IMG/VR virus record: IMGVR_UViG_3300020171_000019
Span: 12,138 to 76,137 of that record
Reading direction: 5' to 3' (one strand)
From: a virus
DNA: 64,000 nucleotides
Shown: positions 1-64,000 of the stretch, piece by piece
How positions within the stretch are numbered: position 1 is the stretch's first letter
How the letters are laid out: the number at the start of each line of letters is the position of its first letter
The notes under the pieces: generated by a model
The model's database searches: none
Told to the model about the DNA's origin: nothing
Seen by the model: only the letters and a program-made list of their open reading frames with translations
Made by a program: the position numbers and the translations under genes

Positions 1-2
1 GC

Positions 3-224
3 GACAAGGAGTTCTTGATGGAGGTCAAATACTCTTGGAATCCCGGGTTGATCCCGGTTCTATCCCGCAAGTTCGCGGAGCTTCAAGTTGAGTTCGCCGA
101 TGTGTACGCTCAGAACCACGACCGACTCAAGCCAGACATCGGAATAATAGAAGAGTTTCTTCTCGGTGAGTACACGCAGCTTTTTCCAGTCGTCCGTCCC
201 GCGTGGACAACAGATAGAAGTTGA
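3..224 (+). CDS. hypothetical protein, 5'-truncated by window edge
   Basis: Frame is open back to the window start; stop overlaps the next gene. Confidence 0.45.
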   Translation, partial: DKEFLMEVKYSWNPGLIPVLSRKFAELQVEFADVYAQNHDRLKPDIGIIEEFLLGEYTQLFPVVRPAWTTDRS

Positions 225-604
225 TGCCCTTCATCCGTGAACGATACTCAGTAGACTGGCCCGAAGTCAGCAAGAGAATACGGGAACGAGACGGCCAGCA
301 GTGCAAGTGGTGCGGGGTTGCGAATCACGCTATAGGCTACAGGGACGAGGATGGCAGATTCCACAGGGCAGGCATAGGCGACGAAAGTGTTTGTCTTGAT
401 GGTTACAAGCTGATTCGGATTGTCCTGACGGTGGCGCATGTGAACCATGATCCGACAGATAACCGAGACGAGAATCTTGCGGCACTCTGTCAAAGGTGTC
501 ATAATAGGCACGACAGGGAGCACAGGAACGTAACGGCAGCACAGACACGGAGGCGGAAGATGCGAGAACAAGGACAGTTGGAATTGTTGGAGGTCCCAGG
601 GTGA
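221..604 (+). CDS. HNH endonuclease (phage type)
   Basis: RERDGQQCKWC...LTVAHVNHDPTDNRDENLAALCQRCHNRHD: CxxC, H-N-H, CxxCH. Confidence 0.85.
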   Translation: MMPFIRERYSVDWPEVSKRIRERDGQQCKWCGVANHAIGYRDEDGRFHRAGIGDESVCLDGYKLIRIVLTVAHVNHDPTDNRDENLAALCQRCHNRHDREHRNVTAAQTRRRKMREQGQLELLEVPG

Positions 605-914
605 AGCCGGACAAGGTAAACATCCTGGGGATCGAGTATACAATTCAGTATGTGCACACGCCTTCGGAAGTTGATAATCAGAAGAGAGATTCCCTGTGGG
701 GCCAGATCGATCTATGGGATAGAACAATCCGTATCTATGACAATGGCCGCTCCAACGAAGACATCCTGCGGACTCTCTTGCACGAGATTCTACACGGAAT
801 TGGGGCTGCTATGATGCTGAATTCCACGAACACGAGAAGGAAGTAGAATCTATTGCACTGGCTCTTGCGGATGTCTTGAATAGGAACGGATGGCTTGCTA
901 AAGAAAACCCTTGA
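601..914 (+). pseudogene. HExxH metallopeptidase-like phage protein, apparently frameshifted
   Basis: TLLHEILHG in frame 601-846; plausible C-terminus EHEKEVESIALALADVLNRNGW continues in the -1 frame to TGA 912-914. Confidence 0.55.
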
Positions 915-940
915 CAAACTGGTGGATGTTTTGATATATT
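911..940 (+). promoter_or_regulatory. sigma70-type promoter upstream of packaging genes
   Basis: TTGACA(911)-18 bp-TATATT(935). Confidence 0.6.
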
Positions 941-1013
941 AACGCCATGCAAAAGCTTTCAGCCTTTATAGCAAAACGCGGGGGCCGAAGTGAACCAGAG
1001 GGTAACAGAACAA

Positions 1014-1074
1014 CACAAACAGGCGGACCAGGCAAGGCCAGATGATGAGACTTGGGTTCGCCTTTTTGTTTGTG
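1014..1074 (+). terminator. leader hairpin with T-tract (possible attenuator)
   Basis: CACAAACA-GGCGGACC...GGTTCGCC-TTTT-TGTTTGTG inverted repeat. Confidence 0.45.
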
Positions 1075-1112
1075 CCAATTCTTGCGGTTCCGCATAAATT
1101 GAGGGAGTATTC

Positions 1113-1682
1113 ATGGGTGACATAGCATCCAGGATCATCAAGACTGAACTGATCAAGTGGCGCGATGCGACGTGGTTGCAGGCGAACCTGAAAGAACTAT
1201 CAGAGGCGTCATTCCGGGCACTTAAGACATCACTGAAACAGAATGGTTTTGCTATGCCGTTTGCTGTATGGCAGGACACGGCCAAAGCTACGTTGTGGAT
1301 ATTGGACGGGCACCATAGGCAAAAGGCAATGATAGAACTGGAAGGGGAGGGTCATAGATTCCCAGATGAACTGCCGGCGAACTTCGTTGATTGCCAGGAT
1401 ATGGCCGAAGCGGCGAAGTTGGTCTTGGTGTATTCGTCTGTGTATGCGTCGGTGACGAGCGAGGGGCTTTACGAGCACTTGGAGCGGTTTGACTTGGACT
1501 TCGACTCATTGTCACAGATGATGATATTGCCTAATCTGGACATGGAGGAGTTTGCCACAGAATTCATGGGAACAAATGCCATACCTGATGTGTCATTCAA
1601 GACCTATGATGAGTCTATTGCTGACGGTGTTGAGGTGTGCAATTGTCCAACTTGTGGACATGAACATGCTCGCAAAAAGTAA
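1113..1682 (+). CDS. ParB/Srx-like N-terminal domain protein with C-terminal CPxCG knuckle
   Basis: LKTSLKQNGFAMP...ILDGHHR motif; CPTCGHE; typical position before a phage methyltransferase and terminase. Confidence 0.8.
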   Translation: MGDIASRIIKTELIKWRDATWLQANLKELSEASFRALKTSLKQNGFAMPFAVWQDTAKATLWILDGHHRQKAMIELEGEGHRFPDELPANFVDCQDMAEAAKLVLVYSSVYASVTSEGLYEHLERFDLDFDSLSQMMILPNLDMEEFATEFMGTNAIPDVSFKTYDESIADGVEVCNCPTCGHEHARKK

Positions 1683-2667
1683 CTATGTTGGTATCCTTAA
1701 TCAGTCATGGGAGGAGCACCTTGCTCCACGCGACGACGATGCACCAACAGTTATCAGCACCTTTGCGGGATGTGGAGGTTCAAGCCTTGGGTATTCTATG
1801 GCGGGATTCCGGGAATTACTGGCCGTAGAGTGGGACAACAATGCAGTGGAAACTTTTAAGCGGAACTTTCCTGAAGTGCCGGTGTATCATGGGGATATAG
1901 GCAGGTTGACAGTTGATGAATGTATGCGGTTGTCTGGGCTTACTGAAGCAGGACAACTTGATGTAATGGATTCATCGCCTCCCTGTCAGGGGTTTTCTTC
2001 TGCTGGCAATAGAGAATATACTGATGATCGCAATCAACTTTTTCGACAATATGTGCGATTATTGGAGGGGTTACGTCCAAAAGTCTTCGTAATGGAGAAT
2101 GTGTCAGGTATGGTACAAGGCAAGATGAAGTTGATATTCGCAGAGATTTTGCGTGAGTTAAAATCAACAGGATACCAAGTAACAGCAACACTGATGAATG
2201 CAATGTATTACAGCGTGCCACAAGCAAGAGAACGATTGATCTTTGTGGGAGTGCGAGATGACTTAGGGGTTGCGCCAAGTTTGTCAAAGACTGAATCAAG
2301 CCCTATCACTATCAGACAAGCATGGGATGGATTGATAGTGGACAAGAAGGGACTTGGGTTGACTCCGTTATATCTGAAGTATTGGACTGTGGCAAAGAAT
2401 GGCGAATCTGTGGGTTTGTATGGTGCTGGAGGACGAAAATTGCGAATGAATAAACCAGGAACTACAATCACAAAGGCAGGTCATTTATATCACCCATTTG
2501 AACCAAGAACTTTGGCTATATCTGAACAAAAAAGATTGGCTTCATTCCCTGATCAGTTTCATTTTGTAGGAACAAGAATAGATGCACAGAATAGGATAGG
2601 CAATTCTGTCCCTCCATTGATGATGAGAGCAATCGCAAGACATATTAGGCGATTGATTAATGTATAA
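1660..2667 (+). CDS. dcm: DNA cytosine-5 methyltransferase
   Basis: FAGCGG (motif I), SPPCQGFS (IV), ENV (VI), QARER (VIII), IGNSVPP (X); start chosen at MNMLAK. Confidence 0.95.
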   Translation: MNMLAKSNYVGILNQSWEEHLAPRDDDAPTVISTFAGCGGSSLGYSMAGFRELLAVEWDNNAVETFKRNFPEVPVYHGDIGRLTVDECMRLSGLTEAGQLDVMDSSPPCQGFSSAGNREYTDDRNQLFRQYVRLLEGLRPKVFVMENVSGMVQGKMKLIFAEILRELKSTGYQVTATLMNAMYYSVPQARERLIFVGVRDDLGVAPSLSKTESSPITIRQAWDGLIVDKKGLGLTPLYLKYWTVAKNGESVGLYGAGGRKLRMNKPGTTITKAGHLYHPFEPRTLAISEQKRLASFPDQFHFVGTRIDAQNRIGNSVPPLMMRAIARHIRRLINV

Positions 2668-2676
2668 AGGCAACCA

Positions 2677-3177
2677 ATGAGCGAAACGGACACACATAAG
2701 ACAGGGGAACAACCTACAGTAAATACGGGAGGAATACGCCGAAAAGGTAGTCCCCCGTGGAAGCCTATCGACGAGCGACGAGTTGAAGTATTGGCAGCAC
2801 AAGGGTTATCAGATGAGCAAATAGCTGCTGCCCTTGGGATCAACTTCAAGACACTACTCCGTCGTAAGCAGCGATTTGAGGAATTCCGCGCTGTGATGGA
2901 GAGGGGGAAGGCCCTTGGCATTGCTCAGGTCGCCAATGTGCTCTTCCAAAAGGCCACAGTTGACAAAGACGTGACGGCCATGATCTTCTTCCTGAAGTGT
3001 CGGGCTAAGTGGCAGGATAGGGTGGCAGTGGACATTGAGCATCATGCGGACGGTGACATCCAAGAACTTGCATCACTGGTAAGAGAACGGCGGTTACAAT
3101 TGGCAGGCAATAATGGGCATGTGAAGCAGTTGCCAGAGGATACCGAGATGATTGAGTTTGAGGAGGCAACGGGGTAG
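2677..3177 (+). CDS. terS: terminase small subunit
   Basis: HTH GLSDEQIAAALGI, then DVTAMIFFLKCRAKWQD; directly upstream of TerL. Confidence 0.8.
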   Translation: MSETDTHKTGEQPTVNTGGIRRKGSPPWKPIDERRVEVLAAQGLSDEQIAAALGINFKTLLRRKQRFEEFRAVMERGKALGIAQVANVLFQKATVDKDVTAMIFFLKCRAKWQDRVAVDIEHHADGDIQELASLVRERRLQLAGNNGHVKQLPEDTEMIEFEEATG

Positions 3178-3285
3178 CAAAATGATTTTACTATATTCCT
3201 CGTTGTGCATAGAATGCCACTCTCATGGAGCCACGAATAATGAGACTCAAAAATCGAATACAATCCATATGTTTATGGGTGCAGA

Positions 3286-4773
3286 ATGCCTAAGAAAATG
3301 ACCATAACCGACGCAAAACTCCTGGCGATGGAGGATACCTATTGGTTCGCCAGATATGTGCTTGGTTATGACAAGCTGGAGTCATTGGTGCACGGTGAAT
3401 GGTCAAGACGGTTCGATGCCTCAGATTGTAGGCGATGGTTGATATTGCGACCGCGTAAGACGTTCAAGACGACGATATATACCATATCTTATGCGATGCG
3501 GCGGCTATTGGTCAACCCAGACCTGCGCATACTCATCGTAAACGCCGTAGAGGGGAATGCTGCAGGCTTCCTTCGGGAGATCAAGGGGCACTATGAGAGA
3601 GGTGTCAAGTTCCGGCAGTTGTTTGGGGACTGGATATCGGACAAATGGAACGAAGGGGGAATATCCGTAAAGCCCAGGACGAGCACTCAGAAGGAATTAT
3701 CCATCCAGGTCTCAGGATATGGATCAACTCTGGTGTCGGCTCACTACGACCTCATAATCGTAGACGACCTCGTGAACAGTGATGATCGGTTCTCGGCATT
3801 GACTCGGAACAAGAAAAAAGAATGGTATCGGGACTGCATATCCTTGCTCGATGAGGGCGGCGAGATCGTCATTGTAGGCACGAGATGGCACCCGGATGAT
3901 CTGTATAACTGGATCATCAATGACCTAAATAAGATGCTCAGCCCACAGGATCGATATGTTACGGAAATCGACGGTTGTTACCTGAAGGACGGGACGACCC
4001 CGCGATACCCGGATATGCTGTCGGAATCGGCGCTGAACAGGATCAAGACGGAGGTTGGGCCGGGTGATTTCGCGGCGAACTACCTGAACGATCCTAAACC
4101 GGTGGGCTCCCGAATCTTTGATATTGACACGATGGCCTTTTTCGATGGAGCAGGGGACGTGTCACAGTATGATGAGATTTATGGCTTCTGTGACCCTGCT
4201 CTTGGCAAGTCCAATCTGGGATGTTACTCTGCGGTGGTGACGGTGGGCTGCAGGAAATCAACTACAGCAATCGACGTGCTGGATGCGGATCTGCGGCGGA
4301 TTTCGCCGGACGCCTTGCTGGTGATGATCAAGCAAAAGCACGCTTTCTATCGTTTCACAGAGTTCGGGATTGAGAGCAATGCCTTTCAAGAGCGATTGAT
4401 CGGGGAATTATCTGCTCTTGTTCCTGACCTTTACGTGCAGGGAGTGCCACACAGGAGCGAGAAGGCGGGCCGGATACAGTCCCTACAGCCTCTTGTAGCT
4501 CGTGGGCAGTTAAGGTTTGCATCGGATTGGCGGAGTAGATATCCGGTTCTGATGGATCAGTTATTGAACTGCCAGCTTGACGCGCTTCCGGCCTATGTAG
4601 ACGGGCCTGATGCATTGGAGGGTGCAGTATCGCTCGTAAAGCCTGTAGAGGTCGAAGAAGACACCTCCTGGGCTGATGATCCCTATTATGGCCCTTCTGT
4701 GCGATCAAGGGCGGCGCAGGAAGCCGAGGACATCGACGACTACGAGGAAGACCCCTACTATGCGATTGTGTGA
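3286..4773 (+). CDS. terL: terminase large subunit
   Basis: PRKTFKTT Walker A, LIIVDD Walker B, GTRWHPDD, nuclease CDPA...DGPDALEGA. Confidence 0.93.
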   Translation: MPKKMTITDAKLLAMEDTYWFARYVLGYDKLESLVHGEWSRRFDASDCRRWLILRPRKTFKTTIYTISYAMRRLLVNPDLRILIVNAVEGNAAGFLREIKGHYERGVKFRQLFGDWISDKWNEGGISVKPRTSTQKELSIQVSGYGSTLVSAHYDLIIVDDLVNSDDRFSALTRNKKKEWYRDCISLLDEGGEIVIVGTRWHPDDLYNWIINDLNKMLSPQDRYVTEIDGCYLKDGTTPRYPDMLSESALNRIKTEVGPGDFAANYLNDPKPVGSRIFDIDTMAFFDGAGDVSQYDEIYGFCDPALGKSNLGCYSAVVTVGCRKSTTAIDVLDADLRRISPDALLVMIKQKHAFYRFTEFGIESNAFQERLIGELSALVPDLYVQGVPHRSEKAGRIQSLQPLVARGQLRFASDWRSRYPVLMDQLLNCQLDALPAYVDGPDALEGAVSLVKPVEVEEDTSWADDPYYGPSVRSRAAQEAEDIDDYEEDPYYAIV

Positions 4774-4793
4774 GTCGTTCTGGTATTCAGGGG

Positions 4794-6180
4794 GTGACCA
4801 CTCCCCCCGCTGAAGCAGGGGGCTTCTCAGGCTACGCATGAGCTTAAAGCCTCTACGTTAGCGCCTGACGGCACAGTCCGTGCCGATTGTAAGATGTTCT
4901 TGGCCGCGTTCTGGTCGCGGCACAACACTAAACCACAGGAATCGCAATGATACACCCGAACAGACAGCGTAACTTTCTTGACAGGGATAACCCCGCACGC
5001 GAAGCACCGCTGCGTAGTGTATCTGGGATCGACCCCCACCACCTCGACCCCGGCGCATTCTGCCTTGAATCGGAGTATGTTCAGGAAGTTACCCCATCCT
5101 GCATCGTTGACGGACTTCGCCAACATACTGCGAGAAAGTCCCTTGACGTTCAGGTCTTCGTGAGCAATAAGGCCGTATTTACCGACAAGGGAAAGAGCGG
5201 TCTTGTGGTGAAAGTCTCGGCGTTGGTTCCCAACATGCAGATGCACTTTGGCTACACGCCTGACTGCCTTTTTGCGACGGCGGCTTCCCCTCTTCTTTCG
5301 GGAGAGAGAGCGTTGTGCGATGCGGAGTTTCTTCTCTGCACCAGCGAAGAACCGTGGAGGATCAACAGAAGCACCGTCGGAAGTGACAAGAAACGACTTC
5401 AACCCCAGGTCAATACCAACAGGAGGATTGACGGACGGGATGACATCAACATCCGGGAGCTCACAGGAGAAAGATACATACCACGACCCAGCTTTTGTGC
5501 TCACGGTCAGGGAAGCGATACGAGCATCCACGGGAAGCTCCCGATGCAACTTCACCTTCACCATACCAACGTGCTGAACGTAGACCTTATGGCACTTCAG
5601 TTTGCTGCCGTCGCCGTATGTGAACTTCACAGAATCAAAACGACCCACACCCTTGAATCGGGGATACCCAGGTTTTTCGCCAGTCTTAATCCTACGGAAG
5701 AAGTTTCGAAAAGCACGATCAAGACGGCGCAGGGTGTGTTGGCAGGAAGAGAAGTTGACACCCACAAGGGAAGGAACGTCGGGGCGGTCCAGTGTCAGCC
5801 GAGCGGATTGTTCGGAATACTTCACGGATTTCTGATCATCCTCGAAAGAGTTCTTGCGCCAGGACAAGGCCATGTTGTAAATCCGGCGGTGCGTCTCAAG
5901 CATCTGCTCAAGAGCGAGGACTTGAGTTTTGGTCGGATACAGGCGGTATTTGAATCCCTTACGCATGCTACTCTCCAAACAGAAAGGCCCACCGGGTGCG
6001 AATTGACTTGGTGAGCCAAAACCGGAGGGCCAGTCTATAAAACATGACAAAAAGGAAAACTCACCTTTCAATTCGCATATATAAGATACAACGAAAGGAT
6101 TGCAATGTCAAGCGAAATCTCACAAAAAGGAGCAGGCGCATTCCTCTGTCGGCTAAACCCGACAGTCCCCTGCGCCAAAG
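4794..6180 (-). mobile_element. IS200/IS605-family element, tnpB only (IS1341-like, non-autonomous)
   Basis: Minus strand: CCAT|CTTTGG left end with hairpin CTGTCGG-GTTTAG-CCGACAG; right-end hairpin CCCCCTGC-TTCA-GCGGGGG ending GTGGTCAC; no intact tnpA. Confidence 0.85.
4827..5966 (-). CDS. tnpB: RNA-guided endonuclease TnpB
   Basis: MRKGFKYRLYPT start; RuvC GIDLG, HEDL, RDQNAAKN; zinc finger CFAC/CDSC. Confidence 0.95.
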   Translation of the reverse strand: MRKGFKYRLYPTKTQVLALEQMLETHRRIYNMALSWRKNSFEDDQKSVKYSEQSARLTLDRPDVPSLVGVNFSSCQHTLRRLDRAFRNFFRRIKTGEKPGYPRFKGVGRFDSVKFTYGDGSKLKCHKVYVQHVGMVKVKLHRELPVDARIASLTVSTKAGSWYVSFSCELPDVDVIPSVNPPVGIDLGLKSFLVTSDGASVDPPRFFAGAEKKLRIAQRSLSRKKRGSRRRKKAVRRVAKVHLHVGNQRRDFHHKTALSLVGKYGLIAHEDLNVKGLSRSMLAKSVNDAGWGNFLNILRFKAECAGVEVVGVDPRYTTQRCFACGVIPVKKVTLSVRVYHCDSCGLVLCRDQNAAKNILQSARTVPSGANVEALSSCVA

Positions 6181-6276
6181 ATGGATGGAATAAAGCGTGC
6201 ATCTCATGGGAGCCATGAATACGAGCGAATACTACGAATAAAAGAAACTGGTGATTATCTAACCAGGAGGATTTGA

Positions 6277-6684
6277 ATGATTGCGAAGAGGCCATACACA
6301 AGGCGGGCTATGTCTGCTGCTGAAGTGAAGGAAGAGAACCGAACTCTATCGACAGACATTCCTGAGCCTGTCATTTCCGAGAACGGCCACCGGCAACCAT
6401 TCACGGGCTTATCGCCGGAGCGGTTCGTTCAGTTCGTGGAGAGGGCGCAGACTGTTATCCGTCGCATCAATCGGACTCCATCGCTGACTCTGCAAGTGCA
6501 GTTTGTGGTTGATCAGTTTGATGATGATGGACGACCGGCGCGGATGGCCGTATGGCAAGGCTCCCAGAACAGGCCGATGGCTATTTTCTCTAAGGACATC
6601 CTGCGAGTGAATACGGGATGGTTCTTGATGGAACTGAAACGCGACTTGACAACGACCGAATTCTTCCGAGGGTATCCGGCATGA
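6277..6684 (+). CDS. hypothetical protein
   Basis: AGGAGG RBS, 135 aa ORF. Confidence 0.65.
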   Translation: MIAKRPYTRRAMSAAEVKEENRTLSTDIPEPVISENGHRQPFTGLSPERFVQFVERAQTVIRRINRTPSLTLQVQFVVDQFDDDGRPARMAVWQGSQNRPMAIFSKDILRVNTGWFLMELKRDLTTTEFFRGYPA

Positions 6685-6992
6685 ACATCAGACAGACGCC
6701 ACCACAGTCAAGGATGAAGGTTCTGGCGCGGATGTCCCAGGGGTTACGGTTGGTGCCGGACGTGTGCGCCTTGTGCGCTAAGTTTCCGTGCCTGAATGAA
6801 CATAACCAAATCAGAGAAACGGGAGACTTGAGCCTGGAGATGAACGGGAGCGTGAAGTATCAGTTTGTGCCCTGTGCAGACGAGGCGGGGTATCCGAGGG
6901 AGTATGTTGCGAAGGCGCGGTATGTGCCTCGCTTTGATGGTATCAAGTGGCAGAATCCGAGACATATGCTGCGGGTCGGGCAAGGAGGTTAG
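6681..6992 (+). CDS. hypothetical protein (Cys-containing)
   Basis: ATGA overlap with upstream gene; CALC...PC. Confidence 0.55.
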   Translation: MNIRQTPPQSRMKVLARMSQGLRLVPDVCALCAKFPCLNEHNQIRETGDLSLEMNGSVKYQFVPCADEAGYPREYVAKARYVPRFDGIKWQNPRHMLRVGQGG

Positions 6993-6993
6993 G

Positions 6994-8727
6994 GTGAGTC
7001 TACGCGAATGGTGGGACAAGCACGGATTGCTGACGCGATCGCAAGCGCACGAGATAGCTCATAGGGCCGGGGAGCAGGCGGTGCTGGAGGAGCGCCGGTG
7101 GTTGGGGTATGGGCAGGGAGACAGAGAAAGCAACATAGACGACCCTGTGACATTCGCGGAAGCCTGGCAGTGGGCCGAAGGCGCAAAGATTGCTAAGACC
7201 CTTGGACTCCACGAAGCAGCAGACTTCGACACGCTTGCGGCTCGGTCGGGATGGATCATGATGGGATTGTCTTCCGCGGAGGACGCAAACAGGGTTGTGC
7301 CGGACGGCAAGCTCCGGAATCTGCAGGACGCGGCATTCGAGAAGGCACAGAACAACCCACACGCCAAGGGAGCGGTGAAGGCGATTCGCAAGTATGTGGC
7401 AGGGCGAGGGGTGGCTGTTTCTTCTCCGGTGAAGGAAGTCAACGATGTAATCCAAGACTTCTGGCTGCAGAACGACATGAATGCTCGCCATAAGGCCATG
7501 GTGAGGTCGGTCTACATCGAGGGTGAGTATTTCTGCCTTTACAGTATCCATCCGGGCACGGGACAGGTGACAATGCGGCGAATTCCTCCGAAGGAAATCA
7601 CGGGCATAGAAACCGACCCCGAGGATATCGAGAACGTGTGGACATATCAGCGACAATTCTTGGGACCGACGGGTGCCAAAGAGGAGCGGTACTATGCCGA
7701 CATTGACTACTATCGAACGCTGGCACAAGCCAAGACCGAGGGACTGGAGCCACTGCCACAATCATCAGTGCATGATCACATCAGACAACAGGCCGTAGCG
7801 GGCGATGTTCTCGTGCAGTTCATCCGGTGGGGCGAAGAGGGTGAGAAGCGTGGGCGCGTGCCGATGGCCGCAGAACTTCCCTACTTCAAGATGATGGAGC
7901 AGATTAACCAGGATGCGGCACGGCGGTGCCATGAGCAGGCCAAGGTGATTTGGCTCAAGAAGATCACGGGCCGAACAGGTGAGGCAACCACACGAGAACG
8001 ACGGGCACCGGCTGGTGGAGTAATGCTGGTAGAGACAGACAGTGTATCTTACCGCAGTGAATCCCCGAAGTTGGCCGCAGGAGATATGGAGACGGTGCGA
8101 CTGATGTTGATTCACACGATTGGGGCGGGTCTCCAGATACCAGATGTCATTCTGGACAGCAACGCAGATACTCAAAGTTATGCATCGATCAAGAAGTCAG
8201 ATACTCCATTCTTGCAGGAGGTCTTAGACTGGCAGGACTTCTGGGACGATCATCTCCGTGTGATGTTATCGGTGCCTATCCGGGCAGCTATTGAGGCCAA
8301 GCGATTGCAGCCGACCATCACAATTAACCGGTTTGTGGATGAGGCTGTCTGGGATGTAGTGGATAGGGTAATCGAGGGCGTGATTGCACACGTGCCGATG
8401 AGTGAAATCCTGTCGGATGTCAAGCCCCTACTGGAAGGCAAGGAGGAGACTGTAACCATACCAACCGAGGAAGCGCCCATTTCGATTATCTTCCCGATCC
8501 TGGTGCACGAGTCACCGCTTGAGCAAGCGCAGGCACTACAGGCCTGGCAGGCACTTGGGGTCAGCAATCAGACGATCGTCACGAAATTGGGGCTCGACTG
8601 GAAAGAGGAACTGGCGAACAGGAAGGCGATGCAGGAGATGGAAGCTCAGGCGGCTGAGGAACAGATGGCGAAGTTTGGACAGGGGAAGACTCCGGAACCT
8701 CCGGGCGGGATAATCCCGGGTGAGTGA
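6994..8727 (+). CDS. portal protein
   Basis: Size and position between TerL and MuF; NPHAKGAV...YVAGRG, VYIEGEYF; AGGAGG RBS before GTG. Confidence 0.8.
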   Translation: MSLREWWDKHGLLTRSQAHEIAHRAGEQAVLEERRWLGYGQGDRESNIDDPVTFAEAWQWAEGAKIAKTLGLHEAADFDTLAARSGWIMMGLSSAEDANRVVPDGKLRNLQDAAFEKAQNNPHAKGAVKAIRKYVAGRGVAVSSPVKEVNDVIQDFWLQNDMNARHKAMVRSVYIEGEYFCLYSIHPGTGQVTMRRIPPKEITGIETDPEDIENVWTYQRQFLGPTGAKEERYYADIDYYRTLAQAKTEGLEPLPQSSVHDHIRQQAVAGDVLVQFIRWGEEGEKRGRVPMAAELPYFKMMEQINQDAARRCHEQAKVIWLKKITGRTGEATTRERRAPAGGVMLVETDSVSYRSESPKLAAGDMETVRLMLIHTIGAGLQIPDVILDSNADTQSYASIKKSDTPFLQEVLDWQDFWDDHLRVMLSVPIRAAIEAKRLQPTITINRFVDEAVWDVVDRVIEGVIAHVPMSEILSDVKPLLEGKEETVTIPTEEAPISIIFPILVHESPLEQAQALQAWQALGVSNQTIVTKLGLDWKEELANRKAMQEMEAQAAEEQMAKFGQGKTPEPPGGIIPGE

Positions 8728-8908
8728 AATGTGCAAGCACACAAGAAGACTGAGGGGTTATGCGGAAGGAGCAATAGCAACGGCGATGGCCGGCTTGATA
8801 GTTGTGGTCGTTCTTGTTATTGGATTCTTTGTGTTTCTTGGTCTCGTGATTCGGGCGACGTATGACATGGCGGTGCTCACGATAGCCTGCCGGAAAGGAA
8901 GGGCGTAA
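8720..8908 (+). CDS. small membrane protein
   Basis: Long hydrophobic stretch LIVVVVLVIGFFVFLGLVI. Confidence 0.5.
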   Translation: MSEMCKHTRRLRGYAEGAIATAMAGLIVVVVLVIGFFVFLGLVIRATYDMAVLTIACRKGRA

Positions 8909-8910
8909 GC

Positions 8911-9117
8911 ATGACCGCAAGAGCAAGCAAGGCGAAGGTGGAGCCTGTTACGGTGCCAGTGCTGCAGCCGGAAGTAATACTGACTCAGCACGAACCCACG
9001 GCGGTTGCAATCCACGAGATAACGGCAAGGCTGGAATCCGTTGAGCGGATACAGAAGGAAATTCTTGAACATCTGAGGCGGTCGTTTCCGTCCACATTCA
9101 GGAGGATCGGAGCGTGA
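8911..9117 (+). CDS. hypothetical coiled-coil protein
   Basis: Tightly packed ORF with RBS. Confidence 0.5.
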   Translation: MTARASKAKVEPVTVPVLQPEVILTQHEPTAVAIHEITARLESVERIQKEILEHLRRSFPSTFRRIGA

Positions 9118-9464
9118 AGGCTGATATATGGATTCTGGTCGGGCTTATGTGTGCAGCTTTGTGCGGCACTGTGATTGGAGTTGAGAGCGCAACAGATGCA
9201 CCCAAGAAGACGCCTGTAACATTCCGCGGTGTGCCCTTGACGCCAGACAGCACGATGGCAGAGGTGTATCACGATCCAGCAAAAGCCGCCTATGTCAGAA
9301 TGATCCTGAAGGACAACGGCAACGGAAGCCTTACGAGTGAATCGGGTCACCTGTTGTTCATTGCATCCCCGGCCTGGGCAGACAGCACGAAGCGGCAGGC
9401 GATACTCATGATGTTCAGGGCGCAGGAAGTGCTACAGCAAGCGACGGAGGCGTTGAGAAAATGA
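9114..9464 (+). CDS. hypothetical protein with signal peptide
   Basis: MKADIWILVGLMCAALCGTVIGVESA; GTGA overlap; AGGAGG RBS. Confidence 0.6.
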   Translation: MKADIWILVGLMCAALCGTVIGVESATDAPKKTPVTFRGVPLTPDSTMAEVYHDPAKAAYVRMILKDNGNGSLTSESGHLLFIASPAWADSTKRQAILMMFRAQEVLQQATEALRK

Positions 9465-9685
9465 TACAAACACTCTTGATAGGGATGGCGATGCAGGCTG
9501 TTATTACTGGTGTGTTGTCAGAAATGCAGGTTATTCGACTGTCCGCAGGCCAACAGTTCTGCGTCGCGGGAGTGCTTGTTGTGTTTTGGGTCGGCATTGA
9601 AGTGGAGGCATACTGGAGGAGAACATCATGCTCCCGATATAGGCGTAAATGCCTAAAGCAAGAGGCAAAAAGGGAAGGCAGATAA
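9461..9685 (+). CDS. small membrane protein
   Basis: Two hydrophobic segments; overlaps both neighbours. Confidence 0.45.
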   Translation: MIQTLLIGMAMQAVITGVLSEMQVIRLSAGQQFCVAGVLVVFWVGIEVEAYWRRTSCSRYRRKCLKQEAKREGR

Positions 9686-11760
9686 TGATCCCCCTTCGCG
9701 CATTCGGCAGAGACCTTCAGAAAGTCCACCTCCGGCGGGAGGCCGGGCTTGTTCGGGACACAAAGTCGATACTGGACAGAATGCGCAGGGACATGACTGC
9801 CACGGCTGATGAGTGGCTTGACGCAATGGTAATCAACGGGCAGCTCAACTACAAGCTCTGGGACAGATGGCAGCGGTCGTTCGTGAATGCACTCCACAGG
9901 AACATCAAGGACGCCTATGACGATCTGGCAGGGTTGACAATCACAGCGCAAAAGACCGCGTTTGATACTGCATCCAGTGCCATAGTTGCCGAGTTCAAGA
10001 CGCTGTATCCGATGATCAAGGTCGAGAAGACAGACAAAGAGCCTAAGCCACTGACGTTCATCGACAAGTCTTTGGAGGCACTACATGCCGAGTGCTGCGC
10101 AGAACTTATGGAGTCTGGTATTGGCCAGGAACAGGCCGAAGCACAATCGTGGGCCTCCGTAACTGCGTGGAGTTCGATCGAGGAGGCAAGGATTCCGGTA
10201 CTTCAAGTTGGCAAGGGGAGAGTGACGCCGGAGTATCTTCAGTTCTTGCGGGATCAAACACGGTCGGACATCGCTCCTGGGAATCTCATCAAGACCATAT
10301 CGGCGGATCAATTGAAGGTGGTTCAGGGCACTCTTGTGTCGGCGATGGAAAAAGGCAAGGACATGCGATGGACGAAAGACAAGATAATGAGTGAGCTTGG
10401 CAAGGGGATGATCGACGAAAAAGCCAAGGAGAAACTTGACTACAACGTAATGCGGATTGTTAGGACGTCTCACAACAGGGCGGCCAATGCAAGTATTGCC
10501 TATTTCTCTGCGCAGAATCCAGTGGTTGCCGAGATGGAGAGAGTCGCGGATGGGAGACCTTGCGCGGCATGTATAACCGGGGACACAAAAATCATAACAA
10601 AAGATGGCCGAAAGCCGATAACCGATGTACAGATTGGGGATGAGGTATTGACACACAAGGGCAGGTTTATGCCAGTCCTACAAACTATGTCGCGAGGGTA
10701 TTGTGGCGTGATGGTGCTCATTCATGCAAGAGGAAGGAGCTTGCGTATGACTCCGGAGCACGAAATTCTTACAGAGTACGGTTTTGTGCCGGCTATGACG
10801 CTTAAGCATAGCGACGGCATTGTCGTGTGGGATGATAAGGCGAAGGAGATGTTTTATTGTCGACCAGACTGGTTCACATTGTACGAAGATGAACCTTGGG
10901 AAGAGATGGTCTATAATCTCGAAGTGGCCGAGGATAACTCGTACGTAGCAAACGGGATATGTGTCCACAATTGTCTTATCCTCGATGGTACTCGATACGC
11001 TAAGGGGCAGGTGCTTGTAGACCACCCTAACGGGATGTGCCTATTGACGCCTGTCGTGAAGAGCCTCGAAGAGATGGGTTACGACTACAACAGCCTTCCG
11101 GAGACAGCCAAGAAAGCATGGGTGAGGCAAGAGCGGCCACATCCACCAATGAAGATCGAGTTCTATGAATTGCCGGAGAAGGATCAACGCATTGTGCTCG
11201 GCAATTCGACATTTGAGTTGTGGAAGAAGGAGAAGTTCCCTCTTGAGGCATTGGTGGTGCGGAGTAAGGGGTGGTTGACTCCTATCACGTTCAAGGATCT
11301 ACAGGCGAAGATTAGCACCCTCGGCGGACTGTCTGCACCCAAGGCAAGTCTGACGTTGGCCGATGGAACTATGAGAATACTTACCGCCGCAGATCGGGCG
11401 ATTACGCTTCCCCTCGATCCTGTGGACAGAGCGAACCCAGATGCGGTTATATGGCAAGGACAACCTCCTCGGGTGTCAGGCCAGTATCAACAGGATTTGT
11501 TTGGGATGGGCGTTGACGGGATGATACCGGAAAGCGTGAGGGCACAGGCTGAGGACTGGTTGTTCTCGGTTGGCAAGTTACCAGATGATGCAACTTGGAG
11601 GGCGCAGGCCATAGCAGGGGCGAAGTGGCAGGAGTTCAATGAATACGCTCGGACCCTGGGGCTCTACGCACGGAAGGGCACAGATGGACGATTCTACTAT
11701 GTCGTGCCAAAGGGCAAGGAGTTCAATGCGGCGATGCGGCTGACCAAGAAGGCATCATAA
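9685..11760 (+). CDS. minor head protein (MuF/SPP1 gp7-like) with intein and C-terminal extension
   Basis: RIVRT...DGRPCAA[intein]C...HPNGMC MuF motifs; follows the portal; TAATG-coupled start. Confidence 0.85.
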   Translation: MIPLRAFGRDLQKVHLRREAGLVRDTKSILDRMRRDMTATADEWLDAMVINGQLNYKLWDRWQRSFVNALHRNIKDAYDDLAGLTITAQKTAFDTASSAIVAEFKTLYPMIKVEKTDKEPKPLTFIDKSLEALHAECCAELMESGIGQEQAEAQSWASVTAWSSIEEARIPVLQVGKGRVTPEYLQFLRDQTRSDIAPGNLIKTISADQLKVVQGTLVSAMEKGKDMRWTKDKIMSELGKGMIDEKAKEKLDYNVMRIVRTSHNRAANASIAYFSAQNPVVAEMERVADGRPCAACITGDTKIITKDGRKPITDVQIGDEVLTHKGRFMPVLQTMSRGYCGVMVLIHARGRSLRMTPEHEILTEYGFVPAMTLKHSDGIVVWDDKAKEMFYCRPDWFTLYEDEPWEEMVYNLEVAEDNSYVANGICVHNCLILDGTRYAKGQVLVDHPNGMCLLTPVVKSLEEMGYDYNSLPETAKKAWVRQERPHPPMKIEFYELPEKDQRIVLGNSTFELWKKEKFPLEALVVRSKGWLTPITFKDLQAKISTLGGLSAPKASLTLADGTMRILTAADRAITLPLDPVDRANPDAVIWQGQPPRVSGQYQQDLFGMGVDGMIPESVRAQAEDWLFSVGKLPDDATWRAQAIAGAKWQEFNEYARTLGLYARKGTDGRFYYVVPKGKEFNAAMRLTKKAS
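10570..10971 (+). mobile_element. mini-intein (134 aa, Hint only, no homing endonuclease)
   Basis: CITGDT start, TPEH block B, VYNLEV...YVANGICVHN end, +1 Cys. Confidence 0.92.
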
Positions 11761-11776
11761 CCAGAAGGAAACTACA

Positions 11777-12007
11777 ATGCTTAATGCCACATGCCCGAAA
11801 TGTGATAACGACAAGACGATCAAGCAGTATAAGGCTGGCACGAGTGCAGGCAAGACTGGAATCCCGGAGTGCCTGGTATGGAGATGTATATCTTGCGGTT
11901 ATACATGGAGAACGCCTTGTGCCGATGCAACAAATGATGAGTCTGTGAATGTCACAGAGGTAGGGCCGATCCATCCACTCATGGAGGCCAGATTCGGTAC
12001 GGCATAG
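11777..12007 (+). CDS. zinc-ribbon protein
   Basis: CPKC...CISCGY. Confidence 0.6.
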   Translation: MLNATCPKCDNDKTIKQYKAGTSAGKTGIPECLVWRCISCGYTWRTPCADATNDESVNVTEVGPIHPLMEARFGTA

Positions 12008-12028
12008 TTGCGCGTGAGAGGAGGGCGC

Positions 12029-12229
12029 ATGGGGCCACTGAGGGAGATATACGACGTGGAAGCCGTAGCGCGGCATTTCGGAAAATCGCCCAAGACAATC
12101 TTGAGGATGATTTATGCGGGGCGCATAAATGCTGCGAAGGTCGGACGGTCTTGGTGTATCCATCGGGAAGTCATTGAGGAGATGGATCAGCGGATTCGAC
12201 ACGGTAATTTGGCGCATGCTGGACATTGA
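12029..12229 (+). CDS. excisionase-like HTH DNA-binding protein
   Basis: YDVEAVARHFGKSPKTILRMIYAGRINAAKVGRSWCI. Confidence 0.8.
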   Translation: MGPLREIYDVEAVARHFGKSPKTILRMIYAGRINAAKVGRSWCIHREVIEEMDQRIRHGNLAHAGH

Positions 12230-12262
12230 AGGACAGAACAGACAGGAATAACAAGAAAGGCC

Positions 12263-12291
12263 TTGACAAGCATATGACTATATAGTATATT
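12263..12291 (+). promoter_or_regulatory. sigma70-type promoter for capsid operon
   Basis: TTGACA-17 bp-TATATT. Confidence 0.7.
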
Positions 12292-12328
12292 CGCTCAGAA
12301 AGCAACAGTATCGCGGTAGGCAGCATAG

Positions 12329-12370
12329 GCACGCTTGGGGTTTTCCCCTCCCCAGGCGTGCTTTCTTTTT
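12329..12370 (+). terminator. intrinsic terminator-like hairpin in capsid-operon leader
   Basis: GCACGCTTGGGG...CCCCAGGCGTGC followed by TTTCTTTTT. Confidence 0.65.
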
Positions 12371-12387
12371 GGAAGGAGGAGAGGCTG

Positions 12388-13974
12388 ATGAGTATTGCCC
12401 GGTTGCGAGTAGCAACATCACTGAGTGAAGCAAAGTTCGACGATGAACAAAAGACGATCCTGGTGAGGGTCTTGTCTCCTGGTTGGAGCAAGAACGGGAA
12501 CTACTACTCCCCGACTGTGGCGGCGTCACTGGCCGAGAAGGTGAAGGAGTCTGCGAAATCATATATCGACCACAAGCAGAATCCAGAAACAAAAGCATTC
12601 GGTCGGTCACTTCGGGATTGGGCAGCGACGGTCGAGGACACGTTTGTTGAGTCTGGCGTGCCGTATGCCAAACTGCGAATGACTGAGAATCCGGAGAGTG
12701 CGTGGCTTTATGAAGAGGCTAAGAAGAATCCGGGAGAAGTAGGCATCTCTATTGACGCGCAGGCGAAGGTCACAGAAAACGGTGAGGCAGAAGGGCGTAA
12801 GGGGCGGGTTGTTGATGAGATCATGAGTGCGCGGTGCGATCTGGTTGCATCTCCCTCGGCAGGTGGACAGGTAATGCAGGTACTTCAGTCGATGGGCGAT
12901 GTCGAGGAGATGGATGGCGAGAAAAAGACCATGCCCATGTCGATGATGGACATCAAGACCATGCAGGATATGAACAAGAAGCGCAGAGAGGAAAATGACA
13001 AGGAATGGGACTTGATGGACTCATTCAAGACTGTCATGCGCAACATCCATAATCCTGAGAATGGAGCGAGTGACGAGGAAAAGGCCATTGCATTTGACAC
13101 GGCGCTTGAAGACCTCAAGAACGGACTGAGCCAGATCGATTGGAAAGCGGTGTTTGCCGATACTGATCACGTGATGGCGTCCTGCGGAGTAGATGTTGAA
13201 TTGCTCGGCTACGTGCTTACAGAGGCAGACCTCCCAGAGGCAGTTACGTCATGGTCTGTAATCACGGAGGCTTATACCTTCTCGGGTGACAGTTGGGCGA
13301 CAGTAGACAAGTCAGCCCTGGCACCAGAAGACCATCTGATTGTCGGAGATCCCGCAGTCAAGGGCACATGGCACCTGCCCTACAAGAAGGGGAACGTAGT
13401 CTACAAGGGTGCGCTGCGGGCAATCTCGACAATCCTGAAAACCGGGAAATTCAGAGGCAAGGCAATGACATTCACGATCCCGGATGACGTAAAGGTGAAA
13501 GTGGAAGGGCTGTTGAAGGCGGCCAAAATCGGCCAATATGCAGAGAGTGTGCCAGAAGTGGCGCCAATCACAAAGGAGGTAGATGTGACTGACGAAGAAA
13601 TCAAGCAGGCAATCGCTGAATCACTCAACCCGATTCTGGCGAAGCTGGAAGTCCTGGACGTGTCGCTGAAGGCTGTGGCTCCTGTTATCGACCGGCTGGA
13701 TGCGGCTGACAAGGCTGTGACCCATCGCGCCAAGATTACACAGGCAGCGGCAGAGGTTGGTCTTCCTGGGGCGTATCTGAGCGAGGTCTTCATGCAGGGG
13801 TTGATGAACCTGTCTGATGACACGACGATCAAGGAGGCACTGAACGACAGAAAGTCGCTGGTATTCCGCACGGCGGGACGGGCGGTGGATAGCGGAGTGA
13901 CGTATCCTGTGATTGAGATGCAGGAAGTGGCTGCTGCCAAGGATGCGGCTGGACGACTGTCGTTGTTCAACTAA
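12388..13974 (+). CDS. prohead protease/scaffold fusion
   Basis: SKNGNYY, YIDH, GISI, DLVASPSAGG protease motifs; helical C-terminus; precedes capsid genes. Confidence 0.8.
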   Translation: MSIARLRVATSLSEAKFDDEQKTILVRVLSPGWSKNGNYYSPTVAASLAEKVKESAKSYIDHKQNPETKAFGRSLRDWAATVEDTFVESGVPYAKLRMTENPESAWLYEEAKKNPGEVGISIDAQAKVTENGEAEGRKGRVVDEIMSARCDLVASPSAGGQVMQVLQSMGDVEEMDGEKKTMPMSMMDIKTMQDMNKKRREENDKEWDLMDSFKTVMRNIHNPENGASDEEKAIAFDTALEDLKNGLSQIDWKAVFADTDHVMASCGVDVELLGYVLTEADLPEAVTSWSVITEAYTFSGDSWATVDKSALAPEDHLIVGDPAVKGTWHLPYKKGNVVYKGALRAISTILKTGKFRGKAMTFTIPDDVKVKVEGLLKAAKIGQYAESVPEVAPITKEVDVTDEEIKQAIAESLNPILAKLEVLDVSLKAVAPVIDRLDAADKAVTHRAKITQAAAEVGLPGAYLSEVFMQGLMNLSDDTTIKEALNDRKSLVFRTAGRAVDSGVTYPVIEMQEVAAAKDAAGRLSLFN

Positions 13975-13998
13975 CGACAGAGGAAGGAGGGCGCAGAC

Positions 13999-14424
13999 GT
14001 GGCAGTCAATAGTGACATCAAGATCGTGAAATACAATCCGATGTACCTCATCTCCAATCCTATCGCCTCGGCGACGGTGGTTGGGGTGGGTGACTTGATC
14101 GCGATTGAGTCAGACCTTGCAACGGTGCTCAGTCAGGCCGATGATGATCAGTATTTCTCAGGGCCGTCACAGGATCACTCGGCATCCGGGGATATTCTGG
14201 ACATCACGACCTATGGCAAGTGCGTCGCCAGGGTGACGGTGGCCTCTGCGACCTACGGGATCGGAGATGATCTTGAGTGGCAGAGCGGGGCGAACGGCAC
14301 GGCTTGGGTGTTCGTAGCAGGGGCGACAAATCCTGTTGCGCAGAGTATGCAACAGCTTGACGCGACAGGTACGGGGCCGATTCTCGTATCATTCGACGTG
14401 CAGAAACTCGGCATCTTTACTTAG
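13999..14424 (+). CDS. capsid decoration/cement protein, paralog 1
   Basis: Between scaffold and MCP; about 75% identical to the next gene by manual alignment. Confidence 0.7.
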   Translation: MAVNSDIKIVKYNPMYLISNPIASATVVGVGDLIAIESDLATVLSQADDDQYFSGPSQDHSASGDILDITTYGKCVARVTVASATYGIGDDLEWQSGANGTAWVFVAGATNPVAQSMQQLDATGTGPILVSFDVQKLGIFT

Positions 14425-14447
14425 CAAAGGGGAAGGAGGGAAACTGA

Positions 14448-14876
14448 ATGGCATCATTGAATAGTGACATCAAGATCGTGAAGTATGATCCGATGTGGCT
14501 CCTGACTTGCCCCATTGCTTCGGCAACTACGGTAGGAGTAGGAGACCTGATTTCGCTGGAGTCTGATCTTGCGACCGTATACAGTCAGGACAGTGATGAT
14601 CAATACTTCATTGGGCCTGCGCAAGATGCGTCTCAGTCGGGCGAAACACTGGACATTTCGGCATACGGTAAGTGCGTAGCGAGGGTCACAGTCTCTTCAT
14701 CGACCTACGGGATCGGTGAGAAACTGGAATACGTGAGTGGTGGAAATGGCACGGCATGGATCTTCGAGGCTGGATCAACCAACACCATCGCCCAGAGCAT
14801 ACAGCAACTCGATGCTACCGGCACGGGGCCGATTCTTGTGGTCTTCGATGCTCAGAAATACGGCATCTTTACCTAA
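14448..14876 (+). CDS. capsid decoration/cement protein, paralog 2
   Basis: Tandem paralog of 13999-14424. Confidence 0.7.
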   Translation: MASLNSDIKIVKYDPMWLLTCPIASATTVGVGDLISLESDLATVYSQDSDDQYFIGPAQDASQSGETLDISAYGKCVARVTVSSSTYGIGEKLEYVSGGNGTAWIFEAGSTNTIAQSIQQLDATGTGPILVVFDAQKYGIFT

Positions 14877-14897
14877 ACACCCAGGAGGTGAGGGAAA

Positions 14898-16076
14898 ATG
14901 GAACTGATTGAATCGATCAGACAGCACGTAAGGTCACACGAGCTTGAGTGTGGCAGCAATAAGAAACTGGCCTGGAAGCATGCTGGGGCCGAGTTGCAGG
15001 AATGGTTCCTGAGTGGCAAGGTAGACGCCACCAAGTTCTCGTTGAAGGCAATCGCGGAGGCAACGATACCGGGATTCAGTGGAATGAAGAACTCCAGCGC
15101 CGAGGAACTCTCTGAGGCAATGGTAACGTCGGCATTCCCGAACATCACCGGTTCGCTGATTCACAGCCGGATCATCGCGGCCTATGACTACGAACTTGGG
15201 AGCCTCAAGGAACTGATCACAGAGGACACTGCAATCGACTATCCTGACTCCAGGATTGCCGGTTTCGGCGCAGGCGACGACCTCGACTTCATCGCCGAGG
15301 GAAAGCAGTACGAGGACACCATCCTGACCGAGAAGAACGTCCAGGTAAGAATTGGGAAGTTCGGCAAGATGATCGAGCTTACCAGGGAAATGGTGCTCTT
15401 CGACAAGACGAACCAAGCGGTAAGTCGTGCTCGTGCGATCGGCGAAAAGGCTGGGTCGCATCAAGCCAAGATGATAGTGCAGACAATAGAGATGCTTCCG
15501 CGGACTTGCTTCGGGGAAACCACATCGAACCTGCGCAACTTCGTCTACAACGGATCTGTAACCACAGTCGGTAACTTCTACAACACCGATCACTCTGCCG
15601 TTCTGGACGCACAAGTCAACAGCAACAAGATCACGACCGCCCTGACGACTGCCGGAATGAACGAGGCATATGCGTTGCTGGCGGCGATGGTTGACGAGCG
15701 CGGAACCAAGATTAGCATCAAGCCGATGCACATCCTCGTGCATCCGTCGAATGAGGCGATCCTGGATCAGTTGCTGCACTCTCAGAAACAGTATGACACT
15801 GCCCATGACGCCCTGAACCCTTACGGGCCGGGTGGGCTTCGTAGTGGACTGCGGCCTATAAGCTCAGTGTTCATCGCTGATGCCGACGACTGGTATTTGG
15901 GGCGGTTCGCAAATCAGGTCGAGTGGTGTTGGGGCTGGAAGCCTGAGACGTTGGCGCAGGGTGCCACATCCGACGCGGCATTCGAGCGTGACGTGGTCAA
16001 CCGGTTCCGGTTCGGCTACATGGGTGGATGTGCCCACACGGACTACCGTTACATCATCAACGCCAACGTGGCATAA
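14898..16076 (+). CDS. major capsid protein (Mu gpT-like, HK97 fold)
   Basis: KFGKMIELTREMVLFD, KPMHILVHP, DDWYL, DYRYI; 392 aa. Confidence 0.88.
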   Translation: MELIESIRQHVRSHELECGSNKKLAWKHAGAELQEWFLSGKVDATKFSLKAIAEATIPGFSGMKNSSAEELSEAMVTSAFPNITGSLIHSRIIAAYDYELGSLKELITEDTAIDYPDSRIAGFGAGDDLDFIAEGKQYEDTILTEKNVQVRIGKFGKMIELTREMVLFDKTNQAVSRARAIGEKAGSHQAKMIVQTIEMLPRTCFGETTSNLRNFVYNGSVTTVGNFYNTDHSAVLDAQVNSNKITTALTTAGMNEAYALLAAMVDERGTKISIKPMHILVHPSNEAILDQLLHSQKQYDTAHDALNPYGPGGLRSGLRPISSVFIADADDWYLGRFANQVEWCWGWKPETLAQGATSDAAFERDVVNRFRFGYMGGCAHTDYRYIINANVA

Positions 16077-16086
16077 GGAGGCCGAT

Positions 16087-16722
16087 ATGAGGACGAGCAT
16101 CAAATGGCTCACGATCGGTATCCTTCTGGCGTCGGCGGTGACGGTCTGGGCGGCAGCAACGCACATCGGGCGGATCGTCTTTACGGAGGTTCCGGAAGTT
16201 ACCGGTAGTAACGCAGAGACGATTAGCAATACCACCAATGGCTCTTGGACGCTGGACAAGTTGATTATCACGAGTTCACCGGAGATTACAGGAGCCAATG
16301 GGGAGTATTGGACTAACACCACAAACAACATCTGGAGTTCAGATGGGGCCGTCAATACTACGGCACAGTTCACCGTTGATAGTTCGCCCATTGTCAGAAC
16401 CCTGACCATCCCGATAGACAGTCTTGGCATGACGGACGTGGACATTCCGGGGGTTATCACGCTGGAGAGTGACATCACCATATTACGAGCACAGGTGACC
16501 TCGATTGATGTGACAGCCGGAAATGCCTGCTACGTTGTGTTCCATTCTGGGGCGATACGGGATTCTGTCTCAGTTGCTCAGGGTGCACAGACAGGCGCGA
16601 ACACTACAGACTATAGCCTATCGGCAGCGGCTGTGTGCAGTCTCCTTGTAAGCGACGGATCGGCAGGCACTGGCGGGACTGGTGCCATGGTGGTGATTCA
16701 GTATACCGACAAGAACGACTAA
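16087..16722 (+). CDS. beta-rich protein with Sec signal peptide (decoration-like)
   Basis: MRTSIKWLTIGILLASAVTVWA; AAGGAGG RBS immediately after the MCP stop. Confidence 0.7.
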   Translation: MRTSIKWLTIGILLASAVTVWAAATHIGRIVFTEVPEVTGSNAETISNTTNGSWTLDKLIITSSPEITGANGEYWTNTTNNIWSSDGAVNTTAQFTVDSSPIVRTLTIPIDSLGMTDVDIPGVITLESDITILRAQVTSIDVTAGNACYVVFHSGAIRDSVSVAQGAQTGANTTDYSLSAAAVCSLLVSDGSAGTGGTGAMVVIQYTDKND

Positions 16723-16778
16723 CCGAAGGGAGGTGTCCTAACAGGCGCCTCCCGTTCGCCTTACATTGGAGTTGATCA

Positions 16779-18320
16779 GTGGCGGTTGTCTACGGAGATG
16801 TATCGGCATCGCGGACGCTGGAAGTAACGCCTTCTGATGTCCGAGTCAAAACATTTGATGCGCCGGCAGCGAGTGCTCGGGTGTCGGGCGATGTCACTGT
16901 AACGTATACGCTCGAATCTGACCTGACGGTTACGGCTTCCATTGGCGTGCAGTGGAGCACAAACGGCTCTTCATGGGCAACTGCCACGATGGGCACCGGC
17001 GGCGATGGCACGAGCGGACTTGCAACATCCGGGGCTGGCACGTCACATACATACATCTGGGATAGCGTAACTGACGTTGGGTCTGCTCTGGAGGATGAGG
17101 TATACCTGCGCATCCGGGCCAGCGATGGAGCTGCTTGGAGCGGCTATACGACGTCTTCTGCTTTTACGGTTGACAATCTCCCTACTGCATCCTCGTTGAC
17201 GACTCCTGCCGATAGCTGGTTTGCCAAGGACACAACTCCGATCTTTGCATTTACCATTCCGACCGATCCAGGCGGGGATTACCTGCATTTCAAGTGTGAT
17301 GTCAGGAATACCGCAGGAGCGATTACTCTGAGTAGGGAGTCAAACACAACTCCGACTGGTTGGGAGTATTGGGACGACAACAGTTCTGATTACACAGGCA
17401 AGCGATACCGAGCCTACTATGTGCAGAATTTGACGGTCTCTTCATTGACTGGCACGACCCACACATTCGCTTCGTTGACCGATAGCGTGAGAGGGACGAC
17501 ATTGCCGGCGTCGATCACGGGCGGGCGAGTAATGCTGATGAACAAGGCCGACCGTCTGTGTTACGTGACGAGTGTCACGAGTTCAGGGTTTACGATTGCG
17601 ATGAGCGCAGCGGGTGGAGCGGATTCGGGTCTTGTGGATGTGCTTGTCTTCTACGATGACGGCGGCGGATGGGATGAGTATTGGATCTCAGGTTATGTAG
17701 TGTCGTCGGATACAGGGTTTGCGGTGAACTACTCCAACCTGACAGATGATCATTCTGTAACCGCACTTCCCGCAACAATAACCAACGCAAAAATAGTCAC
17801 CATGAGCGAAACAGATCGACAGGTTGTCATTACGTCGATTACAAATACGGGATTCACGATTCGGCGGGCGGCGGGAGGGGCAGATACGGCACAGGTAACC
17901 TTGATGATCCTGAAGACTCCGGCAGATGCTTACTGGATCACGGACTACACGGCGTCTTCGTATAGCGGGACGAGTGTTGCGTGGAGTGCTCTGACTGATG
18001 CACTTGGCGGGGCTCTGCCGACGCACATTCCTTGGCCGTTTGTGTTGGCGTGCTCGAAGAACGGGACAATGGCCTATGTGTCAGCCGCGGACGCCTACAA
18101 CATGACCATCGCAAAAAGCGTAGCAGGAGAAGACACGGATGCAACGGTTGACTTGATGATCTTCGCGCCTAACGTCACTACAGGGTTCTGGGTGCCAATG
18201 ACGACTACTGGCGTGCCGGATGCGTATGAGGGGGTTGCGGCGCGGTTTACGGTTCAGGCGGCAGATGCGTTGGCAGAAGCGACCTATACATGGACAATCA
18301 CGGCGGGAAATCTGGCATAA
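16779..18320 (+). CDS. Ig/FN3-like structural protein with three tandem H-lectin-like repeats
   Basis: VYLRIRASDG...WS FN3-like motif; three ~80 aa repeats Y[YW]..LTD..LP..GFTI..AGG.D..V. Confidence 0.7.
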   Translation: MAVVYGDVSASRTLEVTPSDVRVKTFDAPAASARVSGDVTVTYTLESDLTVTASIGVQWSTNGSSWATATMGTGGDGTSGLATSGAGTSHTYIWDSVTDVGSALEDEVYLRIRASDGAAWSGYTTSSAFTVDNLPTASSLTTPADSWFAKDTTPIFAFTIPTDPGGDYLHFKCDVRNTAGAITLSRESNTTPTGWEYWDDNSSDYTGKRYRAYYVQNLTVSSLTGTTHTFASLTDSVRGTTLPASITGGRVMLMNKADRLCYVTSVTSSGFTIAMSAAGGADSGLVDVLVFYDDGGGWDEYWISGYVVSSDTGFAVNYSNLTDDHSVTALPATITNAKIVTMSETDRQVVITSITNTGFTIRRAAGGADTAQVTLMILKTPADAYWITDYTASSYSGTSVAWSALTDALGGALPTHIPWPFVLACSKNGTMAYVSAADAYNMTIAKSVAGEDTDATVDLMIFAPNVTTGFWVPMTTTGVPDAYEGVAARFTVQAADALAEATYTWTITAGNLA

Positions 18321-18334
18321 GGAAGGGGCGATCA

Positions 18335-18835
18335 ATGAAAACGATCTTGAGTATTTTTGTAGTGGTCGGGCTTCTGTCTGGGGGTATAGCACAAGCGGAG
18401 TTGATCGAGGGATATGCGGCCAATCAGGTTGTTTTGTGGGATTCAACGGACATATTCACAGACTCTACAGACGTCACGCTATCCACTATCGTAATGATGG
18501 AGCAAAGCACACGACTGTCGGTCTACTATCAGGCGGTTTCGGCAAGCGGGACACCGAATATCAAGCTCGATATGCTCCAGTCCTACGAGAATACTGCATC
18601 GAAGTTTGCGACACCGGACACAACTACGACTCTGCGGTATAGTGGTGGTTGGTATGAGATTGCGAATATCCCGGCCATTGCAGACAGCTTGAAGGACGAA
18701 GTTGTCCACATCAAAGAGATTGCGCCGATTCCGATGAGATACTTGAGATTGAGGGTCACTGGGCGGGCTACAAATGCGCCTGATACACGAGTGAGAGTTG
18801 TTCTATTCGCACAACCACCCGTCCGCGTTCAATAG
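18335..18835 (+). CDS. beta-sandwich protein with Sec signal peptide
   Basis: MKTILSIFVVVGLLSGGIAQA; PMRYLRLRVTG. Confidence 0.7.
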   Translation: MKTILSIFVVVGLLSGGIAQAELIEGYAANQVVLWDSTDIFTDSTDVTLSTIVMMEQSTRLSVYYQAVSASGTPNIKLDMLQSYENTASKFATPDTTTTLRYSGGWYEIANIPAIADSLKDEVVHIKEIAPIPMRYLRLRVTGRATNAPDTRVRVVLFAQPPVRVQ

Positions 18836-18847
18836 AGGAGATAGGCA

Positions 18848-21301
18848 ATGAAAAGACTGAGTTTGATTCTGGTTGGGCTGATTGCCCTTGTGCTTCCTGC
18901 GGTAGGGAGTGCATCAAAGTGGACAGTTGCGGACACGTTGCGCGTGGACAAGATCATTGCCAAAGATTCAAGCGCGGTACAGATGGGCGCAATGAGCACT
19001 GCGTTGAGCGGTAAGATCTTGGCTGATTCGGTTCTGGGGCGGACGGATACGAACACAGGCATTGTGTTGGCCGGTAGCGATACGATCAAGATGCAGACAT
19101 CCGGAACGGTGCGCCTGAAGGTGAATCCTGACGGGACCGTGACGTTCATTAGCAACATCGGGGCTGAGAATGAGCCTACTCCATCATTCCCTATTTCATT
19201 CTTGAGCGGCACAGGGGACAAGATCGCACTGTGGGGCCAGTCCGGCAACACTTATGGTTTTGGTATTCAGAGTAACCTGCTACAGATTCACACGGACGTA
19301 ACTGGTGCGGACATTGCATTCGGGTACGGCTCCTCGGCGGCACTGACCGAGACGGCTCGGTTGACAGGCGCAGGACAGCTACAGATACCCACTATTGACG
19401 TTGCTGGAGGGATTCTACTCGGCGGAGATGTCAACCTCTATCGCGCTTCCGCTAATCGCCTGAAGACGGATGATGCTCTCACCGTAAACGATACTCTTAG
19501 CGTTACGGGTAAGAGTATCCTGACTGGGATTGTAAGCGTTGGAAACGGAACCGCTGCTCTTCCAGCGATAGCCGGTATCAGCGATCCGAATACCGGAATG
19601 AGGTTTCCAACAGGCGATACGCTTGCGTTCTCGACAGGCGGGAGCGAGCAGGTGCGGATTGATCCTAGTGGCAACGTCGGCTTCGGAACCACAACTTTCG
19701 GCACGAATGCGGCGAAAGTGATCGGTCTTAGCGCAGGGGTTTCTCCTACCACGAGTCTTGCGGATATGTCCCAGATATGGGCAGTAGACTACAACGGAGC
19801 GGGGTCTAATCGTCCGTATGTCAGAACCGAGGAAGGCAACTCCTCGCCAATCGCTGCACTCTCCGAAACGGCAATCTACTACGGCATCACGTGGAACGAG
19901 TCTGCGGATTCCTACACGAGAACCGGCAGAACTGCAGGACACAAGGTCGCTGCTACGCTTCCTGCTGGTATGCTGCCGATTCAAGAGTCTATGCGTGGCT
20001 GTCTTCTCTCCGACGCTGGAGCGGTGAACTACTACCTATCGCCTACAAACTGGGCATATAAGGAAGACGGTGCAACCGCCTCAGTTCTCACCGGCGCAGG
20101 TGGCCAGGTGATGGTGGAGATACCGAAGTTCTGGTACCGCTACGGTTACGCAAGCACAACTCATACGTGGGAAGTATCCCCCGTTCCGATGTCGGGTTTC
20201 GCGCCTCATCCCGCGTTCTACAAAGACGGTGCTTGGGTGGACAACAGATACATCGGAGCATATGAGGGAACGCTCTACAATGTAGGGAGCGCTTTCTACG
20301 AAAACAAGTTCGCACCGGTTGCTTCGCATTCTGCAACCTTCGATGTTGATCCCGGAACGATTACTGCCGGCTCAGGAACGCCTTATTCGTGGTTGGCGGC
20401 TGGCGATACGATCGTTGTTACGGGAGCTGGAGGCAGTAACGGGACATACGCTATTAGCACGGTGACGGGAACCGTTATTACGTGTACTGGAGTCATAGCC
20501 GGTGTTGATTCTGTGCAGGCAACAACGGTGATTTCGTCTCTTGCGGCGGATTGGACTGCAACCACAGGCGATAAGCTGAGCTCAGTGTCAGGATTGTTCG
20601 CAGTCTCGAATGGCACGCGAGCGCAGTTCCGCGAGATCGCCCTGAATAGGGGAGCTGGCTGGAGGCAGATAGATTACGATCTGGTTGCGGCGATTCAGCT
20701 CTTGTGTCTGACTGAGTATGCATCGTTCTATACACAGTCCGTGATTGGCGCAGGCATCTCGAATGTCGCCGACTGGAGTGCTTACAATGCTTACTATCCC
20801 ATTGCCAAAACCGGCACAGGTAATGCGATCGGGAATGCGAGCGGTAACACGGCAGGTTCAACAACTGCTGCGGCAGAGGTGAGTGATTACGTCAAGTATA
20901 GAGGAATTGAACAGTGGTACGGACACCTGTGGAAATTTGTAGATGGGATCAACATCAACAACAACATCCCATATCGGTGCAACACGGAGACTAACTTTGC
21001 CGATGACACGGCAAGTAACTACACCGCGATGACGAATGCCCTCGGCGCTGCAGTGACACTGCACAACGCCAATGGGTATGTGGCTACGCTGCAAAAGATG
21101 AAATGGGGATTTCTGCCTGCGAGCGTAGGCGCAGACGGAGCAACGAAGATCACCGATTACTACTATCAGAATAGCGGCTGGCGCGTCGCCTTGTTCGGTG
21201 GCGCTTCTGAGGATGGCGCGAATGACGGTGGCTTCTATTGGTATCTGAATAATGCCTCATCCGATGCCAATCCGTATATTTGCGCCCGCGTTGGATTTTA
21301 G
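18848..21301 (+). CDS. DGR target: fibre/adhesin-like protein with signal peptide and C-terminal C-type-lectin-fold (FGE-like) domain
   Basis: Signal MKRLSLILVGLIALVLPAVGSA; fibre motifs DVNLYR, LAFSTGGSEQVRIDPSGNVG; QVMVEIPKF, YIGAYEG, YRGIEQWYGHLWKFVDG; VR at C-terminus. Confidence 0.9.
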   Translation: MKRLSLILVGLIALVLPAVGSASKWTVADTLRVDKIIAKDSSAVQMGAMSTALSGKILADSVLGRTDTNTGIVLAGSDTIKMQTSGTVRLKVNPDGTVTFISNIGAENEPTPSFPISFLSGTGDKIALWGQSGNTYGFGIQSNLLQIHTDVTGADIAFGYGSSAALTETARLTGAGQLQIPTIDVAGGILLGGDVNLYRASANRLKTDDALTVNDTLSVTGKSILTGIVSVGNGTAALPAIAGISDPNTGMRFPTGDTLAFSTGGSEQVRIDPSGNVGFGTTTFGTNAAKVIGLSAGVSPTTSLADMSQIWAVDYNGAGSNRPYVRTEEGNSSPIAALSETAIYYGITWNESADSYTRTGRTAGHKVAATLPAGMLPIQESMRGCLLSDAGAVNYYLSPTNWAYKEDGATASVLTGAGGQVMVEIPKFWYRYGYASTTHTWEVSPVPMSGFAPHPAFYKDGAWVDNRYIGAYEGTLYNVGSAFYENKFAPVASHSATFDVDPGTITAGSGTPYSWLAAGDTIVVTGAGGSNGTYAISTVTGTVITCTGVIAGVDSVQATTVISSLAADWTATTGDKLSSVSGLFAVSNGTRAQFREIALNRGAGWRQIDYDLVAAIQLLCLTEYASFYTQSVIGAGISNVADWSAYNAYYPIAKTGTGNAIGNASGNTAGSTTAAAEVSDYVKYRGIEQWYGHLWKFVDGININNNIPYRCNTETNFADDTASNYTAMTNALGAAVTLHNANGYVATLQKMKWGFLPASVGADGATKITDYYYQNSGWRVALFGGASEDGANDGGFYWYLNNASSDANPYICARVGF
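21178..21294 (+). repeat. DGR variable repeat (VR)
   Basis: 117 bp ungapped match to TR; 16 of 17 mismatches fall at TR adenines. Confidence 0.97.
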
Positions 21302-21352
21302 GTATTATATGAAAGGAGGTTATGAAATAAACAGGATGTACACTCTGGTGCA

Positions 21353-21469
21353 CTGGCACGTCGCCTTATTCAGTGGCAATTCTAATAATGGCACGAATGA
21401 CAGTGACTTCTATTGGAATCTGAATAATGCCTCATCCAATGCCAATCCGAATATTTGCACCCACGTAGG
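21353..21469 (+). ncRNA. DGR template repeat (TR)
   Basis: A-rich copy of VR with 10 in-frame AAT codons; lies between target and RT. Confidence 0.95.
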
Positions 21470-21597
21470 TTGAGCCAACTTGAAAACGATTTTGTGAGTG
21501 TACAATCCTTGCCTCTTGGCAGAAGAAACAGCATCTCCACTAAGGGTTGGTAGGGTGCAGAAATGCATATCGAACGCCCTGGAGATGGCTTAAACCA

Positions 21598-22632
21598 ATG
21601 AAGCGACATGGCAATCTGTACAAGGCAATCTGCACGACAGAGAACATCGCAGAAGCCCACAGGAACGCACGGAAGGGAAAGACGCACTACGGTGAAGTGC
21701 AAAAGGTGGACAAAAATCCCGAGATGTATTTTCCCAAGATCCAGAGAATGTTGATGCACAAAACGTTTCGCAACTCCAGATACTCAGTATTCAAGTTGAG
21801 AGATGCAGGCAAAGAAAGAATTATCCACAAACTCCCGTACTTCCCAGACAGGATCGTTCATCACGCCATAATGCAAGTAGTGGAACCAATCTGGAAGCGC
21901 ACGCTTATCAATGATACATTCTCGTCAATCAGGGGCAGGGGAATCCATAAGGGAATGAAGCGGATAACAGGGGCGATGCAAGACAAAGAGGGCACGAGAT
22001 ATTGCCTGAAGCTTGACATAAGCAAATACTACCCATCCATCGACCATGATGTCTTGAAACAGATCATTCGCAGAAAAATAAAGGACCCTGATCTTCTCTG
22101 GTTACTTGATGAAATTATAGACTCGGCTCCAGGTGTCCCGATAGGAAATTACCTGAGTCAGTATTTTGCCAACTTGTATCTGAACGGCTTTGATCACTGG
22201 GCGAAGGAAACAATGAGAATCAAGTGGTATTTCAGGTATTGTGACGACATTGTAATCTTCGGTGCCACGAAAGAAGGATTACACGTGCTCCTATCTAAAA
22301 TCCGGGACTACTTGTGTCAGGTTCTACGGTTGAGCGTCAAAGGCAACTACCAGGTGTTTCCCGTTGAGGTGCGCGGCGTAGACTTTCTTGGGTATGTATT
22401 CCGGCACAGCCATACCCTCGTGCGACGACGGATTAGGGACAACTGCATCAAGGCATTGAAAGGAAATATCCGGGACATCCACAAGCAACTACCGAGTTAC
22501 TTCGGGTGGTTCGGTCACTGCAACAGTCACAATCTTCGGCGATCCCTTGTTGGGGATGACCTACGGGAACGAATGAACAGATATTGCCAGATGAGCGCAT
22601 TGAGTAATCCACTTAGAGGAGGTTTGATATGA
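21598..22632 (+). CDS. DGR reverse transcriptase
   Basis: MKRHGNLY, DRIVHHA, LKLDISKYYPSI, GVPIGNYLSQ (DGR-type SQ), YFRYCDD, DFLGY. Confidence 0.96.
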   Translation: MKRHGNLYKAICTTENIAEAHRNARKGKTHYGEVQKVDKNPEMYFPKIQRMLMHKTFRNSRYSVFKLRDAGKERIIHKLPYFPDRIVHHAIMQVVEPIWKRTLINDTFSSIRGRGIHKGMKRITGAMQDKEGTRYCLKLDISKYYPSIDHDVLKQIIRRKIKDPDLLWLLDEIIDSAPGVPIGNYLSQYFANLYLNGFDHWAKETMRIKWYFRYCDDIVIFGATKEGLHVLLSKIRDYLCQVLRLSVKGNYQVFPVEVRGVDFLGYVFRHSHTLVRRRIRDNCIKALKGNIRDIHKQLPSYFGWFGHCNSHNLRRSLVGDDLRERMNRYCQMSALSNPLRGGLI

Positions 22633-23012
22633 AATCAAGCTCCGATCGTTTTCCAGATGTGGTGGTGCTGTCAAACGAGCGTACCCAAATTCGCTACAAC
22701 GTCTCACCTGTTACCAAGCAGGACATGGACGGCATGATCAGGACGGTCTATGAGTTCGATTATGTAGAAATTTCCGGTGATGTAACCAAGGAGAAGATCG
22801 TGGAGGCAATCCTTCTTGTAGAGAATCCAGAGCCTGCAATGGAGATCGTGCAGGTCGTTGAGGAGAAAGCTATTGTCAATGTTGATGCGGTGCGAGTCAT
22901 GGCAGTAGAGGCAGTAGCAGAAGCGGCAGAACGGTTGAGAACTGCGCCGGACAAGGAAGACGTTGTGATTGAGACAAACCCAATGGAGGTCATATGGACT
23001 GGCAGCAAGTAA
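22629..23012 (+). CDS. hypothetical protein translationally coupled to RT
   Basis: ATGA overlap with RT stop; QIRYNV...YEFDYVEI. Confidence 0.7.
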   Translation: MKSSSDRFPDVVVLSNERTQIRYNVSPVTKQDMDGMIRTVYEFDYVEISGDVTKEKIVEAILLVENPEPAMEIVQVVEEKAIVNVDAVRVMAVEAVAEAAERLRTAPDKEDVVIETNPMEVIWTGSK

Positions 23013-23275
23013 TACCGATCATTGTATGGATCGCAACCCAGATCTTGAAGGTGGCTGTGCCGGCGCTTGAACGGACAGGACTTGGCAAGAGCGTTCTTCC
23101 AATTATAGCGGTTGCGGTGGGAGTAGTAGCGGGCGCAGTGGTTGACCAGCAGATCCTTGACGTGGCATTCCCGTCATTGATGCAAGGATTGACCAATGCT
23201 GGCTACGGGTTGATGGCTACGGGCATTCACGAAGTCGGGACTTCGGTTGGCAAGATGTTTGGGAAGCGAGTATGA
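22994..23275 (+). CDS. holin-like membrane protein
   Basis: TQILK...VLPIIAVAVGVVAG...GLMATGIHE; 2-3 hydrophobic helices. Confidence 0.65.
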   Translation: MDWQQVIPIIVWIATQILKVAVPALERTGLGKSVLPIIAVAVGVVAGAVVDQQILDVAFPSLMQGLTNAGYGLMATGIHEVGTSVGKMFGKRV

Positions 23276-23288
23276 GGGAGGTGCGCTG

Positions 23289-23618
23289 ATGCCAGAAGAA
23301 GTTGAAGAATACCAGGAGCAACAGAACGAGGAGAGGTATGTGACCTGGAAGGGGTTTATAGTCGCAATAGTGCCCTTGCTTGTGATTCTCATGGGGGCAC
23401 AGATGTGGATAGTGAGAGTCCATGCGGAGCTTCCTTACCACGTTGGAGTAATAGCAATTGCATACGAGAAATCCAAGGGTGAAGTTCTGGAAGCTCGGCT
23501 GTCCAGGATGGAGGTTGATGTTAAGGAGATAAAAACCCAGATCGAACAGAACAATCAGGAGATCCAAGATCTGATTAAGGATCTGGGTAGAGAACTGCGA
23601 CAAGGACGCAGACTATGA
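23289..23618 (+). CDS. single-TM coiled-coil protein
   Basis: FIVAIVPLLVILMG followed by heptads. Confidence 0.6.
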   Translation: MPEEVEEYQEQQNEERYVTWKGFIVAIVPLLVILMGAQMWIVRVHAELPYHVGVIAIAYEKSKGEVLEARLSRMEVDVKEIKTQIEQNNQEIQDLIKDLGRELRQGRRL

Positions 23619-23923
23619 CCGTAGAGAGTATAGGCGCAGGCATAGCAGGTGTTGGTGTCTTGGGTGGAGTGTTGCGGATTCTGTCGGTTGCATGGCGATG
23701 GCGACGGGCCTTGGGTGCAATAGCCATGCTGATTGAAGAATATAAGGCCGCAAAAGCCCCTGACAGTGATGGCGGCTCAAAGATTACGGGTTTTGAATCA
23801 GAATACTTGATCCAGAGAATCACCGAGATTGTGACTGAGGGAATAAGGGCTAAGACTCCACCTCCCCAGGATGTAGTTGAGAACAGTCCTATCCCTCTTG
23901 AGTCCGACAAGGAGACCCAGTAA
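23615..23923 (+). CDS. membrane-anchored hypothetical protein
   Basis: N-terminal hydrophobic helix; coupled start and stop. Confidence 0.55.
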   Translation: MTVESIGAGIAGVGVLGGVLRILSVAWRWRRALGAIAMLIEEYKAAKAPDSDGGSKITGFESEYLIQRITEIVTEGIRAKTPPPQDVVENSPIPLESDKETQ

Positions 23924-24684
23924 TGTCCTTGGCTCTGATGTGCACGGAAAGAGATGTCATAGACCGGATACCACAGTTGTATGAGTCCGGGGCGTCGAAT
24001 GAATATCCCGTGCGCGGTCTTGCGCAGATTCGGCGCACGATCTATCAGACAGACGGTCAACTCAGGTCGATGCTTCGGGTGTTGTATGGTGACAGCCTGA
24101 CTATCACATCCTGGGCGGATGTGCCAGAGCCAAAGGATGTCAATACGGGGGGTGGTGGACTGACCCAGGCAACCGCAAGTGCAGCGGCTATCACGGAATT
24201 GTGGACGGTGACATATACATCGACAAGCGCATTTAGTGTGGCAGGGGCGCTGTCTGGGGCACAAGGAACCGGCACAAAGAGCACGGCATTTACCTCGACA
24301 AATGGTTATCTGTCTATTGCTGCGGCGGATTGGTCAGGAACGCCAGCGAACGCAGATATTTTCTTCATTCGAGTTTTTGCAGTAGAGTCAACGCTTGTCG
24401 ATATTTCGGCATGTCTGGCGTCGATCAGCATTCTGAGGTCTGTATATGGTTCAGAGATACCGAACAGTTCAGACCTGGCCGAGCAATATGAGGCATATCT
24501 TTGGGGAGCAGAGAAGAAGCCCGGCATTCTCAGGCTCCTTCTTGATCCTACGACCAGTGGCACGATACTACAGAAGGGCTTATCAGTCCGGAACCTCGAT
24601 CCTATCCAGGTGGACTGGGAGATCAGCGAGGAAGGGGAAGATGTGACGGACTACGCAACCAAGGAATGGGACGCCGTTGAGTAG
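23923..24684 (+). CDS. head-tail adaptor-like protein with beta-rich insertion
   Basis: CTERDV...TDGQLRSML...LVDISACLA; position before the morphogenesis gene. Confidence 0.6.
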   Translation: MSLALMCTERDVIDRIPQLYESGASNEYPVRGLAQIRRTIYQTDGQLRSMLRVLYGDSLTITSWADVPEPKDVNTGGGGLTQATASAAAITELWTVTYTSTSAFSVAGALSGAQGTGTKSTAFTSTNGYLSIAAADWSGTPANADIFFIRVFAVESTLVDISACLASISILRSVYGSEIPNSSDLAEQYEAYLWGAEKKPGILRLLLDPTTSGTILQKGLSVRNLDPIQVDWEISEEGEDVTDYATKEWDAVE

Positions 24685-25144
24685 CACAATTACGATGAAA
24701 TGCGACACCAAAGAGGTGCAGACTGCGCTTGCTGAATTGTTCAGGAAGCAAGCCACTCTCAAGCCGTTCTTTGAAATGATATGGCCTATTCTTCACAGGT
24801 CGATAATGGCGAATTTCCGAGCAGGCGGTAGGCCGAATAGATGGCCGTATTTGTCTGATGCAACTATCAATGCAAGGAAGAAGCGAAAGACATGGCGGGA
24901 AGGCGTTGGGAGTGACCAGCCGATACTGCAGGAGTATGGGAAGCTGCGGGAGTCCGTAGGTTCTGTTCTGTCCATAACAGACACACGACTTGAGTATGGC
25001 ACCAATGATGTGCGTGCGGGGGCGCTGCAATTTGGATGGAAGAAGAAACACCTGCCTGCGCGACCGTTCATCATGTTCCAAGACGAAGACATCGACCGAG
25101 TTGCCGCAATGGCAGCAGGCTTTGCTTTCGGGATCAAAAAATAA
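24677..25144 (+). CDS. virion morphogenesis / tail completion protein (Mu gpG-like)
   Basis: NFRAGGRP..W..LS..T, GKLRES, GTN...LQFG, LPARPFI. Confidence 0.85.
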   Translation: MSSTITMKCDTKEVQTALAELFRKQATLKPFFEMIWPILHRSIMANFRAGGRPNRWPYLSDATINARKKRKTWREGVGSDQPILQEYGKLRESVGSVLSITDTRLEYGTNDVRAGALQFGWKKKHLPARPFIMFQDEDIDRVAAMAAGFAFGIKK

Positions 25145-25280
25145 TCTCCTCTGATTCGAGTTCTGGGTGAGGTTCTGGCCTGACCCCTCGATAGTAGTGC
25201 TTCTCATACCGGTTCATGGCCGGTGTCCCCAAACCCTCACAATCTGTGCGGAAACACATAAATTGGCCTATTCAACCAAC

Positions 25281-26189
25281 ATGAAAACGCTGTTGACGGC
25301 GATAAAAACCCGTTTGCAAACATACAGCCAAACCGGAGAAACATTGGCCTCTATCAAAACATGGAAGCGTGGCATACTCCCACCATTGCCTGTGTTCCCG
25401 GCCCTTGTGCTACTGCCGGTGCAGGAACTCTTTCACAGGGTGATGTCTGGAGGCACATACTGGGTGGATCGGATTGTGGAGATCAGGGTGTACCAGAAGT
25501 CATACCAGGCAACCAAACACTCCGTGGCCGATGCGATGGACTTGATGAATGCGCTAAAGGACATCATTCGGACAGAATACCAATGGGTGCATGGTAGTGT
25601 TGAACAATGCGCAGATACGCTGTTTGGAGATGAGGACATAGGCGACTGGGAGCCATTCAGGAATGCCTTTGTGCAGCGGAGCTCGATGAGAATTACATGT
25701 CGGTCACAGGAGGCATATCCGACCCAGACGGTCACAACGACCTTATCGGATGTAGCATTCAGGCCGTTCATTGACAACGTGTATGCGACCCTGCAGGGAT
25801 ACCAGGCCACAACATTGTCGGCAGTCAAGACGATGGAGGAGCATACAATTGTGCCGATTCCTGCAACACGGTTTCCAGCGATTGCGGTAAACGGCGAGAC
25901 TGAACAGCTTGTGCATGAACCGACATCCGTGGACACGGCCAACAGAAACATGACCATCCGGGTATGGACGCACTTGCTGGACAAAGAAAGCCTGCTCGAT
26001 GCGAATCTTGACATCGTAGAAGCGGTGAAGGATATTCTCCAGATCAACTACGCATTTGGGGGACGGTGCCGCAATTCGGAGATCCAGGGAATTCGATATG
26101 GGCAAGCGGGGGAGGAAAAGCAGATGTTGTATGAATCCGTCCTAAGCCTGTCGTGCGAGGGAGTTGACGTTTTACCAGCGGTTGTCTGA
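25281..26189 (+). CDS. tail terminator-like protein with internally duplicated domain
   Basis: Two similar ~150 aa halves (FPALV/FPAIA, IRVY/IRVW, LKDII/VKDIL). Confidence 0.6.
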   Translation: MKTLLTAIKTRLQTYSQTGETLASIKTWKRGILPPLPVFPALVLLPVQELFHRVMSGGTYWVDRIVEIRVYQKSYQATKHSVADAMDLMNALKDIIRTEYQWVHGSVEQCADTLFGDEDIGDWEPFRNAFVQRSSMRITCRSQEAYPTQTVTTTLSDVAFRPFIDNVYATLQGYQATTLSAVKTMEEHTIVPIPATRFPAIAVNGETEQLVHEPTSVDTANRNMTIRVWTHLLDKESLLDANLDIVEAVKDILQINYAFGGRCRNSEIQGIRYGQAGEEKQMLYESVLSLSCEGVDVLPAVV

Positions 26190-26213
26190 GTCACAACCAC
26201 AAAGGAGGTTGAA

Positions 26214-27248
26214 ATGGCACTACGCACACCTTGGCAGGACAGATACTTCCTGTCAGAACAAAAGACCAGCATCTCGACGGCTGCCGGCTTTACGACTGGC
26301 AACATCGGGATACTGAGCAACGTCTTTGCACTGGCAACGAACAACCACCCACACATCAATCCAGGGCAGCAGATTGAAGACGTGCGGAAGGCAACAGGAA
26401 TAGCGCAGCGGTCGCTTCTATCGGCATCATCGGCGGGAGAGTATCAGCAGACACGGAAGGAACCGACCGTATCTCTGGAGTTCGACGCCAATGCTTTCAA
26501 CTTGGCACCGGTGTTATGGTCGCTGTTTCAGACCGGAGCATCGGAAGGAGCATCGACTGTATATCCCAAGACGTTCATTGCCTACACCGATCCGTCGTGT
26601 GAAGTGTGGCTGTCTATCCTTCGACAGATGACACCTGGGACTGCAGATTCGCACAGACTGGACGGAGCGATCTGTAAGACATTGACCCTGGAAGGCAAGG
26701 GGCAGGGGGCGCTCAAGGCAACTGCGGAATTCGTCGGATATGATGTGTTGACAAATGTAACCTGCACAGCGTCAACCGACCCGCTTCTCACATGGGCAAA
26801 CAAGGCTCCTCTTCTGTGGCGTAATGCAGGAATGTCCCTCGGAACGTATGTCGCCAACACTCCTATCGGAATTGACGGCTTCCGTGTTGTCATTTCCAAC
26901 AACGCTACTGGCGTCTACTACGATGACCACAGACCCCAGAAATGGGTACTCGGTGACCTGACTATCACGGGTGAAATCGCTGTGCCGTGGGCTTCCACGA
27001 CTGTCGGCGGGAATACCGAGTTTGACAAATTCGTGGCTGGCACTCCTTCACGGCTTCGTGTTATGTGGGGTAGTTACGCTGGCACCGCAGATGCGGAACT
27101 GGCAATTGAAGTCAACATGCGCTACACAGGCGCAACGGTCGAGGGTGACGTGGAAACAGTCACTACGCTCCCGTTCGAGCACGCCTACGACGGCACAACT
27201 TCAATCACGATAGTGGCAGGTGACTCAACCCTACGGACAATCACATAG
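26214..27248 (+). CDS. major tail (tube) protein
   Basis: 344 aa beta-rich protein upstream of the chaperone and tape measure; no sheath gene seen. Confidence 0.75.
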   Translation: MALRTPWQDRYFLSEQKTSISTAAGFTTGNIGILSNVFALATNNHPHINPGQQIEDVRKATGIAQRSLLSASSAGEYQQTRKEPTVSLEFDANAFNLAPVLWSLFQTGASEGASTVYPKTFIAYTDPSCEVWLSILRQMTPGTADSHRLDGAICKTLTLEGKGQGALKATAEFVGYDVLTNVTCTASTDPLLTWANKAPLLWRNAGMSLGTYVANTPIGIDGFRVVISNNATGVYYDDHRPQKWVLGDLTITGEIAVPWASTTVGGNTEFDKFVAGTPSRLRVMWGSYAGTADAELAIEVNMRYTGATVEGDVETVTTLPFEHAYDGTTSITIVAGDSTLRTIT

Positions 27249-27260
27249 GAGAAGTTTCAC

Positions 27261-27728
27261 ATGCGTGGCATATCGAAGAAGGCGATTCCGTATGTTCCGG
27301 AGCGTGATCGCGAAGCACCGGAAGGCGAACAGACAACATTCTGGGTGCGGCCAAGGAAGGGCGATGAGGGGGCCAAAATCGTATCCCTCTATACCGGCGC
27401 AGAGAGGGCTAACCCAGGGGCCTACCGGCAAATCTCAGAAGCCAAGTGGAAAGCTGCAGATGTAACCGTTTGGCTCGACACGGTGGAGAAGATAGACAAC
27501 TTCGCATTCTCAGAGGACTTCCCGGAGCTTCAGGCACAGGGTTTTATTGAGGAGATTTCTGACCCGGAACTCCTCAAGAAGGTGATGCGCGACATCCCAC
27601 TTGAGGACTACAACGAAGTAATCAACTTCGCGGCCAAGATTTCGACCTTGACGGAGACGGAAAAAAACGTCTCAGCCTCCTTGCCTATTTCTTCACGTGG
27701 GTCGGCGAGGAGCAAGATCGACAAGTAA
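27261..27728 (+). CDS. tail assembly chaperone (G-like)
   Basis: Position; slippery A AAA AAC at 27662-27668. Confidence 0.8.
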   Translation: MRGISKKAIPYVPERDREAPEGEQTTFWVRPRKGDEGAKIVSLYTGAERANPGAYRQISEAKWKAADVTVWLDTVEKIDNFAFSEDFPELQAQGFIEEISDPELLKKVMRDIPLEDYNEVINFAAKISTLTETEKNVSASLPISSRGSARSKIDK

Positions 27729-28183
27729 CCTACACGTGTGGTTTCTGCAAGCGAAGAGGATTTCAAGAAGAACGGGCCTGTTATCTGGAGGAAGCATCCT
27801 ACGCAATCCCGTTACCCGTTCTGGCAGAAGATGGCGATAGACCGAGATTGACAACCGAAGTAGCGTCGGTAGAGATGGATGCTGACGCTGCGGTCGATGC
27901 ACTGGCAAGACTTCACGAGAGGATACCACAATGGACAATGGGCATGGTGTGGTTGCAATGGCTTCCTGCACTGTGTCCATTGTCATTGTCAACCGATCAG
28001 GACGTTTTTCTCCTGGCGCGGGAAACAGAGATGCGAGAATATCATCTTCCCTACTATGCCGGGGGGCTTGCGGATCAACCACAGAAGGTGCTGGAGGGCT
28101 TCGCGGCAATCAGAGACGGCAGAGGACAAAGGGAAATGGATCGAATAGAGGAGCAACGGATCAAAATGAGTTCAAAGGATTGA
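27662..28183 (+). CDS. -1 frameshift extension of tail chaperone (GT-like)
   Basis: -1 frame open from the slippery site (KRLSLLAYFF...YTCGFC...RAC) through ORF 27848-28183 (LPYYAGGLADQP). Confidence 0.8.
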   Translation, partial: KKRLSLLAYFFTWVGEEQDRQVTYTCGFCKRRGFQEERACYLEEASYAIPLPVLAEDGDRPRLTTEVASVEMDADAAVDALARLHERIPQWTMGMVWLQWLPALCPLSLSTDQDVFLLARETEMREYHLPYYAGGLADQPQKVLEGFAAIRDGRGQREMDRIEEQRIKMSSKD

Positions 28184-28193
28184 GGAGGACAAA

Positions 28194-31100
28194 ATGCCTC
28201 CAGGACTAAGCAGACGGCTTTCTCTCATAGTTGATATGTCGAGCAAGGCGGCACTGACCGGCCTGAAGCAACTGCAGTCTGCCATAAATGCTGTGAGTGC
28301 TACGGCAGGTCGTGTAGGAACAGGCGCAGCGACGGGGTTCTCTGCACTGCAGAAAGGCGCAAGCGCAGCAACGGGAGCAATGCAACGACTTGGGGAGGGG
28401 ATACGTTCGTCTTGGATGATTGCGAGTATTGCTATCTCTGCAGTATCGGCGGCCATTGGACTGTTTATCAACAAGACCGCAGCAGCCTATCAACAGATGC
28501 AGTCTGCGACGATTGGACTCAGGACGATTGCGAAGAGCTACGGCTATTCCGGTGACGAAGCTGAGGCAGCGGCGCGACAGCTTGAGAAGTCAACCAACGG
28601 CTTCCTGGATATGGGGAGCGCAGCACAGGCGCTCAAAAACCTTCTCGGTGCCGGACTTGATCTACCAAGAGCAACTGAACAAATCAAGGCCATGACAGAA
28701 CAGGCTATTTTCAACAGGCAGACACATTATGGACTGGCCGAGGCAGTAATCGTAGCGACTGAAGGCATCAAGAACGAGATGTCAATTGCAGCAGATGCTA
28801 CCGGTACAACCAAGAACCTGGCTCTAATGTGGAGGGACTACGCGAAAGCTCGTGGTCTGAATGTGATGGAACTCACGAAACTACAGAAAGCCGAAGCAGC
28901 ATATATCGGATTCATGGAAGAAGGAACGCGATCGGCTGGAGACTTCTCGAAGGCATTGGGCACTGCACAAGGATTTGAGGTGATGCTCGGTTTTGCTGTC
29001 AGAAAGACGAGTCAGGCTATCGGAGAGTTTTCCGCTCAACTGAAATGGGGCGTGGCGAATGCCCTGACCCCTTATATCACTCAAGTCAGGACGTGGATTG
29101 AAGCGCACAAAGAGGCGATAAGAGCAAAAGTTGCCGAGTGGGTGAGATCCATTACCGCTGCCATAGCACAGGCCATTGAGACGGGCATCAAGTATGGCAG
29201 TATGCTTATCGATTGGATAATGAAGAATCGGGACTTCATTCTGGAGGTTGGGAAGGCCGCTGCGATAATCGGAGCACTGGCTGTGGCGATGTCTTATCTG
29301 AAGAGTCCGATACTCGTGTCTATCGCAGCGCTATTGGTGCTCATGGCGCAATCCGAGGTGCTGCGCGGAGTGCTGATGGAGTTGGCAAAGTTTGTCAATG
29401 ACCACAAGGGGGTTTTGTTGACGATGCTCGGCATGTTCGTGGCGACACAGATCGTAACGAGCATCACTATGGTCACAGGGATGGTTGGCAAGTTGCAGTT
29501 TGCACTGTTGGCTCTTGCGACCAGCCCCGCAGTTCCCATGTTCGTAACATCCCTGGTTCAAGGGTTTGCCGCCATAATGGTTGCAGCGGGGCCGTGGTTG
29601 CTCTTGGTTGGAGCGTTGACGGCGGCGGGGGTAGCACTTTACAGGATGTGGGACGAATCAAACAAGCGAATGAAAGAAGCTGCAAAAACAACAGCAAACA
29701 TGAAAACGCCGATAGAGAACGACATGACTGCGTTGATGGATATGTCGCGCGAACTACAGAAGCTTCCCAAGGAGCAATCCATCAAGATAAAGACAATGGG
29801 GATGACGGAAACACAGACAACAGTGCGTGACTACATGAAAGTGCTTGAGGAAATACCGCGAGACAAGAGGATCAAGCTCAACATCACCGGCAAGAGCGAG
29901 ATAGAGGCTTCGGTAGACGAGCATATCCGGCAACTCGAACGGCTACCCAAAGAGCAACTCATCAAGATAACGACATATGGCGAAAAGGAAGCAACTACGA
30001 CAGCCGGAGCACACCTGCAGACTGTGCTTGGCGCAGCCGCTGCGACCCAGAAGGCCATGCGTAAACCAGAGGGACAGCGGACGCCGGAGGAGCGCGAGCA
30101 GATTGGATTGTTTTCTGCAAAGAAGTATGGGTTCTCCTTGACCGATTTGCCAGTTGCACGAAAGACACCTACATCTGCCACAAAAGCAACTGATGAGCAA
30201 ATGCAGGCCATGAAGAAACTCAGAAATCTCCAAGCTGAGATCAACATGGAGGCCATGTCGGGTTATGCTAAGGAAGTTGAGGCAATCAGACAAAAACGCG
30301 AGGCCAGCATTGCAGAGCAAGGCGAACTACAGAAGAAGGCCGGTGTTGCAGTGACGTTGATTGCCAATACTACTCTCGCTGAAAAGGAAGCGGCTACAGC
30401 ACGACAGAAACTTGACCAAGAGACATTGAGTAAAGTCAGGGAGACCATGGGTGAAATTATGGCCCTTGGAATGACGAATACTCAGGTTGAATTGGCAAAC
30501 ATCGATGCGGTCAAGCAGGCCAGGATTAAGGCACTCGTTGAGACTCGAAATATGCTCCGAGCAATGGCCGAAGCACCCGGGGCAGGGCCAGAGGCAAAAC
30601 AACGGCTCGCTGAGTTTGAGAGAAAAATCCCACAGAGCTTGGCAGGAGTTGAAACGGTTGCTGCAACGTCAAAAGTAGATGTAGTCAAGAAAGGCAAGGA
30701 AGAAGATAAACAAAAACTGGTGGATGCACAGAAAGCAATGATGGACGAGATGACTACTGCTGCTATAGCGGCCTATAATCGCGGTGATATTGCGGATGCA
30801 TTATCCACTGGAAAAAAGATTGAGAATATGCAACGAGTGGCTAACTCAAAACAAGAACTTATCACTGCTATGATGGCCGGGGAATCTGCTCTTACTGAGT
30901 ATCTCCTGAATGAATGGGGCCGACAATCTGAAGCCCATCAGACGATGCTTGATGTTACCAAGAATTCTTTTATGGCCGTGGCGCTAGTAATGGAGCGTGT
31001 CGGTCAGGCAATGTTTGATAAGGACGTAAGGCGACAACTTACAGCCGTAAATGTAGCCAAGATGGCAGGACGGGCTGTATTGGCTGAATTTGCTGATATG

Positions 31101-31553
31101 ATCAAGGCCAAGCTGGAATTGCGTATGAAAGAATATGTATTGGAGGCAACAGCAGCAGCAATTTCTCTTAATTTCGTGCAGGCAGCCAAGTATGCAGCAT
31201 TGGCGGCACTTACGGGATTGGCCGCTGGTGTTGCGGGTGGATATGCAGAACGGCAACGCAGCTTGATAGACAAGCAACTGAGTGTCCCAACAGGACAGAC
31301 ACAAGGAGGAGGGAGTGGTGGTGGTGAAGGTATTTATGGAGGATCACGCGCCGAAACTACGTCCTTTGCCGCTGTGTCCGTCCAGAAGGAACCGAACATC
31401 ACGATTGCGCCATCCGTGACAATAGAAGCCGGTCACGATGTTTTCATAGGCGAGGGCAGCGTTGAGGAATTCAAGGTTTCACTGGAGCGCGTGATGGTGC
31501 AGTCCATCAAGGACGCGATGAGCACCGGACAAATCAAGGTAGGGAGAGGATGA
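28194..31553 (+). CDS. tail tape measure protein
   Basis: 1119 aa helical Ala-rich protein with hydrophobic mid-segment, after the chaperones. Confidence 0.9.
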   Translation: MPPGLSRRLSLIVDMSSKAALTGLKQLQSAINAVSATAGRVGTGAATGFSALQKGASAATGAMQRLGEGIRSSWMIASIAISAVSAAIGLFINKTAAAYQQMQSATIGLRTIAKSYGYSGDEAEAAARQLEKSTNGFLDMGSAAQALKNLLGAGLDLPRATEQIKAMTEQAIFNRQTHYGLAEAVIVATEGIKNEMSIAADATGTTKNLALMWRDYAKARGLNVMELTKLQKAEAAYIGFMEEGTRSAGDFSKALGTAQGFEVMLGFAVRKTSQAIGEFSAQLKWGVANALTPYITQVRTWIEAHKEAIRAKVAEWVRSITAAIAQAIETGIKYGSMLIDWIMKNRDFILEVGKAAAIIGALAVAMSYLKSPILVSIAALLVLMAQSEVLRGVLMELAKFVNDHKGVLLTMLGMFVATQIVTSITMVTGMVGKLQFALLALATSPAVPMFVTSLVQGFAAIMVAAGPWLLLVGALTAAGVALYRMWDESNKRMKEAAKTTANMKTPIENDMTALMDMSRELQKLPKEQSIKIKTMGMTETQTTVRDYMKVLEEIPRDKRIKLNITGKSEIEASVDEHIRQLERLPKEQLIKITTYGEKEATTTAGAHLQTVLGAAAATQKAMRKPEGQRTPEEREQIGLFSAKKYGFSLTDLPVARKTPTSATKATDEQMQAMKKLRNLQAEINMEAMSGYAKEVEAIRQKREASIAEQGELQKKAGVAVTLIANTTLAEKEAATARQKLDQETLSKVRETMGEIMALGMTNTQVELANIDAVKQARIKALVETRNMLRAMAEAPGAGPEAKQRLAEFERKIPQSLAGVETVAATSKVDVVKKGKEEDKQKLVDAQKAMMDEMTTAAIAAYNRGDIADALSTGKKIENMQRVANSKQELITAMMAGESALTEYLLNEWGRQSEAHQTMLDVTKNSFMAVALVMERVGQAMFDKDVRRQLTAVNVAKMAGRAVLAEFADMIKAKLELRMKEYVLEATAAAISLNFVQAAKYAALAALTGLAAGVAGGYAERQRSLIDKQLSVPTGQTQGGGSGGGEGIYGGSRAETTSFAAVSVQKEPNITIAPSVTIEAGHDVFIGEGSVEEFKVSLERVMVQSIKDAMSTGQIKVGRG

Positions 31554-32152
31554 TGACCTGGGATGAGGCGCAACCCTTGATCAATAGCATCGACGGCTTT
31601 CTGGGGGCACAAGAAGGGGAGTGGCTTTTTCGGCAGGTTCAGGCAATACCTGATAGTGCAGTTGTCGTGGAGATAGGAAGTCTGCGAGGGCGGTCAACGG
31701 CCTGCTTGGCTCTTGGGTGCAAAGGGACGCAAAAGAGAGTGATTGCCATTGATCCGTTTGTTGACTGCCGGTATGACCTGGCAGGGGCGCAGTCCTACTT
31801 CGATGTCTGGCGTGGCAACATGGAGCGCATTGGGGTGATTGACCGGATTGAGTCTTTGGTTATGGATAGTCGGCAAGCAGGCGCATTGTGGGGGCAGCGG
31901 CAAACACCAATACACTTACTTTTTGTCGATGGTTCGCATTTGAGGGATGACGTTATTGCTGATTTCGAGGACTTCTTTCCTTGGGTTGTGGAGGGTGGGG
32001 TAGTTGCATTTCACGACATACTTAACAATTTTGTGGGGCCACAGGAAGCATGGGAAAGGTGCTCCGGACTGTTGATCAACGTCGGGATGTGTGATTCTAT
32101 GATGTTCGGACAAAAACCGGCCACGAACTACGAGGGCAAGAATGGTCACTGA
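31550..32152 (+). CDS. class I SAM methyltransferase (Methyltransf_24-like)
   Basis: VVEIGSLRGRS, AIDPF, LLFVDGSH, GGVVAFHD. Confidence 0.88.
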   Translation: MMTWDEAQPLINSIDGFLGAQEGEWLFRQVQAIPDSAVVVEIGSLRGRSTACLALGCKGTQKRVIAIDPFVDCRYDLAGAQSYFDVWRGNMERIGVIDRIESLVMDSRQAGALWGQRQTPIHLLFVDGSHLRDDVIADFEDFFPWVVEGGVVAFHDILNNFVGPQEAWERCSGLLINVGMCDSMMFGQKPATNYEGKNGH

Positions 32153-32693
32153 CAGGTCTCTGCATCGACACACCGTGGCGGATGGTTTTCTGAGACGTCA
32201 TTTGCCACATGGTTCAGGAGTAGTGATTGATGTTGGAGCGAGCGAAAACCACGAATACGAAGACAACTACCGGGCGACCTTTAAGTCATTCGGCTATGAA
32301 TACAAGCCGGGATACCTTGTTGAAGGCTGGGATCTGGCGCAGAGACAAGGCTGCAAATATACTGGCATTTTCTGTTCTCACGTGCTTGAACACATTCCGA
32401 ACGATGAAATAGCGGCCAAATATCTTTGGTCGATGGCAGGGAGCTTCCTGGTGGTGGTTCTGCCGATAGCCGATGAGCACATTGAATACGGGGAAGCTCG
32501 ACAAGAGGAATGGGGTCATGTGCGGCGATACTCAATAGAGAGAGTGTTGTCATTGTTTCCTGACTTGCCAGATGCCTGTGAGGTTGAGGATGTGATTTCT
32601 TTCCTTCCATCAGGGGAGTCATGTCCGTTTGACAACTGGCAAATAGAGTGCCTGTGGGTCAAGGAGGAGGATAGATGTCATTCTCGGGACTGA
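32142..32693 (+). CDS. class I SAM methyltransferase-like protein
   Basis: VIDVGA, FCSHVLEHI, GHVRRY. Confidence 0.75.
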   Translation: MVTDRSLHRHTVADGFLRRHLPHGSGVVIDVGASENHEYEDNYRATFKSFGYEYKPGYLVEGWDLAQRQGCKYTGIFCSHVLEHIPNDEIAAKYLWSMAGSFLVVVLPIADEHIEYGEARQEEWGHVRRYSIERVLSLFPDLPDACEVEDVISFLPSGESCPFDNWQIECLWVKEEDRCHSRD

Positions 32694-33505
32694 GCCCCAA
32701 CGGAGTGCCCTATACCTGTGATAGCTGGCCGGAAGACAAAACCGGCGACTTCAACTGTGCTATCCTTGACATTGACATCACGCACAGATGCAACCTGCGA
32801 TGCGACGGGTGTATGCACTACTGCAATTATGGTATCGGCGGCGATCATCCATTCGGTGAAGGAGGCCAGTGGATGCGGAATTGGGCCGGGAAAGTGAAAC
32901 CGGCGCGATTCACGATTGTCGGCGGGGAGCCATTATTGCATCCAGGGTTACATGACTACATGTTGCTTGGCGCAGAACTGTTCCCGGATTCAAGGCGTCG
33001 GGTATATACGAATGGATGGTTTCTACATGCCACACTCGGAAAGTGGCTACAGGAGACCGGATTCGATCTCTACATAAGCATGTATCCTGTGTCCAGTGAC
33101 AAGGTTTTGCGGCGAGATGAGGGTATCCGGAGGTTTCTGTCCGAGGTGCCACAGGACGTATCAGTGCAAGCCGTGCAGATGAAAGATCACTGGAGAAGAC
33201 CGCATCTTGGCTTCGGGTCAACACTACGACCGCACAACAGCGATCCTGTAGGGGCGTGGTCTTGGTGTACCGCACGACACGCAGTCCAGTTACACGACAA
33301 TCGACTCTGGAAATGCTGCGTGTCTGCATATCTGCCGATGGCCTTGGGAAAACTCGGACTTATGGAATGTCCGGAATGGCAACCCTTCCTGGATCAACAC
33401 AGCCTTGGGACAGAAGCAACATACGACGACGTGGCAGTATTCGCATTGCGCGGCGCAGAGGCCATTTGCGAGATGTGCCCGGACGATGGATGGGGTGAGG
33501 TATGA
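32675..33505 (+). CDS. radical SAM protein
   Basis: CNLRCDGC, GGEPLLHP, YTNG, C-terminal KCC...CEMC. Confidence 0.9.
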   Translation: MSFSGLSPNGVPYTCDSWPEDKTGDFNCAILDIDITHRCNLRCDGCMHYCNYGIGGDHPFGEGGQWMRNWAGKVKPARFTIVGGEPLLHPGLHDYMLLGAELFPDSRRRVYTNGWFLHATLGKWLQETGFDLYISMYPVSSDKVLRRDEGIRRFLSEVPQDVSVQAVQMKDHWRRPHLGFGSTLRPHNSDPVGAWSWCTARHAVQLHDNRLWKCCVSAYLPMALGKLGLMECPEWQPFLDQHSLGTEATYDDVAVFALRGAEAICEMCPDDGWGEV

Positions 33506-34236
33506 TCGTGTCGGTTGTTGTACCGGTCTGTAATGTGGATCAATTCACGGGGACGCTATTTTCCTTATCTCAACAGACGAGGATGGCTGACGAAATAGTG
33601 ATGGTGATTGAGAGAAGATTGTTGGGATTGATTCCGCTGAAATGGGTTTGTAAGCAGTTGGAACTGCCGATTGTCTGGTCTATAATCAAGGATGAGGACA
33701 GAGGGAAATCAGGCAAGCGCCGCAACATTGGAGCACGAGAGGCGAGGGGTGACATACTTCTCTTTGTAGATGACACGATTCTGCTACCAAACAATGCGAT
33801 AGAACGAATGACGAGTTATTACCAGTCTGATTCATTGGCGGTATCTGCACGAATACTGTTGTGCTATGGCGACGAGGGGTGCATTGAAATGCCTCGCAAA
33901 GATGGCCTTTGTGCATGGGGGGCATACAGGCCGTGGACAAACACCTCAATGATTCAACGAGACGTATTCTTCGACGTTGGAGCTTTTGATGAGGACGTGG
34001 ATGACACAAAAGACGGCTGGGGGAACGATGATGAAGACATAACATATCGGATAATCAAAGCCGGAATTCCACACGTGATTGATACATCGGTGACTTGTAT
34101 TCATCTTAACCATCCGCGGTATGCGGCTCGTGGGTGGACGGATGCAGGCAAGGCGTATTTTCACAAGAAACACGGAATGACAGTTCCCGAAACACACCAA
34201 TGGATACACGAAAGTGGACTCGTGAGGGTTGTATGA
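33502..34236 (+). CDS. glycosyltransferase family 2
   Basis: VSVVVP, RNIGAREARGDILLFVDD, GAFDE, WGNDDED. Confidence 0.9.
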   Translation: MIVSVVVPVCNVDQFTGTLFSLSQQTRMADEIVMVIERRLLGLIPLKWVCKQLELPIVWSIIKDEDRGKSGKRRNIGAREARGDILLFVDDTILLPNNAIERMTSYYQSDSLAVSARILLCYGDEGCIEMPRKDGLCAWGAYRPWTNTSMIQRDVFFDVGAFDEDVDDTKDGWGNDDEDITYRIIKAGIPHVIDTSVTCIHLNHPRYAARGWTDAGKAYFHKKHGMTVPETHQWIHESGLVRVV

Positions 34237-35114
34237 CTTCTTGGTTGATTCTTCTGGACAATGACGAAAAGGGCAGCACGTCCGTCAGGCATGCACGATA
34301 CATTGAACGAGTCCTTCGATCCCAGCCAAAAGAGCACTCGGTGCAACGCTTGGTGTGGCGAGAAGGGATCGTTGTTCCTGATGCTGATATTGTGATTGAC
34401 ATAGGTTCACGGTGCCGGATTGAGGAGATAGGGGCTAAACTGAAGATCAACTACATCGAAGCCCTCCCGGGGTATCACACTCCCCTTGATGACAAGCGAT
34501 ATGACCTCTACATCTCGGGTAGTCCGCAACTGGCGCAGAATGACAGATGGCACTATATTCCACCGCCGGTTGATCCTGCAATGTTCAAAGCGGACGAGCA
34601 ACACAAGACTTCATTGCCAGAGATTGACGGAGTGACATACATCGGCCAATACTATGGTATGAAGTCATACCGGAAGGACATGAACCGGCTTCAGGATTTC
34701 TTACAGGCAGCGAGCGCGATGTATCCGGTCTCGGTCTATGGAGACAACTGGCAATCAGCGCGACCACCGTTGAGGCTGATGCACCGGGGGTACTGTGACC
34801 TGATAGACTTGTGGTCAGTGTATCGACATAGCATAGCGATCAACACAACCAAGGGTCTTGACCATTCTTCCACGGCTTGCAATCTGCGCCCTATGGAAAC
34901 ATGGGCATCTGGGGGCATCCTGTGGTCTGATCCATTGCCTCCAGAGTTCGACGAATGGTATGTCCCATTGGGTGAGATAAACAAGGAAAGCCTGTGCAAT
35001 GAGATCATGGAAAGGATGGAGCCACAACGAGAGGAATTTCGTCGGGTAGTTTGTGAACGATACAACTACCGTGTGTTTGTGGATAAACTTCTGCGGCTGA
35101 CACAAGAATACTGA
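34233..35114 (+). CDS. GT-B glycosyltransferase (CgeB/YkvP-like)
   Basis: VDPAMF, VYGDNW, CNLRPMETWASGG. Confidence 0.7.
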   Translation: MTSWLILLDNDEKGSTSVRHARYIERVLRSQPKEHSVQRLVWREGIVVPDADIVIDIGSRCRIEEIGAKLKINYIEALPGYHTPLDDKRYDLYISGSPQLAQNDRWHYIPPPVDPAMFKADEQHKTSLPEIDGVTYIGQYYGMKSYRKDMNRLQDFLQAASAMYPVSVYGDNWQSARPPLRLMHRGYCDLIDLWSVYRHSIAINTTKGLDHSSTACNLRPMETWASGGILWSDPLPPEFDEWYVPLGEINKESLCNEIMERMEPQREEFRRVVCERYNYRVFVDKLLRLTQEY

Positions 35115-35123
35115 GAGGGCAAG

Positions 35124-36140
35124 ATGCGTATCGGTTTTTGGGTTGACGGCAATCGGATCGTGACAGAATCGGACTTCCAGTCTCAACCCCTGGGAGGCAC
35201 TGAGCACTCCATCTTGCGGCTGTCCCAAACACTGGCCGCACGAGGGCACGAGGTGTATCTGTCGGGGGCCACTGAAACCAGGGCAATACTTGATGGCCGT
35301 GTTGTGATTCTCCCAGCGACTTCTTTTCTGGCAATCCCCTATCTCGATGTGGTGATATGCACGAATGGATTGCATTCAATCCCGAATGCAAAGAGGGTCT
35401 TCTTGTGGTCGCACATCTACCAGTTTGATGCTCCCGATCCCGTTTCTATCTTGGATTGCGGCGGCATCGTCTATGCAAGTGAATCATATCGGGTGCTTCT
35501 GACGGAGAAATATCCGTGGCTTGAAGAGTCCAAGTGGTGGCAGATTCCCCTCGGAGTTGATACAGCGCCAAAGACACGGCTCAAGCGGTACCCGTGGATA
35601 GCTTATGCAGCAATACCGAATCGGGGTCTCAGCGATTTATTGGCTTGGGTAGATGATTTTGTGGCCGCAGGAATTGAGAAAGTCATGGTTTACTCCGGAT
35701 GGGAACTCTACTACCCATACCGCAAGGGATTAGAGGATCTTGCACCACTGGCGGAACACCCAAATGTGCAGGTTATTGGGGCCTTGCCTTATCAGCAATT
35801 ACAGAGAGAACTGTCAAGGTGCTTGATCTATTGCTACCCCTGTAATCTTTCTCAAGAGGAACCCTGGTGCCATTCTGTGCAGACTGCAATAGCCTGTGGT
35901 CTTCCGGTTGTGACGACGACTCCGAGGTGGCCGATGTCCGGGCGTGATCGTGGGCAGGTATGGTGCGGGAGCATAATCAGGAATGACCGCGAAGTGCAAG
36001 ATCGCATGGTTGCGGCAGTGGCAAGACTCTGCGAGGACAAAGGATACTGGACTAAACTGCATAACCAGGGCCAAGAAATCACACAAGAACACTCGTGGGA
36101 CAAGATTGCCGAGCAATGGGAATCAGTACTCACGAGATAG
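35124..36140 (+). CDS. glycosyltransferase family 4-like
   Basis: LGGTE, LAARGHEV, IPLGVD, PNRGL, EPWC...AIACGLPVV, SWDKIA. Confidence 0.88.
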   Translation: MRIGFWVDGNRIVTESDFQSQPLGGTEHSILRLSQTLAARGHEVYLSGATETRAILDGRVVILPATSFLAIPYLDVVICTNGLHSIPNAKRVFLWSHIYQFDAPDPVSILDCGGIVYASESYRVLLTEKYPWLEESKWWQIPLGVDTAPKTRLKRYPWIAYAAIPNRGLSDLLAWVDDFVAAGIEKVMVYSGWELYYPYRKGLEDLAPLAEHPNVQVIGALPYQQLQRELSRCLIYCYPCNLSQEEPWCHSVQTAIACGLPVVTTTPRWPMSGRDRGQVWCGSIIRNDREVQDRMVAAVARLCEDKGYWTKLHNQGQEITQEHSWDKIAEQWESVLTR

Positions 36141-36149
36141 GAGAATGGC

Positions 36150-37280
36150 ATGGATGACCTGACATATCTACTGCAACCAGTGTACGGATGGAATGCTCCT
36201 TGGGACGCGAGTATCCTCTTAGGCAAGATTCACGCAGATGCAGAGGCGACCTGGCACAACTCCACCAAGGCGGGTGTTGGCACTTGGGAAGGGCAGTCCG
36301 GATCAACCACGGCGCCGCCTTACATCAGGATGGTTACAGCGCGCGCGCGGGCATATCTGACTGCACCGATGAATGATCTCTTTCGGGATCGCGTGCATCA
36401 GGCTTGTGACTATCTCGTATCGGTCCAGCAACCGGACGGGCGATGGGAATCCACGAGTACGACAGGGGCAGGTTCGACCATTGATGATGCTTTCGACACT
36501 GCGGAAACAGGATGGTTGCTTGCCGAGGCATCCAGGTTCTTTGGTATCCCTGCATACCGCACTGCGGCCATAAAGGCGGCGCAATGGCAGATTGCAGGGG
36601 CAGTGACGGCACAATACGCCGATCCTGAGTATTACGCGGCACACCCAGGAGATTCGCCGCTCAAGCAAGTGATGGGTTTCCAGAATGCAAACTTCGTTGG
36701 GTCCATCATTAGGCACCTGTGCGCCGCATTGTCTCACGTCACCGACCTGATGTTGCGCGACTCCATCCTGCAGGCAATCCGGGAGGCCGCCGTAGCCCTT
36801 GACAGTTGGTTGATACAGACAAACGGCATTTTTGGCACATGGCAGCACTACGGGGATTACCCGAGTGGCTTGGCTGGAGGCAGCAATGTCAAGGCAATGA
36901 CATATCACGATTTGGCCGTCTCTGGACTGTTTGCGGCGTCGCCTTATATGGCCGAGACCGTGAAGCTGGAACCGAACATATACCGAGCGATCAACTACGC
37001 CATACGGCAGCAGCAGCCGAACGGGTTGACGCTGTATCGTCCTGACGGCATAGCAACCGGGCCTTATGGAGGCTGGACTGTGGCGGATGGACTTCGCACT
37101 ACAGTTCGGAATCCGGTGAATCAATTCCGAGGAGCGATCTTTCTCTTTGCTCTGGGGAAAGCCTGTGATGGTGTGAACTGGCAGGGAACAGGCAAGGCGA
37201 TGATGGAGCAGAGAATGGTGTTGCTGAGATTCATTGCAGCCTATCAGCGTTGGCAGTCTTGGTGGAGAGGCGGGCAGTAG
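36150..37280 (+). CDS. alpha/alpha-toroid protein (QxxDGxW repeats)
   Basis: ACDYLVSVQQPDGRW, AINYAIRQQQPNG; paralog of the next gene's N-terminus. Confidence 0.65.
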   Translation: MDDLTYLLQPVYGWNAPWDASILLGKIHADAEATWHNSTKAGVGTWEGQSGSTTAPPYIRMVTARARAYLTAPMNDLFRDRVHQACDYLVSVQQPDGRWESTSTTGAGSTIDDAFDTAETGWLLAEASRFFGIPAYRTAAIKAAQWQIAGAVTAQYADPEYYAAHPGDSPLKQVMGFQNANFVGSIIRHLCAALSHVTDLMLRDSILQAIREAAVALDSWLIQTNGIFGTWQHYGDYPSGLAGGSNVKAMTYHDLAVSGLFAASPYMAETVKLEPNIYRAINYAIRQQQPNGLTLYRPDGIATGPYGGWTVADGLRTTVRNPVNQFRGAIFLFALGKACDGVNWQGTGKAMMEQRMVLLRFIAAYQRWQSWWRGGQ

Positions 37281-37281
37281 A

Positions 37282-39528
37282 GTGCCAGACACCCTAACAA
37301 CCCCTCCCTATGGGACACTGACCGAGTGGGATTATCACGATCTGCTGTCCCGGCTGAATACGGCGAGCGACAGCACCTGGTACAACATGACTGGAGCGGG
37401 TGCGGGGACGTGGGAGGGACAGAGTGCCACAAGCACGCCACCAGCACGAATACGGAACATTACTGCGCGAATCAGGACGCACATGCGAGGGACGAACTCG
37501 ATATACCTGATTCAGGCAAGGGCGGCGCTGAATTACTTTGTAGCACAGCAGGAGGCCGATGGACGATGGGAATCAACAAGCTCAACATCTCCGGGATCGA
37601 CAGTAGATGATGCGTTCGATACCGCCGAGGTTGTGACTGTGCTTTGGCAAGGCTATGAGTATTTCGATGACGAAACATACCATGTGGCGGCCAGGCAGGG
37701 AGCGCAATGGCTCCTGACTGGCACTGTGAGCAGCACCTATTGCGATCCCGTATACTATGCAGCACATCCCACGGATGGGCCACTGGCACAATGCATAGGA
37801 TTCAGCAATGCAAACTTCATAGGCTCAATCCTTCGGGCTATCTGTCCACTGGTTTACGAGTTAGTACTGGGAGCGGAAGCGTCGGCAACAGCAGCGGTTC
37901 AGGCATTACTTGATGTGCAGGATGCGAATGGGACATGGGCGCATTACCTTGGGTCTAGTTCAGACACCACTAAGAGTGTTGTGTATCACGAATTGACGGC
38001 GGTGGGACTCGTTGCAGCCTATGATGACCTTTCGATGTCGGTTGCTTTGAGGGCAAACGTGAAGCACTCGATATTCCTGGCCGTGCAATATCTGATCAAT
38101 CAACAGGCCAGTAGTGGCAAATTCCACTTAACCCCAGGTTCTTTTACTGAAACGGTTGCAGGCGGATGGTTACTGGCAGCAGCGATGAGATCAACATTGA
38201 CGGACGCAGCGAATCAAGAGGCTGCAGCAATGGCACTCTGGGCGCTCGGGCCAGCTATGGATGCACTTGTGTGGGATTACGCTGGTGCCGTGGCAATGGA
38301 AAACAGGATGATACTCTACAGGAACATCGCGGAGTATCTGAGTTGGCAGGCTTGGTTAGGGGTAAGCGCATCAATTGGAGGAGGTGGGACGACATTGGCA
38401 CAAGGCGACTTTATGCAAATGGGTGTGGCAGTTGAGATCAAAAACCCCTCATTCCGGTGGGGGACGGAGAAAACTACTACATTGAATGGGGTATATACCT
38501 CAACAACTACGCTGAATGTTAACGCAACGACACCGACGCTGGTGCAGGTTTTCAAGGCCAAAGACAGGATACTCGTGGGGCCTTCTACGGATACCGACAG
38601 CGCAGATACCGGGCATCAAGAGACACGACAGATAACGGCAGTAGGGGCAACGTCTTTTACGCTAGTGACTGCACTCACTTATGACTACTTCAGCACTGAT
38701 CCAGTTGGTGGTATCGGCTCGAATCTGGCCGGAGGATGGACGCCTGCGGGCAATGTGGTCATGGGCGGGATCGACGGAGGAGGCAAGGACGACGACTATG
38801 CGCAAAAGATCAACTTTGGGGCCGCAACGAGTGACTATCTCGAACAGACCGGACTTGCGACACTGGAGGTAGCCACCAAGTACCGCCTTGGATGTTACAT
38901 CAAGTCGGGATTGGGTGGTGTCAATAACAAAATCCGCGTGAAGGCCCACGATGGAGCCAGTTACTTCATTGGCGCTGCCACGTCTGTAGGGATGGATAGC
39001 AAGACAAGCTTCACCCGATACACGGATACGGGCACAACATCATCTACGTGGACTTTGCTTGGTGCTGCAGCGATCCGGACCGAATGGATGATGGGCACGC
39101 CAACAGATACGGAAATCGATTGCGTATGGCTGGAGCACGCGAAAGGGACAACGGCGGCGTCTTCTGGTTTCTACACGTTCACAGAAGTGCCTAACTTGGG
39201 CATTCAGTGGGGCAGAGAGCCACAGTTCTCATCTCGGAGACTGGCGAACAACACACTGCGACGATATGCTTCGTCGGGCGCAGGACAGAAGACCCGGAAG
39301 CATTTCGCGGAGATGCAATTCTCATGGGCGTCACAAGCATTCTGGGATAATCTGATGGTCTTCCAGAATTGGCAGGAGCAAGGCCAACTCCTGTCCTTTC
39401 ACCCCTTCATAGATGACTTGCCTCCAGTGATGGTGGGCGTAATGGACGTCATCGAAAGCAATCGGGCCAAGAAAGAACAGTGGGATCTGGGACAGCACTC
39501 CTTCACCCTCACATTCCTGGAGGTGTGA
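37282..39528 (+). CDS. distal-tail-like protein with N-terminal alpha/alpha-toroid and central beta (CBM-like) domains
   Basis: N-terminal half paralogous to 36150-37280; C-terminus ...MQFSW...FTLTFLEV as in Dit-like proteins. Confidence 0.6.
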   Translation: MPDTLTTPPYGTLTEWDYHDLLSRLNTASDSTWYNMTGAGAGTWEGQSATSTPPARIRNITARIRTHMRGTNSIYLIQARAALNYFVAQQEADGRWESTSSTSPGSTVDDAFDTAEVVTVLWQGYEYFDDETYHVAARQGAQWLLTGTVSSTYCDPVYYAAHPTDGPLAQCIGFSNANFIGSILRAICPLVYELVLGAEASATAAVQALLDVQDANGTWAHYLGSSSDTTKSVVYHELTAVGLVAAYDDLSMSVALRANVKHSIFLAVQYLINQQASSGKFHLTPGSFTETVAGGWLLAAAMRSTLTDAANQEAAAMALWALGPAMDALVWDYAGAVAMENRMILYRNIAEYLSWQAWLGVSASIGGGGTTLAQGDFMQMGVAVEIKNPSFRWGTEKTTTLNGVYTSTTTLNVNATTPTLVQVFKAKDRILVGPSTDTDSADTGHQETRQITAVGATSFTLVTALTYDYFSTDPVGGIGSNLAGGWTPAGNVVMGGIDGGGKDDDYAQKINFGAATSDYLEQTGLATLEVATKYRLGCYIKSGLGGVNNKIRVKAHDGASYFIGAATSVGMDSKTSFTRYTDTGTTSSTWTLLGAAAIRTEWMMGTPTDTEIDCVWLEHAKGTTAASSGFYTFTEVPNLGIQWGREPQFSSRRLANNTLRRYASSGAGQKTRKHFAEMQFSWASQAFWDNLMVFQNWQEQGQLLSFHPFIDDLPPVMVGVMDVIESNRAKKEQWDLGQHSFTLTFLEV

Positions 39529-39529
39529 C

Positions 39530-40057
39530 ATGCGAGGTGCGGCATTGGCGGTATTGGTTTGGCTGTCCTTGCTCTGTTGGTTATCTGGCTGTGGAGGCCA
39601 CAAGACGACCATTGGTCTGACGGTTAGACCGGATGATCATTCCGGATCGGTGACTGTGACCGTGGAACCTGCAGGCACAACGAACAAGCCGCAGGACAGT
39701 GATGCCGATCTATTGGATAGCAACCTCGGTGAGATATACTTCGACTTTGACAGTGCCTTTCTCGGGCCAGAGTCAAAACCTGTTCTTCTGCACCATGCGA
39801 GGTTGCTTGTGAAAAACTCCGAGATGCAGTTGCGGCTTGACGGGCACTGCGACGAGCGAGGAACAGAGGAATACAATCTGGCCCTCGGGGAACGGCGAGC
39901 ACGAGCGACGAAGGACTATCTGCTCAGGTACGGTATATCGTCAATGCGGGTGTCGATTCGCAGTTATGGAGAAGAACAGCCTGTCGACCGACGGCACACA
40001 GAAGAGTCATGGGCGGCGAACAGGCGGGTTGAGTTTCACCAAGAGTGGGGGAACTGA
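39530..40057 (+). CDS. pal: Pal-like OmpA-family peptidoglycan-binding lipoprotein
   Basis: Lipobox LSGC; IYFDFD, GHCDERGTEEYNLALGERRA, SYGEEQP, NRRVEF. Confidence 0.9.
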   Translation: MRGAALAVLVWLSLLCWLSGCGGHKTTIGLTVRPDDHSGSVTVTVEPAGTTNKPQDSDADLLDSNLGEIYFDFDSAFLGPESKPVLLHHARLLVKNSEMQLRLDGHCDERGTEEYNLALGERRARATKDYLLRYGISSMRVSIRSYGEEQPVDRRHTEESWAANRRVEFHQEWGN

Positions 40058-43000
40058 TGCCAGATACAAGCCAGACATTCCAGAATCGACTCGAAGATCT
40101 GATTGTATCGGGGGAGCTGAAATTCTACATTGCCGACGACAATGATGCATGGGTAGATTTCTCGGATCATCTTGCGACTACAGGAAAGAACACCCTTGCG
40201 CAACTCGGGGAAATAACACACCGCACAGAAGATAAGGCCGCACAGGGAAGCTTCCAGACATCTATTGCAACGATACTGCTGGACAATTCTGATCATTTCT
40301 GGGATGGCGCGACGCCGACCGGCTTGCTGACTACCACAGGTGCGGCGGCGTCTTTTGCTGCATCGAAAAACTACGAGAGCACGGCGTGGTATAGGTCTCG
40401 GGTGAAGATTGCCTACAGGCTCAACCTGAAAGATGGCACGACCGAACAGGGCGATCTTGGGATTTTCCTCATCGATGGACTTGGGACACAAACAGACTCC
40501 GGGACAGCAGAACTTCGGGTTGTTGGACTCGCAAGGGCACTGATGGAAGAGTCTGCCGAATCTGTCAAAGATGGACAGGGATGGTATTCAAATCGTTCCA
40601 TTGTGTTTTTGATCAAGGAACTCCTGAAGGTCACACATGGGGAATCACTGCCGTCAACATTTGTGCTACCCGCAAAAATTGACATCGCAACATATGATGG
40701 CAATAGGACGTGCTCCTCCTTCGGGCGACCTCCTGAGTGGGATGGCACCGCATGGCTGAGAAAAGGTTACACGACCAGGGCAACGTTGTGGGCGAATGGA
40801 GGGAATGGGAATCGACTGTATCTGGGGTGCGACGAGCACATCTACGAATACAACCCGGCGACGGATACATATACAAGGATGACGGCGGCGGTATCTGAAT
40901 TAGGAACGGGTGTTTATGTCAGGCGGCTCTGGTATAACAGCAGACATGCAAGTAAGCCAATTTGGGGAGTTGCATGGGCAAACCAGAGTACATCATCTTC
41001 TACTGTGTCGATGGTCATTTTCTCGGTCGATGCTGATGCTGGAACGAAGGTGGTCGCTGTAACAACTATTAGTTCTGTGTGGACTGGCGAGTTTTGCCAG
41101 AGGAGTGGTGCAATCTGGACAACTCAGCGAAGACTTGGCCAAGGGGTAAGTGTAAATACTGGAGAAAATTTGTGTGTCCCATTTGCACAACGAATAGTCT
41201 CGGTCGATGGACTGGCAAGCGTTTATTATGAGAATCTTGCTGGGATTTGGACGGATACGACAGAGTGGAATGATGGTACCTTGCCTCTTCTCAATAGCGA
41301 GTCGCCATATTTGTCTTTTGCACGAGGAACAGGGACTGAATCACTGGCTGTGCGATGGTCAATGGGGCAACAGGGATTTTGCGTCTATCAGGACGCAGGA
41401 AGCACGGTGGGAGTGATTGTGTTTGCGACACACAACCTTGGTACCGATGGCAAGACTGAAATAAGCATCAAAGCCTATGACGTGGGCACTGGGGCAGCAC
41501 CAGCAACACTTATCAGTAATTGGCAAGATGGGTCTGGATACCAGCATCAGCCGACTTGCGGGGTTGCGGTGGATGGTGACGATATAATGATCGGTTCTGT
41601 GGCCTGGGTGGATAATCTAACACCCACGGAGAGTTATACATACTTGACCAGAGTGGATGTGGTAACAGGTACGCGTTGGCTTTACTACAATAGCACACTG
41701 GACGCAACATCTATTTATAGGACATTCCTGGAGCTTGCTTACAATGCAGCAGGTCAAAGCGATAATGGCACAGGACTACATGTTATTACATTGCAGCGTG
41801 ATAAGGTTGGTACGTCTACGGCATTTCAATTTGGAACACATTCGGCGGCAGGTGCGGCTAATGCCATTGCCGTGAAGCACTATTCCGATCGGCCACTTCG
41901 GGGATTGGTGCCAGACCTGAACCTATCAACGGGCGAATGGAATACCTTCTTTGTGGAGGTGGGAAGCTGTCGGCTTTATCAATATACCATTCATGTGACG
42001 GGGCCTCCAGAAACAAGCGATGACGTAGTCCTATTGAATGATGGATATCCGATCGTGGATGATGAGATGATGCTTGCCTCCAATATGACCATAGATGGGA
42101 ATACACAGACGGCCAATATCATTTATGGCATATCTGCGCCGGGATGGACTGCAGAGACTCAATCCGTAGCTCCATCCGGGAAATTCTATCTCTGGAAATA
42201 CGACATCTACCGATCGAGCCGCGTGGAGCTTGCGGATTTCTCAGGCTTGAAGGTGTGGGATGCCCTTGAGCTGCTTGTGCAGAAGGCGGACTATGTTATG
42301 GGTTACGAGACGGATGGTGACTTCTTTTGCGTCCCGAGGCCGCCGTTGGACACACCTGACTACATCTTCATCAATGATGCAACCCGGAATCGAGTCTATG
42401 ATATTGACAAAAACTTCGGATGGGATGAGGTCTACAATATCGCGGAGGTTACGCCTTATCGTGTGACATTCAAGCAGGCAACAGCACAGAATACGCTGAA
42501 GGCGCGACCGTCAGGCACCTATACGGATGCAAGCGGAAATGCGATGGAACAGCCAATGTTCGCACCGATGTATGTGGATACCAGGGATACGCGGACACAA
42601 TCGCTGTTACTCAGATGCACAAGATCCGGCAGCATGATTGCCGGCACTGATACTGCGTGTCCTAAATTCGCATGGCTTGTGTATGATCCTGTCATTACGA
42701 CGCGACTGGCGATTAGTATAACAACGAACCAGACGACAGGGATTGTGCTTGGTTCGGTATATGGTGGAGCAGACAACGAGAACGGCATTCATTCGCTTGA
42801 CTACATGGTTATGAAAAACCGGAACGACGGGTCGGACATCATCCGGCAAATCCTGACTGTGGACAGTGACACAAACACGGTGACATTACAACCAGGGGGC
42901 ACATACGGAGGAGGATTCGGGCAGGCATTCAATGCGGACGATCCTGCCTACGTGATCAAGCGCAATAATATCGATGACCAAAACCACGATCCCTCTACGT

Positions 43001-43740
43001 GGTCAGATGAGGGGGTTGCTTATGTGACATCGGCGACGATGGATAGTCCTAACACCTATTTAACTGTCAGTTCTGTCGATGACTTGAGTGTCGGACTGAT
43101 GGTTGGGACCGAACAGAGCGAGGCCAGGGTCACTGTCATTAATCCTGCGACGAACACTATCACCGTCAATGCATCTATGTCGTGGACGATATACGAGCCA
43201 CTAAAGGCATGGGTTGCACCCAAAACAAACGATACCCAGTACGCTGTAGGCAATAGGCAGGTGTTTTTGAAGTTCCAGATCCCGACTACGGGCACTGTGG
43301 ATCGCGATTGGACGGCGACATTTCTGGAGGGTGACAAGATCGAAATCACATGTCCCGGCATGGAACTGGCGGCGGATGAGCAGAGCAAACAATCCCACTT
43401 TGACAATCCATCTATTGCAAAATACGGACGCAGACCATTCCCTGTGCAACAGAACAAGTTCCTCGACTATCGGCTTGCCAAGGATTGGGCTAAACGACTT
43501 GTGCGAACATATGCAGACCCAGCTTACGTTCTGACAGTTACGGGGTTGTTCCTGCCTTACCTGTCATTTCTGACATCGGCGAATACCCTATACCGGGCGT
43601 CTGTCGTGAGTGAGCAGTTGTTTCCTCTGAGCCAAGAATATGGCCGGATCTTTGCACAGATTGGCTACATTCGGGAGATACGACACGACGCAGGAAAGGG
43701 CACGACGACCGTGGTGCTGCGAAGCGCACGGGCATACTGA
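40057..43740 (+). CDS. tail tip / baseplate hub protein with large beta-rich insertions
   Basis: ILLDN, GIFLID, DALELLVQ...DGDFFC, SIAKYGRR; about 1230 aa after the Dit-like gene. Confidence 0.7.
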   Translation: MPDTSQTFQNRLEDLIVSGELKFYIADDNDAWVDFSDHLATTGKNTLAQLGEITHRTEDKAAQGSFQTSIATILLDNSDHFWDGATPTGLLTTTGAAASFAASKNYESTAWYRSRVKIAYRLNLKDGTTEQGDLGIFLIDGLGTQTDSGTAELRVVGLARALMEESAESVKDGQGWYSNRSIVFLIKELLKVTHGESLPSTFVLPAKIDIATYDGNRTCSSFGRPPEWDGTAWLRKGYTTRATLWANGGNGNRLYLGCDEHIYEYNPATDTYTRMTAAVSELGTGVYVRRLWYNSRHASKPIWGVAWANQSTSSSTVSMVIFSVDADAGTKVVAVTTISSVWTGEFCQRSGAIWTTQRRLGQGVSVNTGENLCVPFAQRIVSVDGLASVYYENLAGIWTDTTEWNDGTLPLLNSESPYLSFARGTGTESLAVRWSMGQQGFCVYQDAGSTVGVIVFATHNLGTDGKTEISIKAYDVGTGAAPATLISNWQDGSGYQHQPTCGVAVDGDDIMIGSVAWVDNLTPTESYTYLTRVDVVTGTRWLYYNSTLDATSIYRTFLELAYNAAGQSDNGTGLHVITLQRDKVGTSTAFQFGTHSAAGAANAIAVKHYSDRPLRGLVPDLNLSTGEWNTFFVEVGSCRLYQYTIHVTGPPETSDDVVLLNDGYPIVDDEMMLASNMTIDGNTQTANIIYGISAPGWTAETQSVAPSGKFYLWKYDIYRSSRVELADFSGLKVWDALELLVQKADYVMGYETDGDFFCVPRPPLDTPDYIFINDATRNRVYDIDKNFGWDEVYNIAEVTPYRVTFKQATAQNTLKARPSGTYTDASGNAMEQPMFAPMYVDTRDTRTQSLLLRCTRSGSMIAGTDTACPKFAWLVYDPVITTRLAISITTNQTTGIVLGSVYGGADNENGIHSLDYMVMKNRNDGSDIIRQILTVDSDTNTVTLQPGGTYGGGFGQAFNADDPAYVIKRNNIDDQNHDPSTWSDEGVAYVTSATMDSPNTYLTVSSVDDLSVGLMVGTEQSEARVTVINPATNTITVNASMSWTIYEPLKAWVAPKTNDTQYAVGNRQVFLKFQIPTTGTVDRDWTATFLEGDKIEITCPGMELAADEQSKQSHFDNPSIAKYGRRPFPVQQNKFLDYRLAKDWAKRLVRTYADPAYVLTVTGLFLPYLSFLTSANTLYRASVVSEQLFPLSQEYGRIFAQIGYIREIRHDAGKGTTTVVLRSARAY

Positions 43741-43748
43741 GAAAACGC

Positions 43749-43777
43749 TTGACAGTATGCAACAAAAGAATTATCTT
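43749..43777 (+). promoter_or_regulatory. sigma70-type promoter
   Basis: TTGACA-17 bp-TATCTT. Confidence 0.55.
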
Positions 43778-43826
43778 TCATAACAAAAGCATTCCTGTCT
43801 TGCATTCTCCCGAGAAAGGATTCCGT

Positions 43827-45884
43827 ATGTCCCGATTGACAATTGATGTTCCAGGCGCTCCTCTTGATGCAGTTTGGCATATGGAGGTTGACAAGAACGG
43901 GGATGCTTGTTTGAGACTCACGACCGCACAAGGAGCAATTCCGACCACATCGGCACCTGCAATACGAAAGCCGGTCATGGCAGTAACAAGCGGTGGCACA
44001 ACATGGGTGAATGGAACCAAGGGGATGCTGCCCGTGTTACCCATGGTGCATCCGCGCCTCACGAGCATCATCATTCTCTCCGGTGACAACCTGGACTGCC
44101 TGAATCCCTGCCTCACGAGCCTGCAACAGCAACAGACCGAAGATGCCCCGTTCGAGGTCATTATTGTGAGCAATTCCAAACTGCCGAAAACCCTTGATGC
44201 AATGAGGGCTATGCAGTGGACATTCGACTGCTTGGTATGGCACAATACAGACCGGTTTTCATTCGCCGCCTTTAACAATCTCGCCGCGAAGAAGGCCAGA
44301 GGGGAGTATCTGCTATTTCTGAATGACGACACCAAGGCGACGCCGGGATGGTTGAGAGAGTTGCTTGTGCCGCTGGAGGCAAGTCCTGAAGTGGGAATAA
44401 CCGGAGCCAGGCTATTGACGCCTGATGAAAAAATACAGCACTGTGGGATTGCGATCAATCAACCAGGGGAACACTACTGCACCCATCCTTTCATGGGCCA
44501 GGTGAAAGACCTGCCGGCAGTGATGCATGACCGTGTGACCGATGCAGTAACGGGGGCATGTCTGTGTATCCGGCGATCCGTGTTTGACGAGCTGCACGGC
44601 TTCGATGAGCAATTTGAGCAAGCCTATTTTGAGGATACCGATCTGTGTCTACGCGCAAAAGATGCAGGCCACAAAACGGTTTATGCTCACAAGGCCGTTG
44701 TCTATCATCATGGATCGGCTTCATTCGCCAAGGAGCGCACAACGTCGGAATACTTCACGGCAAATATGGTGAAGTTCAAGAAGCGATGGGATACAAAAAT
44801 ATCGAACAACCTTTTCACGTTCACAACTCCGATGCACCGATTCCGACCGCGGAGGATGTTGCTCCGAGATGACTTCCTGAACACTGCGGGTGGTGGGGAG
44901 CGAACTGTCGGCACGTTGGCACGGGCGTATATGGGCAGGTATCAGACGTCGATACTGGCGCAGGGAGAATCTACGGTATTGAGAGATCGGATTGCCGAGA
45001 GGTTGGGTATTGATCTGTTCGCGGTGGACTTGGCTCAGGCTGTGCCGGATGAGCAACCAGATGTGTTTATGAATTGCGAGTGGGCATCCGACAAGCCGGG
45101 CATAGGTAGAGAGCGCAATCTGTTCTGGGTGATGTTTCCTCACGCGATCGGCAAGGGACAGGTTGCGATGTGGCTCAACTCCTATGACACATTGGTCGCC
45201 AATTCACAGTTTACTCAGGGTCATATCCGGGATCGGTGGGGGCGAGATAGTATCGTGATCTATCCACCGGTTCGGTTGTTCGGATGTGACGACGTGACGA
45301 GGAAGACTCAGAGTATCGTGAGTATCGGGCGGTTCTTTCCGGCTGAGCACTCGAAGAAGCAGGACGTGCTTGTTGAGGCGTTTCTTGGTTCTGATCTTCC
45401 TAAAGCCGGATGGGTGTTGCATTTGTGCGGCTCAGTCAAGACCGAGAATCCGCATCATATGAAATACCTTGACGCGATCAAACAAAAGGCCGGGGATGCT
45501 CTTGATACAAGCGTCAAGTTCCATCTGAACTGCACGTCTGACGAGATCATGGGTATCACGAGGGAGGCAATCATATTCTGGCACGCGACAGGCTATGGGG
45601 AGAGCGATCCGGGCAGTTATGAGCACTTCGGGATTGCGACAGTAGAGGCAATGTCCGCAGGGTGCATTCCGGTCGTAATCAACCTCGGAGGACAACCGGA
45701 GATTGTGAAGGATGGCAAGACCGGTTTTCTGTGGAATACGCCTGCTGAGCTGATCGGCAGGACAGAGGATATAGCGACACTGCCAGACGCGGAACGAATT
45801 GCGCTTGCAGAGGCGGCCATTTATCGGGCAGGGGCATTCAGTGAGGCGCGGTTTGTTGTCGACCTGGAACAGCTCGGGATATAG
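43827..45884 (+). CDS. GT2 + GT4 fusion glycosyltransferase
   Basis: NNLAAKKARGEYLLFLNDD, AVTGACL, FEDTDLC; GGGER, IGRF, EHFGIATVEAM. Confidence 0.92.
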   Translation: MSRLTIDVPGAPLDAVWHMEVDKNGDACLRLTTAQGAIPTTSAPAIRKPVMAVTSGGTTWVNGTKGMLPVLPMVHPRLTSIIILSGDNLDCLNPCLTSLQQQQTEDAPFEVIIVSNSKLPKTLDAMRAMQWTFDCLVWHNTDRFSFAAFNNLAAKKARGEYLLFLNDDTKATPGWLRELLVPLEASPEVGITGARLLTPDEKIQHCGIAINQPGEHYCTHPFMGQVKDLPAVMHDRVTDAVTGACLCIRRSVFDELHGFDEQFEQAYFEDTDLCLRAKDAGHKTVYAHKAVVYHHGSASFAKERTTSEYFTANMVKFKKRWDTKISNNLFTFTTPMHRFRPRRMLLRDDFLNTAGGGERTVGTLARAYMGRYQTSILAQGESTVLRDRIAERLGIDLFAVDLAQAVPDEQPDVFMNCEWASDKPGIGRERNLFWVMFPHAIGKGQVAMWLNSYDTLVANSQFTQGHIRDRWGRDSIVIYPPVRLFGCDDVTRKTQSIVSIGRFFPAEHSKKQDVLVEAFLGSDLPKAGWVLHLCGSVKTENPHHMKYLDAIKQKAGDALDTSVKFHLNCTSDEIMGITREAIIFWHATGYGESDPGSYEHFGIATVEAMSAGCIPVVINLGGQPEIVKDGKTGFLWNTPAELIGRTEDIATLPDAERIALAEAAIYRAGAFSEARFVVDLEQLGI

Positions 45885-45894
45885 GAGGGCAGAC

Positions 45895-46380
45895 ATGGGA
45901 CGCAGAGAAAACCTTGATTCAATCGTAACCGAGTGGGCTCCTCGTGTGCGGGTGCCAATTGGGGTTAAGGCAGTGCCCTTGCTCAAGGCAATTCTCATGA
46001 GGGAATCTGCTTATGGGACACTGACCGAACCACGACGAGAACGGGCCTATTGTCCGGGTGGGCGATACTACAACGAAGAGCAGCGGGAGCGGTATGTCAA
46101 GTTCGGGGTAGCGGCTGCTATGAGCTACTCGGCGTTTCAAATCATGTTCCCGTTGGCCTGTGAACTTGGATACAAGGGGATACCATCCATTCTGGGGCAG
46201 GATAGGGAGGCAGTACGGTGGGTGGTAGAGTACCTGAATGACCGGATATTCGGCAGGCAACACGCGCAGACAGTCCTGGAGATAGCTGACGCGTACAATT
46301 CCGGAAATTGCCGGGACAGGTTTAAGCCATTGCCGTATATGCAAGCGGTGAGCAGGTTCTACAAGCAGTTTGACGTTTGA
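45895..46380 (+). CDS. lytic transglycosylase-like endolysin
   Basis: AILMRES, SYSAFQIM, AYNSG SLT-type motifs. Confidence 0.7.
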   Translation: MGRRENLDSIVTEWAPRVRVPIGVKAVPLLKAILMRESAYGTLTEPRRERAYCPGGRYYNEEQRERYVKFGVAAAMSYSAFQIMFPLACELGYKGIPSILGQDREAVRWVVEYLNDRIFGRQHAQTVLEIADAYNSGNCRDRFKPLPYMQAVSRFYKQFDV

Positions 46381-46419
46381 CGTTTGAGGAACAGGAGGTT
46401 GACATGGAGGACATTACCG

Positions 46420-46596
46420 ATGGCATCGTGGGGGCAGATCAAGAACCAGGCGGAAGCGATGGAGCAATTGCTGCGCTTGAGGGCCGAACTTCGAGACGCA
46501 GAACGCGACTACAACGAGGCAATCAACTCGGACCTGAAGGAACAGGCCCGACTGAAAATCCAACACCTGAAGGGAGAGATTCAGGGGATCAGGTAA
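46420..46596 (+). CDS. small coiled-coil protein (nested in ORF 46404-46691)
   Basis: GGAGG RBS; helical sequence. Confidence 0.4.
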   Translation: MASWGQIKNQAEAMEQLLRLRAELRDAERDYNEAINSDLKEQARLKIQHLKGEIQGIR

Positions 46597-46657
46597 CATC
46601 ACGAGAAGCGGCTCTTGCACGGCTTCTAAGCAATACCACCGATCCGGGGAGAAGGAA

Positions 46658-47173
46658 ATGCTTGCAACGAGAGATCGACACGCTGGGATAGGTTACGCGG
46701 CAGTCTTGACTCTGTTCTGGGTCTTAGTTGGATGCGGGCAAGACGAAACGTTCGACTATGCACCTGAACACAGACTGGTAAGCGTTAGGATGAACGCAAC
46801 AGACATCCGAGACCGGGTTGTCAAGTACTACAACTTCGAGTTTGGCTTATCTTCTGATGAGCAACCGCAGGTAAGCGCCTACGACATTTCGTTCTCCGCC
46901 TCATTCCCCACAGGGGACACACTGAAAGTGCGACAATCCGGAGCAACATCACTACATCAATCAAGCGCAACAACGCTGTCAGGCATCAAGGATATTCCAC
47001 CTGCAATTACCCATGCAGAAATCCTTCGCGGCCAAGAAGCGTTTTTTGTTGTACACACTACATGGAAACGGATAGTTAAGTGCCGGATTCGCCATGCCAA
47101 TCTGCAAGACAAACCGATTGTCCTGGAATATGAACTCTATCGCGATCCAACGCCTGACCTGACCCTCAACTGA
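46658..47173 (+). CDS. lipoprotein
   Basis: Hydrophobic segment ending LVGC. Confidence 0.6.
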   Translation: MLATRDRHAGIGYAAVLTLFWVLVGCGQDETFDYAPEHRLVSVRMNATDIRDRVVKYYNFEFGLSSDEQPQVSAYDISFSASFPTGDTLKVRQSGATSLHQSSATTLSGIKDIPPAITHAEILRGQEAFFVVHTTWKRIVKCRIRHANLQDKPIVLEYELYRDPTPDLTLN

Positions 47174-47315
47174 GAGAGGAGCAAATTGTGATCAATAGAT
47201 CGTCTCTATGCTTCGCAGTGAATCTATGCATTCAGGTTGTGTGCATTCTGATAGGATTCTGTCTATTACTGACAGTGCTGTCCGAGGTGCAATTCACGAT
47301 GAGGAGCATTAACTG

Positions 47316-47957
47316 ATGTTTTATCGACCAATAGTAAACTCAATGTATGTCAACCCAGAAATGGGCACCGTAAACTCTGTAGAGGCACTCTATCGCTATC
47401 CGCAAACATTCGCACTTGCGCGAAGATACTGGCCATTTTCTGTTGACTGCGTGCTCGACATTGGAGATGAAACGGTTGCAGCAACTTATATGCGCAAGGC
47501 GTTTAGACTGCCGGTCTTGAGTACGCATGGCGATTTGGATAGTGATGCAATATGGCCATGTGGTCATTTCATGGTAGTATTTTGCATGGAAGTCCTGGAG
47601 CATATATGGAACCCGTTGTCCCTATTGCGCCGAATCAAAGACACGCTGAGCGATGATGGCATCCTATTACTGACTACACCCTCCGGTTTCCAGATGGATT
47701 GGGGGCCAGCACATACAGTTGAGCATGCATATGACAGATTACTGCAACTCATACATAAATCAGGTTTTATAGTAATAGAGGCAGTCGACATCAAAATACC
47801 TGTATGGTGGGGGTTATGGCATAAACGCTACGGCATTCGGCCTGCTATACGATGGGTGATCCGAAAGTTGTTCTTTGGGCCTACGCATCAACTTGGATCT
47901 ACAAGAGCGTATCTACTCAAAAAAAGGAGCATAACATGCGAGTCTGCGCATACCTGA
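47316..47957 (+). CDS. class I SAM methyltransferase
   Basis: VLDIG, MEVLEHIWNP, DGILLLTTP. Confidence 0.8.
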   Translation: MFYRPIVNSMYVNPEMGTVNSVEALYRYPQTFALARRYWPFSVDCVLDIGDETVAATYMRKAFRLPVLSTHGDLDSDAIWPCGHFMVVFCMEVLEHIWNPLSLLRRIKDTLSDDGILLLTTPSGFQMDWGPAHTVEHAYDRLLQLIHKSGFIVIEAVDIKIPVWWGLWHKRYGIRPAIRWVIRKLFFGPTHQLGSTRAYLLKKRSITCESAHT

Positions 47958-48223
47958 TAGTCCGCAGAGATCGACGCGCTGGGATAGGCTGTGTGGCGGT
48001 CTTGACTCTGCTCTGGGTTTGGGCCGGATGTGGGCAAGACGAACCTTTCGATTTTACTGCACCGGCCATCACGTCTGTCACAGGGGACACATTGGTAGTG
48101 CGACAAGTCGGAGCAACATCAATGTATCAATCGCGTGCAACAACACCGGCAGGCATCATTGTGCACGCTACACGGAAACGGATAGTCAAGCACCGGGTTG
48201 CGCCACATCAATCCCACTTTTGA
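47936..48223 (+). pseudogene. chimeric, internally deleted copy of lipoprotein 46658 with the first 10 codons of GT2 48248
   Basis: 31 bp exact repeat 47936/48248, then several blocks homologous to 46671-47183. Confidence 0.7.
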
Positions 48224-48247
48224 CCTGAACCGAGAGAGGAGCACCGT

Positions 48248-49159
48248 ATGCGAGTCTGCGCATACCTGATAGTCCGCAATGAGGCGGTATTGCTGCCGTA
48301 TGCACTGAAGTCAATCGAATCCGTCTGTGACGAAATCTTCGTGGTGGACAATGGGTCTACGGACGGAACTCCGGAGATTGCCAAGGCCACGTCTGACAAG
48401 GTGCGGCTTTTGTATGTGCCCGGCAAGAACGGCGGGGGTTTTGCCGACCCCGACACGCCGGAAGATATGCTGCGCAACATCGGACTGAACGCCTGTAAGG
48501 GAGGCGGGGCGGATGTCATTCTCCGATGGGACGCGGACGAAATTCTCTACGAGGGTCAGGAGGAACGAATACGAACACTGATCGAGGAGCGAAGTTACGG
48601 TGGATGGTGGTTCTGCTGTCACAGGTTTGTTGGCAGCCTGGATTGGGTGCAAGACCTACGATGGGGCGAGCCTGGGTGCAGTGAGTTGCACAAGACGATT
48701 GCGGTGGATAGGTGGGGTAGGCAGGCGTTGCATGGGAAGATCGTCTTGCTGCGGAATCACCCCAGGCTCAAATACCTGCGCAACTCGCACTACATAGGAC
48801 TTCACTCCTCGGAGTACGAGACCGCGGAGCCACACCAATACCGGATATGCAATGACATCTGGTATGCTCATCTGGAGTGGGCGCGATCGAACAAAAGGCT
48901 CTATGACAAGGCGATCCTCTACTATAACCTGATCGCCGATCCCAATGACTACGCGAGATCATGGGAGTTTCAGTCTCAGATTGACCCGGAACACACACTG
49001 AAGGAGCAACGGTTGAGACCATTCCATTCAGAACTGCCGGAAGCAATGAAAGGGCTGGTATTGCCTGTAGACCTGAAGACCGAGGAGTTCTGGGACGAAC
49101 GATCGAAGATGGCACGACGGCGGATAGTAAAGCGCACCTGGAAAGGCGGGGACTGGTAG
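48248..49159 (+). CDS. glycosyltransferase family 2
   Basis: IVRNEA, VVDNGSTDGT, WDADE. Confidence 0.88.
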   Translation: MRVCAYLIVRNEAVLLPYALKSIESVCDEIFVVDNGSTDGTPEIAKATSDKVRLLYVPGKNGGGFADPDTPEDMLRNIGLNACKGGGADVILRWDADEILYEGQEERIRTLIEERSYGGWWFCCHRFVGSLDWVQDLRWGEPGCSELHKTIAVDRWGRQALHGKIVLLRNHPRLKYLRNSHYIGLHSSEYETAEPHQYRICNDIWYAHLEWARSNKRLYDKAILYYNLIADPNDYARSWEFQSQIDPEHTLKEQRLRPFHSELPEAMKGLVLPVDLKTEEFWDERSKMARRRIVKRTWKGGDW

Positions 49160-49160
49160 G

Positions 49161-49382
49161 GTGAGACGACCAGAGAACGAAGAAGGGGCATTTCATTGTC
49201 AGCGGAGAGAGTTGCCGACTGTTTCAATGACGGTCTCTTGGGAGTTATTCAAGCATGCCGATTTGCTGGCGGCGCGTCGCGGTGTGTCCCTGAGTAAGTT
49301 ATTGCGGCAACTTCTGGAACAAGCACTGGACGAACAATCCCTTGACGACCATGAGAAGAGGATGCATCCACCATGCGCATAG
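49161..49382 (+). CDS. ribbon-helix-helix-like regulator
   Basis: VSMTVS...AARRGVSLSKLLRQLLE. Confidence 0.6.
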   Translation: MRRPENEEGAFHCQRRELPTVSMTVSWELFKHADLLAARRGVSLSKLLRQLLEQALDEQSLDDHEKRMHPPCA

Positions 49383-50329
49383 CCTCAGACGGCTTGTTTC
49401 AGTTTCCTCTCACATACGGCGATGTCCCGATTACTGATGAGTGGCGTAATGAAATCCTGTCATATGACATCATCCAGTGCTTGGACTACTACACATTCGG
49501 GGCCAATGCTTGCCGTGTAGGACATCGGCGGGTGGTGTGCTACGTCAATGAAAACGTCCCATTCAACTCCCAGTATGTCGGGCATGCTCTGGAAAATAAA
49601 GAGATCATCCAGAAACACGCCGTGCGGCTCGTGGCAACATCCCGGTCGGTGGTGGACTGCCTGATGATCGAGGGAGTGCCAGCAGGAAAAATCATAGACT
49701 GTCCAATATGGACGACCCCGGCGTGTTTCAAGCCGACTTTTACGCCGACTGATGAAGAGAAGCGCATTGCTCTGCGCCGGTCTCTTGACTTACCAGACAG
49801 GCCGATGGTGCTCTATGTGGGACGACTGAGCTGGGCGAAGGGGTTGAAGATTGCTGAGGATGCGATTCGAGGGCTTGATGTGACATGGCTCCTGATTGGG
49901 GCACAAGAGAGTTACAATCCTCCCGACTGGTCTTGTTGGATTCAGCATTTGAGCACGCCGGAGGAGCTGATACCGTATTACATGGCCGCTGATGTTCTTA
50001 TCCTCCCGTCCTTACCGACACCGGGATGGATTGAGCAATACGGGCGGGTGCTTGTAGAGGCTCAGGCTTGTGGCTGTCCTGTAATCTCAACAGACATGGG
50101 AGGGCCGAGAGACTTGGTTGTCAATAACGAAACGGGATTTCTTGTTCCGCCAGGGAATCCGGCCAGCTTGAGAGGAGCTATCTCGCGGGTTGTCGGAGAT
50201 GGATTCCTGCGCGATCGGCTACGGAGAACAGCACTGAGCAGATATAAGCGAAAGTTTGCGACGAAGAAGATTGAGAAGCGACTGCAACACGTCTACGATC
50301 AGGTGACGGGGATTGAACCTACTTGGTAA
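49373..50329 (+). CDS. glycosyltransferase family 4
   Basis: YVGRLSWAKG, ADVLILPS, EQYGRVLVEAQACGCPV. Confidence 0.9.
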   Translation: MRIASDGLFQFPLTYGDVPITDEWRNEILSYDIIQCLDYYTFGANACRVGHRRVVCYVNENVPFNSQYVGHALENKEIIQKHAVRLVATSRSVVDCLMIEGVPAGKIIDCPIWTTPACFKPTFTPTDEEKRIALRRSLDLPDRPMVLYVGRLSWAKGLKIAEDAIRGLDVTWLLIGAQESYNPPDWSCWIQHLSTPEELIPYYMAADVLILPSLPTPGWIEQYGRVLVEAQACGCPVISTDMGGPRDLVVNNETGFLVPPGNPASLRGAISRVVGDGFLRDRLRRTALSRYKRKFATKKIEKRLQHVYDQVTGIEPTW

Positions 50330-50693
50330 TATCCTGCTTAGCGGACTGTGTTTGCAATTTCCACTTATATCCCTCTATCTTTTCTGTTTTGACCTCCTTG
50401 GTTTCCGTTATGATGATTGGCTCTTGTTCGATCCGGTAGACCTTGCTTTTTGCTATATCTACAACCAATGCTTCACTGTTCTGCAAGTCGGTTCCGCTGA
50501 GGTATAATTCCAGCTCTTTTCGGTTTTCGATGAGGATTGCCTTCTTGGTAGACAATGCTTTCCCTGCTCCGTACTCCCAAAGATAGTCTTCCTCCAACCA
50601 AGAAGATCGCGGAAGCAAGTTACCACTCAGCGGGATGTATTGAGTGGGTTGACAATTGGACAGGGTAAGCAATACAATAAAGAGGAAATCCAT
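50319..50693 (-). CDS. putative lipoprotein
   Basis: AAGGAG RBS; FLFIVLLTLSNC. Confidence 0.5.
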   Translation of the reverse strand: MDFLFIVLLTLSNCQPTQYIPLSGNLLPRSSWLEEDYLWEYGAGKALSTKKAILIENRKELELYLSGTDLQNSEALVVDIAKSKVYRIEQEPIIITETKEVKTEKIEGYKWKLQTQSAKQDITK

Positions 50694-50914
50694 GTCAAGC
50701 TCCTTTCAATTTGTTGTGGCGTCGGATGGCAGGTAATGTTCTGGAGGCAAGGGCCGATCCTCGACCCGGATCTCCCGATTGAGACGCGCAAAGGGCGACT
50801 TAGGGACTTGCCTGCTGCCAGCATTTTCCACGTTTGTCGCCACTACCCCGATGACTCGCAGTCTCAACGTAGCACCCCTGATACGTCTCGATGTTCACCG
50901 GGATAGCGGCAATA

Positions 50915-51262
50915 TCACGCATGTTGGATCAGTATCTTTCGAGCGATTGCAGTCATACTCATGCCGGGAACTGATTGTGCTTCGAGTTTGGCTATGGTCT
51001 GCTTAGGGACGGGCACCTTCAGAATGTGTTGTCCTGTTGGTTTTCTCCCTCGCGTGAGTCTGATCCCCAAAACTTCTGGCATTGCTATCTCTCGACCAGC
51101 CTTAGCGCACACGTCAGCCAACGGAATCAACCATCGTCGGGTTTTGGAACTGAAGACTGCACCGGGAAATTTACCCGCATTGACCCAGTTGTATGCTGTC
51201 TGATATGTCACCCCGAGGAGTTTGCCTGCCTCTCGCGGGTTAAGCCAACTACTTGTATCCAT
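50915..51262 (-). CDS. excisionase-like HTH regulator
   Basis: WLNPREAGKLLGVTYQTAYNWVNAGKF..RWLIP; divergent TTGACA promoter at about 51298-51326. Confidence 0.75.
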   Translation of the reverse strand: MDTSSWLNPREAGKLLGVTYQTAYNWVNAGKFPGAVFSSKTRRWLIPLADVCAKAGREIAMPEVLGIRLTRGRKPTGQHILKVPVPKQTIAKLEAQSVPGMSMTAIARKILIQHA

Positions 51263-51359
51263 GAACTTCGCCTTCCTTCCCCTGTGTCCGTATCTCAATA
51301 TATTACTAATTGGCTTGATTGTCAAGGCATTTCTATTGGACATCCACCGAAGAAAAAGC

Positions 51360-51388
51360 TTGACACTATGCACGTATGGTATTATATT
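51360..51388 (+). promoter_or_regulatory. early promoter (short version)
   Basis: TTGACA-17-TATATT within GTATTATATTGTAT. Confidence 0.75.
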
Positions 51389-51408
51389 GTATGTATTGAC
51401 AGGAGGTA

Positions 51409-53130
51409 ATGATGGTTGCGTCACGAAACATCATAAGAGCTCCAGGTGGTGGATATCTGGTTTCGTTCCCCTACTCTGCTGATGTAGTGCAGGCGGTTCG
51501 AGAGATACCGGGACGTAAGTTTGTCCCTGCCAGTAAAACCTGGCACATACCGGATACGGCGGCGGCTATGACTCTGTTGCCAATTTTTGCGGTAACGCAT
51601 AAATTTATGGCAGAGGACGGGATTCTTCAAGAAGCGGCACGGATAACGACTCAGGCCAGTAATCTCCTGACTGCATCAACAGGGACGGAGGCAGAGATTG
51701 ACATACCGGGACTGAGGCGAGCCTTGTATCCGTTTCAGAAGGCCGGAGTTGCCTATGCAGTAATGGTCAAGCGGTGCCTTATTGCAGATGAGCCAGGACT
51801 TGGCAAGACGATTCAGGCTCTTGCAACAATCGAACACCTGAATGCCTATCCTGCATTGGTGATTTGTCCGGCAGGACTGAAATACAATTGGGCGCGCGAG
51901 TGCCGGCATGTGGCCGGGCGCAGTGTGTCTATCATACAAGCCGGGGAGTTTCCGTGTTTAGATACGGATATTGTGATTGTCAATTATGACCTTTTGCATA
52001 AGTTATATAGGATTCTCATAGACCACAAGTGGGCGGCAATTATCGCGGACGAATCACAATACATCAAGGCCAAATCGCAGAGAACAAAAGCCTGTCTGAA
52101 GTTGGCCGACCGGGTGCCAGTGCGGTTAGCGTTGACCGGGACGCCGATCACCAACAGACCAGTGGAGTTGATCAGTCAACTCACCTTCTTGGGCAAGTTT
52201 TCTGAGTTCGGCAATTGGGCATCATATACTCAGAAGTTCTGTGCTGCTTACAAGGATAGGTGGGGTTGGCGTGTTGACGGAGCGTCGAATCTGGCCGAAT
52301 TGCACCAACGACTACAAAAGATCTGCATGGTGCGCAGGACAAAAGAGCAAGTGCTGACTGAACTACCGCCAAAGACCTACACAACGCTACCGGTTGAGAT
52401 CGACAACAGGAGAGAGTATCGCAAGGCCGAGGCGGATGTAATACAGTGGATCGGACAGAGAGCAATAGAGGATGCGAAATTCTTGGCGTCGATCGCATTG
52501 TTCTCAAAGGTCGAACAACAACGACTCATTGCCCAACACCGGGCCAGTGCAGAGGAGAGGGCGGCGAAGGCGAAAACGCTCGTGTTGATTGGAGTGTTGC
52601 GGCAGGTAACGGCCAAGGGCAAGACGAAGGCGGCTGTGGAGTGGGTCACGGATATGATAGATACCGGCCAGAAACTCGTGGTTTTCGGCGATCATATCGC
52701 CACAGTGGAGTCGATTCGCAAAGCATTTGTAGGGTGTGCGGCAGTTACGGGCAATAGCGATCGGGATGAACGACAGGCGAACATTGACCGGTTTCAGTCC
52801 GATCCAGAGTGCCTTTTGATTGTGTGCTCATTTAAAGCTGGGGGTCTTGGGATAACTCTGACGGCGGCCAGTAATGTCTTTTTCCTGGAGTTCCCGTGGA
52901 CACCAGCGGCGATGGAGCACGCCGCCAACCGGGTGCATAGGATTGGACAGCGAGATGCCGTAAATATCTGGAGTATGGTGGGGGAGAACACGATAGACGA
53001 GACAATCGTGGAGACACTTGCAAAGAAACAGACCGTGAGTGATGCGGCCATAGACGGCATAGAAGAGATTGAGAGCACAAATGTTTTTGCGGCTCTTATG
53101 CGGGCATTGAAGGAGCAGCGAGGGACATAG
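51409..53130 (+). CDS. SNF2-family helicase (SMARCAL1/HARP-like)
   Basis: N-terminal FPY...IPGRKF...W; DEPGLGKT, DESQ, LTGTP, RVHRIGQ. Confidence 0.92.
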   Translation: MMVASRNIIRAPGGGYLVSFPYSADVVQAVREIPGRKFVPASKTWHIPDTAAAMTLLPIFAVTHKFMAEDGILQEAARITTQASNLLTASTGTEAEIDIPGLRRALYPFQKAGVAYAVMVKRCLIADEPGLGKTIQALATIEHLNAYPALVICPAGLKYNWARECRHVAGRSVSIIQAGEFPCLDTDIVIVNYDLLHKLYRILIDHKWAAIIADESQYIKAKSQRTKACLKLADRVPVRLALTGTPITNRPVELISQLTFLGKFSEFGNWASYTQKFCAAYKDRWGWRVDGASNLAELHQRLQKICMVRRTKEQVLTELPPKTYTTLPVEIDNRREYRKAEADVIQWIGQRAIEDAKFLASIALFSKVEQQRLIAQHRASAEERAAKAKTLVLIGVLRQVTAKGKTKAAVEWVTDMIDTGQKLVVFGDHIATVESIRKAFVGCAAVTGNSDRDERQANIDRFQSDPECLLIVCSFKAGGLGITLTAASNVFFLEFPWTPAAMEHAANRVHRIGQRDAVNIWSMVGENTIDETIVETLAKKQTVSDAAIDGIEEIESTNVFAALMRALKEQRGT

Positions 53131-53182
53131 ATCGGTTATTCGAGTTTGGGGCGGCTTCTACAGAAAACCGCCTTGGTGCCAG

Positions 53183-53218
53183 GGGGGTCACTGGACGTTC
53201 AGTGGCCCCTTTGGTTTG
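53183..53218 (+). terminator. intrinsic terminator
   Basis: GGGGTCACTG...CAGTGGCCCC then TTTGGTTT. Confidence 0.55.
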
Positions 53219-53237
53219 CGTCAATTTATTTTTGCCA

Positions 53238-53326
53238 AACCCAAAATAATGCTTGACAAATTGATACAACGGTATTATATTGTATATTAGGAAATTGAGA
53301 CATTCGACCCCAACACTCATGGAGGT
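53238..53326 (+). repeat. promoter-RBS repeat R1
   Basis: 87/89 identical to 54517-54605; TTGACA-17-TATATT plus GGAGG. Confidence 0.9.
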
Positions 53327-53333
53327 TACGACA

Positions 53334-53525
53334 ATGTTGCAAGAGATGGAAATCACAGAGCGCGACTGCAAACTGGTCGCTGGCGTTGAGTGCATCTACG
53401 AGCATCGCCTGCACGTGACTAAGGTCGAGGCGGATATGGCGGCGCGGTATATGATGTCATTGACGGGCTTCGATTCGGCTTTGATTGCCGAGTCGTTCGA
53501 GCTCGCAGATGCAGAGTTGTTTTAG
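53334..53525 (+). CDS. hypothetical protein
   Basis: First gene behind R1. Confidence 0.6.
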   Translation: MLQEMEITERDCKLVAGVECIYEHRLHVTKVEADMAARYMMSLTGFDSALIAESFELADAELF

Positions 53526-53602
53526 TAACGCGGCCTGCCGGGTGCCGCAAAACCCGGCTAAAAAAATCTACTCACGGCAGGGCAAATCACAAGTAGGGTC
53601 AG

Positions 53603-53977
53603 ATGCGACATGAGATCACAGTCCAGAAAGTGCTTGGCGAAAGGCCGCAGGGTATTCCGGTGGAGTGTTTGATCTTCAATGCTCCACGACCATTGAGGGG
53701 CAATATCTATGAATGGGAGGGTGAGTTTGTTACTGGTCGTCATTACGCGGCAGTTGACCCGTCAGGTGACACGGCACAGTGGTGTATTCAGGAGAACGCA
53801 AATCTCGCCGCTGTCCTGTGTGAGTATGTCTCACTGCAGGAGATCGACGATTGGGCACGGAAGGAACTTGGCGAGTATTACGAATCATCTGACGCACAGT
53901 GGCACAGGCCGATGTATATGGGGAAATTCGGCAGCAGGAATGTTCCGATCGAATCCATCCTGCCGGGGAGGGCGTGA
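53603..53977 (+). CDS. hypothetical protein
   Basis: 124 aa ORF coupled to the next gene. Confidence 0.55.
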   Translation: MRHEITVQKVLGERPQGIPVECLIFNAPRPLRGNIYEWEGEFVTGRHYAAVDPSGDTAQWCIQENANLAAVLCEYVSLQEIDDWARKELGEYYESSDAQWHRPMYMGKFGSRNVPIESILPGRA

Positions 53978-54261
53978 TGCAGTGCGACTTGTGCGCCGAT
54001 CCTGTCGAGGGAACCTGCATTGACAGAGCGGATATGCGGTATGCTGCGCTTCACGGATTCTGCCCTATTGAGCACGGGATGATCCAAAAGCACAGCAAGA
54101 CCGACCTTGAAGACCTGACAATGGGAGGCTTGGACTTCCCGGCATTCTGGCATACAGAGGTAATATCAGGAGGTATGTCGCTCACAGATTGGATCGTCTG
54201 TGCTGAGTGTCTTATCAAGCTGCTACCATACCTACCCACCACCGAACTGAAGGAGGCGTAA
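53977..54261 (+). CDS. zinc-binding hypothetical protein
   Basis: CDLC...WIVCAEC. Confidence 0.6.
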   Translation: MQCDLCADPVEGTCIDRADMRYAALHGFCPIEHGMIQKHSKTDLEDLTMGGLDFPAFWHTEVISGGMSLTDWIVCAECLIKLLPYLPTTELKEA

Positions 54262-54262
54262 G

Positions 54263-54463
54263 GTGACACAAGAAGAAGCATACGACGAGGTGTGTCGAAT
54301 CGCCAGGGAACATGCACTTATCTGGCAGGCTGCAGGAGGCGTTGTTACGATCGTGCATCCGGACGTGCAGCGAGAAGAAGGACTTTACGACCAGATACAG
54401 CGAATGCACGGAAAGAAGATTGCCAATCCTCCTTTACCGAAGTCAGGATTACAAGAGACGTAA
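54263..54463 (+). CDS. hypothetical protein
   Basis: AGGAGG RBS. Confidence 0.55.
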   Translation: MTQEEAYDEVCRIAREHALIWQAAGGVVTIVHPDVQREEGLYDQIQRMHGKKIANPPLPKSGLQET

Positions 54464-54473
54464 CTCTTAAATA

Positions 54474-54605
54474 GGCAGTCCCGCCGCCCAAAGATGCGGG
54501 CAAAAAAACTTTGTAGAACCCAAAATAATGCTTGACAAATTGATACAACGGTATTATATTGTATATTAGGAAATTGAGACATTTGACCCCAACACTCACG
54601 GAGGT
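54474..54605 (+). repeat. promoter-RBS repeat R2 (with upstream hairpin and A-tract)
   Basis: Shares its 3' part with R1/R3 and its 5' part with R4. Confidence 0.9.
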
Positions 54606-54610
54606 GCACG

Positions 54611-54904
54611 ATGGACACCAAGATCGAAATAGGGATCGTTAGCCGGATGGCAACCATTACCACTGAAGTGCGTGGTGTCATGATAACGGTAGAACAGAGA
54701 GCAAAGTTCGGCGCGAATGTTCTCTCCGAAGCCGAAATCAATTGGCCGGGATGCGGAGCGCAATCCGAGAAGTTCACAACGAATTTCCGACAGGCATTGA
54801 TAGAGGCAGAACGGATAGCAGAGCGATGGAATCAGTCAACTGGTACGATGCCGGAAGAGTTGACTTTAGAATCGTATCGGACACGTGTCGCACAGGAGGG
54901 TTGA
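54611..54904 (+). CDS. hypothetical protein
   Basis: First gene behind R2. Confidence 0.6.
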   Translation: MDTKIEIGIVSRMATITTEVRGVMITVEQRAKFGANVLSEAEINWPGCGAQSEKFTTNFRQALIEAERIAERWNQSTGTMPEELTLESYRTRVAQEG

Positions 54905-54906
54905 CG

Positions 54907-56016
54907 ATGCAATCGAAGATCCGGAAGTTGATTTCAGAACTTGACTCAGAGTTCATCGAGCGGCAAGACATCACACGGGGCCTTGCAATAGCAGCCTTGG
55001 TTGGCGAGCACGCTTTCTTGCTTGGCCCTCCCGGAACAGGCAAGAGCAAGCTGTCTCGCGCATTCTGCCAGAGGATCGGTGGTCAGTGGTATGAATGGTT
55101 GCTGACCAGATTCACGACGCCGGAGGAGCTGTTCGGGCCGGTGGACTTGGCTTCGATGAAGACCGGAAGCCACAGGCGGATCACGAAGGGTAAAGTCCCG
55201 GAAGCTGACGTGGCATTCTTGGATGAGGCATGGAAAGGGTCAAGCGCGATCTTGAACGCTCTCTTGTCGGTCACAAACGAGCGTATCTACCACAACAACG
55301 GTGCACCTCAGAAATGCCCGCTACGGACGTGCTTGACAGCATCCAACGAGTTACCCGACCAGGACGACGACAGCCTCAAGGCTCTGTATGATCGGATCAT
55401 GTTCCGGTTCGTAGTTGGACCGTTGTCCGATCCTGGTCTTGTATGGCTCATCAATCGACCACGTGGCAAGAGGTCTGTTCCGGCAGTTGTAATCACGATC
55501 GCGGAGCTGGAAACGGCGCAAGACGAGATTGAGGCAGTGACGCTGCCCGCAGGCCTTGGCGAGACATTCGCTGACATCCGGAGCAAGTTGCGTCAGGAGA
55601 ACATTGAGCCTTCAGGGCGCAGGCTGGACAATGCAGTGAAGCTCCTCCAGGCCAGTGCATGGTTGGACAACCGCACTCAGGTGGAAGCTGAAGACCTGGA
55701 AGTGCTTATCCATGTGCTTTGGGACGAGCCTTCACAGATTCCGGCAGTCAAGCGGATTGTCCTTCAGGCAGCAGACCCGAATTGGCAGAAGGCACTGGAG
55801 CTGTTTGAGGCCGCAGAAAAAGTAGCGGCTGAAGCGTTCAATGCGGCTGATGGTGGGGACAAAATTACGATCGGCGCAGAGGCTGGATCAAAGGTTAAGA
55901 TCGCAATCGAAGAGTTGGGCAAGCTTGGCAAATCGGCCAGGATCGCAGAACTCGTCGTGAAGACTCAGGAGCTCCAGAAAAACATCATTCGCCGTTGCTT
56001 CGGGATGACGGCATAA
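54907..56016 (+). CDS. MoxR-family AAA+ ATPase, RavA-like
   Basis: GPPGTGKS, LLTRFTTPEELFGP, FLDEAWK..SAILNALL, ASNELP, LYDR. Confidence 0.9.
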   Translation: MQSKIRKLISELDSEFIERQDITRGLAIAALVGEHAFLLGPPGTGKSKLSRAFCQRIGGQWYEWLLTRFTTPEELFGPVDLASMKTGSHRRITKGKVPEADVAFLDEAWKGSSAILNALLSVTNERIYHNNGAPQKCPLRTCLTASNELPDQDDDSLKALYDRIMFRFVVGPLSDPGLVWLINRPRGKRSVPAVVITIAELETAQDEIEAVTLPAGLGETFADIRSKLRQENIEPSGRRLDNAVKLLQASAWLDNRTQVEAEDLEVLIHVLWDEPSQIPAVKRIVLQAADPNWQKALELFEAAEKVAAEAFNAADGGDKITIGAEAGSKVKIAIEELGKLGKSARIAELVVKTQELQKNIIRRCFGMTA

Positions 56017-56023
56017 GGGGGTT

Positions 56024-57439
56024 GTGGTGAACGAGAAATACGGTATCACATCAGACATCATCGACAGACTTGGGTGGGAGGCCCAGGTCGGAACACAACC
56101 GGTCTTAACGGAGGCATTCGCAGATCAGAAGACAGTCGGAGCGGATTTATACTCGGCATTATTCCGACGCAAGGTAGAGGTAGTTGATCCCCCTCCAGAT
56201 GCGGCTCGGGCACGAATCTATAAGGCAATGTTGGACTCGTCGGCTTACCTGAGGCTCCATCAGGCCACAATGCACGATCCTATGCTGTCCGCAGGTGGTG
56301 CGCTTGGACTGAATCAGTGGATTACAGAGAACGGTCAGGAGATCAAGGAGTCACTGAAGAACTCGGCTGAAGCCGACAAGCTGGACGAACAGCGCGAAAT
56401 GCTTCAGGACTTGTTCGAGAACCCTGCCGTGGAATTGTCCGAGGAAACACGAGACGGAATCATGGAACGCATGGACGAACTGCAGGCCAGTGCTGCCGGA
56501 CAACGCAATGCCGCGGTCAAGGCAATCAGTAATCAGACCGACGCTAAACTCAGAGCAAAGATGGTTGCGTCTTGCAACAGCACAACAGAAGCGATCGATA
56601 CGGCGCAGGCCATAGCCGGAGGTTGGGGCAATGAACCGGGTATCGTGCAGGCGATACTACTAAACAAGAGCCTGATGTCCACAGTGACCAAGGATGATCG
56701 AATGAAGAAGATCATTGCACTGGCAGGACGGATGAAGGAGGTCATTACTGCAGAGCGATCGAAACGGCCAATGTCCGGGCCGAACAAGGTCAATGTAGTT
56801 GCCGGGAATGACATCGAGAATGTCATATCGTCTGAACTGGCAATGCTGGCCGACGAAGACACTGAGGATGTTTTCTACGCCAAATATCAAGAACGGTCAC
56901 TACTCCAGTATGAGCGACAGGAAAAGCCAAGGCTTGGGAAGGGGCCGTTTGTGGTCGTGATTGATGAGAGTGGATCAATGGCCGGCGATGAGATCCAGTG
57001 GGCGAAGGCAATCACGTTTGCGCTCTGCACTCAGGCACGACGAGAGCGGCGCAAATTCTCGGCAATCAGTTTTTCGTCTACTGGAGATCGAAAAACCTGG
57101 ATACATCCGACGCCCTTGGAGTTTGTCGAGTGCTTACAGCACTTCTACGGTGGAGGCACCGAATACGAAGGGCCATTGACTGAAGCAGCGAAGATCATTG
57201 AAACCGAGGAACCGAACGGGGACATAGTGCTCATCACGGACGGTTGCTGCCGGGTATCGGGTGGATTTGCAATGCAGTTCAAGGCCACAACGCAGCGGCT
57301 TGGCTGCAAGGTCATTGGCCTCCAGGTTGGATCATATGGGTACCAAGACTCACTCAAGGCGGTGTGCGATACGGCATTCAGCGTATCGACAAGCAACGGC
57401 GACATCAGCAAACTGACCGACATTGTGGCGGCGATGTGA
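56024..57439 (+). CDS. vWA-domain protein, ViaA-like
   Basis: KGPFVVVIDESGSM MIDAS, GGT, DIVLITDG. Confidence 0.88.
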   Translation: MVNEKYGITSDIIDRLGWEAQVGTQPVLTEAFADQKTVGADLYSALFRRKVEVVDPPPDAARARIYKAMLDSSAYLRLHQATMHDPMLSAGGALGLNQWITENGQEIKESLKNSAEADKLDEQREMLQDLFENPAVELSEETRDGIMERMDELQASAAGQRNAAVKAISNQTDAKLRAKMVASCNSTTEAIDTAQAIAGGWGNEPGIVQAILLNKSLMSTVTKDDRMKKIIALAGRMKEVITAERSKRPMSGPNKVNVVAGNDIENVISSELAMLADEDTEDVFYAKYQERSLLQYERQEKPRLGKGPFVVVIDESGSMAGDEIQWAKAITFALCTQARRERRKFSAISFSSTGDRKTWIHPTPLEFVECLQHFYGGGTEYEGPLTEAAKIIETEEPNGDIVLITDGCCRVSGGFAMQFKATTQRLGCKVIGLQVGSYGYQDSLKAVCDTAFSVSTSNGDISKLTDIVAAM

Positions 57440-57467
57440 CCCAGAGGGACAGGCTGACAACCTGCCT

Positions 57468-57570
57468 CAAAAAAACTTTGTAGAACCCAAAATAATACGT
57501 GACAAATTCTTGACAAAGTATTATATTGTATATTAGGATATTGAGACTTTCACCCCAACACTCACGGAGG
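57468..57570 (+). repeat. promoter-RBS repeat R3
   Basis: AAAAAACTTTGTAGAACCCAAAATAAT...GTGACA-17-TATATT...CCCCAACACTCACGGAGG. Confidence 0.88.
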
Positions 57571-57578
57571 ATACGACA

Positions 57579-57848
57579 ATGACCGCAACACCTGTGACAC
57601 TCCGCCGCCGCAACGGGGACGCTCGCAACACCTACAGCTACACGCTGCGCAACCCGTACCACAACACCGTGTGCACTATCCATGTTCCCCATGTGGTCGA
57701 TAACGTAGACGAGCTATTCTCCGAGATATGGCATCATGCTCAAGTACTTCGATCGGCATCAGCGCAGCGCTGCATGCGGCGCGTGCATAGAGTGCTCTGC
57801 GGACAACAGGACTGCACATGCAGCGCCGTATGGGAACTGGTTGGTTGA
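57579..57848 (+). CDS. hypothetical protein
   Basis: First gene behind R3; LCG..DCTC. Confidence 0.6.
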   Translation: MTATPVTLRRRNGDARNTYSYTLRNPYHNTVCTIHVPHVVDNVDELFSEIWHHAQVLRSASAQRCMRRVHRVLCGQQDCTCSAVWELVG

Positions 57849-57902
57849 TACTCACCTACGCGCCGGTCGCCAATGGTCGGCGCACAACCCTGGAGGTTTC
57901 AG

Positions 57903-58088
57903 ATGGCGAACATGAGCTACTGCCGATTCCAGAATACATTGGAAGACCTTCGAGCTTGCTACGATGTCATCAAGGAAGATGATTTCGAGGACATGTCACA
58001 AGAGGAAAAGAAAGCTAAGGCGGAATTGATCGGATTGTGCGGTAATATCTTCTATTATGATGCTGATCAGAACGAGTGCGTGGAGTAA
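57903..58088 (+). CDS. small phage protein (MSYCRF type)
   Basis: MANMSYCRFQNTLEDL; paralog at 62442. Confidence 0.65.
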   Translation: MANMSYCRFQNTLEDLRACYDVIKEDDFEDMSQEEKKAKAELIGLCGNIFYYDADQNECVE

Positions 58089-58116
58089 TTCAATAATCAC
58101 TCAGGAGGGCAAGACG

Positions 58117-59001
58117 ATGACAGTCTCAAGTTTCGACGACGTAGTAAGGGCAGGACAGAAGACACGCGAACTGCCGACACTGGGGAGTCTGTTGTGGTGG
58201 TCAATCGCTAACGTGCGCATTCCTATATCCGAAGTTCGGGCGCGGTTTGAGGCTCTTGGGTTGCCGACCGATCGGATTGAAGATCGTAAGCCGAAGGTGG
58301 CGTTCACAAAAGCCTGCGGACAACTTCGGGAGGCCAGCAAGTTTGTTCGGGCTTGTGGTTGCAATGAGGAGCGAGTAGCAGTGGCGGTCGTGGCTGAGGA
58401 ATTGACTGACGACGATCCCCGCTACACAGTGGAGGGCCGGGTGTCATTCGATCGGGCCAGCACAAGCATAGTTGCAACCAACGACGCCCTCCAACATAAG
58501 ACCGATACTGCGTACCGGGAATTCTTGACTGCATACGATGCAGACGACATCAGGAGTCTTCTTCTGGACATCGTGCGGCACGACCTGGGTGCGATCGGTC
58601 TTCGGCCTAACGGTGGGGTCTATTTCACCCACCGGGAACATGATCCGGTGCTGGACAAAATCACGAAGTTTGTTGCCAGTCTCGGCACGGATTCGGTATA
58701 TTTTACCCTCGGAATTGCCGATGCAGAGGACGCCAGGGAAAACCTGTTCACCGTCATGCAGGACGAAATGCGACGTGACTTAGCGTTGGCGGCTCAAGAA
58801 GTCGAGCGGTTGTTGAGCGGCGAGACCAAGACTCGACCGAAGACCCTCTCGGACAAGATCGCCTCTTTCAAGGCGGCCAGCGCGAAGGCGGAGATGTATG
58901 AGGGGCTTTTGCACCTGCAGGCCGATGACATCCATCAGGAGATTGCCGACCTGACAAGCAAGGTCGAGAAGGGTTTGCTCAGTCTCATGTCGGCGGCGTA
59001 A
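58117..59001 (+). CDS. conserved hypothetical phage protein
   Basis: LGSLLWWSI...LRPNGGVYF, coiled-coil C-terminus; GGAGG RBS. Confidence 0.7.
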   Translation: MTVSSFDDVVRAGQKTRELPTLGSLLWWSIANVRIPISEVRARFEALGLPTDRIEDRKPKVAFTKACGQLREASKFVRACGCNEERVAVAVVAEELTDDDPRYTVEGRVSFDRASTSIVATNDALQHKTDTAYREFLTAYDADDIRSLLLDIVRHDLGAIGLRPNGGVYFTHREHDPVLDKITKFVASLGTDSVYFTLGIADAEDARENLFTVMQDEMRRDLALAAQEVERLLSGETKTRPKTLSDKIASFKAASAKAEMYEGLLHLQADDIHQEIADLTSKVEKGLLSLMSAA

Positions 59002-59058
59002 GCTCGCACGGATTTGGGGAGCGGCAACTGCCACTCCCCTTCCGGGAAGGAGAATTCG

Positions 59059-59505
59059 ATGGAAAAGAAAGAGAAAGATCGCATCAGGACAGCACTGCAA
59101 GACTACACGGCTGCTCTGGTATTCTGTAACGATGGATCGGTGGTAGCAACCCGCTACGGGGCTGACGGCCCATACTCTGGAGCTCTTGAGAGAGAGATCG
59201 AAGCACTCCCGGCCAAGATCACGAAATACCACCCTCACGAAATAACCAAAGGTCAGTGTCGGCTTGATATTACATTCAGGCCGATACAATGCGATTGCAC
59301 TGCGGTTGGCCCAGAGGAGCGGATTGAGCTGTCTATGGCGCGAGCAACACTGGAGGGCCGTCCTGCAGCGGTGATCGGGATAACTACAGATGCCCCCAAG
59401 GTGGTCACATTGTGGGGATTCCCGAGACTGTATACAAATTGCCTGTGGCAGAAAGTGCGTCAAGTCATTCGCCACGAAGGTGGGCAATTTTTCATTTCGA
59501 GATGA
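59059..59505 (+). CDS. hypothetical protein
   Basis: AAGGAG RBS. Confidence 0.55.
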   Translation: MEKKEKDRIRTALQDYTAALVFCNDGSVVATRYGADGPYSGALEREIEALPAKITKYHPHEITKGQCRLDITFRPIQCDCTAVGPEERIELSMARATLEGRPAAVIGITTDAPKVVTLWGFPRLYTNCLWQKVRQVIRHEGGQFFISR

Positions 59506-59518
59506 GGAGGTTATCTTC

Positions 59519-59698
59519 ATGGGAAACAAGAGGTTGTTGATAGCCAAGATAGTTTCATGTGTCGGATTATTCATGGTCTGGGGTTGCGCTGGTGCCCTTG
59601 GTCACCCTGCCGCAACAGACCCAACAGAGCGCGGTTTGGGTTATATAGCTGCCGCGATTGTAACTCATGGTATATTAGGCGCGATCTTCAACAAGTGA
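59519..59698 (+). CDS. small membrane protein
   Basis: Two hydrophobic segments; GAGGAGG RBS. Confidence 0.55.
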   Translation: MGNKRLLIAKIVSCVGLFMVWGCAGALGHPAATDPTERGLGYIAAAIVTHGILGAIFNK

Positions 59699-59709
59699 GG
59701 AGGTTGTCA

Positions 59710-59838
59710 ATGAAATACAAGGGATCGGCAATCATAGGCAAGCCGGATAACGGCGGATGGTTGGGGGTTGTGTTGTTTTTCGGTAGTTGTGCGATCATCT
59801 TAGGGGCAATCGTCGTCATATCGGTGCTCGTCCGATGA
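59710..59838 (+). CDS. small membrane protein
   Basis: One TM segment; GAGGAGG RBS. Confidence 0.5.
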   Translation: MKYKGSAIIGKPDNGGWLGVVLFFGSCAIILGAIVVISVLVR

Positions 59839-60290
59839 AAGGGCGGGGTTATCCTACGGCAGATATTGTCAACGTATCAGCGTACGATAATGACCCGCTG
59901 TCAACTCCATCAGTCCCACCGATGAATGATGATACGCGGCCCTATCGGGAGCTGGTTGCGGCGGTGATTCTACAAGCCATAGTGGATTTCCGGTTTGACT
60001 CGAAGTCCAAACACAACGACCATATCGGTTTCACTCGGACAAACAAGGCCAGTGCGCGGTATTTTCTGGAGTCAAAAGAATTGCACATACACTGGATCGA
60101 GATGCTGAATCTCAACTCTCGGGCGGAAGATGCACTGAGTGAGCACTTCCAGAAGATCACCAAACAAGGCATTACCAGTGCAGACTTGGAGCGTATACGA
60201 CTGGCGCTGAATGGTACGGGTGATGGGATGATAAAACGATCAGAAGGCAACAAGGACAAGCATCAGACTCGGCGAGTGGAGGCAGCGTAA
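59835..60290 (+). CDS. hypothetical phage protein
   Basis: YRELVAAVILQAIVD...ARYFL. Confidence 0.6.
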   Translation: MKGRGYPTADIVNVSAYDNDPLSTPSVPPMNDDTRPYRELVAAVILQAIVDFRFDSKSKHNDHIGFTRTNKASARYFLESKELHIHWIEMLNLNSRAEDALSEHFQKITKQGITSADLERIRLALNGTGDGMIKRSEGNKDKHQTRRVEAA

Positions 60291-60682
60291 TGCGGTTGAC
60301 AAGGTGGGCAGTGATTTTGATCCTGCTGTCCACCGGAGGTTCTATCGCAGAAGAAAGAGGAATTGCATCATTCTACGGGAAGGAGCGACATGGGAGAAAG
60401 ACAGCAAGTGGGGAGGTGTTCTCCATGTGGCGATTGACGGCGGCTCACGAACGATGGCCCTTCGGCACGATAGTCAGGGTCACACGGGTCGACAACGGTA
60501 AGAGTGTGGTAGTCAGGATCAACGATCGAGGGCCAGGGGTGCCGGGCCGGATCATCGACCTGTCGATGTATGCAGGGACGAAACTGAAGATGTACAAGGA
60601 AGGACTTGCTCAGGTGAAGTGCGAGTGGATCGGATTCAAGACACAGACTGAAACGAGAACAGGCCGAAGGAGGAGAGGATGA
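60290..60682 (+). CDS. rlpA: RlpA-family lytic transglycosylase (DPBB) with signal peptide
   Basis: GIASFYG...TASGE...TAAH..PFGT.VRV..VVRINDRGP...RIIDLS. Confidence 0.9.
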   Translation: MRLTRWAVILILLSTGGSIAEERGIASFYGKERHGRKTASGEVFSMWRLTAAHERWPFGTIVRVTRVDNGKSVVVRINDRGPGVPGRIIDLSMYAGTKLKMYKEGLAQVKCEWIGFKTQTETRTGRRRRG

Positions 60683-60906
60683 CACTGGAGCAGTGGATCA
60701 AGGCAGGGGGATGTATGTTGTCGAATTGGACAGCAGTGTGGTGCTGCAAGTCACATCAATCGACAACAGGGAGGCCATGCAATATCCGAACATTGCGACA
60801 CATGGAACTGCAGGACATCTTCGCAATCTGGGGAGGCGGCAGCACTGCGGAACGGGAATTGCGGAGGTTTGCCGAGCGGGAAGGGATGGAGGCATTATTA
60901 CCATGA
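60679..60906 (+). CDS. hypothetical protein
   Basis: ATGA overlaps at both ends. Confidence 0.45.
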   Translation: MTLEQWIKAGGCMLSNWTAVWCCKSHQSTTGRPCNIRTLRHMELQDIFAIWGGGSTAERELRRFAEREGMEALLP

Positions 60907-61097
60907 CTGATTTGATGAAGATTTCGGATGTAGACCGCAAGAAGTGGGTGCAACACGACAGAGGACTCTCGCAATACTGGCGAACAACCCGATTACCCCT
61001 GGGGAAGTATGTCAAAGCTAATCGGAGGCTGATCGACGAAGTGATACAGGACGTCACGAGCGGGAGGAAGGTGATTCACTACCTGGCAAACGAGTAG
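60903..61097 (+). CDS. hypothetical protein
   Basis: RKKWVQHDRGL...NRRLID. Confidence 0.55.
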   Translation: MTDLMKISDVDRKKWVQHDRGLSQYWRTTRLPLGKYVKANRRLIDEVIQDVTSGRKVIHYLANE

Positions 61098-61103
61098 CAG
61101 GAG

Positions 61104-61235
61104 GGCAGTCCTGCCGCCCAAAGATGCGGGTCAAAAAAACTTTGTAGAACCATTAAAAAACACTTGACAAATTAACTGCATTGTATTAGCTTATATATGT
61201 TGAAATTGAGCAACTCACCCTACTCGCACGGAGGT
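61104..61235 (+). repeat. promoter-RBS repeat R4
   Basis: GGCAGTCCTGCCGCCCAAAGATGCGGG..AAAAAAACTTTGTAGAACC as in R2; TTGACA at 61164; CACGGAGG. Confidence 0.85.
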
Positions 61236-61240
61236 TCACA

Positions 61241-61423
61241 ATGATTGCACCGACCTTGATTAATAACACTTCCGTTGACTTGAGGACGATTGGAGCAGAA
61301 GACGTCGTGATTGCCGCAATCAAGAACGACCAGCCCTTGCCGGAGGAGATTGCAGACCTGTTTAACCTGACTATTTCGCATCGTGAGGATGGCTCCGTAT
61401 TTGGTCTCCTGAATTTCGCATAG
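61241..61423 (+). CDS. hypothetical protein
   Basis: First gene behind R4. Confidence 0.55.
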   Translation: MIAPTLINNTSVDLRTIGAEDVVIAAIKNDQPLPEEIADLFNLTISHREDGSVFGLLNFA

Positions 61424-61476
61424 CTGACCACTTGATCGGGGCGGGCCAAAAACCCGCCCCATAGGAGGATAGGACG

Positions 61477-61713
61477 ATGGACAGGAACGAACGATTGGCA
61501 ACACTGGAAGAGGCCCAGGAAAAGCTGCAGGAGGCCATTGAGTTAATCGAACAGGCCGTGAGAGGACAGCGCAACGAGCGCGGAGTAGATGCCTACCTTC
61601 TGGCGACCTTGAAGATGTGTGCCAGCAACGACCATGGCTACCTGGGGAGACAGGACTACAATCTCGGAGACCTGATCGAGTCCGAGCTTCACCCTGACGA
61701 AGAGGAGGAATAG
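61477..61713 (+). CDS. hypothetical protein
   Basis: AGGAGG RBS. Confidence 0.6.
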   Translation: MDRNERLATLEEAQEKLQEAIELIEQAVRGQRNERGVDAYLLATLKMCASNDHGYLGRQDYNLGDLIESELHPDEEEE

Positions 61714-61715
61714 CA

Positions 61716-61991
61716 ATGAATGCACAGGCGGAACGCACGGACGGGGAAGGCTTGAAGCCAGGGGATTACACGATGATCAAGGGACGTGTTCGACCGAGAC
61801 GATTGACCGAGGAGGAGTTGGACAGGGTGATCGCAGCCCTGCAGGTCGCGGGGTTCCATGAGGACAAAAAGGCTTTCGCCAGATTGTACGTCGAGAATCG
61901 AATATCATACAGGACGGCACTCGATTCGTTTGAGGCTGGTCGCCAGCAACGGATTGCAATTGCGTTGAGTGGGATTGATCCAAATGCGTAG
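61716..61991 (+). CDS. hypothetical protein
   Basis: Packed ORF. Confidence 0.55.
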   Translation: MNAQAERTDGEGLKPGDYTMIKGRVRPRRLTEEELDRVIAALQVAGFHEDKKAFARLYVENRISYRTALDSFEAGRQQRIAIALSGIDPNA

Positions 61992-62001
61992 GAGGATCGT
62001 G

Positions 62002-62442
62002 ATGACACAGGAGTTGATATGGCGGAGACGGGAGTTGGCCGAGAACGTGCAACAGTGTCAGAGGTTCGAGGATGACATGAGGAAGTCTCTCAAGTCTGCC
62101 GAGATTGCTATGCATACCTCCCAGTCTGCACTGGACAGTTTCGACCTTGTGCATCCCGACGTTGAACTACGGGAGTTGAACCAGAAGACGGTTTTCTTCT
62201 GCAAGTTCTGTATGCGCAATATGCTCTCCGCCTCGACTACGTCGTGTGACTGTAGTACTGCGATATCGGATGGCATGATATATGATGCAGTGCCGTTCAC
62301 TGAAGGCAAGCCTGATGCTCGTTGTCCTGACTGCGGAGTTGCGATCGGAGGGTTTCATCATTCAGGGTGCGAGCAGGAGCGATGCCCGAAGTGTGATGGT
62401 CAACTTATTTCCTGCAGGTGCAATCTGTTAGGGGTAGCCTGA
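62002..62442 (+). CDS. Cys-rich zinc-binding protein
   Basis: CPDCG..GGFHHSGCEQERCPKCDGQLISC.C. Confidence 0.7.
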   Translation: MTQELIWRRRELAENVQQCQRFEDDMRKSLKSAEIAMHTSQSALDSFDLVHPDVELRELNQKTVFFCKFCMRNMLSASTTSCDCSTAISDGMIYDAVPFTEGKPDARCPDCGVAIGGFHHSGCEQERCPKCDGQLISCRCNLLGVA

Positions 62443-62630
62443 TGTCACAAATGGACTGGAATTATCGGCGGTTTCGTGATGCCACAGAAAAACTGGAGGA
62501 GTGCCTGCGGGTGCTCAGGGACGGGCCGGTCAACACAAACGACATGAGCATTGAGGAGCATAAGGCTATGCTGCAACTGCCGGACTTGTGCTACACATAT
62601 TCGGCGGTTGCGGATGGGAGGGAAGGATGA
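62442..62630 (+). CDS. small protein, paralog of 57903-58088
   Basis: YRRF...LEECL...DMSIEE...L..LC. Confidence 0.55.
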   Translation: MSQMDWNYRRFRDATEKLEECLRVLRDGPVNTNDMSIEEHKAMLQLPDLCYTYSAVADGREG

Positions 62631-63015
62631 CGGACATGCAAACCATAGGCTATTGTTTGCAGTGCGGCAACAGGACAGACGGAACACAGTTCTCAGGGAT
62701 CGTCCGGTTGATCGAGGATGTTGCTTATTGGCGACATCAGGCAGCGAGAAAGCGAGGTAACCGGTGACGTCTGCCGACTGGCAACAGGTCGGAGTTCTGA
62801 ATGCTTATCCTGGCGAAATCGCACGGGTTGCAGCCGACCGATGGGTGCGCTATACATTCACAGAAGAAACGCGAAAAGTTGTTCGATGGAAACCAAAGGA
62901 AGCAACATTCCAATTGTCAGGAGGTCGAGCTCTATACCGCATTGGACTGGATTGCGTAGGAGCGCGTGGTTGGCCACAATACAGGATCTACAGGAGGATC
63001 GAGTAACTTTTTGTC

Positions 63016-63044
63016 TTGACAAATTCGTGTAATTGTATTATATT
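63016..63044 (+). promoter_or_regulatory. early promoter (short version)
   Basis: TTGACA-17-TATATT within GTATTATATTGTAT. Confidence 0.75.
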
Positions 63045-63067
63045 GTATTCACTCAAAGGAGGTCTTT

Positions 63068-64000
63068 ATGGATGCATCAAAGGCAGTGCAGGATTATCAG
63101 ACACTTCGGGAGATGTCAGAGCTACTGGCTCAATCTCAGTGTTTTTACGAATTACTGAAGGAGGGCCAGAAAAGGTACCTAACAACAGGAGAGATCTTTG
63201 TTCGCGTGCTGGCCGGCCAGGAACTTGGCCTTCCTCCCGTATACTCTGTTGGACAACTATACGTGCAAGGAGGACGTGTTTGTTCGTCGGCCAAATGCAT
63301 GTGGTCGATGATCAAGGGCAGTGGATTGCTGGAATCCTCACAATTCGAGGAAACGTCCACGAGTTGCAGACTCACTGTCAAGCGTAAGGGCAACCCTCGG
63401 CCATACTCACTGCTGTACACCATGGACGATGCCATAAAGGCCGGACTTGCAACGCGCAGCGTATGGATCAAATATCCTGGGGCTATGATGCGTTCCAGGG
63501 TTATTTCTGCTGTTGCCAATGTTGAGTTCGGTGATGTAACTGGGAATATGCACACACGTGAGGAGTTAGGCTATGAGTGGTCAGATGATGTAGCCGCAGA
63601 AACCGTAAGTGCGCGGGACACAATTCCCCCCGAAGTGCCAGTAGTCGAGAACGTCTTACCGCCGACGCCCGCGATCCCCGAACCGATTCCTCCAACACCA
63701 GACCCACCCGAACCTCCTAAGCCGCCGTCGCAGTCATGGACGGAAATCCTTGAGGGCATTCGTGTGGTCGGTGGCACGTGGACAGACGAACAACATGCCG
63801 ATCTGTTGATTGCATTCACATCAGAGAAAATGAAGGCGGCATGGGCTACGCAGTTGCTTGAGAAGCTTGCCAAGACCCCGACCAGCGAGACGGCGGTTCT
63901 CGGAATCTCATTCTTCAGGACGCGAGGAATTCTACCGGCAGTGCAGGAGCCTGTCGATCTTCCGCAAGAAGTGGTCACAGCCTACCCAGGATTGATTGAA
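63068..64000 (+). CDS. RecT/Red-beta-like single-strand annealing protein, 3'-truncated (absent from the ORF track)
   Basis: Manual translation: GQELGLPP...YTMDDAIKAGL...WIKYPGAMMRSR...EE, Pro-rich linker; open to window end; AAGGAGG RBS. Confidence 0.8.
   Translation, partial: MDASKAVQDYQTLREMSELLAQSQCFYELLKEGQKRYLTTGEIFVRVLAGQELGLPPVYSVGQLYVQGGRVCSSAKCMWSMIKGSGLLESSQFEETSTSCRLTVKRKGNPRPYSLLYTMDDAIKAGLATRSVWIKYPGAMMRSRVISAVANVEFGDVTGNMHTREELGYEWSDDVAAETVSARDTIPPEVPVVENVLPPTPAIPEPIPPTPDPPEPPKPPSQSWTEILEGIRVVGGTWTDEQHADLLIAFTSEKMKAAWATQLLEKLAKTPTSETAVLGISFFRTRGILPAVQEPVDLPQEVVTAYPGLIE

Follow-up and report, generated by a model that had tools for sequence, protein, structure and literature searches.

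Organization of the locus

The window, that is, the whole stretch of DNA analysed here, is 64,000 nucleotides long. It derives from a groundwater phage whose genome is near-complete (the record is 81% complete). Behind the gene for the major capsid protein (MCP) lies a block of four genes, P1 to P4, followed by the elements of a DGR, a gene designated Y and three genes for small putative membrane proteins, tm1 to tm3 (Table 1). Head-completion and tail genes restart at 23923, with Phage_tail_S at 24677 and the tail tube at 26214.

Table 1. Genes and features of the P1-P4 block and its surroundings, in window coordinates.
Feature	Coordinates	Strand	Description
Major capsid protein (MCP)	14898..16076	+	Pfam Phage_capsid_4, E 1.3e-20
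P1, 211 aa	16087..16722	+	leader; Shine-Dalgarno motif AGGAGG; begins 10 nt past the MCP stop
RNA hairpin	16724..16758	+	directly past the P1 stop, in the block's only intergenic gap
P2, 513 aa, leaderless	16779..18320	+	Ig-like N-terminal part; three internal repeats of ~85 aa
P3, 166 aa	18335..18835	+	leader; directly upstream of the fibre gene, position X of the X-T-Y module
P4, 817 aa, DGR variable protein	18848..21301	+	leader, shaft, phrog_5302-type tip
Variable repeat (VR)	21178..21294	+	final 40 codons of P4, 7 nt short of the stop
Template repeat (TR)	21353..21469	+	117-nt repeat matching VR
DGR reverse transcriptase	21547..22632	+	Pfam RVT_1, E 2e-15; phrog_1423, E 1.5e-121
Y, 127 aa, leaderless here	22629..23012	+	phrog_11557; conserved accessory protein of the DGR/target family
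tm1, 93 aa	22994..23275	+	two predicted membrane helices; homologue after the fibre gene in L142
tm2, 109 aa	23289..23618	+	one membrane helix, then a charged helical tail
tm3, 102 aa	23615..23923	+	one N-terminal membrane helix

The predicted fold of a 67-nt stretch at the hairpin has an energy of -26.4 kcal/mol (z -3.0 relative to shuffles), and no U-tract follows it; the hairpin may be an attenuator, or may stabilise a 3' end, and so separate MCP-P1 from P2-P4. A consensus scan around the cassette detected no promoter or terminator above chance. Neither tm1 nor tm2 matched a Pfam or PHROG family, none of tm1-3 matched a holin family, and a holin-like role for tm1 is only a guess. Elsewhere the phage encodes separate large tail-tip proteins of 1231 and 711 aa, which could be the receptor binders of the virion, as well as further envelope proteins, namely a Pal-like OmpA lipoprotein and an RlpA-like protein with a leader.

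P1, P3 and P4 carry Sec-type leaders

Leaders were called with an in-house rule-based heuristic together with conservation in homologues. All leader counts reported here come from a strict version of the heuristic; a looser version produced false positives. The ATGs of P1, P3 and P4 each lie 10-14 nt past the stop of the preceding gene, with a Shine-Dalgarno motif in between (AAGGAAGGGG for 18335 and GAGGAG for 18848), and inspection of the open reading frames revealed no in-frame start further upstream of any of the three. The leader of P1, MRTSIKWLTIGILLASAVTVWA, spans 22 codons (16087-16152) and precedes AATH, with a cut predicted between VWA and AA. That of P3, MKTILSIFVVVGLLSGGIAQA, spans 21 codons (18335-18397) and precedes ELIEG, with a cut predicted between AQA and E. 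The P4 leader, MKRLSLILVGLIALVLPAVGSA (18848-18913), precedes SKWTV, with a cut predicted between GSA and SK. In the rule-based check all three showed the n, h and c regions of Sec/SPase I leaders: they are 21-22 aa long, the n-region is basic with a charge of +1 or +2, the h-region comprises 12-15 residues without charge, and the c-region contains P/G, with small residues at positions -3 and -1. Outside the leader, no strongly hydrophobic 19-mer occurs in P1 or P3, while P4 has one extra marginal segment, residues 535-553, whose mean hydropathy of 1.63 barely exceeds the threshold of 1.6.

The leader is kept in 3/3 homologues of P1, in 3/3 of P3 and in four of the five closest P4 homologues, which were the ones inspected for P4, and the predicted cut always falls immediately N-terminal of the conserved mature sequence. 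For four P3 homologues and for the Y family, conservation begins at the cut site itself. A preliminary description had noted signal peptides on three of the four genes after the MCP gene, and their textbook layout at ATGs backed by Shine-Dalgarno motifs and their conservation both agree with it. On sequence criteria, we thus regard it as confirmed that P1, P3 and P4 carry canonical and conserved Sec/SPase I leaders. We infer that the three proteins are in fact exported and cleaved, and export taken alone is, in our judgement, highly probable.

It could be argued that these hydrophobic N-termini are not export signals at all but oligomerisation or membrane-tethering elements, or are merely tolerated, on ordinary virion parts assembled in the cytoplasm. 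The genes sit within a structural operon, P2 and Y are leaderless, and there is no cysteine signature of periplasmic folding. However, all three leaders show the full n-h-c layout with small residues at -3/-1, their h-regions are too short for a stable membrane span, and the cut site is where conservation begins in P3 homologues and the Y family. We consider this explanation quite improbable.

Families and folds of P1, P2 and P3

No Pfam or PHROG family, including any known decoration family, was found for P1, P2 or P3, and jackhmmer searches with the three against all open reading frames of the fetched loci returned no matches. P2 had no match among PDB sequences. Scans of viral contigs with P1, the MCP and the N-terminus of P4 found no relatives of this lineage. 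The mature part of P1 is beta-rich, with a repeated PE(V/I)TG.N.E..SN.TNG.W motif, and its AF2 model (pLDDT 40) is unusable. For P3 the AF2 model is an 11-strand beta-sandwich of low confidence (pLDDT 57), the structural matches of which are generic and unspecific (jelly-roll/CBM with a VIA Z of about 8; BFVD TM below 0.5). In the contig L141, a P2 homologue sits directly before a P3 homologue.

The preliminary description saw beta-rich decoration or fibre proteins here and proposed an exported decoration module. P4 is indeed fibre-like and P3 may be a beta-sandwich, but the resemblance to decoration proteins finds no family homology. The exported part of the proposal gains from leaders that are canonical, conserved and co-varying. 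That P1-P3 are capsid decoration proteins is unproven: adjacency to the MCP gene is the one thing that points to it, and P2 has no leader.

Glycosylation sequons were also considered. P3 has 4 D[ST][AILVMT] sequons where 0.8 are expected and P4 has 8 where 3.6 are expected; P2 has 9 NxS/T sequons where 3.6 are expected. The signal is weak over 66 tests, and the idea was dropped since the strong Shine-Dalgarno motifs speak against a Bacteroidota host.

P4 is the variable protein of a DGR

The leader of P4 is followed by a lineage-specific N-terminus, SKWTVADTLRVDKIIAKDSS, by tail-fibre shaft modules up to about residue 335 (tail-fibre PHROGs at residues 214-335) and by a tip/core domain at ~340-817, which matches phrog_5302 (residues 327-815, E 1e-88). 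There are 1947 relatives of the shaft module and 199 homologues of P4 were found; a comparison with PDB sequences gave no match. P4 presumably trimerises. VR and TR differ at 17 of 117 nt, and 16 of these mismatches are at TR adenines, of which there are 33. The adenine-placed differences, a 3'-terminal VR in the target gene and the adjoining DGR-type reverse transcriptase identify P4 as a DGR variable protein. Nothing else known of the module is as informative, and the preliminary description did not mention it.

Searches near the DGR with Pfam, PHROGs and a PDB profile detected no Avd. Y occupies the accessory position in the DGR locus; its profile found no relative in the PDB, and Y has no sequence match to Avd. 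In other loci Y bears a leader, which is at odds with a cytoplasmic role in retrohoming.

A DGR target with a leader could also be cargo for lysogenic conversion, a prophage-expressed moron that gives the lysogen a DGR-diversified surface adhesin in the manner of cellular DGR targets. Such targets typically have signal peptides or anchors (PMC8144416), 70% of the pilin-type DGR targets of Bacteroides are encoded by prophages (bioRxiv 10.1101/2024.11.15.621889), and the Pal-like lipoprotein would be further envelope cargo. However, neither an integrase nor a resolvase was found in the 81%-complete record, the cassette has no promoter or terminator signal of its own above chance, and gaps of 10-14 nt couple it to the late genes. 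We consider lysogenic conversion very unlikely.

Leaders are gained and lost jointly by target and partner genes

The tip family was surveyed in 139 fetched loci. One member is g27 of Yersinia phage fEV-1, annotated as a tail fibre and adjoining a reverse transcriptase, and leaderless relatives in named phages carry tail-protein annotation. About one sixth of the family, 17/96 non-redundant tip proteins, bear leaders, and the tip-family tree needs at least 11 leader gains or losses. Genes within 3 positions of the target have leaders in 22/61 cases where the target bears one, compared with 9/285 where it is leaderless. Y relatives adjoin the target or follow the reverse transcriptase in 47 loci, and their leader state equals that of the target in 46 (39 with neither, 7 with both, none with a leader on Y only and 1 with a leader on the target only; Fisher p about 1e-7, for loci that are not independent). 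In an independent-pairs test of target and Y, 3 pairs changed the same way, 0 the opposite way and 1 was unchanged, too few for significance. Where Y has a leader, it is a clean N-terminal extension of ~22 aa. The sole mismatch is the window studied here, in which P4 has a leader and Y does not.

The upstream partner of the type seen in MetMV is leaderless in MetMV, L019 and L081 and leader-bearing in L064, L068 and L008. In this phage, as in two unrelated ones (L064 and L035), a leader-bearing module lies directly past the capsid gene; in the podovirus L008 it lies within the neck module. The tip gene of L008 has 88% nucleotide identity with that of L007, and the homology begins just past the L008 leader. 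In L007 the partner domain makes up the C-terminus of a fibre-like protein of 944 aa that has no leader, whereas in L008 it is a free, leader-bearing protein of 180 aa; since it lacks the 944-aa carrier, the leader-bearing version would have lost the part that tied it to the particle. Cysteines are not in excess in leader-bearing tips (0.86 versus 1.21 Cys per 100 aa).

These observations suggest that leaders travel with the whole module rather than with a single gene. Since target and partner proteins gain and lose them jointly, they support export: the leader would set the compartment, and the joint changes are otherwise hard to explain. The view that the N-termini are not export signals gives no reason for this coordination across partner genes. 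That Y follows the compartment of its target argues that the accessory Y of this DGR clade serves the target protein rather than retrohoming.

Origin of the P4 fibre

A related groundwater contig, L142, encodes a fibre with the same leader and SKWTVADTLRVDKI N-terminus as P4. This fibre ends in Peptidase_S74 (Pfam E 3.6e-14) and its gene is followed by the tm1 homologue; L142 has no DGR. P4 itself lacks the S74 C-terminus and ends in the DGR tip. In its nearest relative by tip, L001/P0007, a leaderless N-terminus, which looks like that of an ordinary tail fibre, stands where P4 has its leader. Since L142 shares the leader and N-terminus, has the S74 end and lacks a DGR, the DGR tip was probably grafted later, onto an older exported fibre.

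Discussion

We propose, tentatively and at somewhat less than even confidence for the statement as a whole, that the locus encodes a Sec-exported fibre module, similar to the MAT (mosaic adhesive trimer) fibres discussed below, that acts at the infected cell's envelope or outside it. The Sec system of the host would translocate P1, P3 and P4, and signal peptidase I would cut them. P4 would be a MAT-like fibre with a leader, a short lineage-specific N-terminus and tail-fibre shaft modules that can be exchanged. At its distal end it would first have had an S74-chaperoned tip as in L142, later replaced by the DGR-diversified tip that came with TR, the reverse transcriptase and Y. P3, and perhaps P1, may be small beta-sandwich partners that mature in the compartment of P4. 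P1-P2-P3-fibre-tm1-3 would form an accessory cassette between the capsid and head-completion genes and transcribed late alongside them. The exported fibre complex would serve as a hypervariable adhesin or receptor binder, most likely at the envelope, and would not be built into the particle in the cytoplasm.

The separate 1231- and 711-aa tail-tip proteins and the other envelope proteins count in favor of this envelope reading. Several findings count against it. Y is leaderless here, yet leader-bearing in every other leader-bearing locus, so that Y and P4 would be mismatched if Y must meet the tip protein. P2 lacks a leader in the middle of the block. Coupling of the cassette to the capsid gene is tight and no promoter or terminator rises above chance, and since no integrase was found in the 81%-complete record, a cell-bound function would be confined to the late infection period. 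In a diderm host SPase I leaders alone reach only the periplasm, and no outer-membrane route is visible. The tail-protein annotation of leaderless relatives and the lack of cysteine excess also speak against it.

Alternatively, P1, P3 and P4 could mature in the periplasm and become head fibre and decoration proteins by attaching to completed capsids only once lysis breaks the membrane open, perhaps through the action of tm1-3. The module lies right behind the capsid gene here and in L064 and L035, or in the neck module in L008; coupling to the MCP gene is tight, and the hairpin behind P1 hints that P1 is expressed like the MCP. The lack of a detected integrase, the tail-protein annotations and the synteny of tm1 with the fibre gene in L142 point the same way, and in model phages fibres and decoration proteins are able to join completed particles in lysates. 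On the other hand, we know of no precedent in tailed phages for parts that are first exported and then join the virion, and our literature search found no account of Sec-exported tail-fibre-like phage proteins or of export-then-virion assembly. No domain similar to a capsid- or tail-docking domain was detected after the leaders, the L008 partner domain has lost the long carrier protein present in L007, P2 and Y would remain cytoplasmic, and tm1-3 match no holin family. Binding at lysis is conceivable and on balance unlikely. We are equally doubtful of a broader picture, in which virion assembly in some tailed phages proceeds partly outside the cytoplasm: head fibres and small decoration-like proteins would be Sec-exported, fold in the periplasm and be captured by DNA-filled particles only at lysis, while the DGR rewrites the fibre tip. 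It strikes us as a minority possibility.

As the leader habit is also seen in phages unrelated to this one, the fibre modules of some phages probably mature in a compartment other than the cytoplasm, the site of virion assembly. In DGR surveys, 'viral' targets are virion fibres that lack leaders and 'cellular' targets are surface proteins that carry signals; according to one survey, the targets of phages have no signal peptides. The present near-complete phage genome has a DGR target with a canonical leader, in a family in which leaders came or went at least 11 times, jointly with partner genes. If export is real, phages either coat the envelope of the dying cell with hypervariable binders or assemble virions partly outside the cytoplasm. 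Either outcome, if true, alters how 'tail fibre' genes of metagenomic phages are to be read.

Known systems share parts of this arrangement. The lom and bor genes of lambda are envelope morons in late operons, with their own promoters and unrelated to virion parts. The cassette resembles them in that exported proteins are encoded amid tailed-phage structural genes; unlike them, it has no separate signals above chance and is composed of fibre parts. As in the DGR of Bordetella phage BPP-1 (mtd-avd-TR-brt) and other phage DGRs that target tail fibres, the VR is at the fibre C-terminus, the TR/VR differences are adenine-specific and the reverse transcriptase adjoins. Here, by contrast, no Avd was detected, Y (phrog_11557) is present instead, and the target is in the head module.

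P4 is also like Legionella LdtA, Treponema TvpA and the Bacteroides type V pilus tip adhesins in being a DGR-diversified binder with a signal peptide. Those proteins, which are lipoproteins or pilins and have lipoboxes, reach the surface by known routes (PMC8144416; bioRxiv 10.1101/2024.11.15.621889), whereas the P4 leader is of the SPase I type without a cysteine, the protein is a tail-fibre mosaic, and its gene is coupled to a capsid gene. The preliminary description spoke of an undescribed system, which is too strong: exported tail-fibre-like MAT fibres (PMC10769870) and prophage-encoded pilin-type DGR targets (bioRxiv 10.1101/2024.11.15.621889) are published relatives.

The MAT fibres of Bdellovibrio bacteriovorus have a signal peptide, a conserved N-terminal part, a tail-fibre-type shaft and exchangeable tips (Caulton et al. 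2024, PMC10769870). [quoted passage not shown] One subset ends in an S74 chaperone-protease, and there is a non-S74 subfamily too (PMC10769870). P4 likewise combines a signal peptide with tail-fibre shaft modules; its N-terminal domain, conserved between P4 and L142 within their own lineage, is likened to that of MATs by layout and not by homology. The L142 fibre shares the S74 end, and P4, which lacks it, may still resemble the non-S74 MATs. Unlike MATs, P4 belongs to a phage, in which its gene is part of the late head operon; its tip is diversified by a DGR, and small exported partner proteins accompany it.

Gene order of the late block

The source record is a linear sequence of 76,137 bp from groundwater metagenomes, met in three studies, with a completeness of 81% (CheckV). 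Nearly every gene of the window lies on the + strand. The tandem paralogues preceding the capsid gene are candidate conventional, leaderless decoration proteins. Among the non-structural genes, a MoxR-type AAA+ ATPase (bpMoxR) is followed by a VWA-domain protein at 54742-57439. Upstream of the window, the genome has a TnpB/IS605 OrfB-like gene (OrfB_IS605 and a Cas12f1-like TNB domain; L139:3113-4351), and the best endolysin candidate is a PG_binding_1 protein (L139:1956-2753).

Features of the late block and other genes discussed in the text
Feature	Position	Remarks
Portal	6865	
MuF-like head morphogenesis protein with intein	9649-11760	Hint_2 and Intein_splicing matches at residues 308-441; CITGDT...VHNC
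Scaffold-like protein	12358	
Tandem 141/142-aa paralogues	13999-14424, 14448-14876	Immediately 5' of capsid gene; no family match
Major capsid protein (MCP)	14898-16076	Pfam Phage_capsid_4
P1	16087-16722	
P2	16779-18320	Without leader
P3	18335-18835	
P4	18848-21301	
Variable repeat (VR)	21178-21294	
Template repeat (TR)	21353-21469	117 nt
Reverse transcriptase (RT)	21547-22632	
Accessory protein Y	22629-23012	127 aa
Three small membrane proteins (tm1-tm3)	22994-23923	
Head-completion and tail genes	23923	Restart here
Phage_tail_S	24677	
Tail tube	26214	
Pal-like OmpA-family lipoprotein	39530-40057	LSGC lipobox; within tail-tip genes
171-aa lipoprotein	46658-47173	LVGC
RlpA-like DPBB protein	60290-60682	Signal peptide

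Predicted signal peptides on P1, P3 and P4

The preliminary description had read signal peptides on three of the four genes after the MCP, and this reading held. Leaders, that is, predicted Sec/SPase I signal peptides, were called by a rule-based check combined with conservation among homologues. The full n-h-c layout of such a signal is present in P1 (MRTSIKWLTIGILLASAVTVWA↓AATH, where the arrow is the predicted cut), P3 (MKTILSIFVVVGLLSGGIAQA↓ELIEG) and P4 (MKRLSLILVGLIALVLPAVGSA↓SKWTV), and a lipobox cysteine is absent from all three leaders. The leader is the sole strongly hydrophobic 19-mer of P1 and P3; P4 has an extra marginal segment at residues 535-553 (mean hydropathy 1.63, threshold 1.6). 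It had been considered that the real starts might lie 3' of the hydrophobic segments, but the sequence speaks against this. The ATGs ahead of them are located 10-14 nt past the previous stop codon with a Shine-Dalgarno motif in every gap, and no in-frame start exists 5' of any of them.

The leaders are also conserved. All three P1 homologues keep (V/A)WA↓(A/G)(A/T)T, and the leaders of all three P3 homologues, divergent in sequence, are hydrophobic with small residues at -3/-1 and stop directly before a conserved (E/Q/D)(L/V)(I/V)(E/D)G(Y/F)A. One P4 relative (P0002, 84% identical) retains PAVGSA↓SKWTV, three further relatives (P0004, P0006 and P0010) have leaders ahead of quite dissimilar N-terminal parts, and one (P0007) is without a leader. 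Judged from sequence, P1, P3 and P4 would be exported by Sec and then cleaved by SPase I; this is the best-supported step of the proposed mechanism and a highly probable one. That the leaders are non-functional in export is improbable.

Structure models of P1 and P3 were poor because the alignments were shallow. The motif D-[ST]-[AILVMT] occurs four times in P3 (0.8 expected), with 4/4 sites conserved among P3 homologues, and eight times in P4 (3.6 expected), while NxS/T occurs nine times in P2 (3.6 expected); these are weak signals after multiple testing. The phage also has glycosyltransferase genes, e.g. at 49373-50329.

A diversity-generating retroelement (DGR) and its variable protein P4

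P4 is a DGR variable protein: VR and TR show 17 mismatches over 117 positions, of which 16 fall on TR adenines, and the RT belongs to the DGR type. Behind the leader of P4 come about 20 residues specific to its lineage, then shaft modules that recur in about 2,000 fibre proteins and, from about residue 340, a tip domain of 480 aa (phrog_5302 'tail protein', E 1e-88). Related domains occur, among others, in Methanosarcina virus MetMV (49% identity), in crAss-like 'tail proteins' and in Yersinia phage fEV-1, where the related protein is annotated as tail fibre g27 and an RT adjoins it; among those named-phage relatives that were read, none has a leader.

Leaders across the tip family

The tip domain was surveyed in 80 IMG/VR loci and 58 MAG loci. 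By a strict heuristic, leaders were assigned to 17 of 96 non-redundant tip proteins. The 17 are dispersed over the tip-domain tree, whose well-supported branches require no fewer than 11 changes of leader state (15 on the best tree). Within three genes of the target, as we call the tip protein, leaders were found in 22/61 neighbours of leader-bearing versus 9/285 of leaderless targets, an odds ratio of 17 for loci that are not phylogenetically independent; a paired test of leader states had too few pairs to reach significance.

The recurring module order is X-T-Y, where X is a small beta-sandwich protein upstream of the target (T). Among the comparison loci (L numbers), the MetMV-type X family is leaderless in MetMV, L019 and L081 and has a leader in L064, L068 and L008; a second X family has one in L065 and none in L017 and L051. 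In MetMV (L140, 1-5833), a 141-aa beta-sandwich, a 522-aa tip protein and a 112-aa Y, all leaderless, stand behind a protein of ~3000 aa; the same arrangement recurs, with leaders, in L063, L067 and L069. L007 and L008 come from the same metagenome and share a tip gene at 88% DNA identity, with homology beginning right after the L008 leader. In L007 the partner domain upstream of the tip gene forms the C-terminal end of a leaderless, fibre-like protein of 944 aa; in L008 it is a free 180-aa protein with a leader. Partner domain and tip gene form a cassette (L007:2031-6351, L008:9073-11476) of 75-88% nucleotide identity in otherwise unrelated phages; both parts bear leaders in L008, and the L007 copy is leaderless.

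The loci with leader-bearing modules are genuine phages. L008 encodes, in order, TerL, portal, scaffold, MCP, Ad3 adaptor, three small leader-bearing proteins, the leader-bearing target and Hc3. The module sits 3' of the tape measure in L065 and directly 3' of the phages' own, unrelated capsid genes in L064 and L035. We conclude from these comparisons that the leader probably is a functional address, gained or lost by whole modules.

Accessory protein Y and the origin of the DGR tip

This DGR/target clade has a conserved accessory gene, Y (~110 aa; phrog_11557, a family of unknown function), located at the site where Avd is expected. In 47 loci it follows the target directly or comes behind the RT; besides the window's copy, examples are L009:11461-11790, L065:13044-13523 and L140:5495-5833. 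Its leader state equals that of the target in 46 of these loci (39 both without, 7 both with), and Y alone never has one; these loci, too, are not phylogenetically independent. In the alignment, the Y leader is a clean 22-residue N-terminal extension ahead of the conserved start. Wherever the target bears a leader, Y has gained one too, with the window as the exception; these data suggest that Y acts on behalf of the target protein rather than in cDNA synthesis. The window is the sole mismatch, with a leaderless Y and a leader-bearing presumed client, which would presumably place the two in different compartments.

No relatives of P1, P2, P3 or the capsid protein were found in the 80 IMG/VR and 58 MAG tip-domain loci. 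Two Hainich groundwater contigs came up when metagenomes were scanned with the P3 alignment. One (L141) has a P2 homologue and then a P3 homologue. The other (L142) has a P3 homologue, then a 545-aa fibre with the leader MRKVWVGWLLGVLLCWPVLGHA↓SKWTVADTLRVDKIVAKDSS, and behind this fibre an ORF of 89 aa and a homologue of tm1. The mature N-terminus and shaft of this fibre are as in P4, its end is a Peptidase_S74 intramolecular chaperone (E 3.6e-14), and L142 lacks a DGR. By this gene content, P2-P3-exported fibre-tm1 appears to be the conserved unit of the lineage. The nearest tip relative of P4 (L001) is leaderless, and the DGR tip, TR, RT and Y were probably grafted onto the older unit from a leaderless module, which would explain the leaderless Y.

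Expression and host

A consensus scan of 12000-26500 gave neither promoters nor terminators beyond chance expectation; the most promoter-like sequence lies at 12263, 5' of the scaffold gene. The block's only gap (56 nt) holds a strong hairpin after P1 (16724-16758; -26.4 kcal/mol, z -3.0), which no U-tract follows. This hairpin suggests that MCP and P1 are produced in greater amounts than P2-P4; attenuation or stabilisation of the MCP-P1 transcript is a possible function. The host is probably a diderm bacterium, judging by the Pal-like lipoprotein, the second lipoprotein, the leader-bearing RlpA-like protein and the strong Shine-Dalgarno motifs.

Possible roles of the exported proteins

We tentatively favor the view that P1, P3 and P4, once exported, act at the envelope or outside the cell and do not become part of particles. 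In place of the leader, relatives carry another, leaderless N-terminal part, which in P0007 of L001 presumably resembles an ordinary tail-fibre N-terminus. The loss of the carrier protein from the leader-bearing partner in L008 and the other candidate receptor binders in the phage's tail-tip module also count for this role. It is less likely that virions capture the exported proteins at lysis. For capture speak the placement of the module 3' of capsid genes in three unrelated phages, its coupling to late genes and the lack of a lysogeny module in the 81% complete record, and the timing of such an encounter could be set by the adjoining membrane proteins. A novel way of assembling virions has a real, if minor, chance. 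Lysogenic conversion is very improbable; neither an integrase nor a resolvase was found in the same 81% of the genome.

Comparison with known systems

Precedents for an envelope role exist in the MAT fibres of Bdellovibrio and in pilin-type DGR targets encoded by prophages. In Bacteroides, 70% of the pilin-type targets are prophage-encoded, and they are exported as lipoproteins (bioRxiv 10.1101/2024.11.15.621889). Phage DGR targets have been said to lack signal peptides (PMC6199706), and signal-bearing targets were treated as cellular (PMC8144416). Signal-bearing tail-fibre mosaics are known in Bdellovibrio (PMC10769870), and these join a signal to tail-fibre modules just as P4 joins its leader to shaft modules.

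Follow-up and report, generated by a model that had tools for sequence, protein, structure and literature searches.

The DGR of Bordetella phage BPP-1 is arranged as mtd-avd-TR-brt, and its accessory protein, Avd, is essential in that system. For Avd-containing DGRs, an RNA architecture named "cPRT Stop" has been described, in which an upstream:Sp duplex of about 13 bp is followed by a stem-loop and then by adenosines (bioRxiv 10.1101/2023.10.23.563531). According to Benler et al. 2018 (PMC6199706), neither signal peptides nor transmembrane regions are detectable in the proteins that phage DGRs diversify. The C-terminal protein module found at the present locus is likewise a DGR target in crAssphage LMMB, according to the published account of that phage (PMC7290462).

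Here, we compare with these systems a locus from a viral record of 76 kb; the window is the whole 64,000-nucleotide stretch of this record that was analyzed, and coordinates refer to it. The features on which the comparison depends are as follows.

16087 to 16722, plus strand: 211-aa neighbor with leader MRTSIKWLTIGILLASAVTVWA followed by A, beta-rich, without a family match
18335 to 18835, plus strand: 166-aa neighbor with leader MKTILSIFVVVGLLSGGIAQA followed by E, a possible co-exported partner, belonging to a 4-member family
18848 to 21301, plus strand: DGR target gene, 817 aa, with a leader, a fiber shaft (about residues 23-340), and beta domains plus a C-type-lectin domain (residues 340-817)
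18848 to 18913, plus strand: Sec-type signal-peptide-like segment of the target, residues 1-22, with predicted cleavage after VGSA, as read from the sequence
21178 to 21294, plus strand: variable repeat (VR), codons 778-816 of the 817-aa target, its last 39 codons
21282 to 21290, plus strand: GC-only tract GCGCCCGCG at the VR 3' end (TR counterpart GCACCCACG), a putative IMH-like element
21333 to 21345, plus strand: 5' arm of a TR-bracketing helix (cPRT-Stop-like duplex), pairing with 21496-21509
21353 to 21469, plus strand: template repeat (TR), non-coding, with 33 adenines and 10 AAT codons in the VR frame
21496 to 21509, plus strand: 3' arm of the TR-bracketing helix, pairing with 21333-21345
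21505 to 21595, plus strand: RT-17 RNA (Rfam RF03020), a covariance-model match comprising hairpin UGCCUCUUGGCA, an A-rich stretch, and a second hairpin
21598 to 22632, plus strand: DGR reverse transcriptase (RT), 344 aa, matching RVT_1, phrog_1423, and PDB 8ub7; start revised from 21547
22629 to 23012, plus strand: 127-aa protein whose start overlaps the RT stop, without a Pfam, PHROG, or NCBIfam match

Between positions 17500 and 24000, the VR and TR form the single pair of long direct repeats, with an offset of 175, and no second VR was found in the whole 76-kb record. The two copies differ at 17 of 117 nucleotides. TR adenines account for 16 of these differences, which from TR to VR comprise 12 A>G, 3 A>T, and a single A>C, and the remaining one is a T>G at 21386/21211. 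Given the number of adenines in the TR, so strong a concentration on A (at least 16 of 17) would arise by chance with a probability of 2e-8. An earlier, sequence-only reading of this DNA had reported the same alignment length, mismatch counts, and AAT codons, and recomputation reproduced them exactly. The TR is situated within the intergenic gap of 21302 to 21597, and the target ORF carries the VR at its 3' end, which is the layout of a DGR. Variation can reach 21 codons, giving about 1e18 possible proteins, and no stop codon is reachable from any TR codon through changes at A.

Not all of the adenine differences are free variation. Four A>G differences restore residues that are invariant in the family (R779, G784, G794, and R814); the TR codes for His or Ser where the family requires an invariant Arg or Gly, and only A-to-G outcomes are seen there. 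The difference at the Arg814 codon (CAC/CAG in the TR and CGC/CGG in the VR) recurs in at least 21 related cassettes, and consequently the A>G differences at invariant residues are selected or fixed. Part of the apparent A>G bias therefore comes from selection or from an IMH-like difference and not from the enzyme. The GC-only 9-mer at the VR end, whose A/G differences to the TR are fixed throughout the clade, is a candidate IMH.

The RT ORF contains the motifs IGNYLSQ and YCDD and matches RVT_1 (2e-15) and phrog_1423 "Reverse transcriptase" (1.5e-121), so that the intact RT with GNYLSQ and YCDD noted earlier was found again. It aligns over its full length with the 328-aa "Reverse transcriptase" of PDB 8ub7 (9e-37), which we take to be the bRT of BPP-1; matches to group II intron RTs reach 1.5e-16, and scores against group II, retron, and DRT models all stay below the respective cut-offs. 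The ORF thereby combines YxDD with [LIV]GxxxSQ, the motif by which Wu et al. in 2018 reportedly defined DGR RTs, and resembles bRT more closely than it does the RTs of group II introns or retrons. Translation most likely begins at the ATG at 21598 and not at the TTG at 21547, as the alignment with homologues starts near residue 18 and the sequence directly upstream of the ATG is taken up by the RT-17 RNA.

The TR is flanked by structured RNA in the order of an upstream:spacer duplex, a stem-loop, and adenosines. The TR-bracketing helix comprises 13 bp with one bulged A and is followed by a hairpin and an A-rich run. Helices of at least 9 bp are present at equivalent positions in 21 of 33 related cassettes, where their sequences differ and co-vary. 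The arrangement of helix, hairpin, and A-rich run matches the published cPRT Stop. The RT-17 match scores 44.7 bits against a gathering threshold of 40.4 (E 1.5e-7), covers the full model (1-95), and ends 2 nt before the RT start codon. RT-17 or RT-18 is found at the same place in six related loci. The present DGR gives RT-17, an orphan in Rfam, a defined position between TR and RT. Promoter and terminator scans gave results at chance level.

The target completes this anatomy. In the AlphaFold model, pLDDT exceeds 93 at residues 340-817 and is below 50 at residues 1-340. Foldseek places the C-terminal domain with TaqVP (E 2e-9, probability 1.0) and with Mtd (about 0.03), in agreement with the C-type-lectin-fold VR that had been proposed. 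A search of the family profile against solved structures by sequence found no match. Residues 327-815 match phrog_5302 "tail protein" (1.2e-88), residues 214-335 match tail-fiber PHROGs, and the structural neighbors of the target in BFVD are "tail collar fiber" proteins (E from 2e-38 down). The lectin module is distributed over many bacterial and archaeal phyla. We consider the target to be, very probably, a ligand-binding fiber adhesin. The Tentaclins (PMC10743442) were considered as its family and rejected, as their lectin domain is N-terminal.

The locus has the anatomy of a DGR, with its RT, RNA elements that are conserved among relatives, a target with a lectin fold, and membership in a defined family, and we regard it as almost certainly a genuine DGR. 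In total, 43 distinct cassettes, 13 of them from IMG/VR relatives, share the layout target-VR, TR, structured RNA, RT, and related cassettes carry 9 to 27 A-specific mismatches each. The element is an ordinary member of this populous viral clade within a large known class.

Less ordinary is the N terminus of the target, MKRLSLILVGLIALVLPAVGSA followed by SK, in which a charged start (MKR) precedes a 15-residue hydrophobic core (LSLILVGLIALVLPA) and a segment, VGSA before S, with small residues at -3 and -1. These are the three regions of a Sec leader as judged by eye and with a hydropathy script. A strong Shine-Dalgarno sequence, AGGAG, lies 9 nt ahead of the ATG, and no in-frame start with a ribosome site was found behind the leader; the signal peptide claimed for the target is to this extent borne out. 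The leader is conserved in the closest relative, P0002, a protein 84% identical to the target with which it was compared at the protein level. Between the two, the leaders are 64% identical and the adjoining SASKWTVADTL is unchanged, so that the leader evolves as signal peptides do, being less conserved than the mature N terminus.

Leaders recur in about 10% of the family, the other 90% or so having ordinary fiber N termini. An upstream neighbor with a leader accompanies 6 of the 9 leader-bearing targets versus 1 of 78 others (Fisher p 1e-6, uncorrected for relatedness or host taxon). In locus L052, the conserved domain follows immediately after the leader, and both shaft and attachment part are missing. 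P0013 and P0048, two further proteins with leaders, do not themselves occur in IMG/VR. The four-member family of the neighbor encoded from 18335 has a variable hydrophobic N terminus and a conserved mature part, and one member is on the same 90.7-kb contig as P0002; the low-confidence model of the neighbor itself (pLDDT 57) is all-beta, with only generic beta-sandwich matches (Z up to 8.4). The protein encoded from 16779 gave weak Ig-like and beta-sandwich leads only. As a separate observation, N-x-S/T sequons are about twofold above expectation in the proteins encoded from 16087 and 16779 only.

When these features are taken as a guide, the leader is likely to be a functional Sec export signal, with the fiber and its leader-bearing neighbors folding outside the cytoplasm. 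An exported fiber would either join virions only after lysis or act on the cell envelope. Against export, the N-terminal shaft resembles virion fibers, the target gene belongs to a late structural operon, and the cytoplasm is where the virions of tailed phages are assembled. An exported ligand binder had been offered as an alternative in the sequence-only reading, and this part has gained support from the recurrence of leaders and their co-occurrence with leader-bearing neighbors, whereas the head placement joined to it has not. As a tentative extension, it is conceivable that some tailed phages of unrelated lineages (this siphovirus and those of loci L019, L052, L056, and L074) encode, in their structural operons, small modules made up of Sec-exported fiber and lectin proteins, which would fold outside the cytoplasm and attach after lysis or act on the host envelope as non-virion proteins. 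It can be speculated, with equal caution, that the DGR here hypermutates the lectin tip of such an exported module. Receptor masking, shielding of progeny from debris, and adhesion are candidate roles at the envelope should the protein be non-virion.

The host of the phage is a Gram-negative bacterium with a Sec/Lol envelope, to judge by two phage-encoded proteins: a Pal lipoprotein with a lipobox (TIGR02802, 125.4 bits, the cut-off being 125.35) and a leader-bearing homologue of the RlpA transglycosylase. The best annotated match is Methanosarcina virus MetMV (49% identity), and the closest genome matches include Methanoperedens; an archaeal host was nonetheless rejected on account of Pal and RlpA, and the lectin module is in any case widespread across phyla. 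The capsid protein, considered as a further clue to the host, has no relative in the GTDB genome collection and one weak phage match only. Neither a tyrosine integrase nor tRNAs were found.

Where the protein acts can also be approached from gene order. Downstream of the major capsid gene (14898-16076) come three ORFs and then the target; the neck genes follow from 24677 and the tail-tip genes from 37234. This order confirms that the target lies beside the capsid genes and far from the tail-tip genes. Homologues, however, sit at differing places: that of MetMV closes the structural gene cluster, behind a protein of 3002 aa, and leader-bearing ones follow a tape measure gene (L056), lie between adaptor and tail hub in a P22-like podovirus (L052), or follow a capsid gene (L019). 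Gene position therefore does not fix the location in the virion. In view of this varied order, of phrog_5302 (1e-88), of the tail-fiber PHROGs, and of the "tail collar fiber" neighbors, the earlier preference for a head fiber over a tail fiber is not supported in the form in which it was put.

The same evidence lends itself to a reading that we consider rather unlikely, though the strongest competitor to export, namely, that the target is an ordinary tail, tail-collar, or neck fiber of the virion whose hydrophobic N terminus does not serve export, because it escapes cleavage, lies hidden in the attachment site, or works inefficiently, and whose receptor specificity is switched by the DGR as in BPP-1. 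Besides the profile and structural matches and the place of the MetMV homologue, it is favored by the position of the gene just upstream of the neck genes and by surveys in which viral DGR targets are mostly tail proteins (PMC8144416). The 127-aa protein encoded from 22629 agrees with it as well: its N-terminal 62-81 aa occur directly after target homologues in seven RT-less loci and after the RT in two, so by this distribution it is a conserved partner of the fiber family, not of the RT, and it is shared with leaderless fibers. An ordinary fiber would nevertheless have to accommodate a leader that shows the canonical n-, h-, and c-regions, has small residues at positions -3 and -1, is less conserved than the mature N terminus, and is associated with leader-bearing neighbors, and the L052 protein, whose leader stands directly on the conserved domain.

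A head fiber or capsid decoration, anchored to the capsid and binding environmental or cell-surface glycans through its DGR-varied lectin tip, seems quite improbable. The gene does follow the capsid gene at a distance of 2.8 kb, in the company of beta-rich and Ig-like ORFs, and L019 has the same order of portal, protease, capsid, small ORFs, leader-bearing fiber, and leader-bearing lectin protein. No similarity to known decoration or head-fiber proteins was found, however, leader-bearing homologues are also placed after a tape measure gene (L056) or between adaptor and tail hub (L052), and a cleaved leader is at odds with capsid assembly in the cytoplasm.

Turning from the location of the target to the activity of the element, the description of the DGR as complete holds for VR, TR, and RT, but Avd (PF05635) is absent from the entire record at E up to 1, small ORFs being without a match, and no hairpin was found 3' of the VR (-1.9 kcal/mol, z +1.8). 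All 13 closest relatives are likewise without Avd and have the same layout, indicating that the accessory protein is not universal. Recent activity is suggested by P0002, whose VR is more diverged from that of the target (75% identical) than the adjacent domain (88.5%), with changes at TR-A codons. Among assembled contigs, those of run X2, an independent sample, cover the flanks but were not found to span the VR, while in run X3 the sequence of one contig departs from the present one where it enters the VR; these are hints only and were not counted as evidence. That the element is an inactive relic, with old VR/TR differences and homing at an end, is highly improbable: it would fit the missing Avd, the fixation of several A>G differences, and a search for VR polymorphism that covered assembled contigs and yielded none at read level, but it is opposed by the intact RT, TR, RNA elements, and target, by a whole clade that has accumulated A-specific differences without Avd, and by the different VR of so close a relative. 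We therefore lean toward a working or very recently working DGR of an Avd-less viral clade, carried by an uncultivated siphovirus from groundwater with a Gram-negative bacterial host.

By analogy with BPP-1, from which cDNA synthesis, priming, and homing are inferred, such a DGR would operate as follows. A non-coding RNA carrying the TR would be transcribed, and the bracketing helix would close the TR into a loop, with the RT-17 hairpins next to it. The RT would then copy the TR into cDNA, misincorporating opposite adenines, and the cDNA would replace the VR at the end of the target gene. Homing would in this way vary the C-type-lectin tip of the fiber-type protein and never introduce a stop.

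In itself, the DGR adds little, as dozens of public cassettes of its clade exist and its mechanism is readable from BPP-1, although the presence of the cPRT Stop architecture in an Avd-less viral clade extends its description. The export signals on the target and its neighbors, by contrast, contradict the published generalization on phage DGR targets and recur in several unrelated phages. If the leaders work, some phage fiber adhesins would be made outside the cytoplasm, and gene annotation and host-range prediction would change; if the reading as an exported module is true, it would depart from the accepted view of DGR targets as leaderless tail fibers assembled in the cytoplasm.

In comparison with known systems, the locus resembles the BPP-1 DGR in full-length RT homology, in adenine-specific TR-to-VR differences, in a VR at the 3' end of a C-type-lectin-fold protein of the receptor-binding type, and in the upstream:spacer duplex with its stem-loop and adenosines. 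It differs in having no avd, a TR that follows the target directly after a 58-nt gap, no post-VR hairpin, a spacer RNA of the Rfam RT-17 and not the RT-10 type (PMC5737381), and a target with a leader between capsid and neck genes. TaqVP, the variable protein of a Thermus aquaticus DGR (PDB 5VF4), is the solved structure that the C-terminal domain matches best, but identity is only 12-14% with no match at the sequence level, and TaqVP is cellular and without a fiber shaft. The "tail collar fiber" or phrog_5302 targets of crAss-like and other uncultured phages share the C-terminal module of about 480 residues; they have ordinary fiber N termini and lie in tail modules, whereas a Sec-type leader and a place after the capsid gene are found here. 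Legionella LdtA and Treponema TvpA, classed as cellular targets (Roux et al. 2021, PMC8144416), also combine a leader with a lectin-fold VR at the C terminus and are presumably exposed outside the cytoplasm, but are chromosomal non-phage genes. Finally, T5 Llp (PMC9586334) and PBSX XepA (PDB 6i56) illustrate that late or tail gene clusters of phages can encode non-virion proteins acting on the envelope. Neither is fiber-like or diversified by a DGR, and no homology is claimed; XepA matches the low-confidence model of the protein encoded from 18335 (Z 7.4) as a generic beta-sandwich only.

The window element is a real DGR, of a well-populated and already catalogued kind. The region holds a single long direct repeat, the two copies of which (VR and TR) lie 175 nt apart, with a gap of 51 nt between the target and the TR. 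All genes are on one strand, and the features of the cassette on that strand are as follows.

21178-21294, VR, the last 39 codons of the 817-codon target ORF (18848-21301)
21353-21469, TR, intergenic
21547-22632, REVERSE TRANSCRIPTASE (RT) ORF, with IGNYLSQ and YCDD motifs
22629-23012, p22629, 127 aa, with a start codon that overlaps the stop codon of the RT
21182-21184, 21197-21199, 21227-21229, and 21287-21289, with their TR equivalents, sites encoding His/Ser/Ser/His in the TR and Arg/Gly/Gly/Arg in the family

Base-by-base alignment of VR with TR gives 17 differences over 117 nt, 16 of them at a TR adenine (12 A>G, 3 A>T, and 1 A>C), and the sole difference elsewhere is a T>G at 21386 in the TR and 21211 in the VR. 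With adenine at 33 of the 117 TR positions, the chance of at least 16 of 17 differences falling on A is 2e-8. The TR contains 10 AAT codons when read in the VR frame, and all of the VR/TR figures of the sequence-only reading proved correct. No stop codon can be reached from the TR by changing an A, and the 21 variable codons allow about 1e18 possible proteins. There is only one VR in the entire 76-kb virus record.

Signs of activity are indirect: each part of the element is intact, all relatives show the same type of VR/TR differences, and in the close relative P0002 (84% identical) ten of the forty VR residues are changed, at codons with an A in the TR, against a divergence of 11.5% in the adjacent domain. 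In each of two groundwater sequencing runs (X1 and X2), a short contig has about 82% identity with the TR (21352-21454) and ends in other flanks, so that a second, related DGR is present in those communities.

The RT ORF matches Pfam RVT_1, and phrog_1423 "Reverse transcriptase" at 1.5e-121. A full-length alignment (E 9e-37) was also obtained with a 328-residue chain named "Reverse transcriptase" in PDB 8ub7 and in eight sister entries; judging by chain length and number of entries, we take 8ub7 to be the bRT of BPP-1. Group II intron RTs reach 1.5e-16 at best, and against the NCBI group II, retron, and DRT models the window RT falls far below all cut-offs. As alignments with homologues begin at about residue 18 of the ORF, the true start is very probably the ATG at 21598, two bases past the RNA element described below. 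Avd (PF05635) was not found anywhere in the 76-kb record, and the small ORFs downstream of the RT gave no matches.

Some of the substitutions appear to be constrained. The VR ends in a GC-only 9-mer, GCGCCCGCG, the TR counterpart of which is GCACCCACG, and no hairpin was found 3' of the VR. At residues 779, 784, 794, and 814, the family alignment has R, G, G, and R, invariant or nearly so, and the TR encodes H, S, S, and H. In at least 21 cassettes of the Avd-less clade, the invariant Arg codon at the VR end (Arg814) reads CGC or CGG in the VR and CAC or CAG in the TR, and the only outcome at the four sites is A>G, at the Arg814 codon across 21 or more related cassettes. Because the TR encodes residues other than those of the family at these positions, the A>G differences there are not free variation; either selection has fixed them or they mark an IMH-like boundary. 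Part of the A>G excess (12:4) is thereby explained, and an unmutated TR copy in the VR would probably yield a defective protein.

The target itself is best described as fibre-like. An AlphaFold model built with 118 homologues has pLDDT >93 over residues 340-817 and shows residues 1-340 as disordered. The closest solved structure is TaqVP, a Thermus DGR variable protein (E 2e-9), with Mtd next, and among predicted viral structures, "tail collar fiber" proteins from uncultured phages, crAss-like ones included, match best. At the sequence level, phrog_5302 "tail protein" covers residues 327-815 (1e-88) and tail-fibre PHROGs cover residues 214-335; for residues 1-340, protein-language and structure look-up returned phage fibre clusters only, a lead rather than a test. 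The family comprises more than 277 proteins, 45-85% identical over the C-terminal 480 residues and widely divergent at their N-termini, with members in MAGs from many bacterial phyla as well as Methanoperedens, ANME-2, and Woesearchaeota.

Gene order agrees with the earlier placement of the target away from the tail-tip genes: head genes lie on one side of it, neck genes on the other, and the tail tip is 16 kb away. On the head side, the order is large terminase, portal, morphogenesis protein, capsid protein (14898-16076), three unknown ORFs, target, TR, and RT. After the RT come four small ORFs, of which three have membrane helices, then neck and tail-completion proteins, terminator, tube, and tape measure, and after these a methyltransferase/radical-SAM/glycosyltransferase cluster and the large tail-tip genes from 37234. 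The further proposal that the diversified protein is a head fibre rather than a tail fibre is not favoured over a tail or collar fibre, given the phrog_5302 and "tail collar fiber" matches.

Proteins of the p22629 type follow target homologues in seven loci lacking an RT and therefore belong to the fibre and not to the DGR; p22629 is an unannotated partner of the fibre, perhaps its chaperone or adaptor. The N-terminal 60-80 residues of this type always occur after a lectin-fibre gene, whether or not a DGR lies between (loci L004-L011, L015, L063, L064, and L068).

Several other genes of the window deserve mention. Three consecutive small ORFs at 22994-23923 (93, 123, and 102 aa), between the DGR and the neck genes, each have at least one predicted membrane helix and no family match, and look like a holin-type set. 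A 703-aa head-morphogenesis-like protein (9649-11760) has Hint_2 and intein-splicing matches below threshold over residues 308-441 and may contain an intein or Hint-type self-cleaving domain. Glycosyltransferase, methyltransferase, and radical-SAM-like genes are abundant at 31550-37280 and, past the tail-tip genes, at 43749-45884 and 47316-50329; possible substrates of their products are host glycans and virion or exported proteins. N-x-S/T sequons are about 2-fold above expectation only in p16087 and p16779, two ORFs between the capsid gene and the target. The non-structural region 54742-57439 encodes a MoxR-type AAA ATPase (bpMoxR, 1e-55) and then a VWA-domain protein. The record, 81% complete, yielded no integrase.

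The reading of the target as an exported protein is the sole part with real novelty, and it rests on a predicted leader. The N-terminus, MKRLSLILVGLIALVLPAVGSA|SK, shows all three regions expected of a signal peptidase I substrate, and its ATG lies downstream of a strong ribosome site. In a comparison with P0002, residues 1-22 show 64% identity and an indel, the eleven that follow are unchanged, and the remaining shaft is 83% identical; the predicted leader thus diverges as signal peptides do. The neighbouring ORFs at 16087-16722 and 18335-18835 have equally canonical leaders, and the tiny family to which the latter belongs has a variable hydrophobic N-terminus and a conserved mature part. A leader-type N-terminus is present in 13 of 137 family members, about one in ten.

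Similar arrangements occur at other loci bearing target homologues. In L019, the genes run from portal, protease, and capsid through three small ORFs to a leader-bearing fibre-like protein and then a leader-bearing lectin protein. In a P22-like podovirus (L052, 8549-11479), four consecutive leader-bearing proteins, ending with one that has the lectin domain, separate the head-tail adaptor from a gp10-like tail hub, and in L056 the tape measure is followed by a leader-bearing small protein, a leader-bearing target, and an RT. Among 87 distinct members, a leader-bearing upstream neighbour accompanies 6 of 9 leader-bearing targets versus 1 of 78 others (Fisher p 1e-6, treating members as independent and ignoring relatedness and host taxon). 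As phage DGR proteins have been described without detectable signal peptides (Benler et al., PMC6199706), and leaders are typical of cellular DGR targets and tail proteins of viral ones (Roux et al., PMC8144416), the leader in the window is unusual, and it is probably functional. A family member in a Bacillales MAG (L140, ~4903-5900), with TR and RT adjoining, resembles type IV pilins at its N-terminus (MKKGFTLIELLAVIIIL) and may be a pilin-like, DGR-diversified protein.

The sample source is groundwater, and the top annotated phage match is Methanosarcina virus MetMV. Within the tail-tip operon, 39530-40057 encodes a Pal-type peptidoglycan-associated lipoprotein with lipobox LSGC and an OmpA domain (1e-18), scoring 125.4 bits against TIGR02802 (cut-off 125.35). 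A 130-aa RlpA-family lytic transglycosylase (60290-60682; TIGR00413, 129 bits) has a signal-peptide-like N-terminus and may be the phage's exported cell-wall enzyme. Because the phage encodes both the lipoprotein and a leader-bearing RlpA, these genes indicate that the host is a diderm bacterium with peptidoglycan, despite the MetMV match, and the Pal gene is a useful marker of such a host.

Finally, Rfam RT-17 (RF03020) matches 21505-21595 at 44.7 bits (gathering score 40.4), exactly between the TR and its RT, and six related loci have RT-17 or RT-18 at the equivalent place. RT-1 to RT-19 were described as orphan motifs adjoining RT genes, of which RT-10 alone was assigned to a DGR (BPP-1) and DGR membership of others was speculated (Weinberg et al., PMC5737381). 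The predicted fold of 21330-21600 is stabler than shuffles (z -2.8) and pairs 21333-21345, just 5' of the TR, with 21496-21509 in a 13-bp helix with one bulge, closing the TR into a loop; directly 3' of the helix are the hairpin UGCCUCUUGGCA and a run rich in A. Of 33 related cassettes having the hairpin motif, 21 join the equivalent two places by an unbroken helix of 9-15 bp, the sequences all being different. In BPP-1, cryo-EM defined a "cPRT Stop" in which an upstream:spacer duplex is followed by a short stem-loop and adenosines, also predicted for 207 Avd-containing DGRs (bioRxiv 10.1101/2023.10.23.563531). The helix, hairpin, and A-rich run predicted by folding in the window match this, and they are consistent with the 20 nt upstream of the TR being required in vitro (PMC6182149). 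By this modelled likeness, the window RNA is of a known kind, here in an Avd-less clade.
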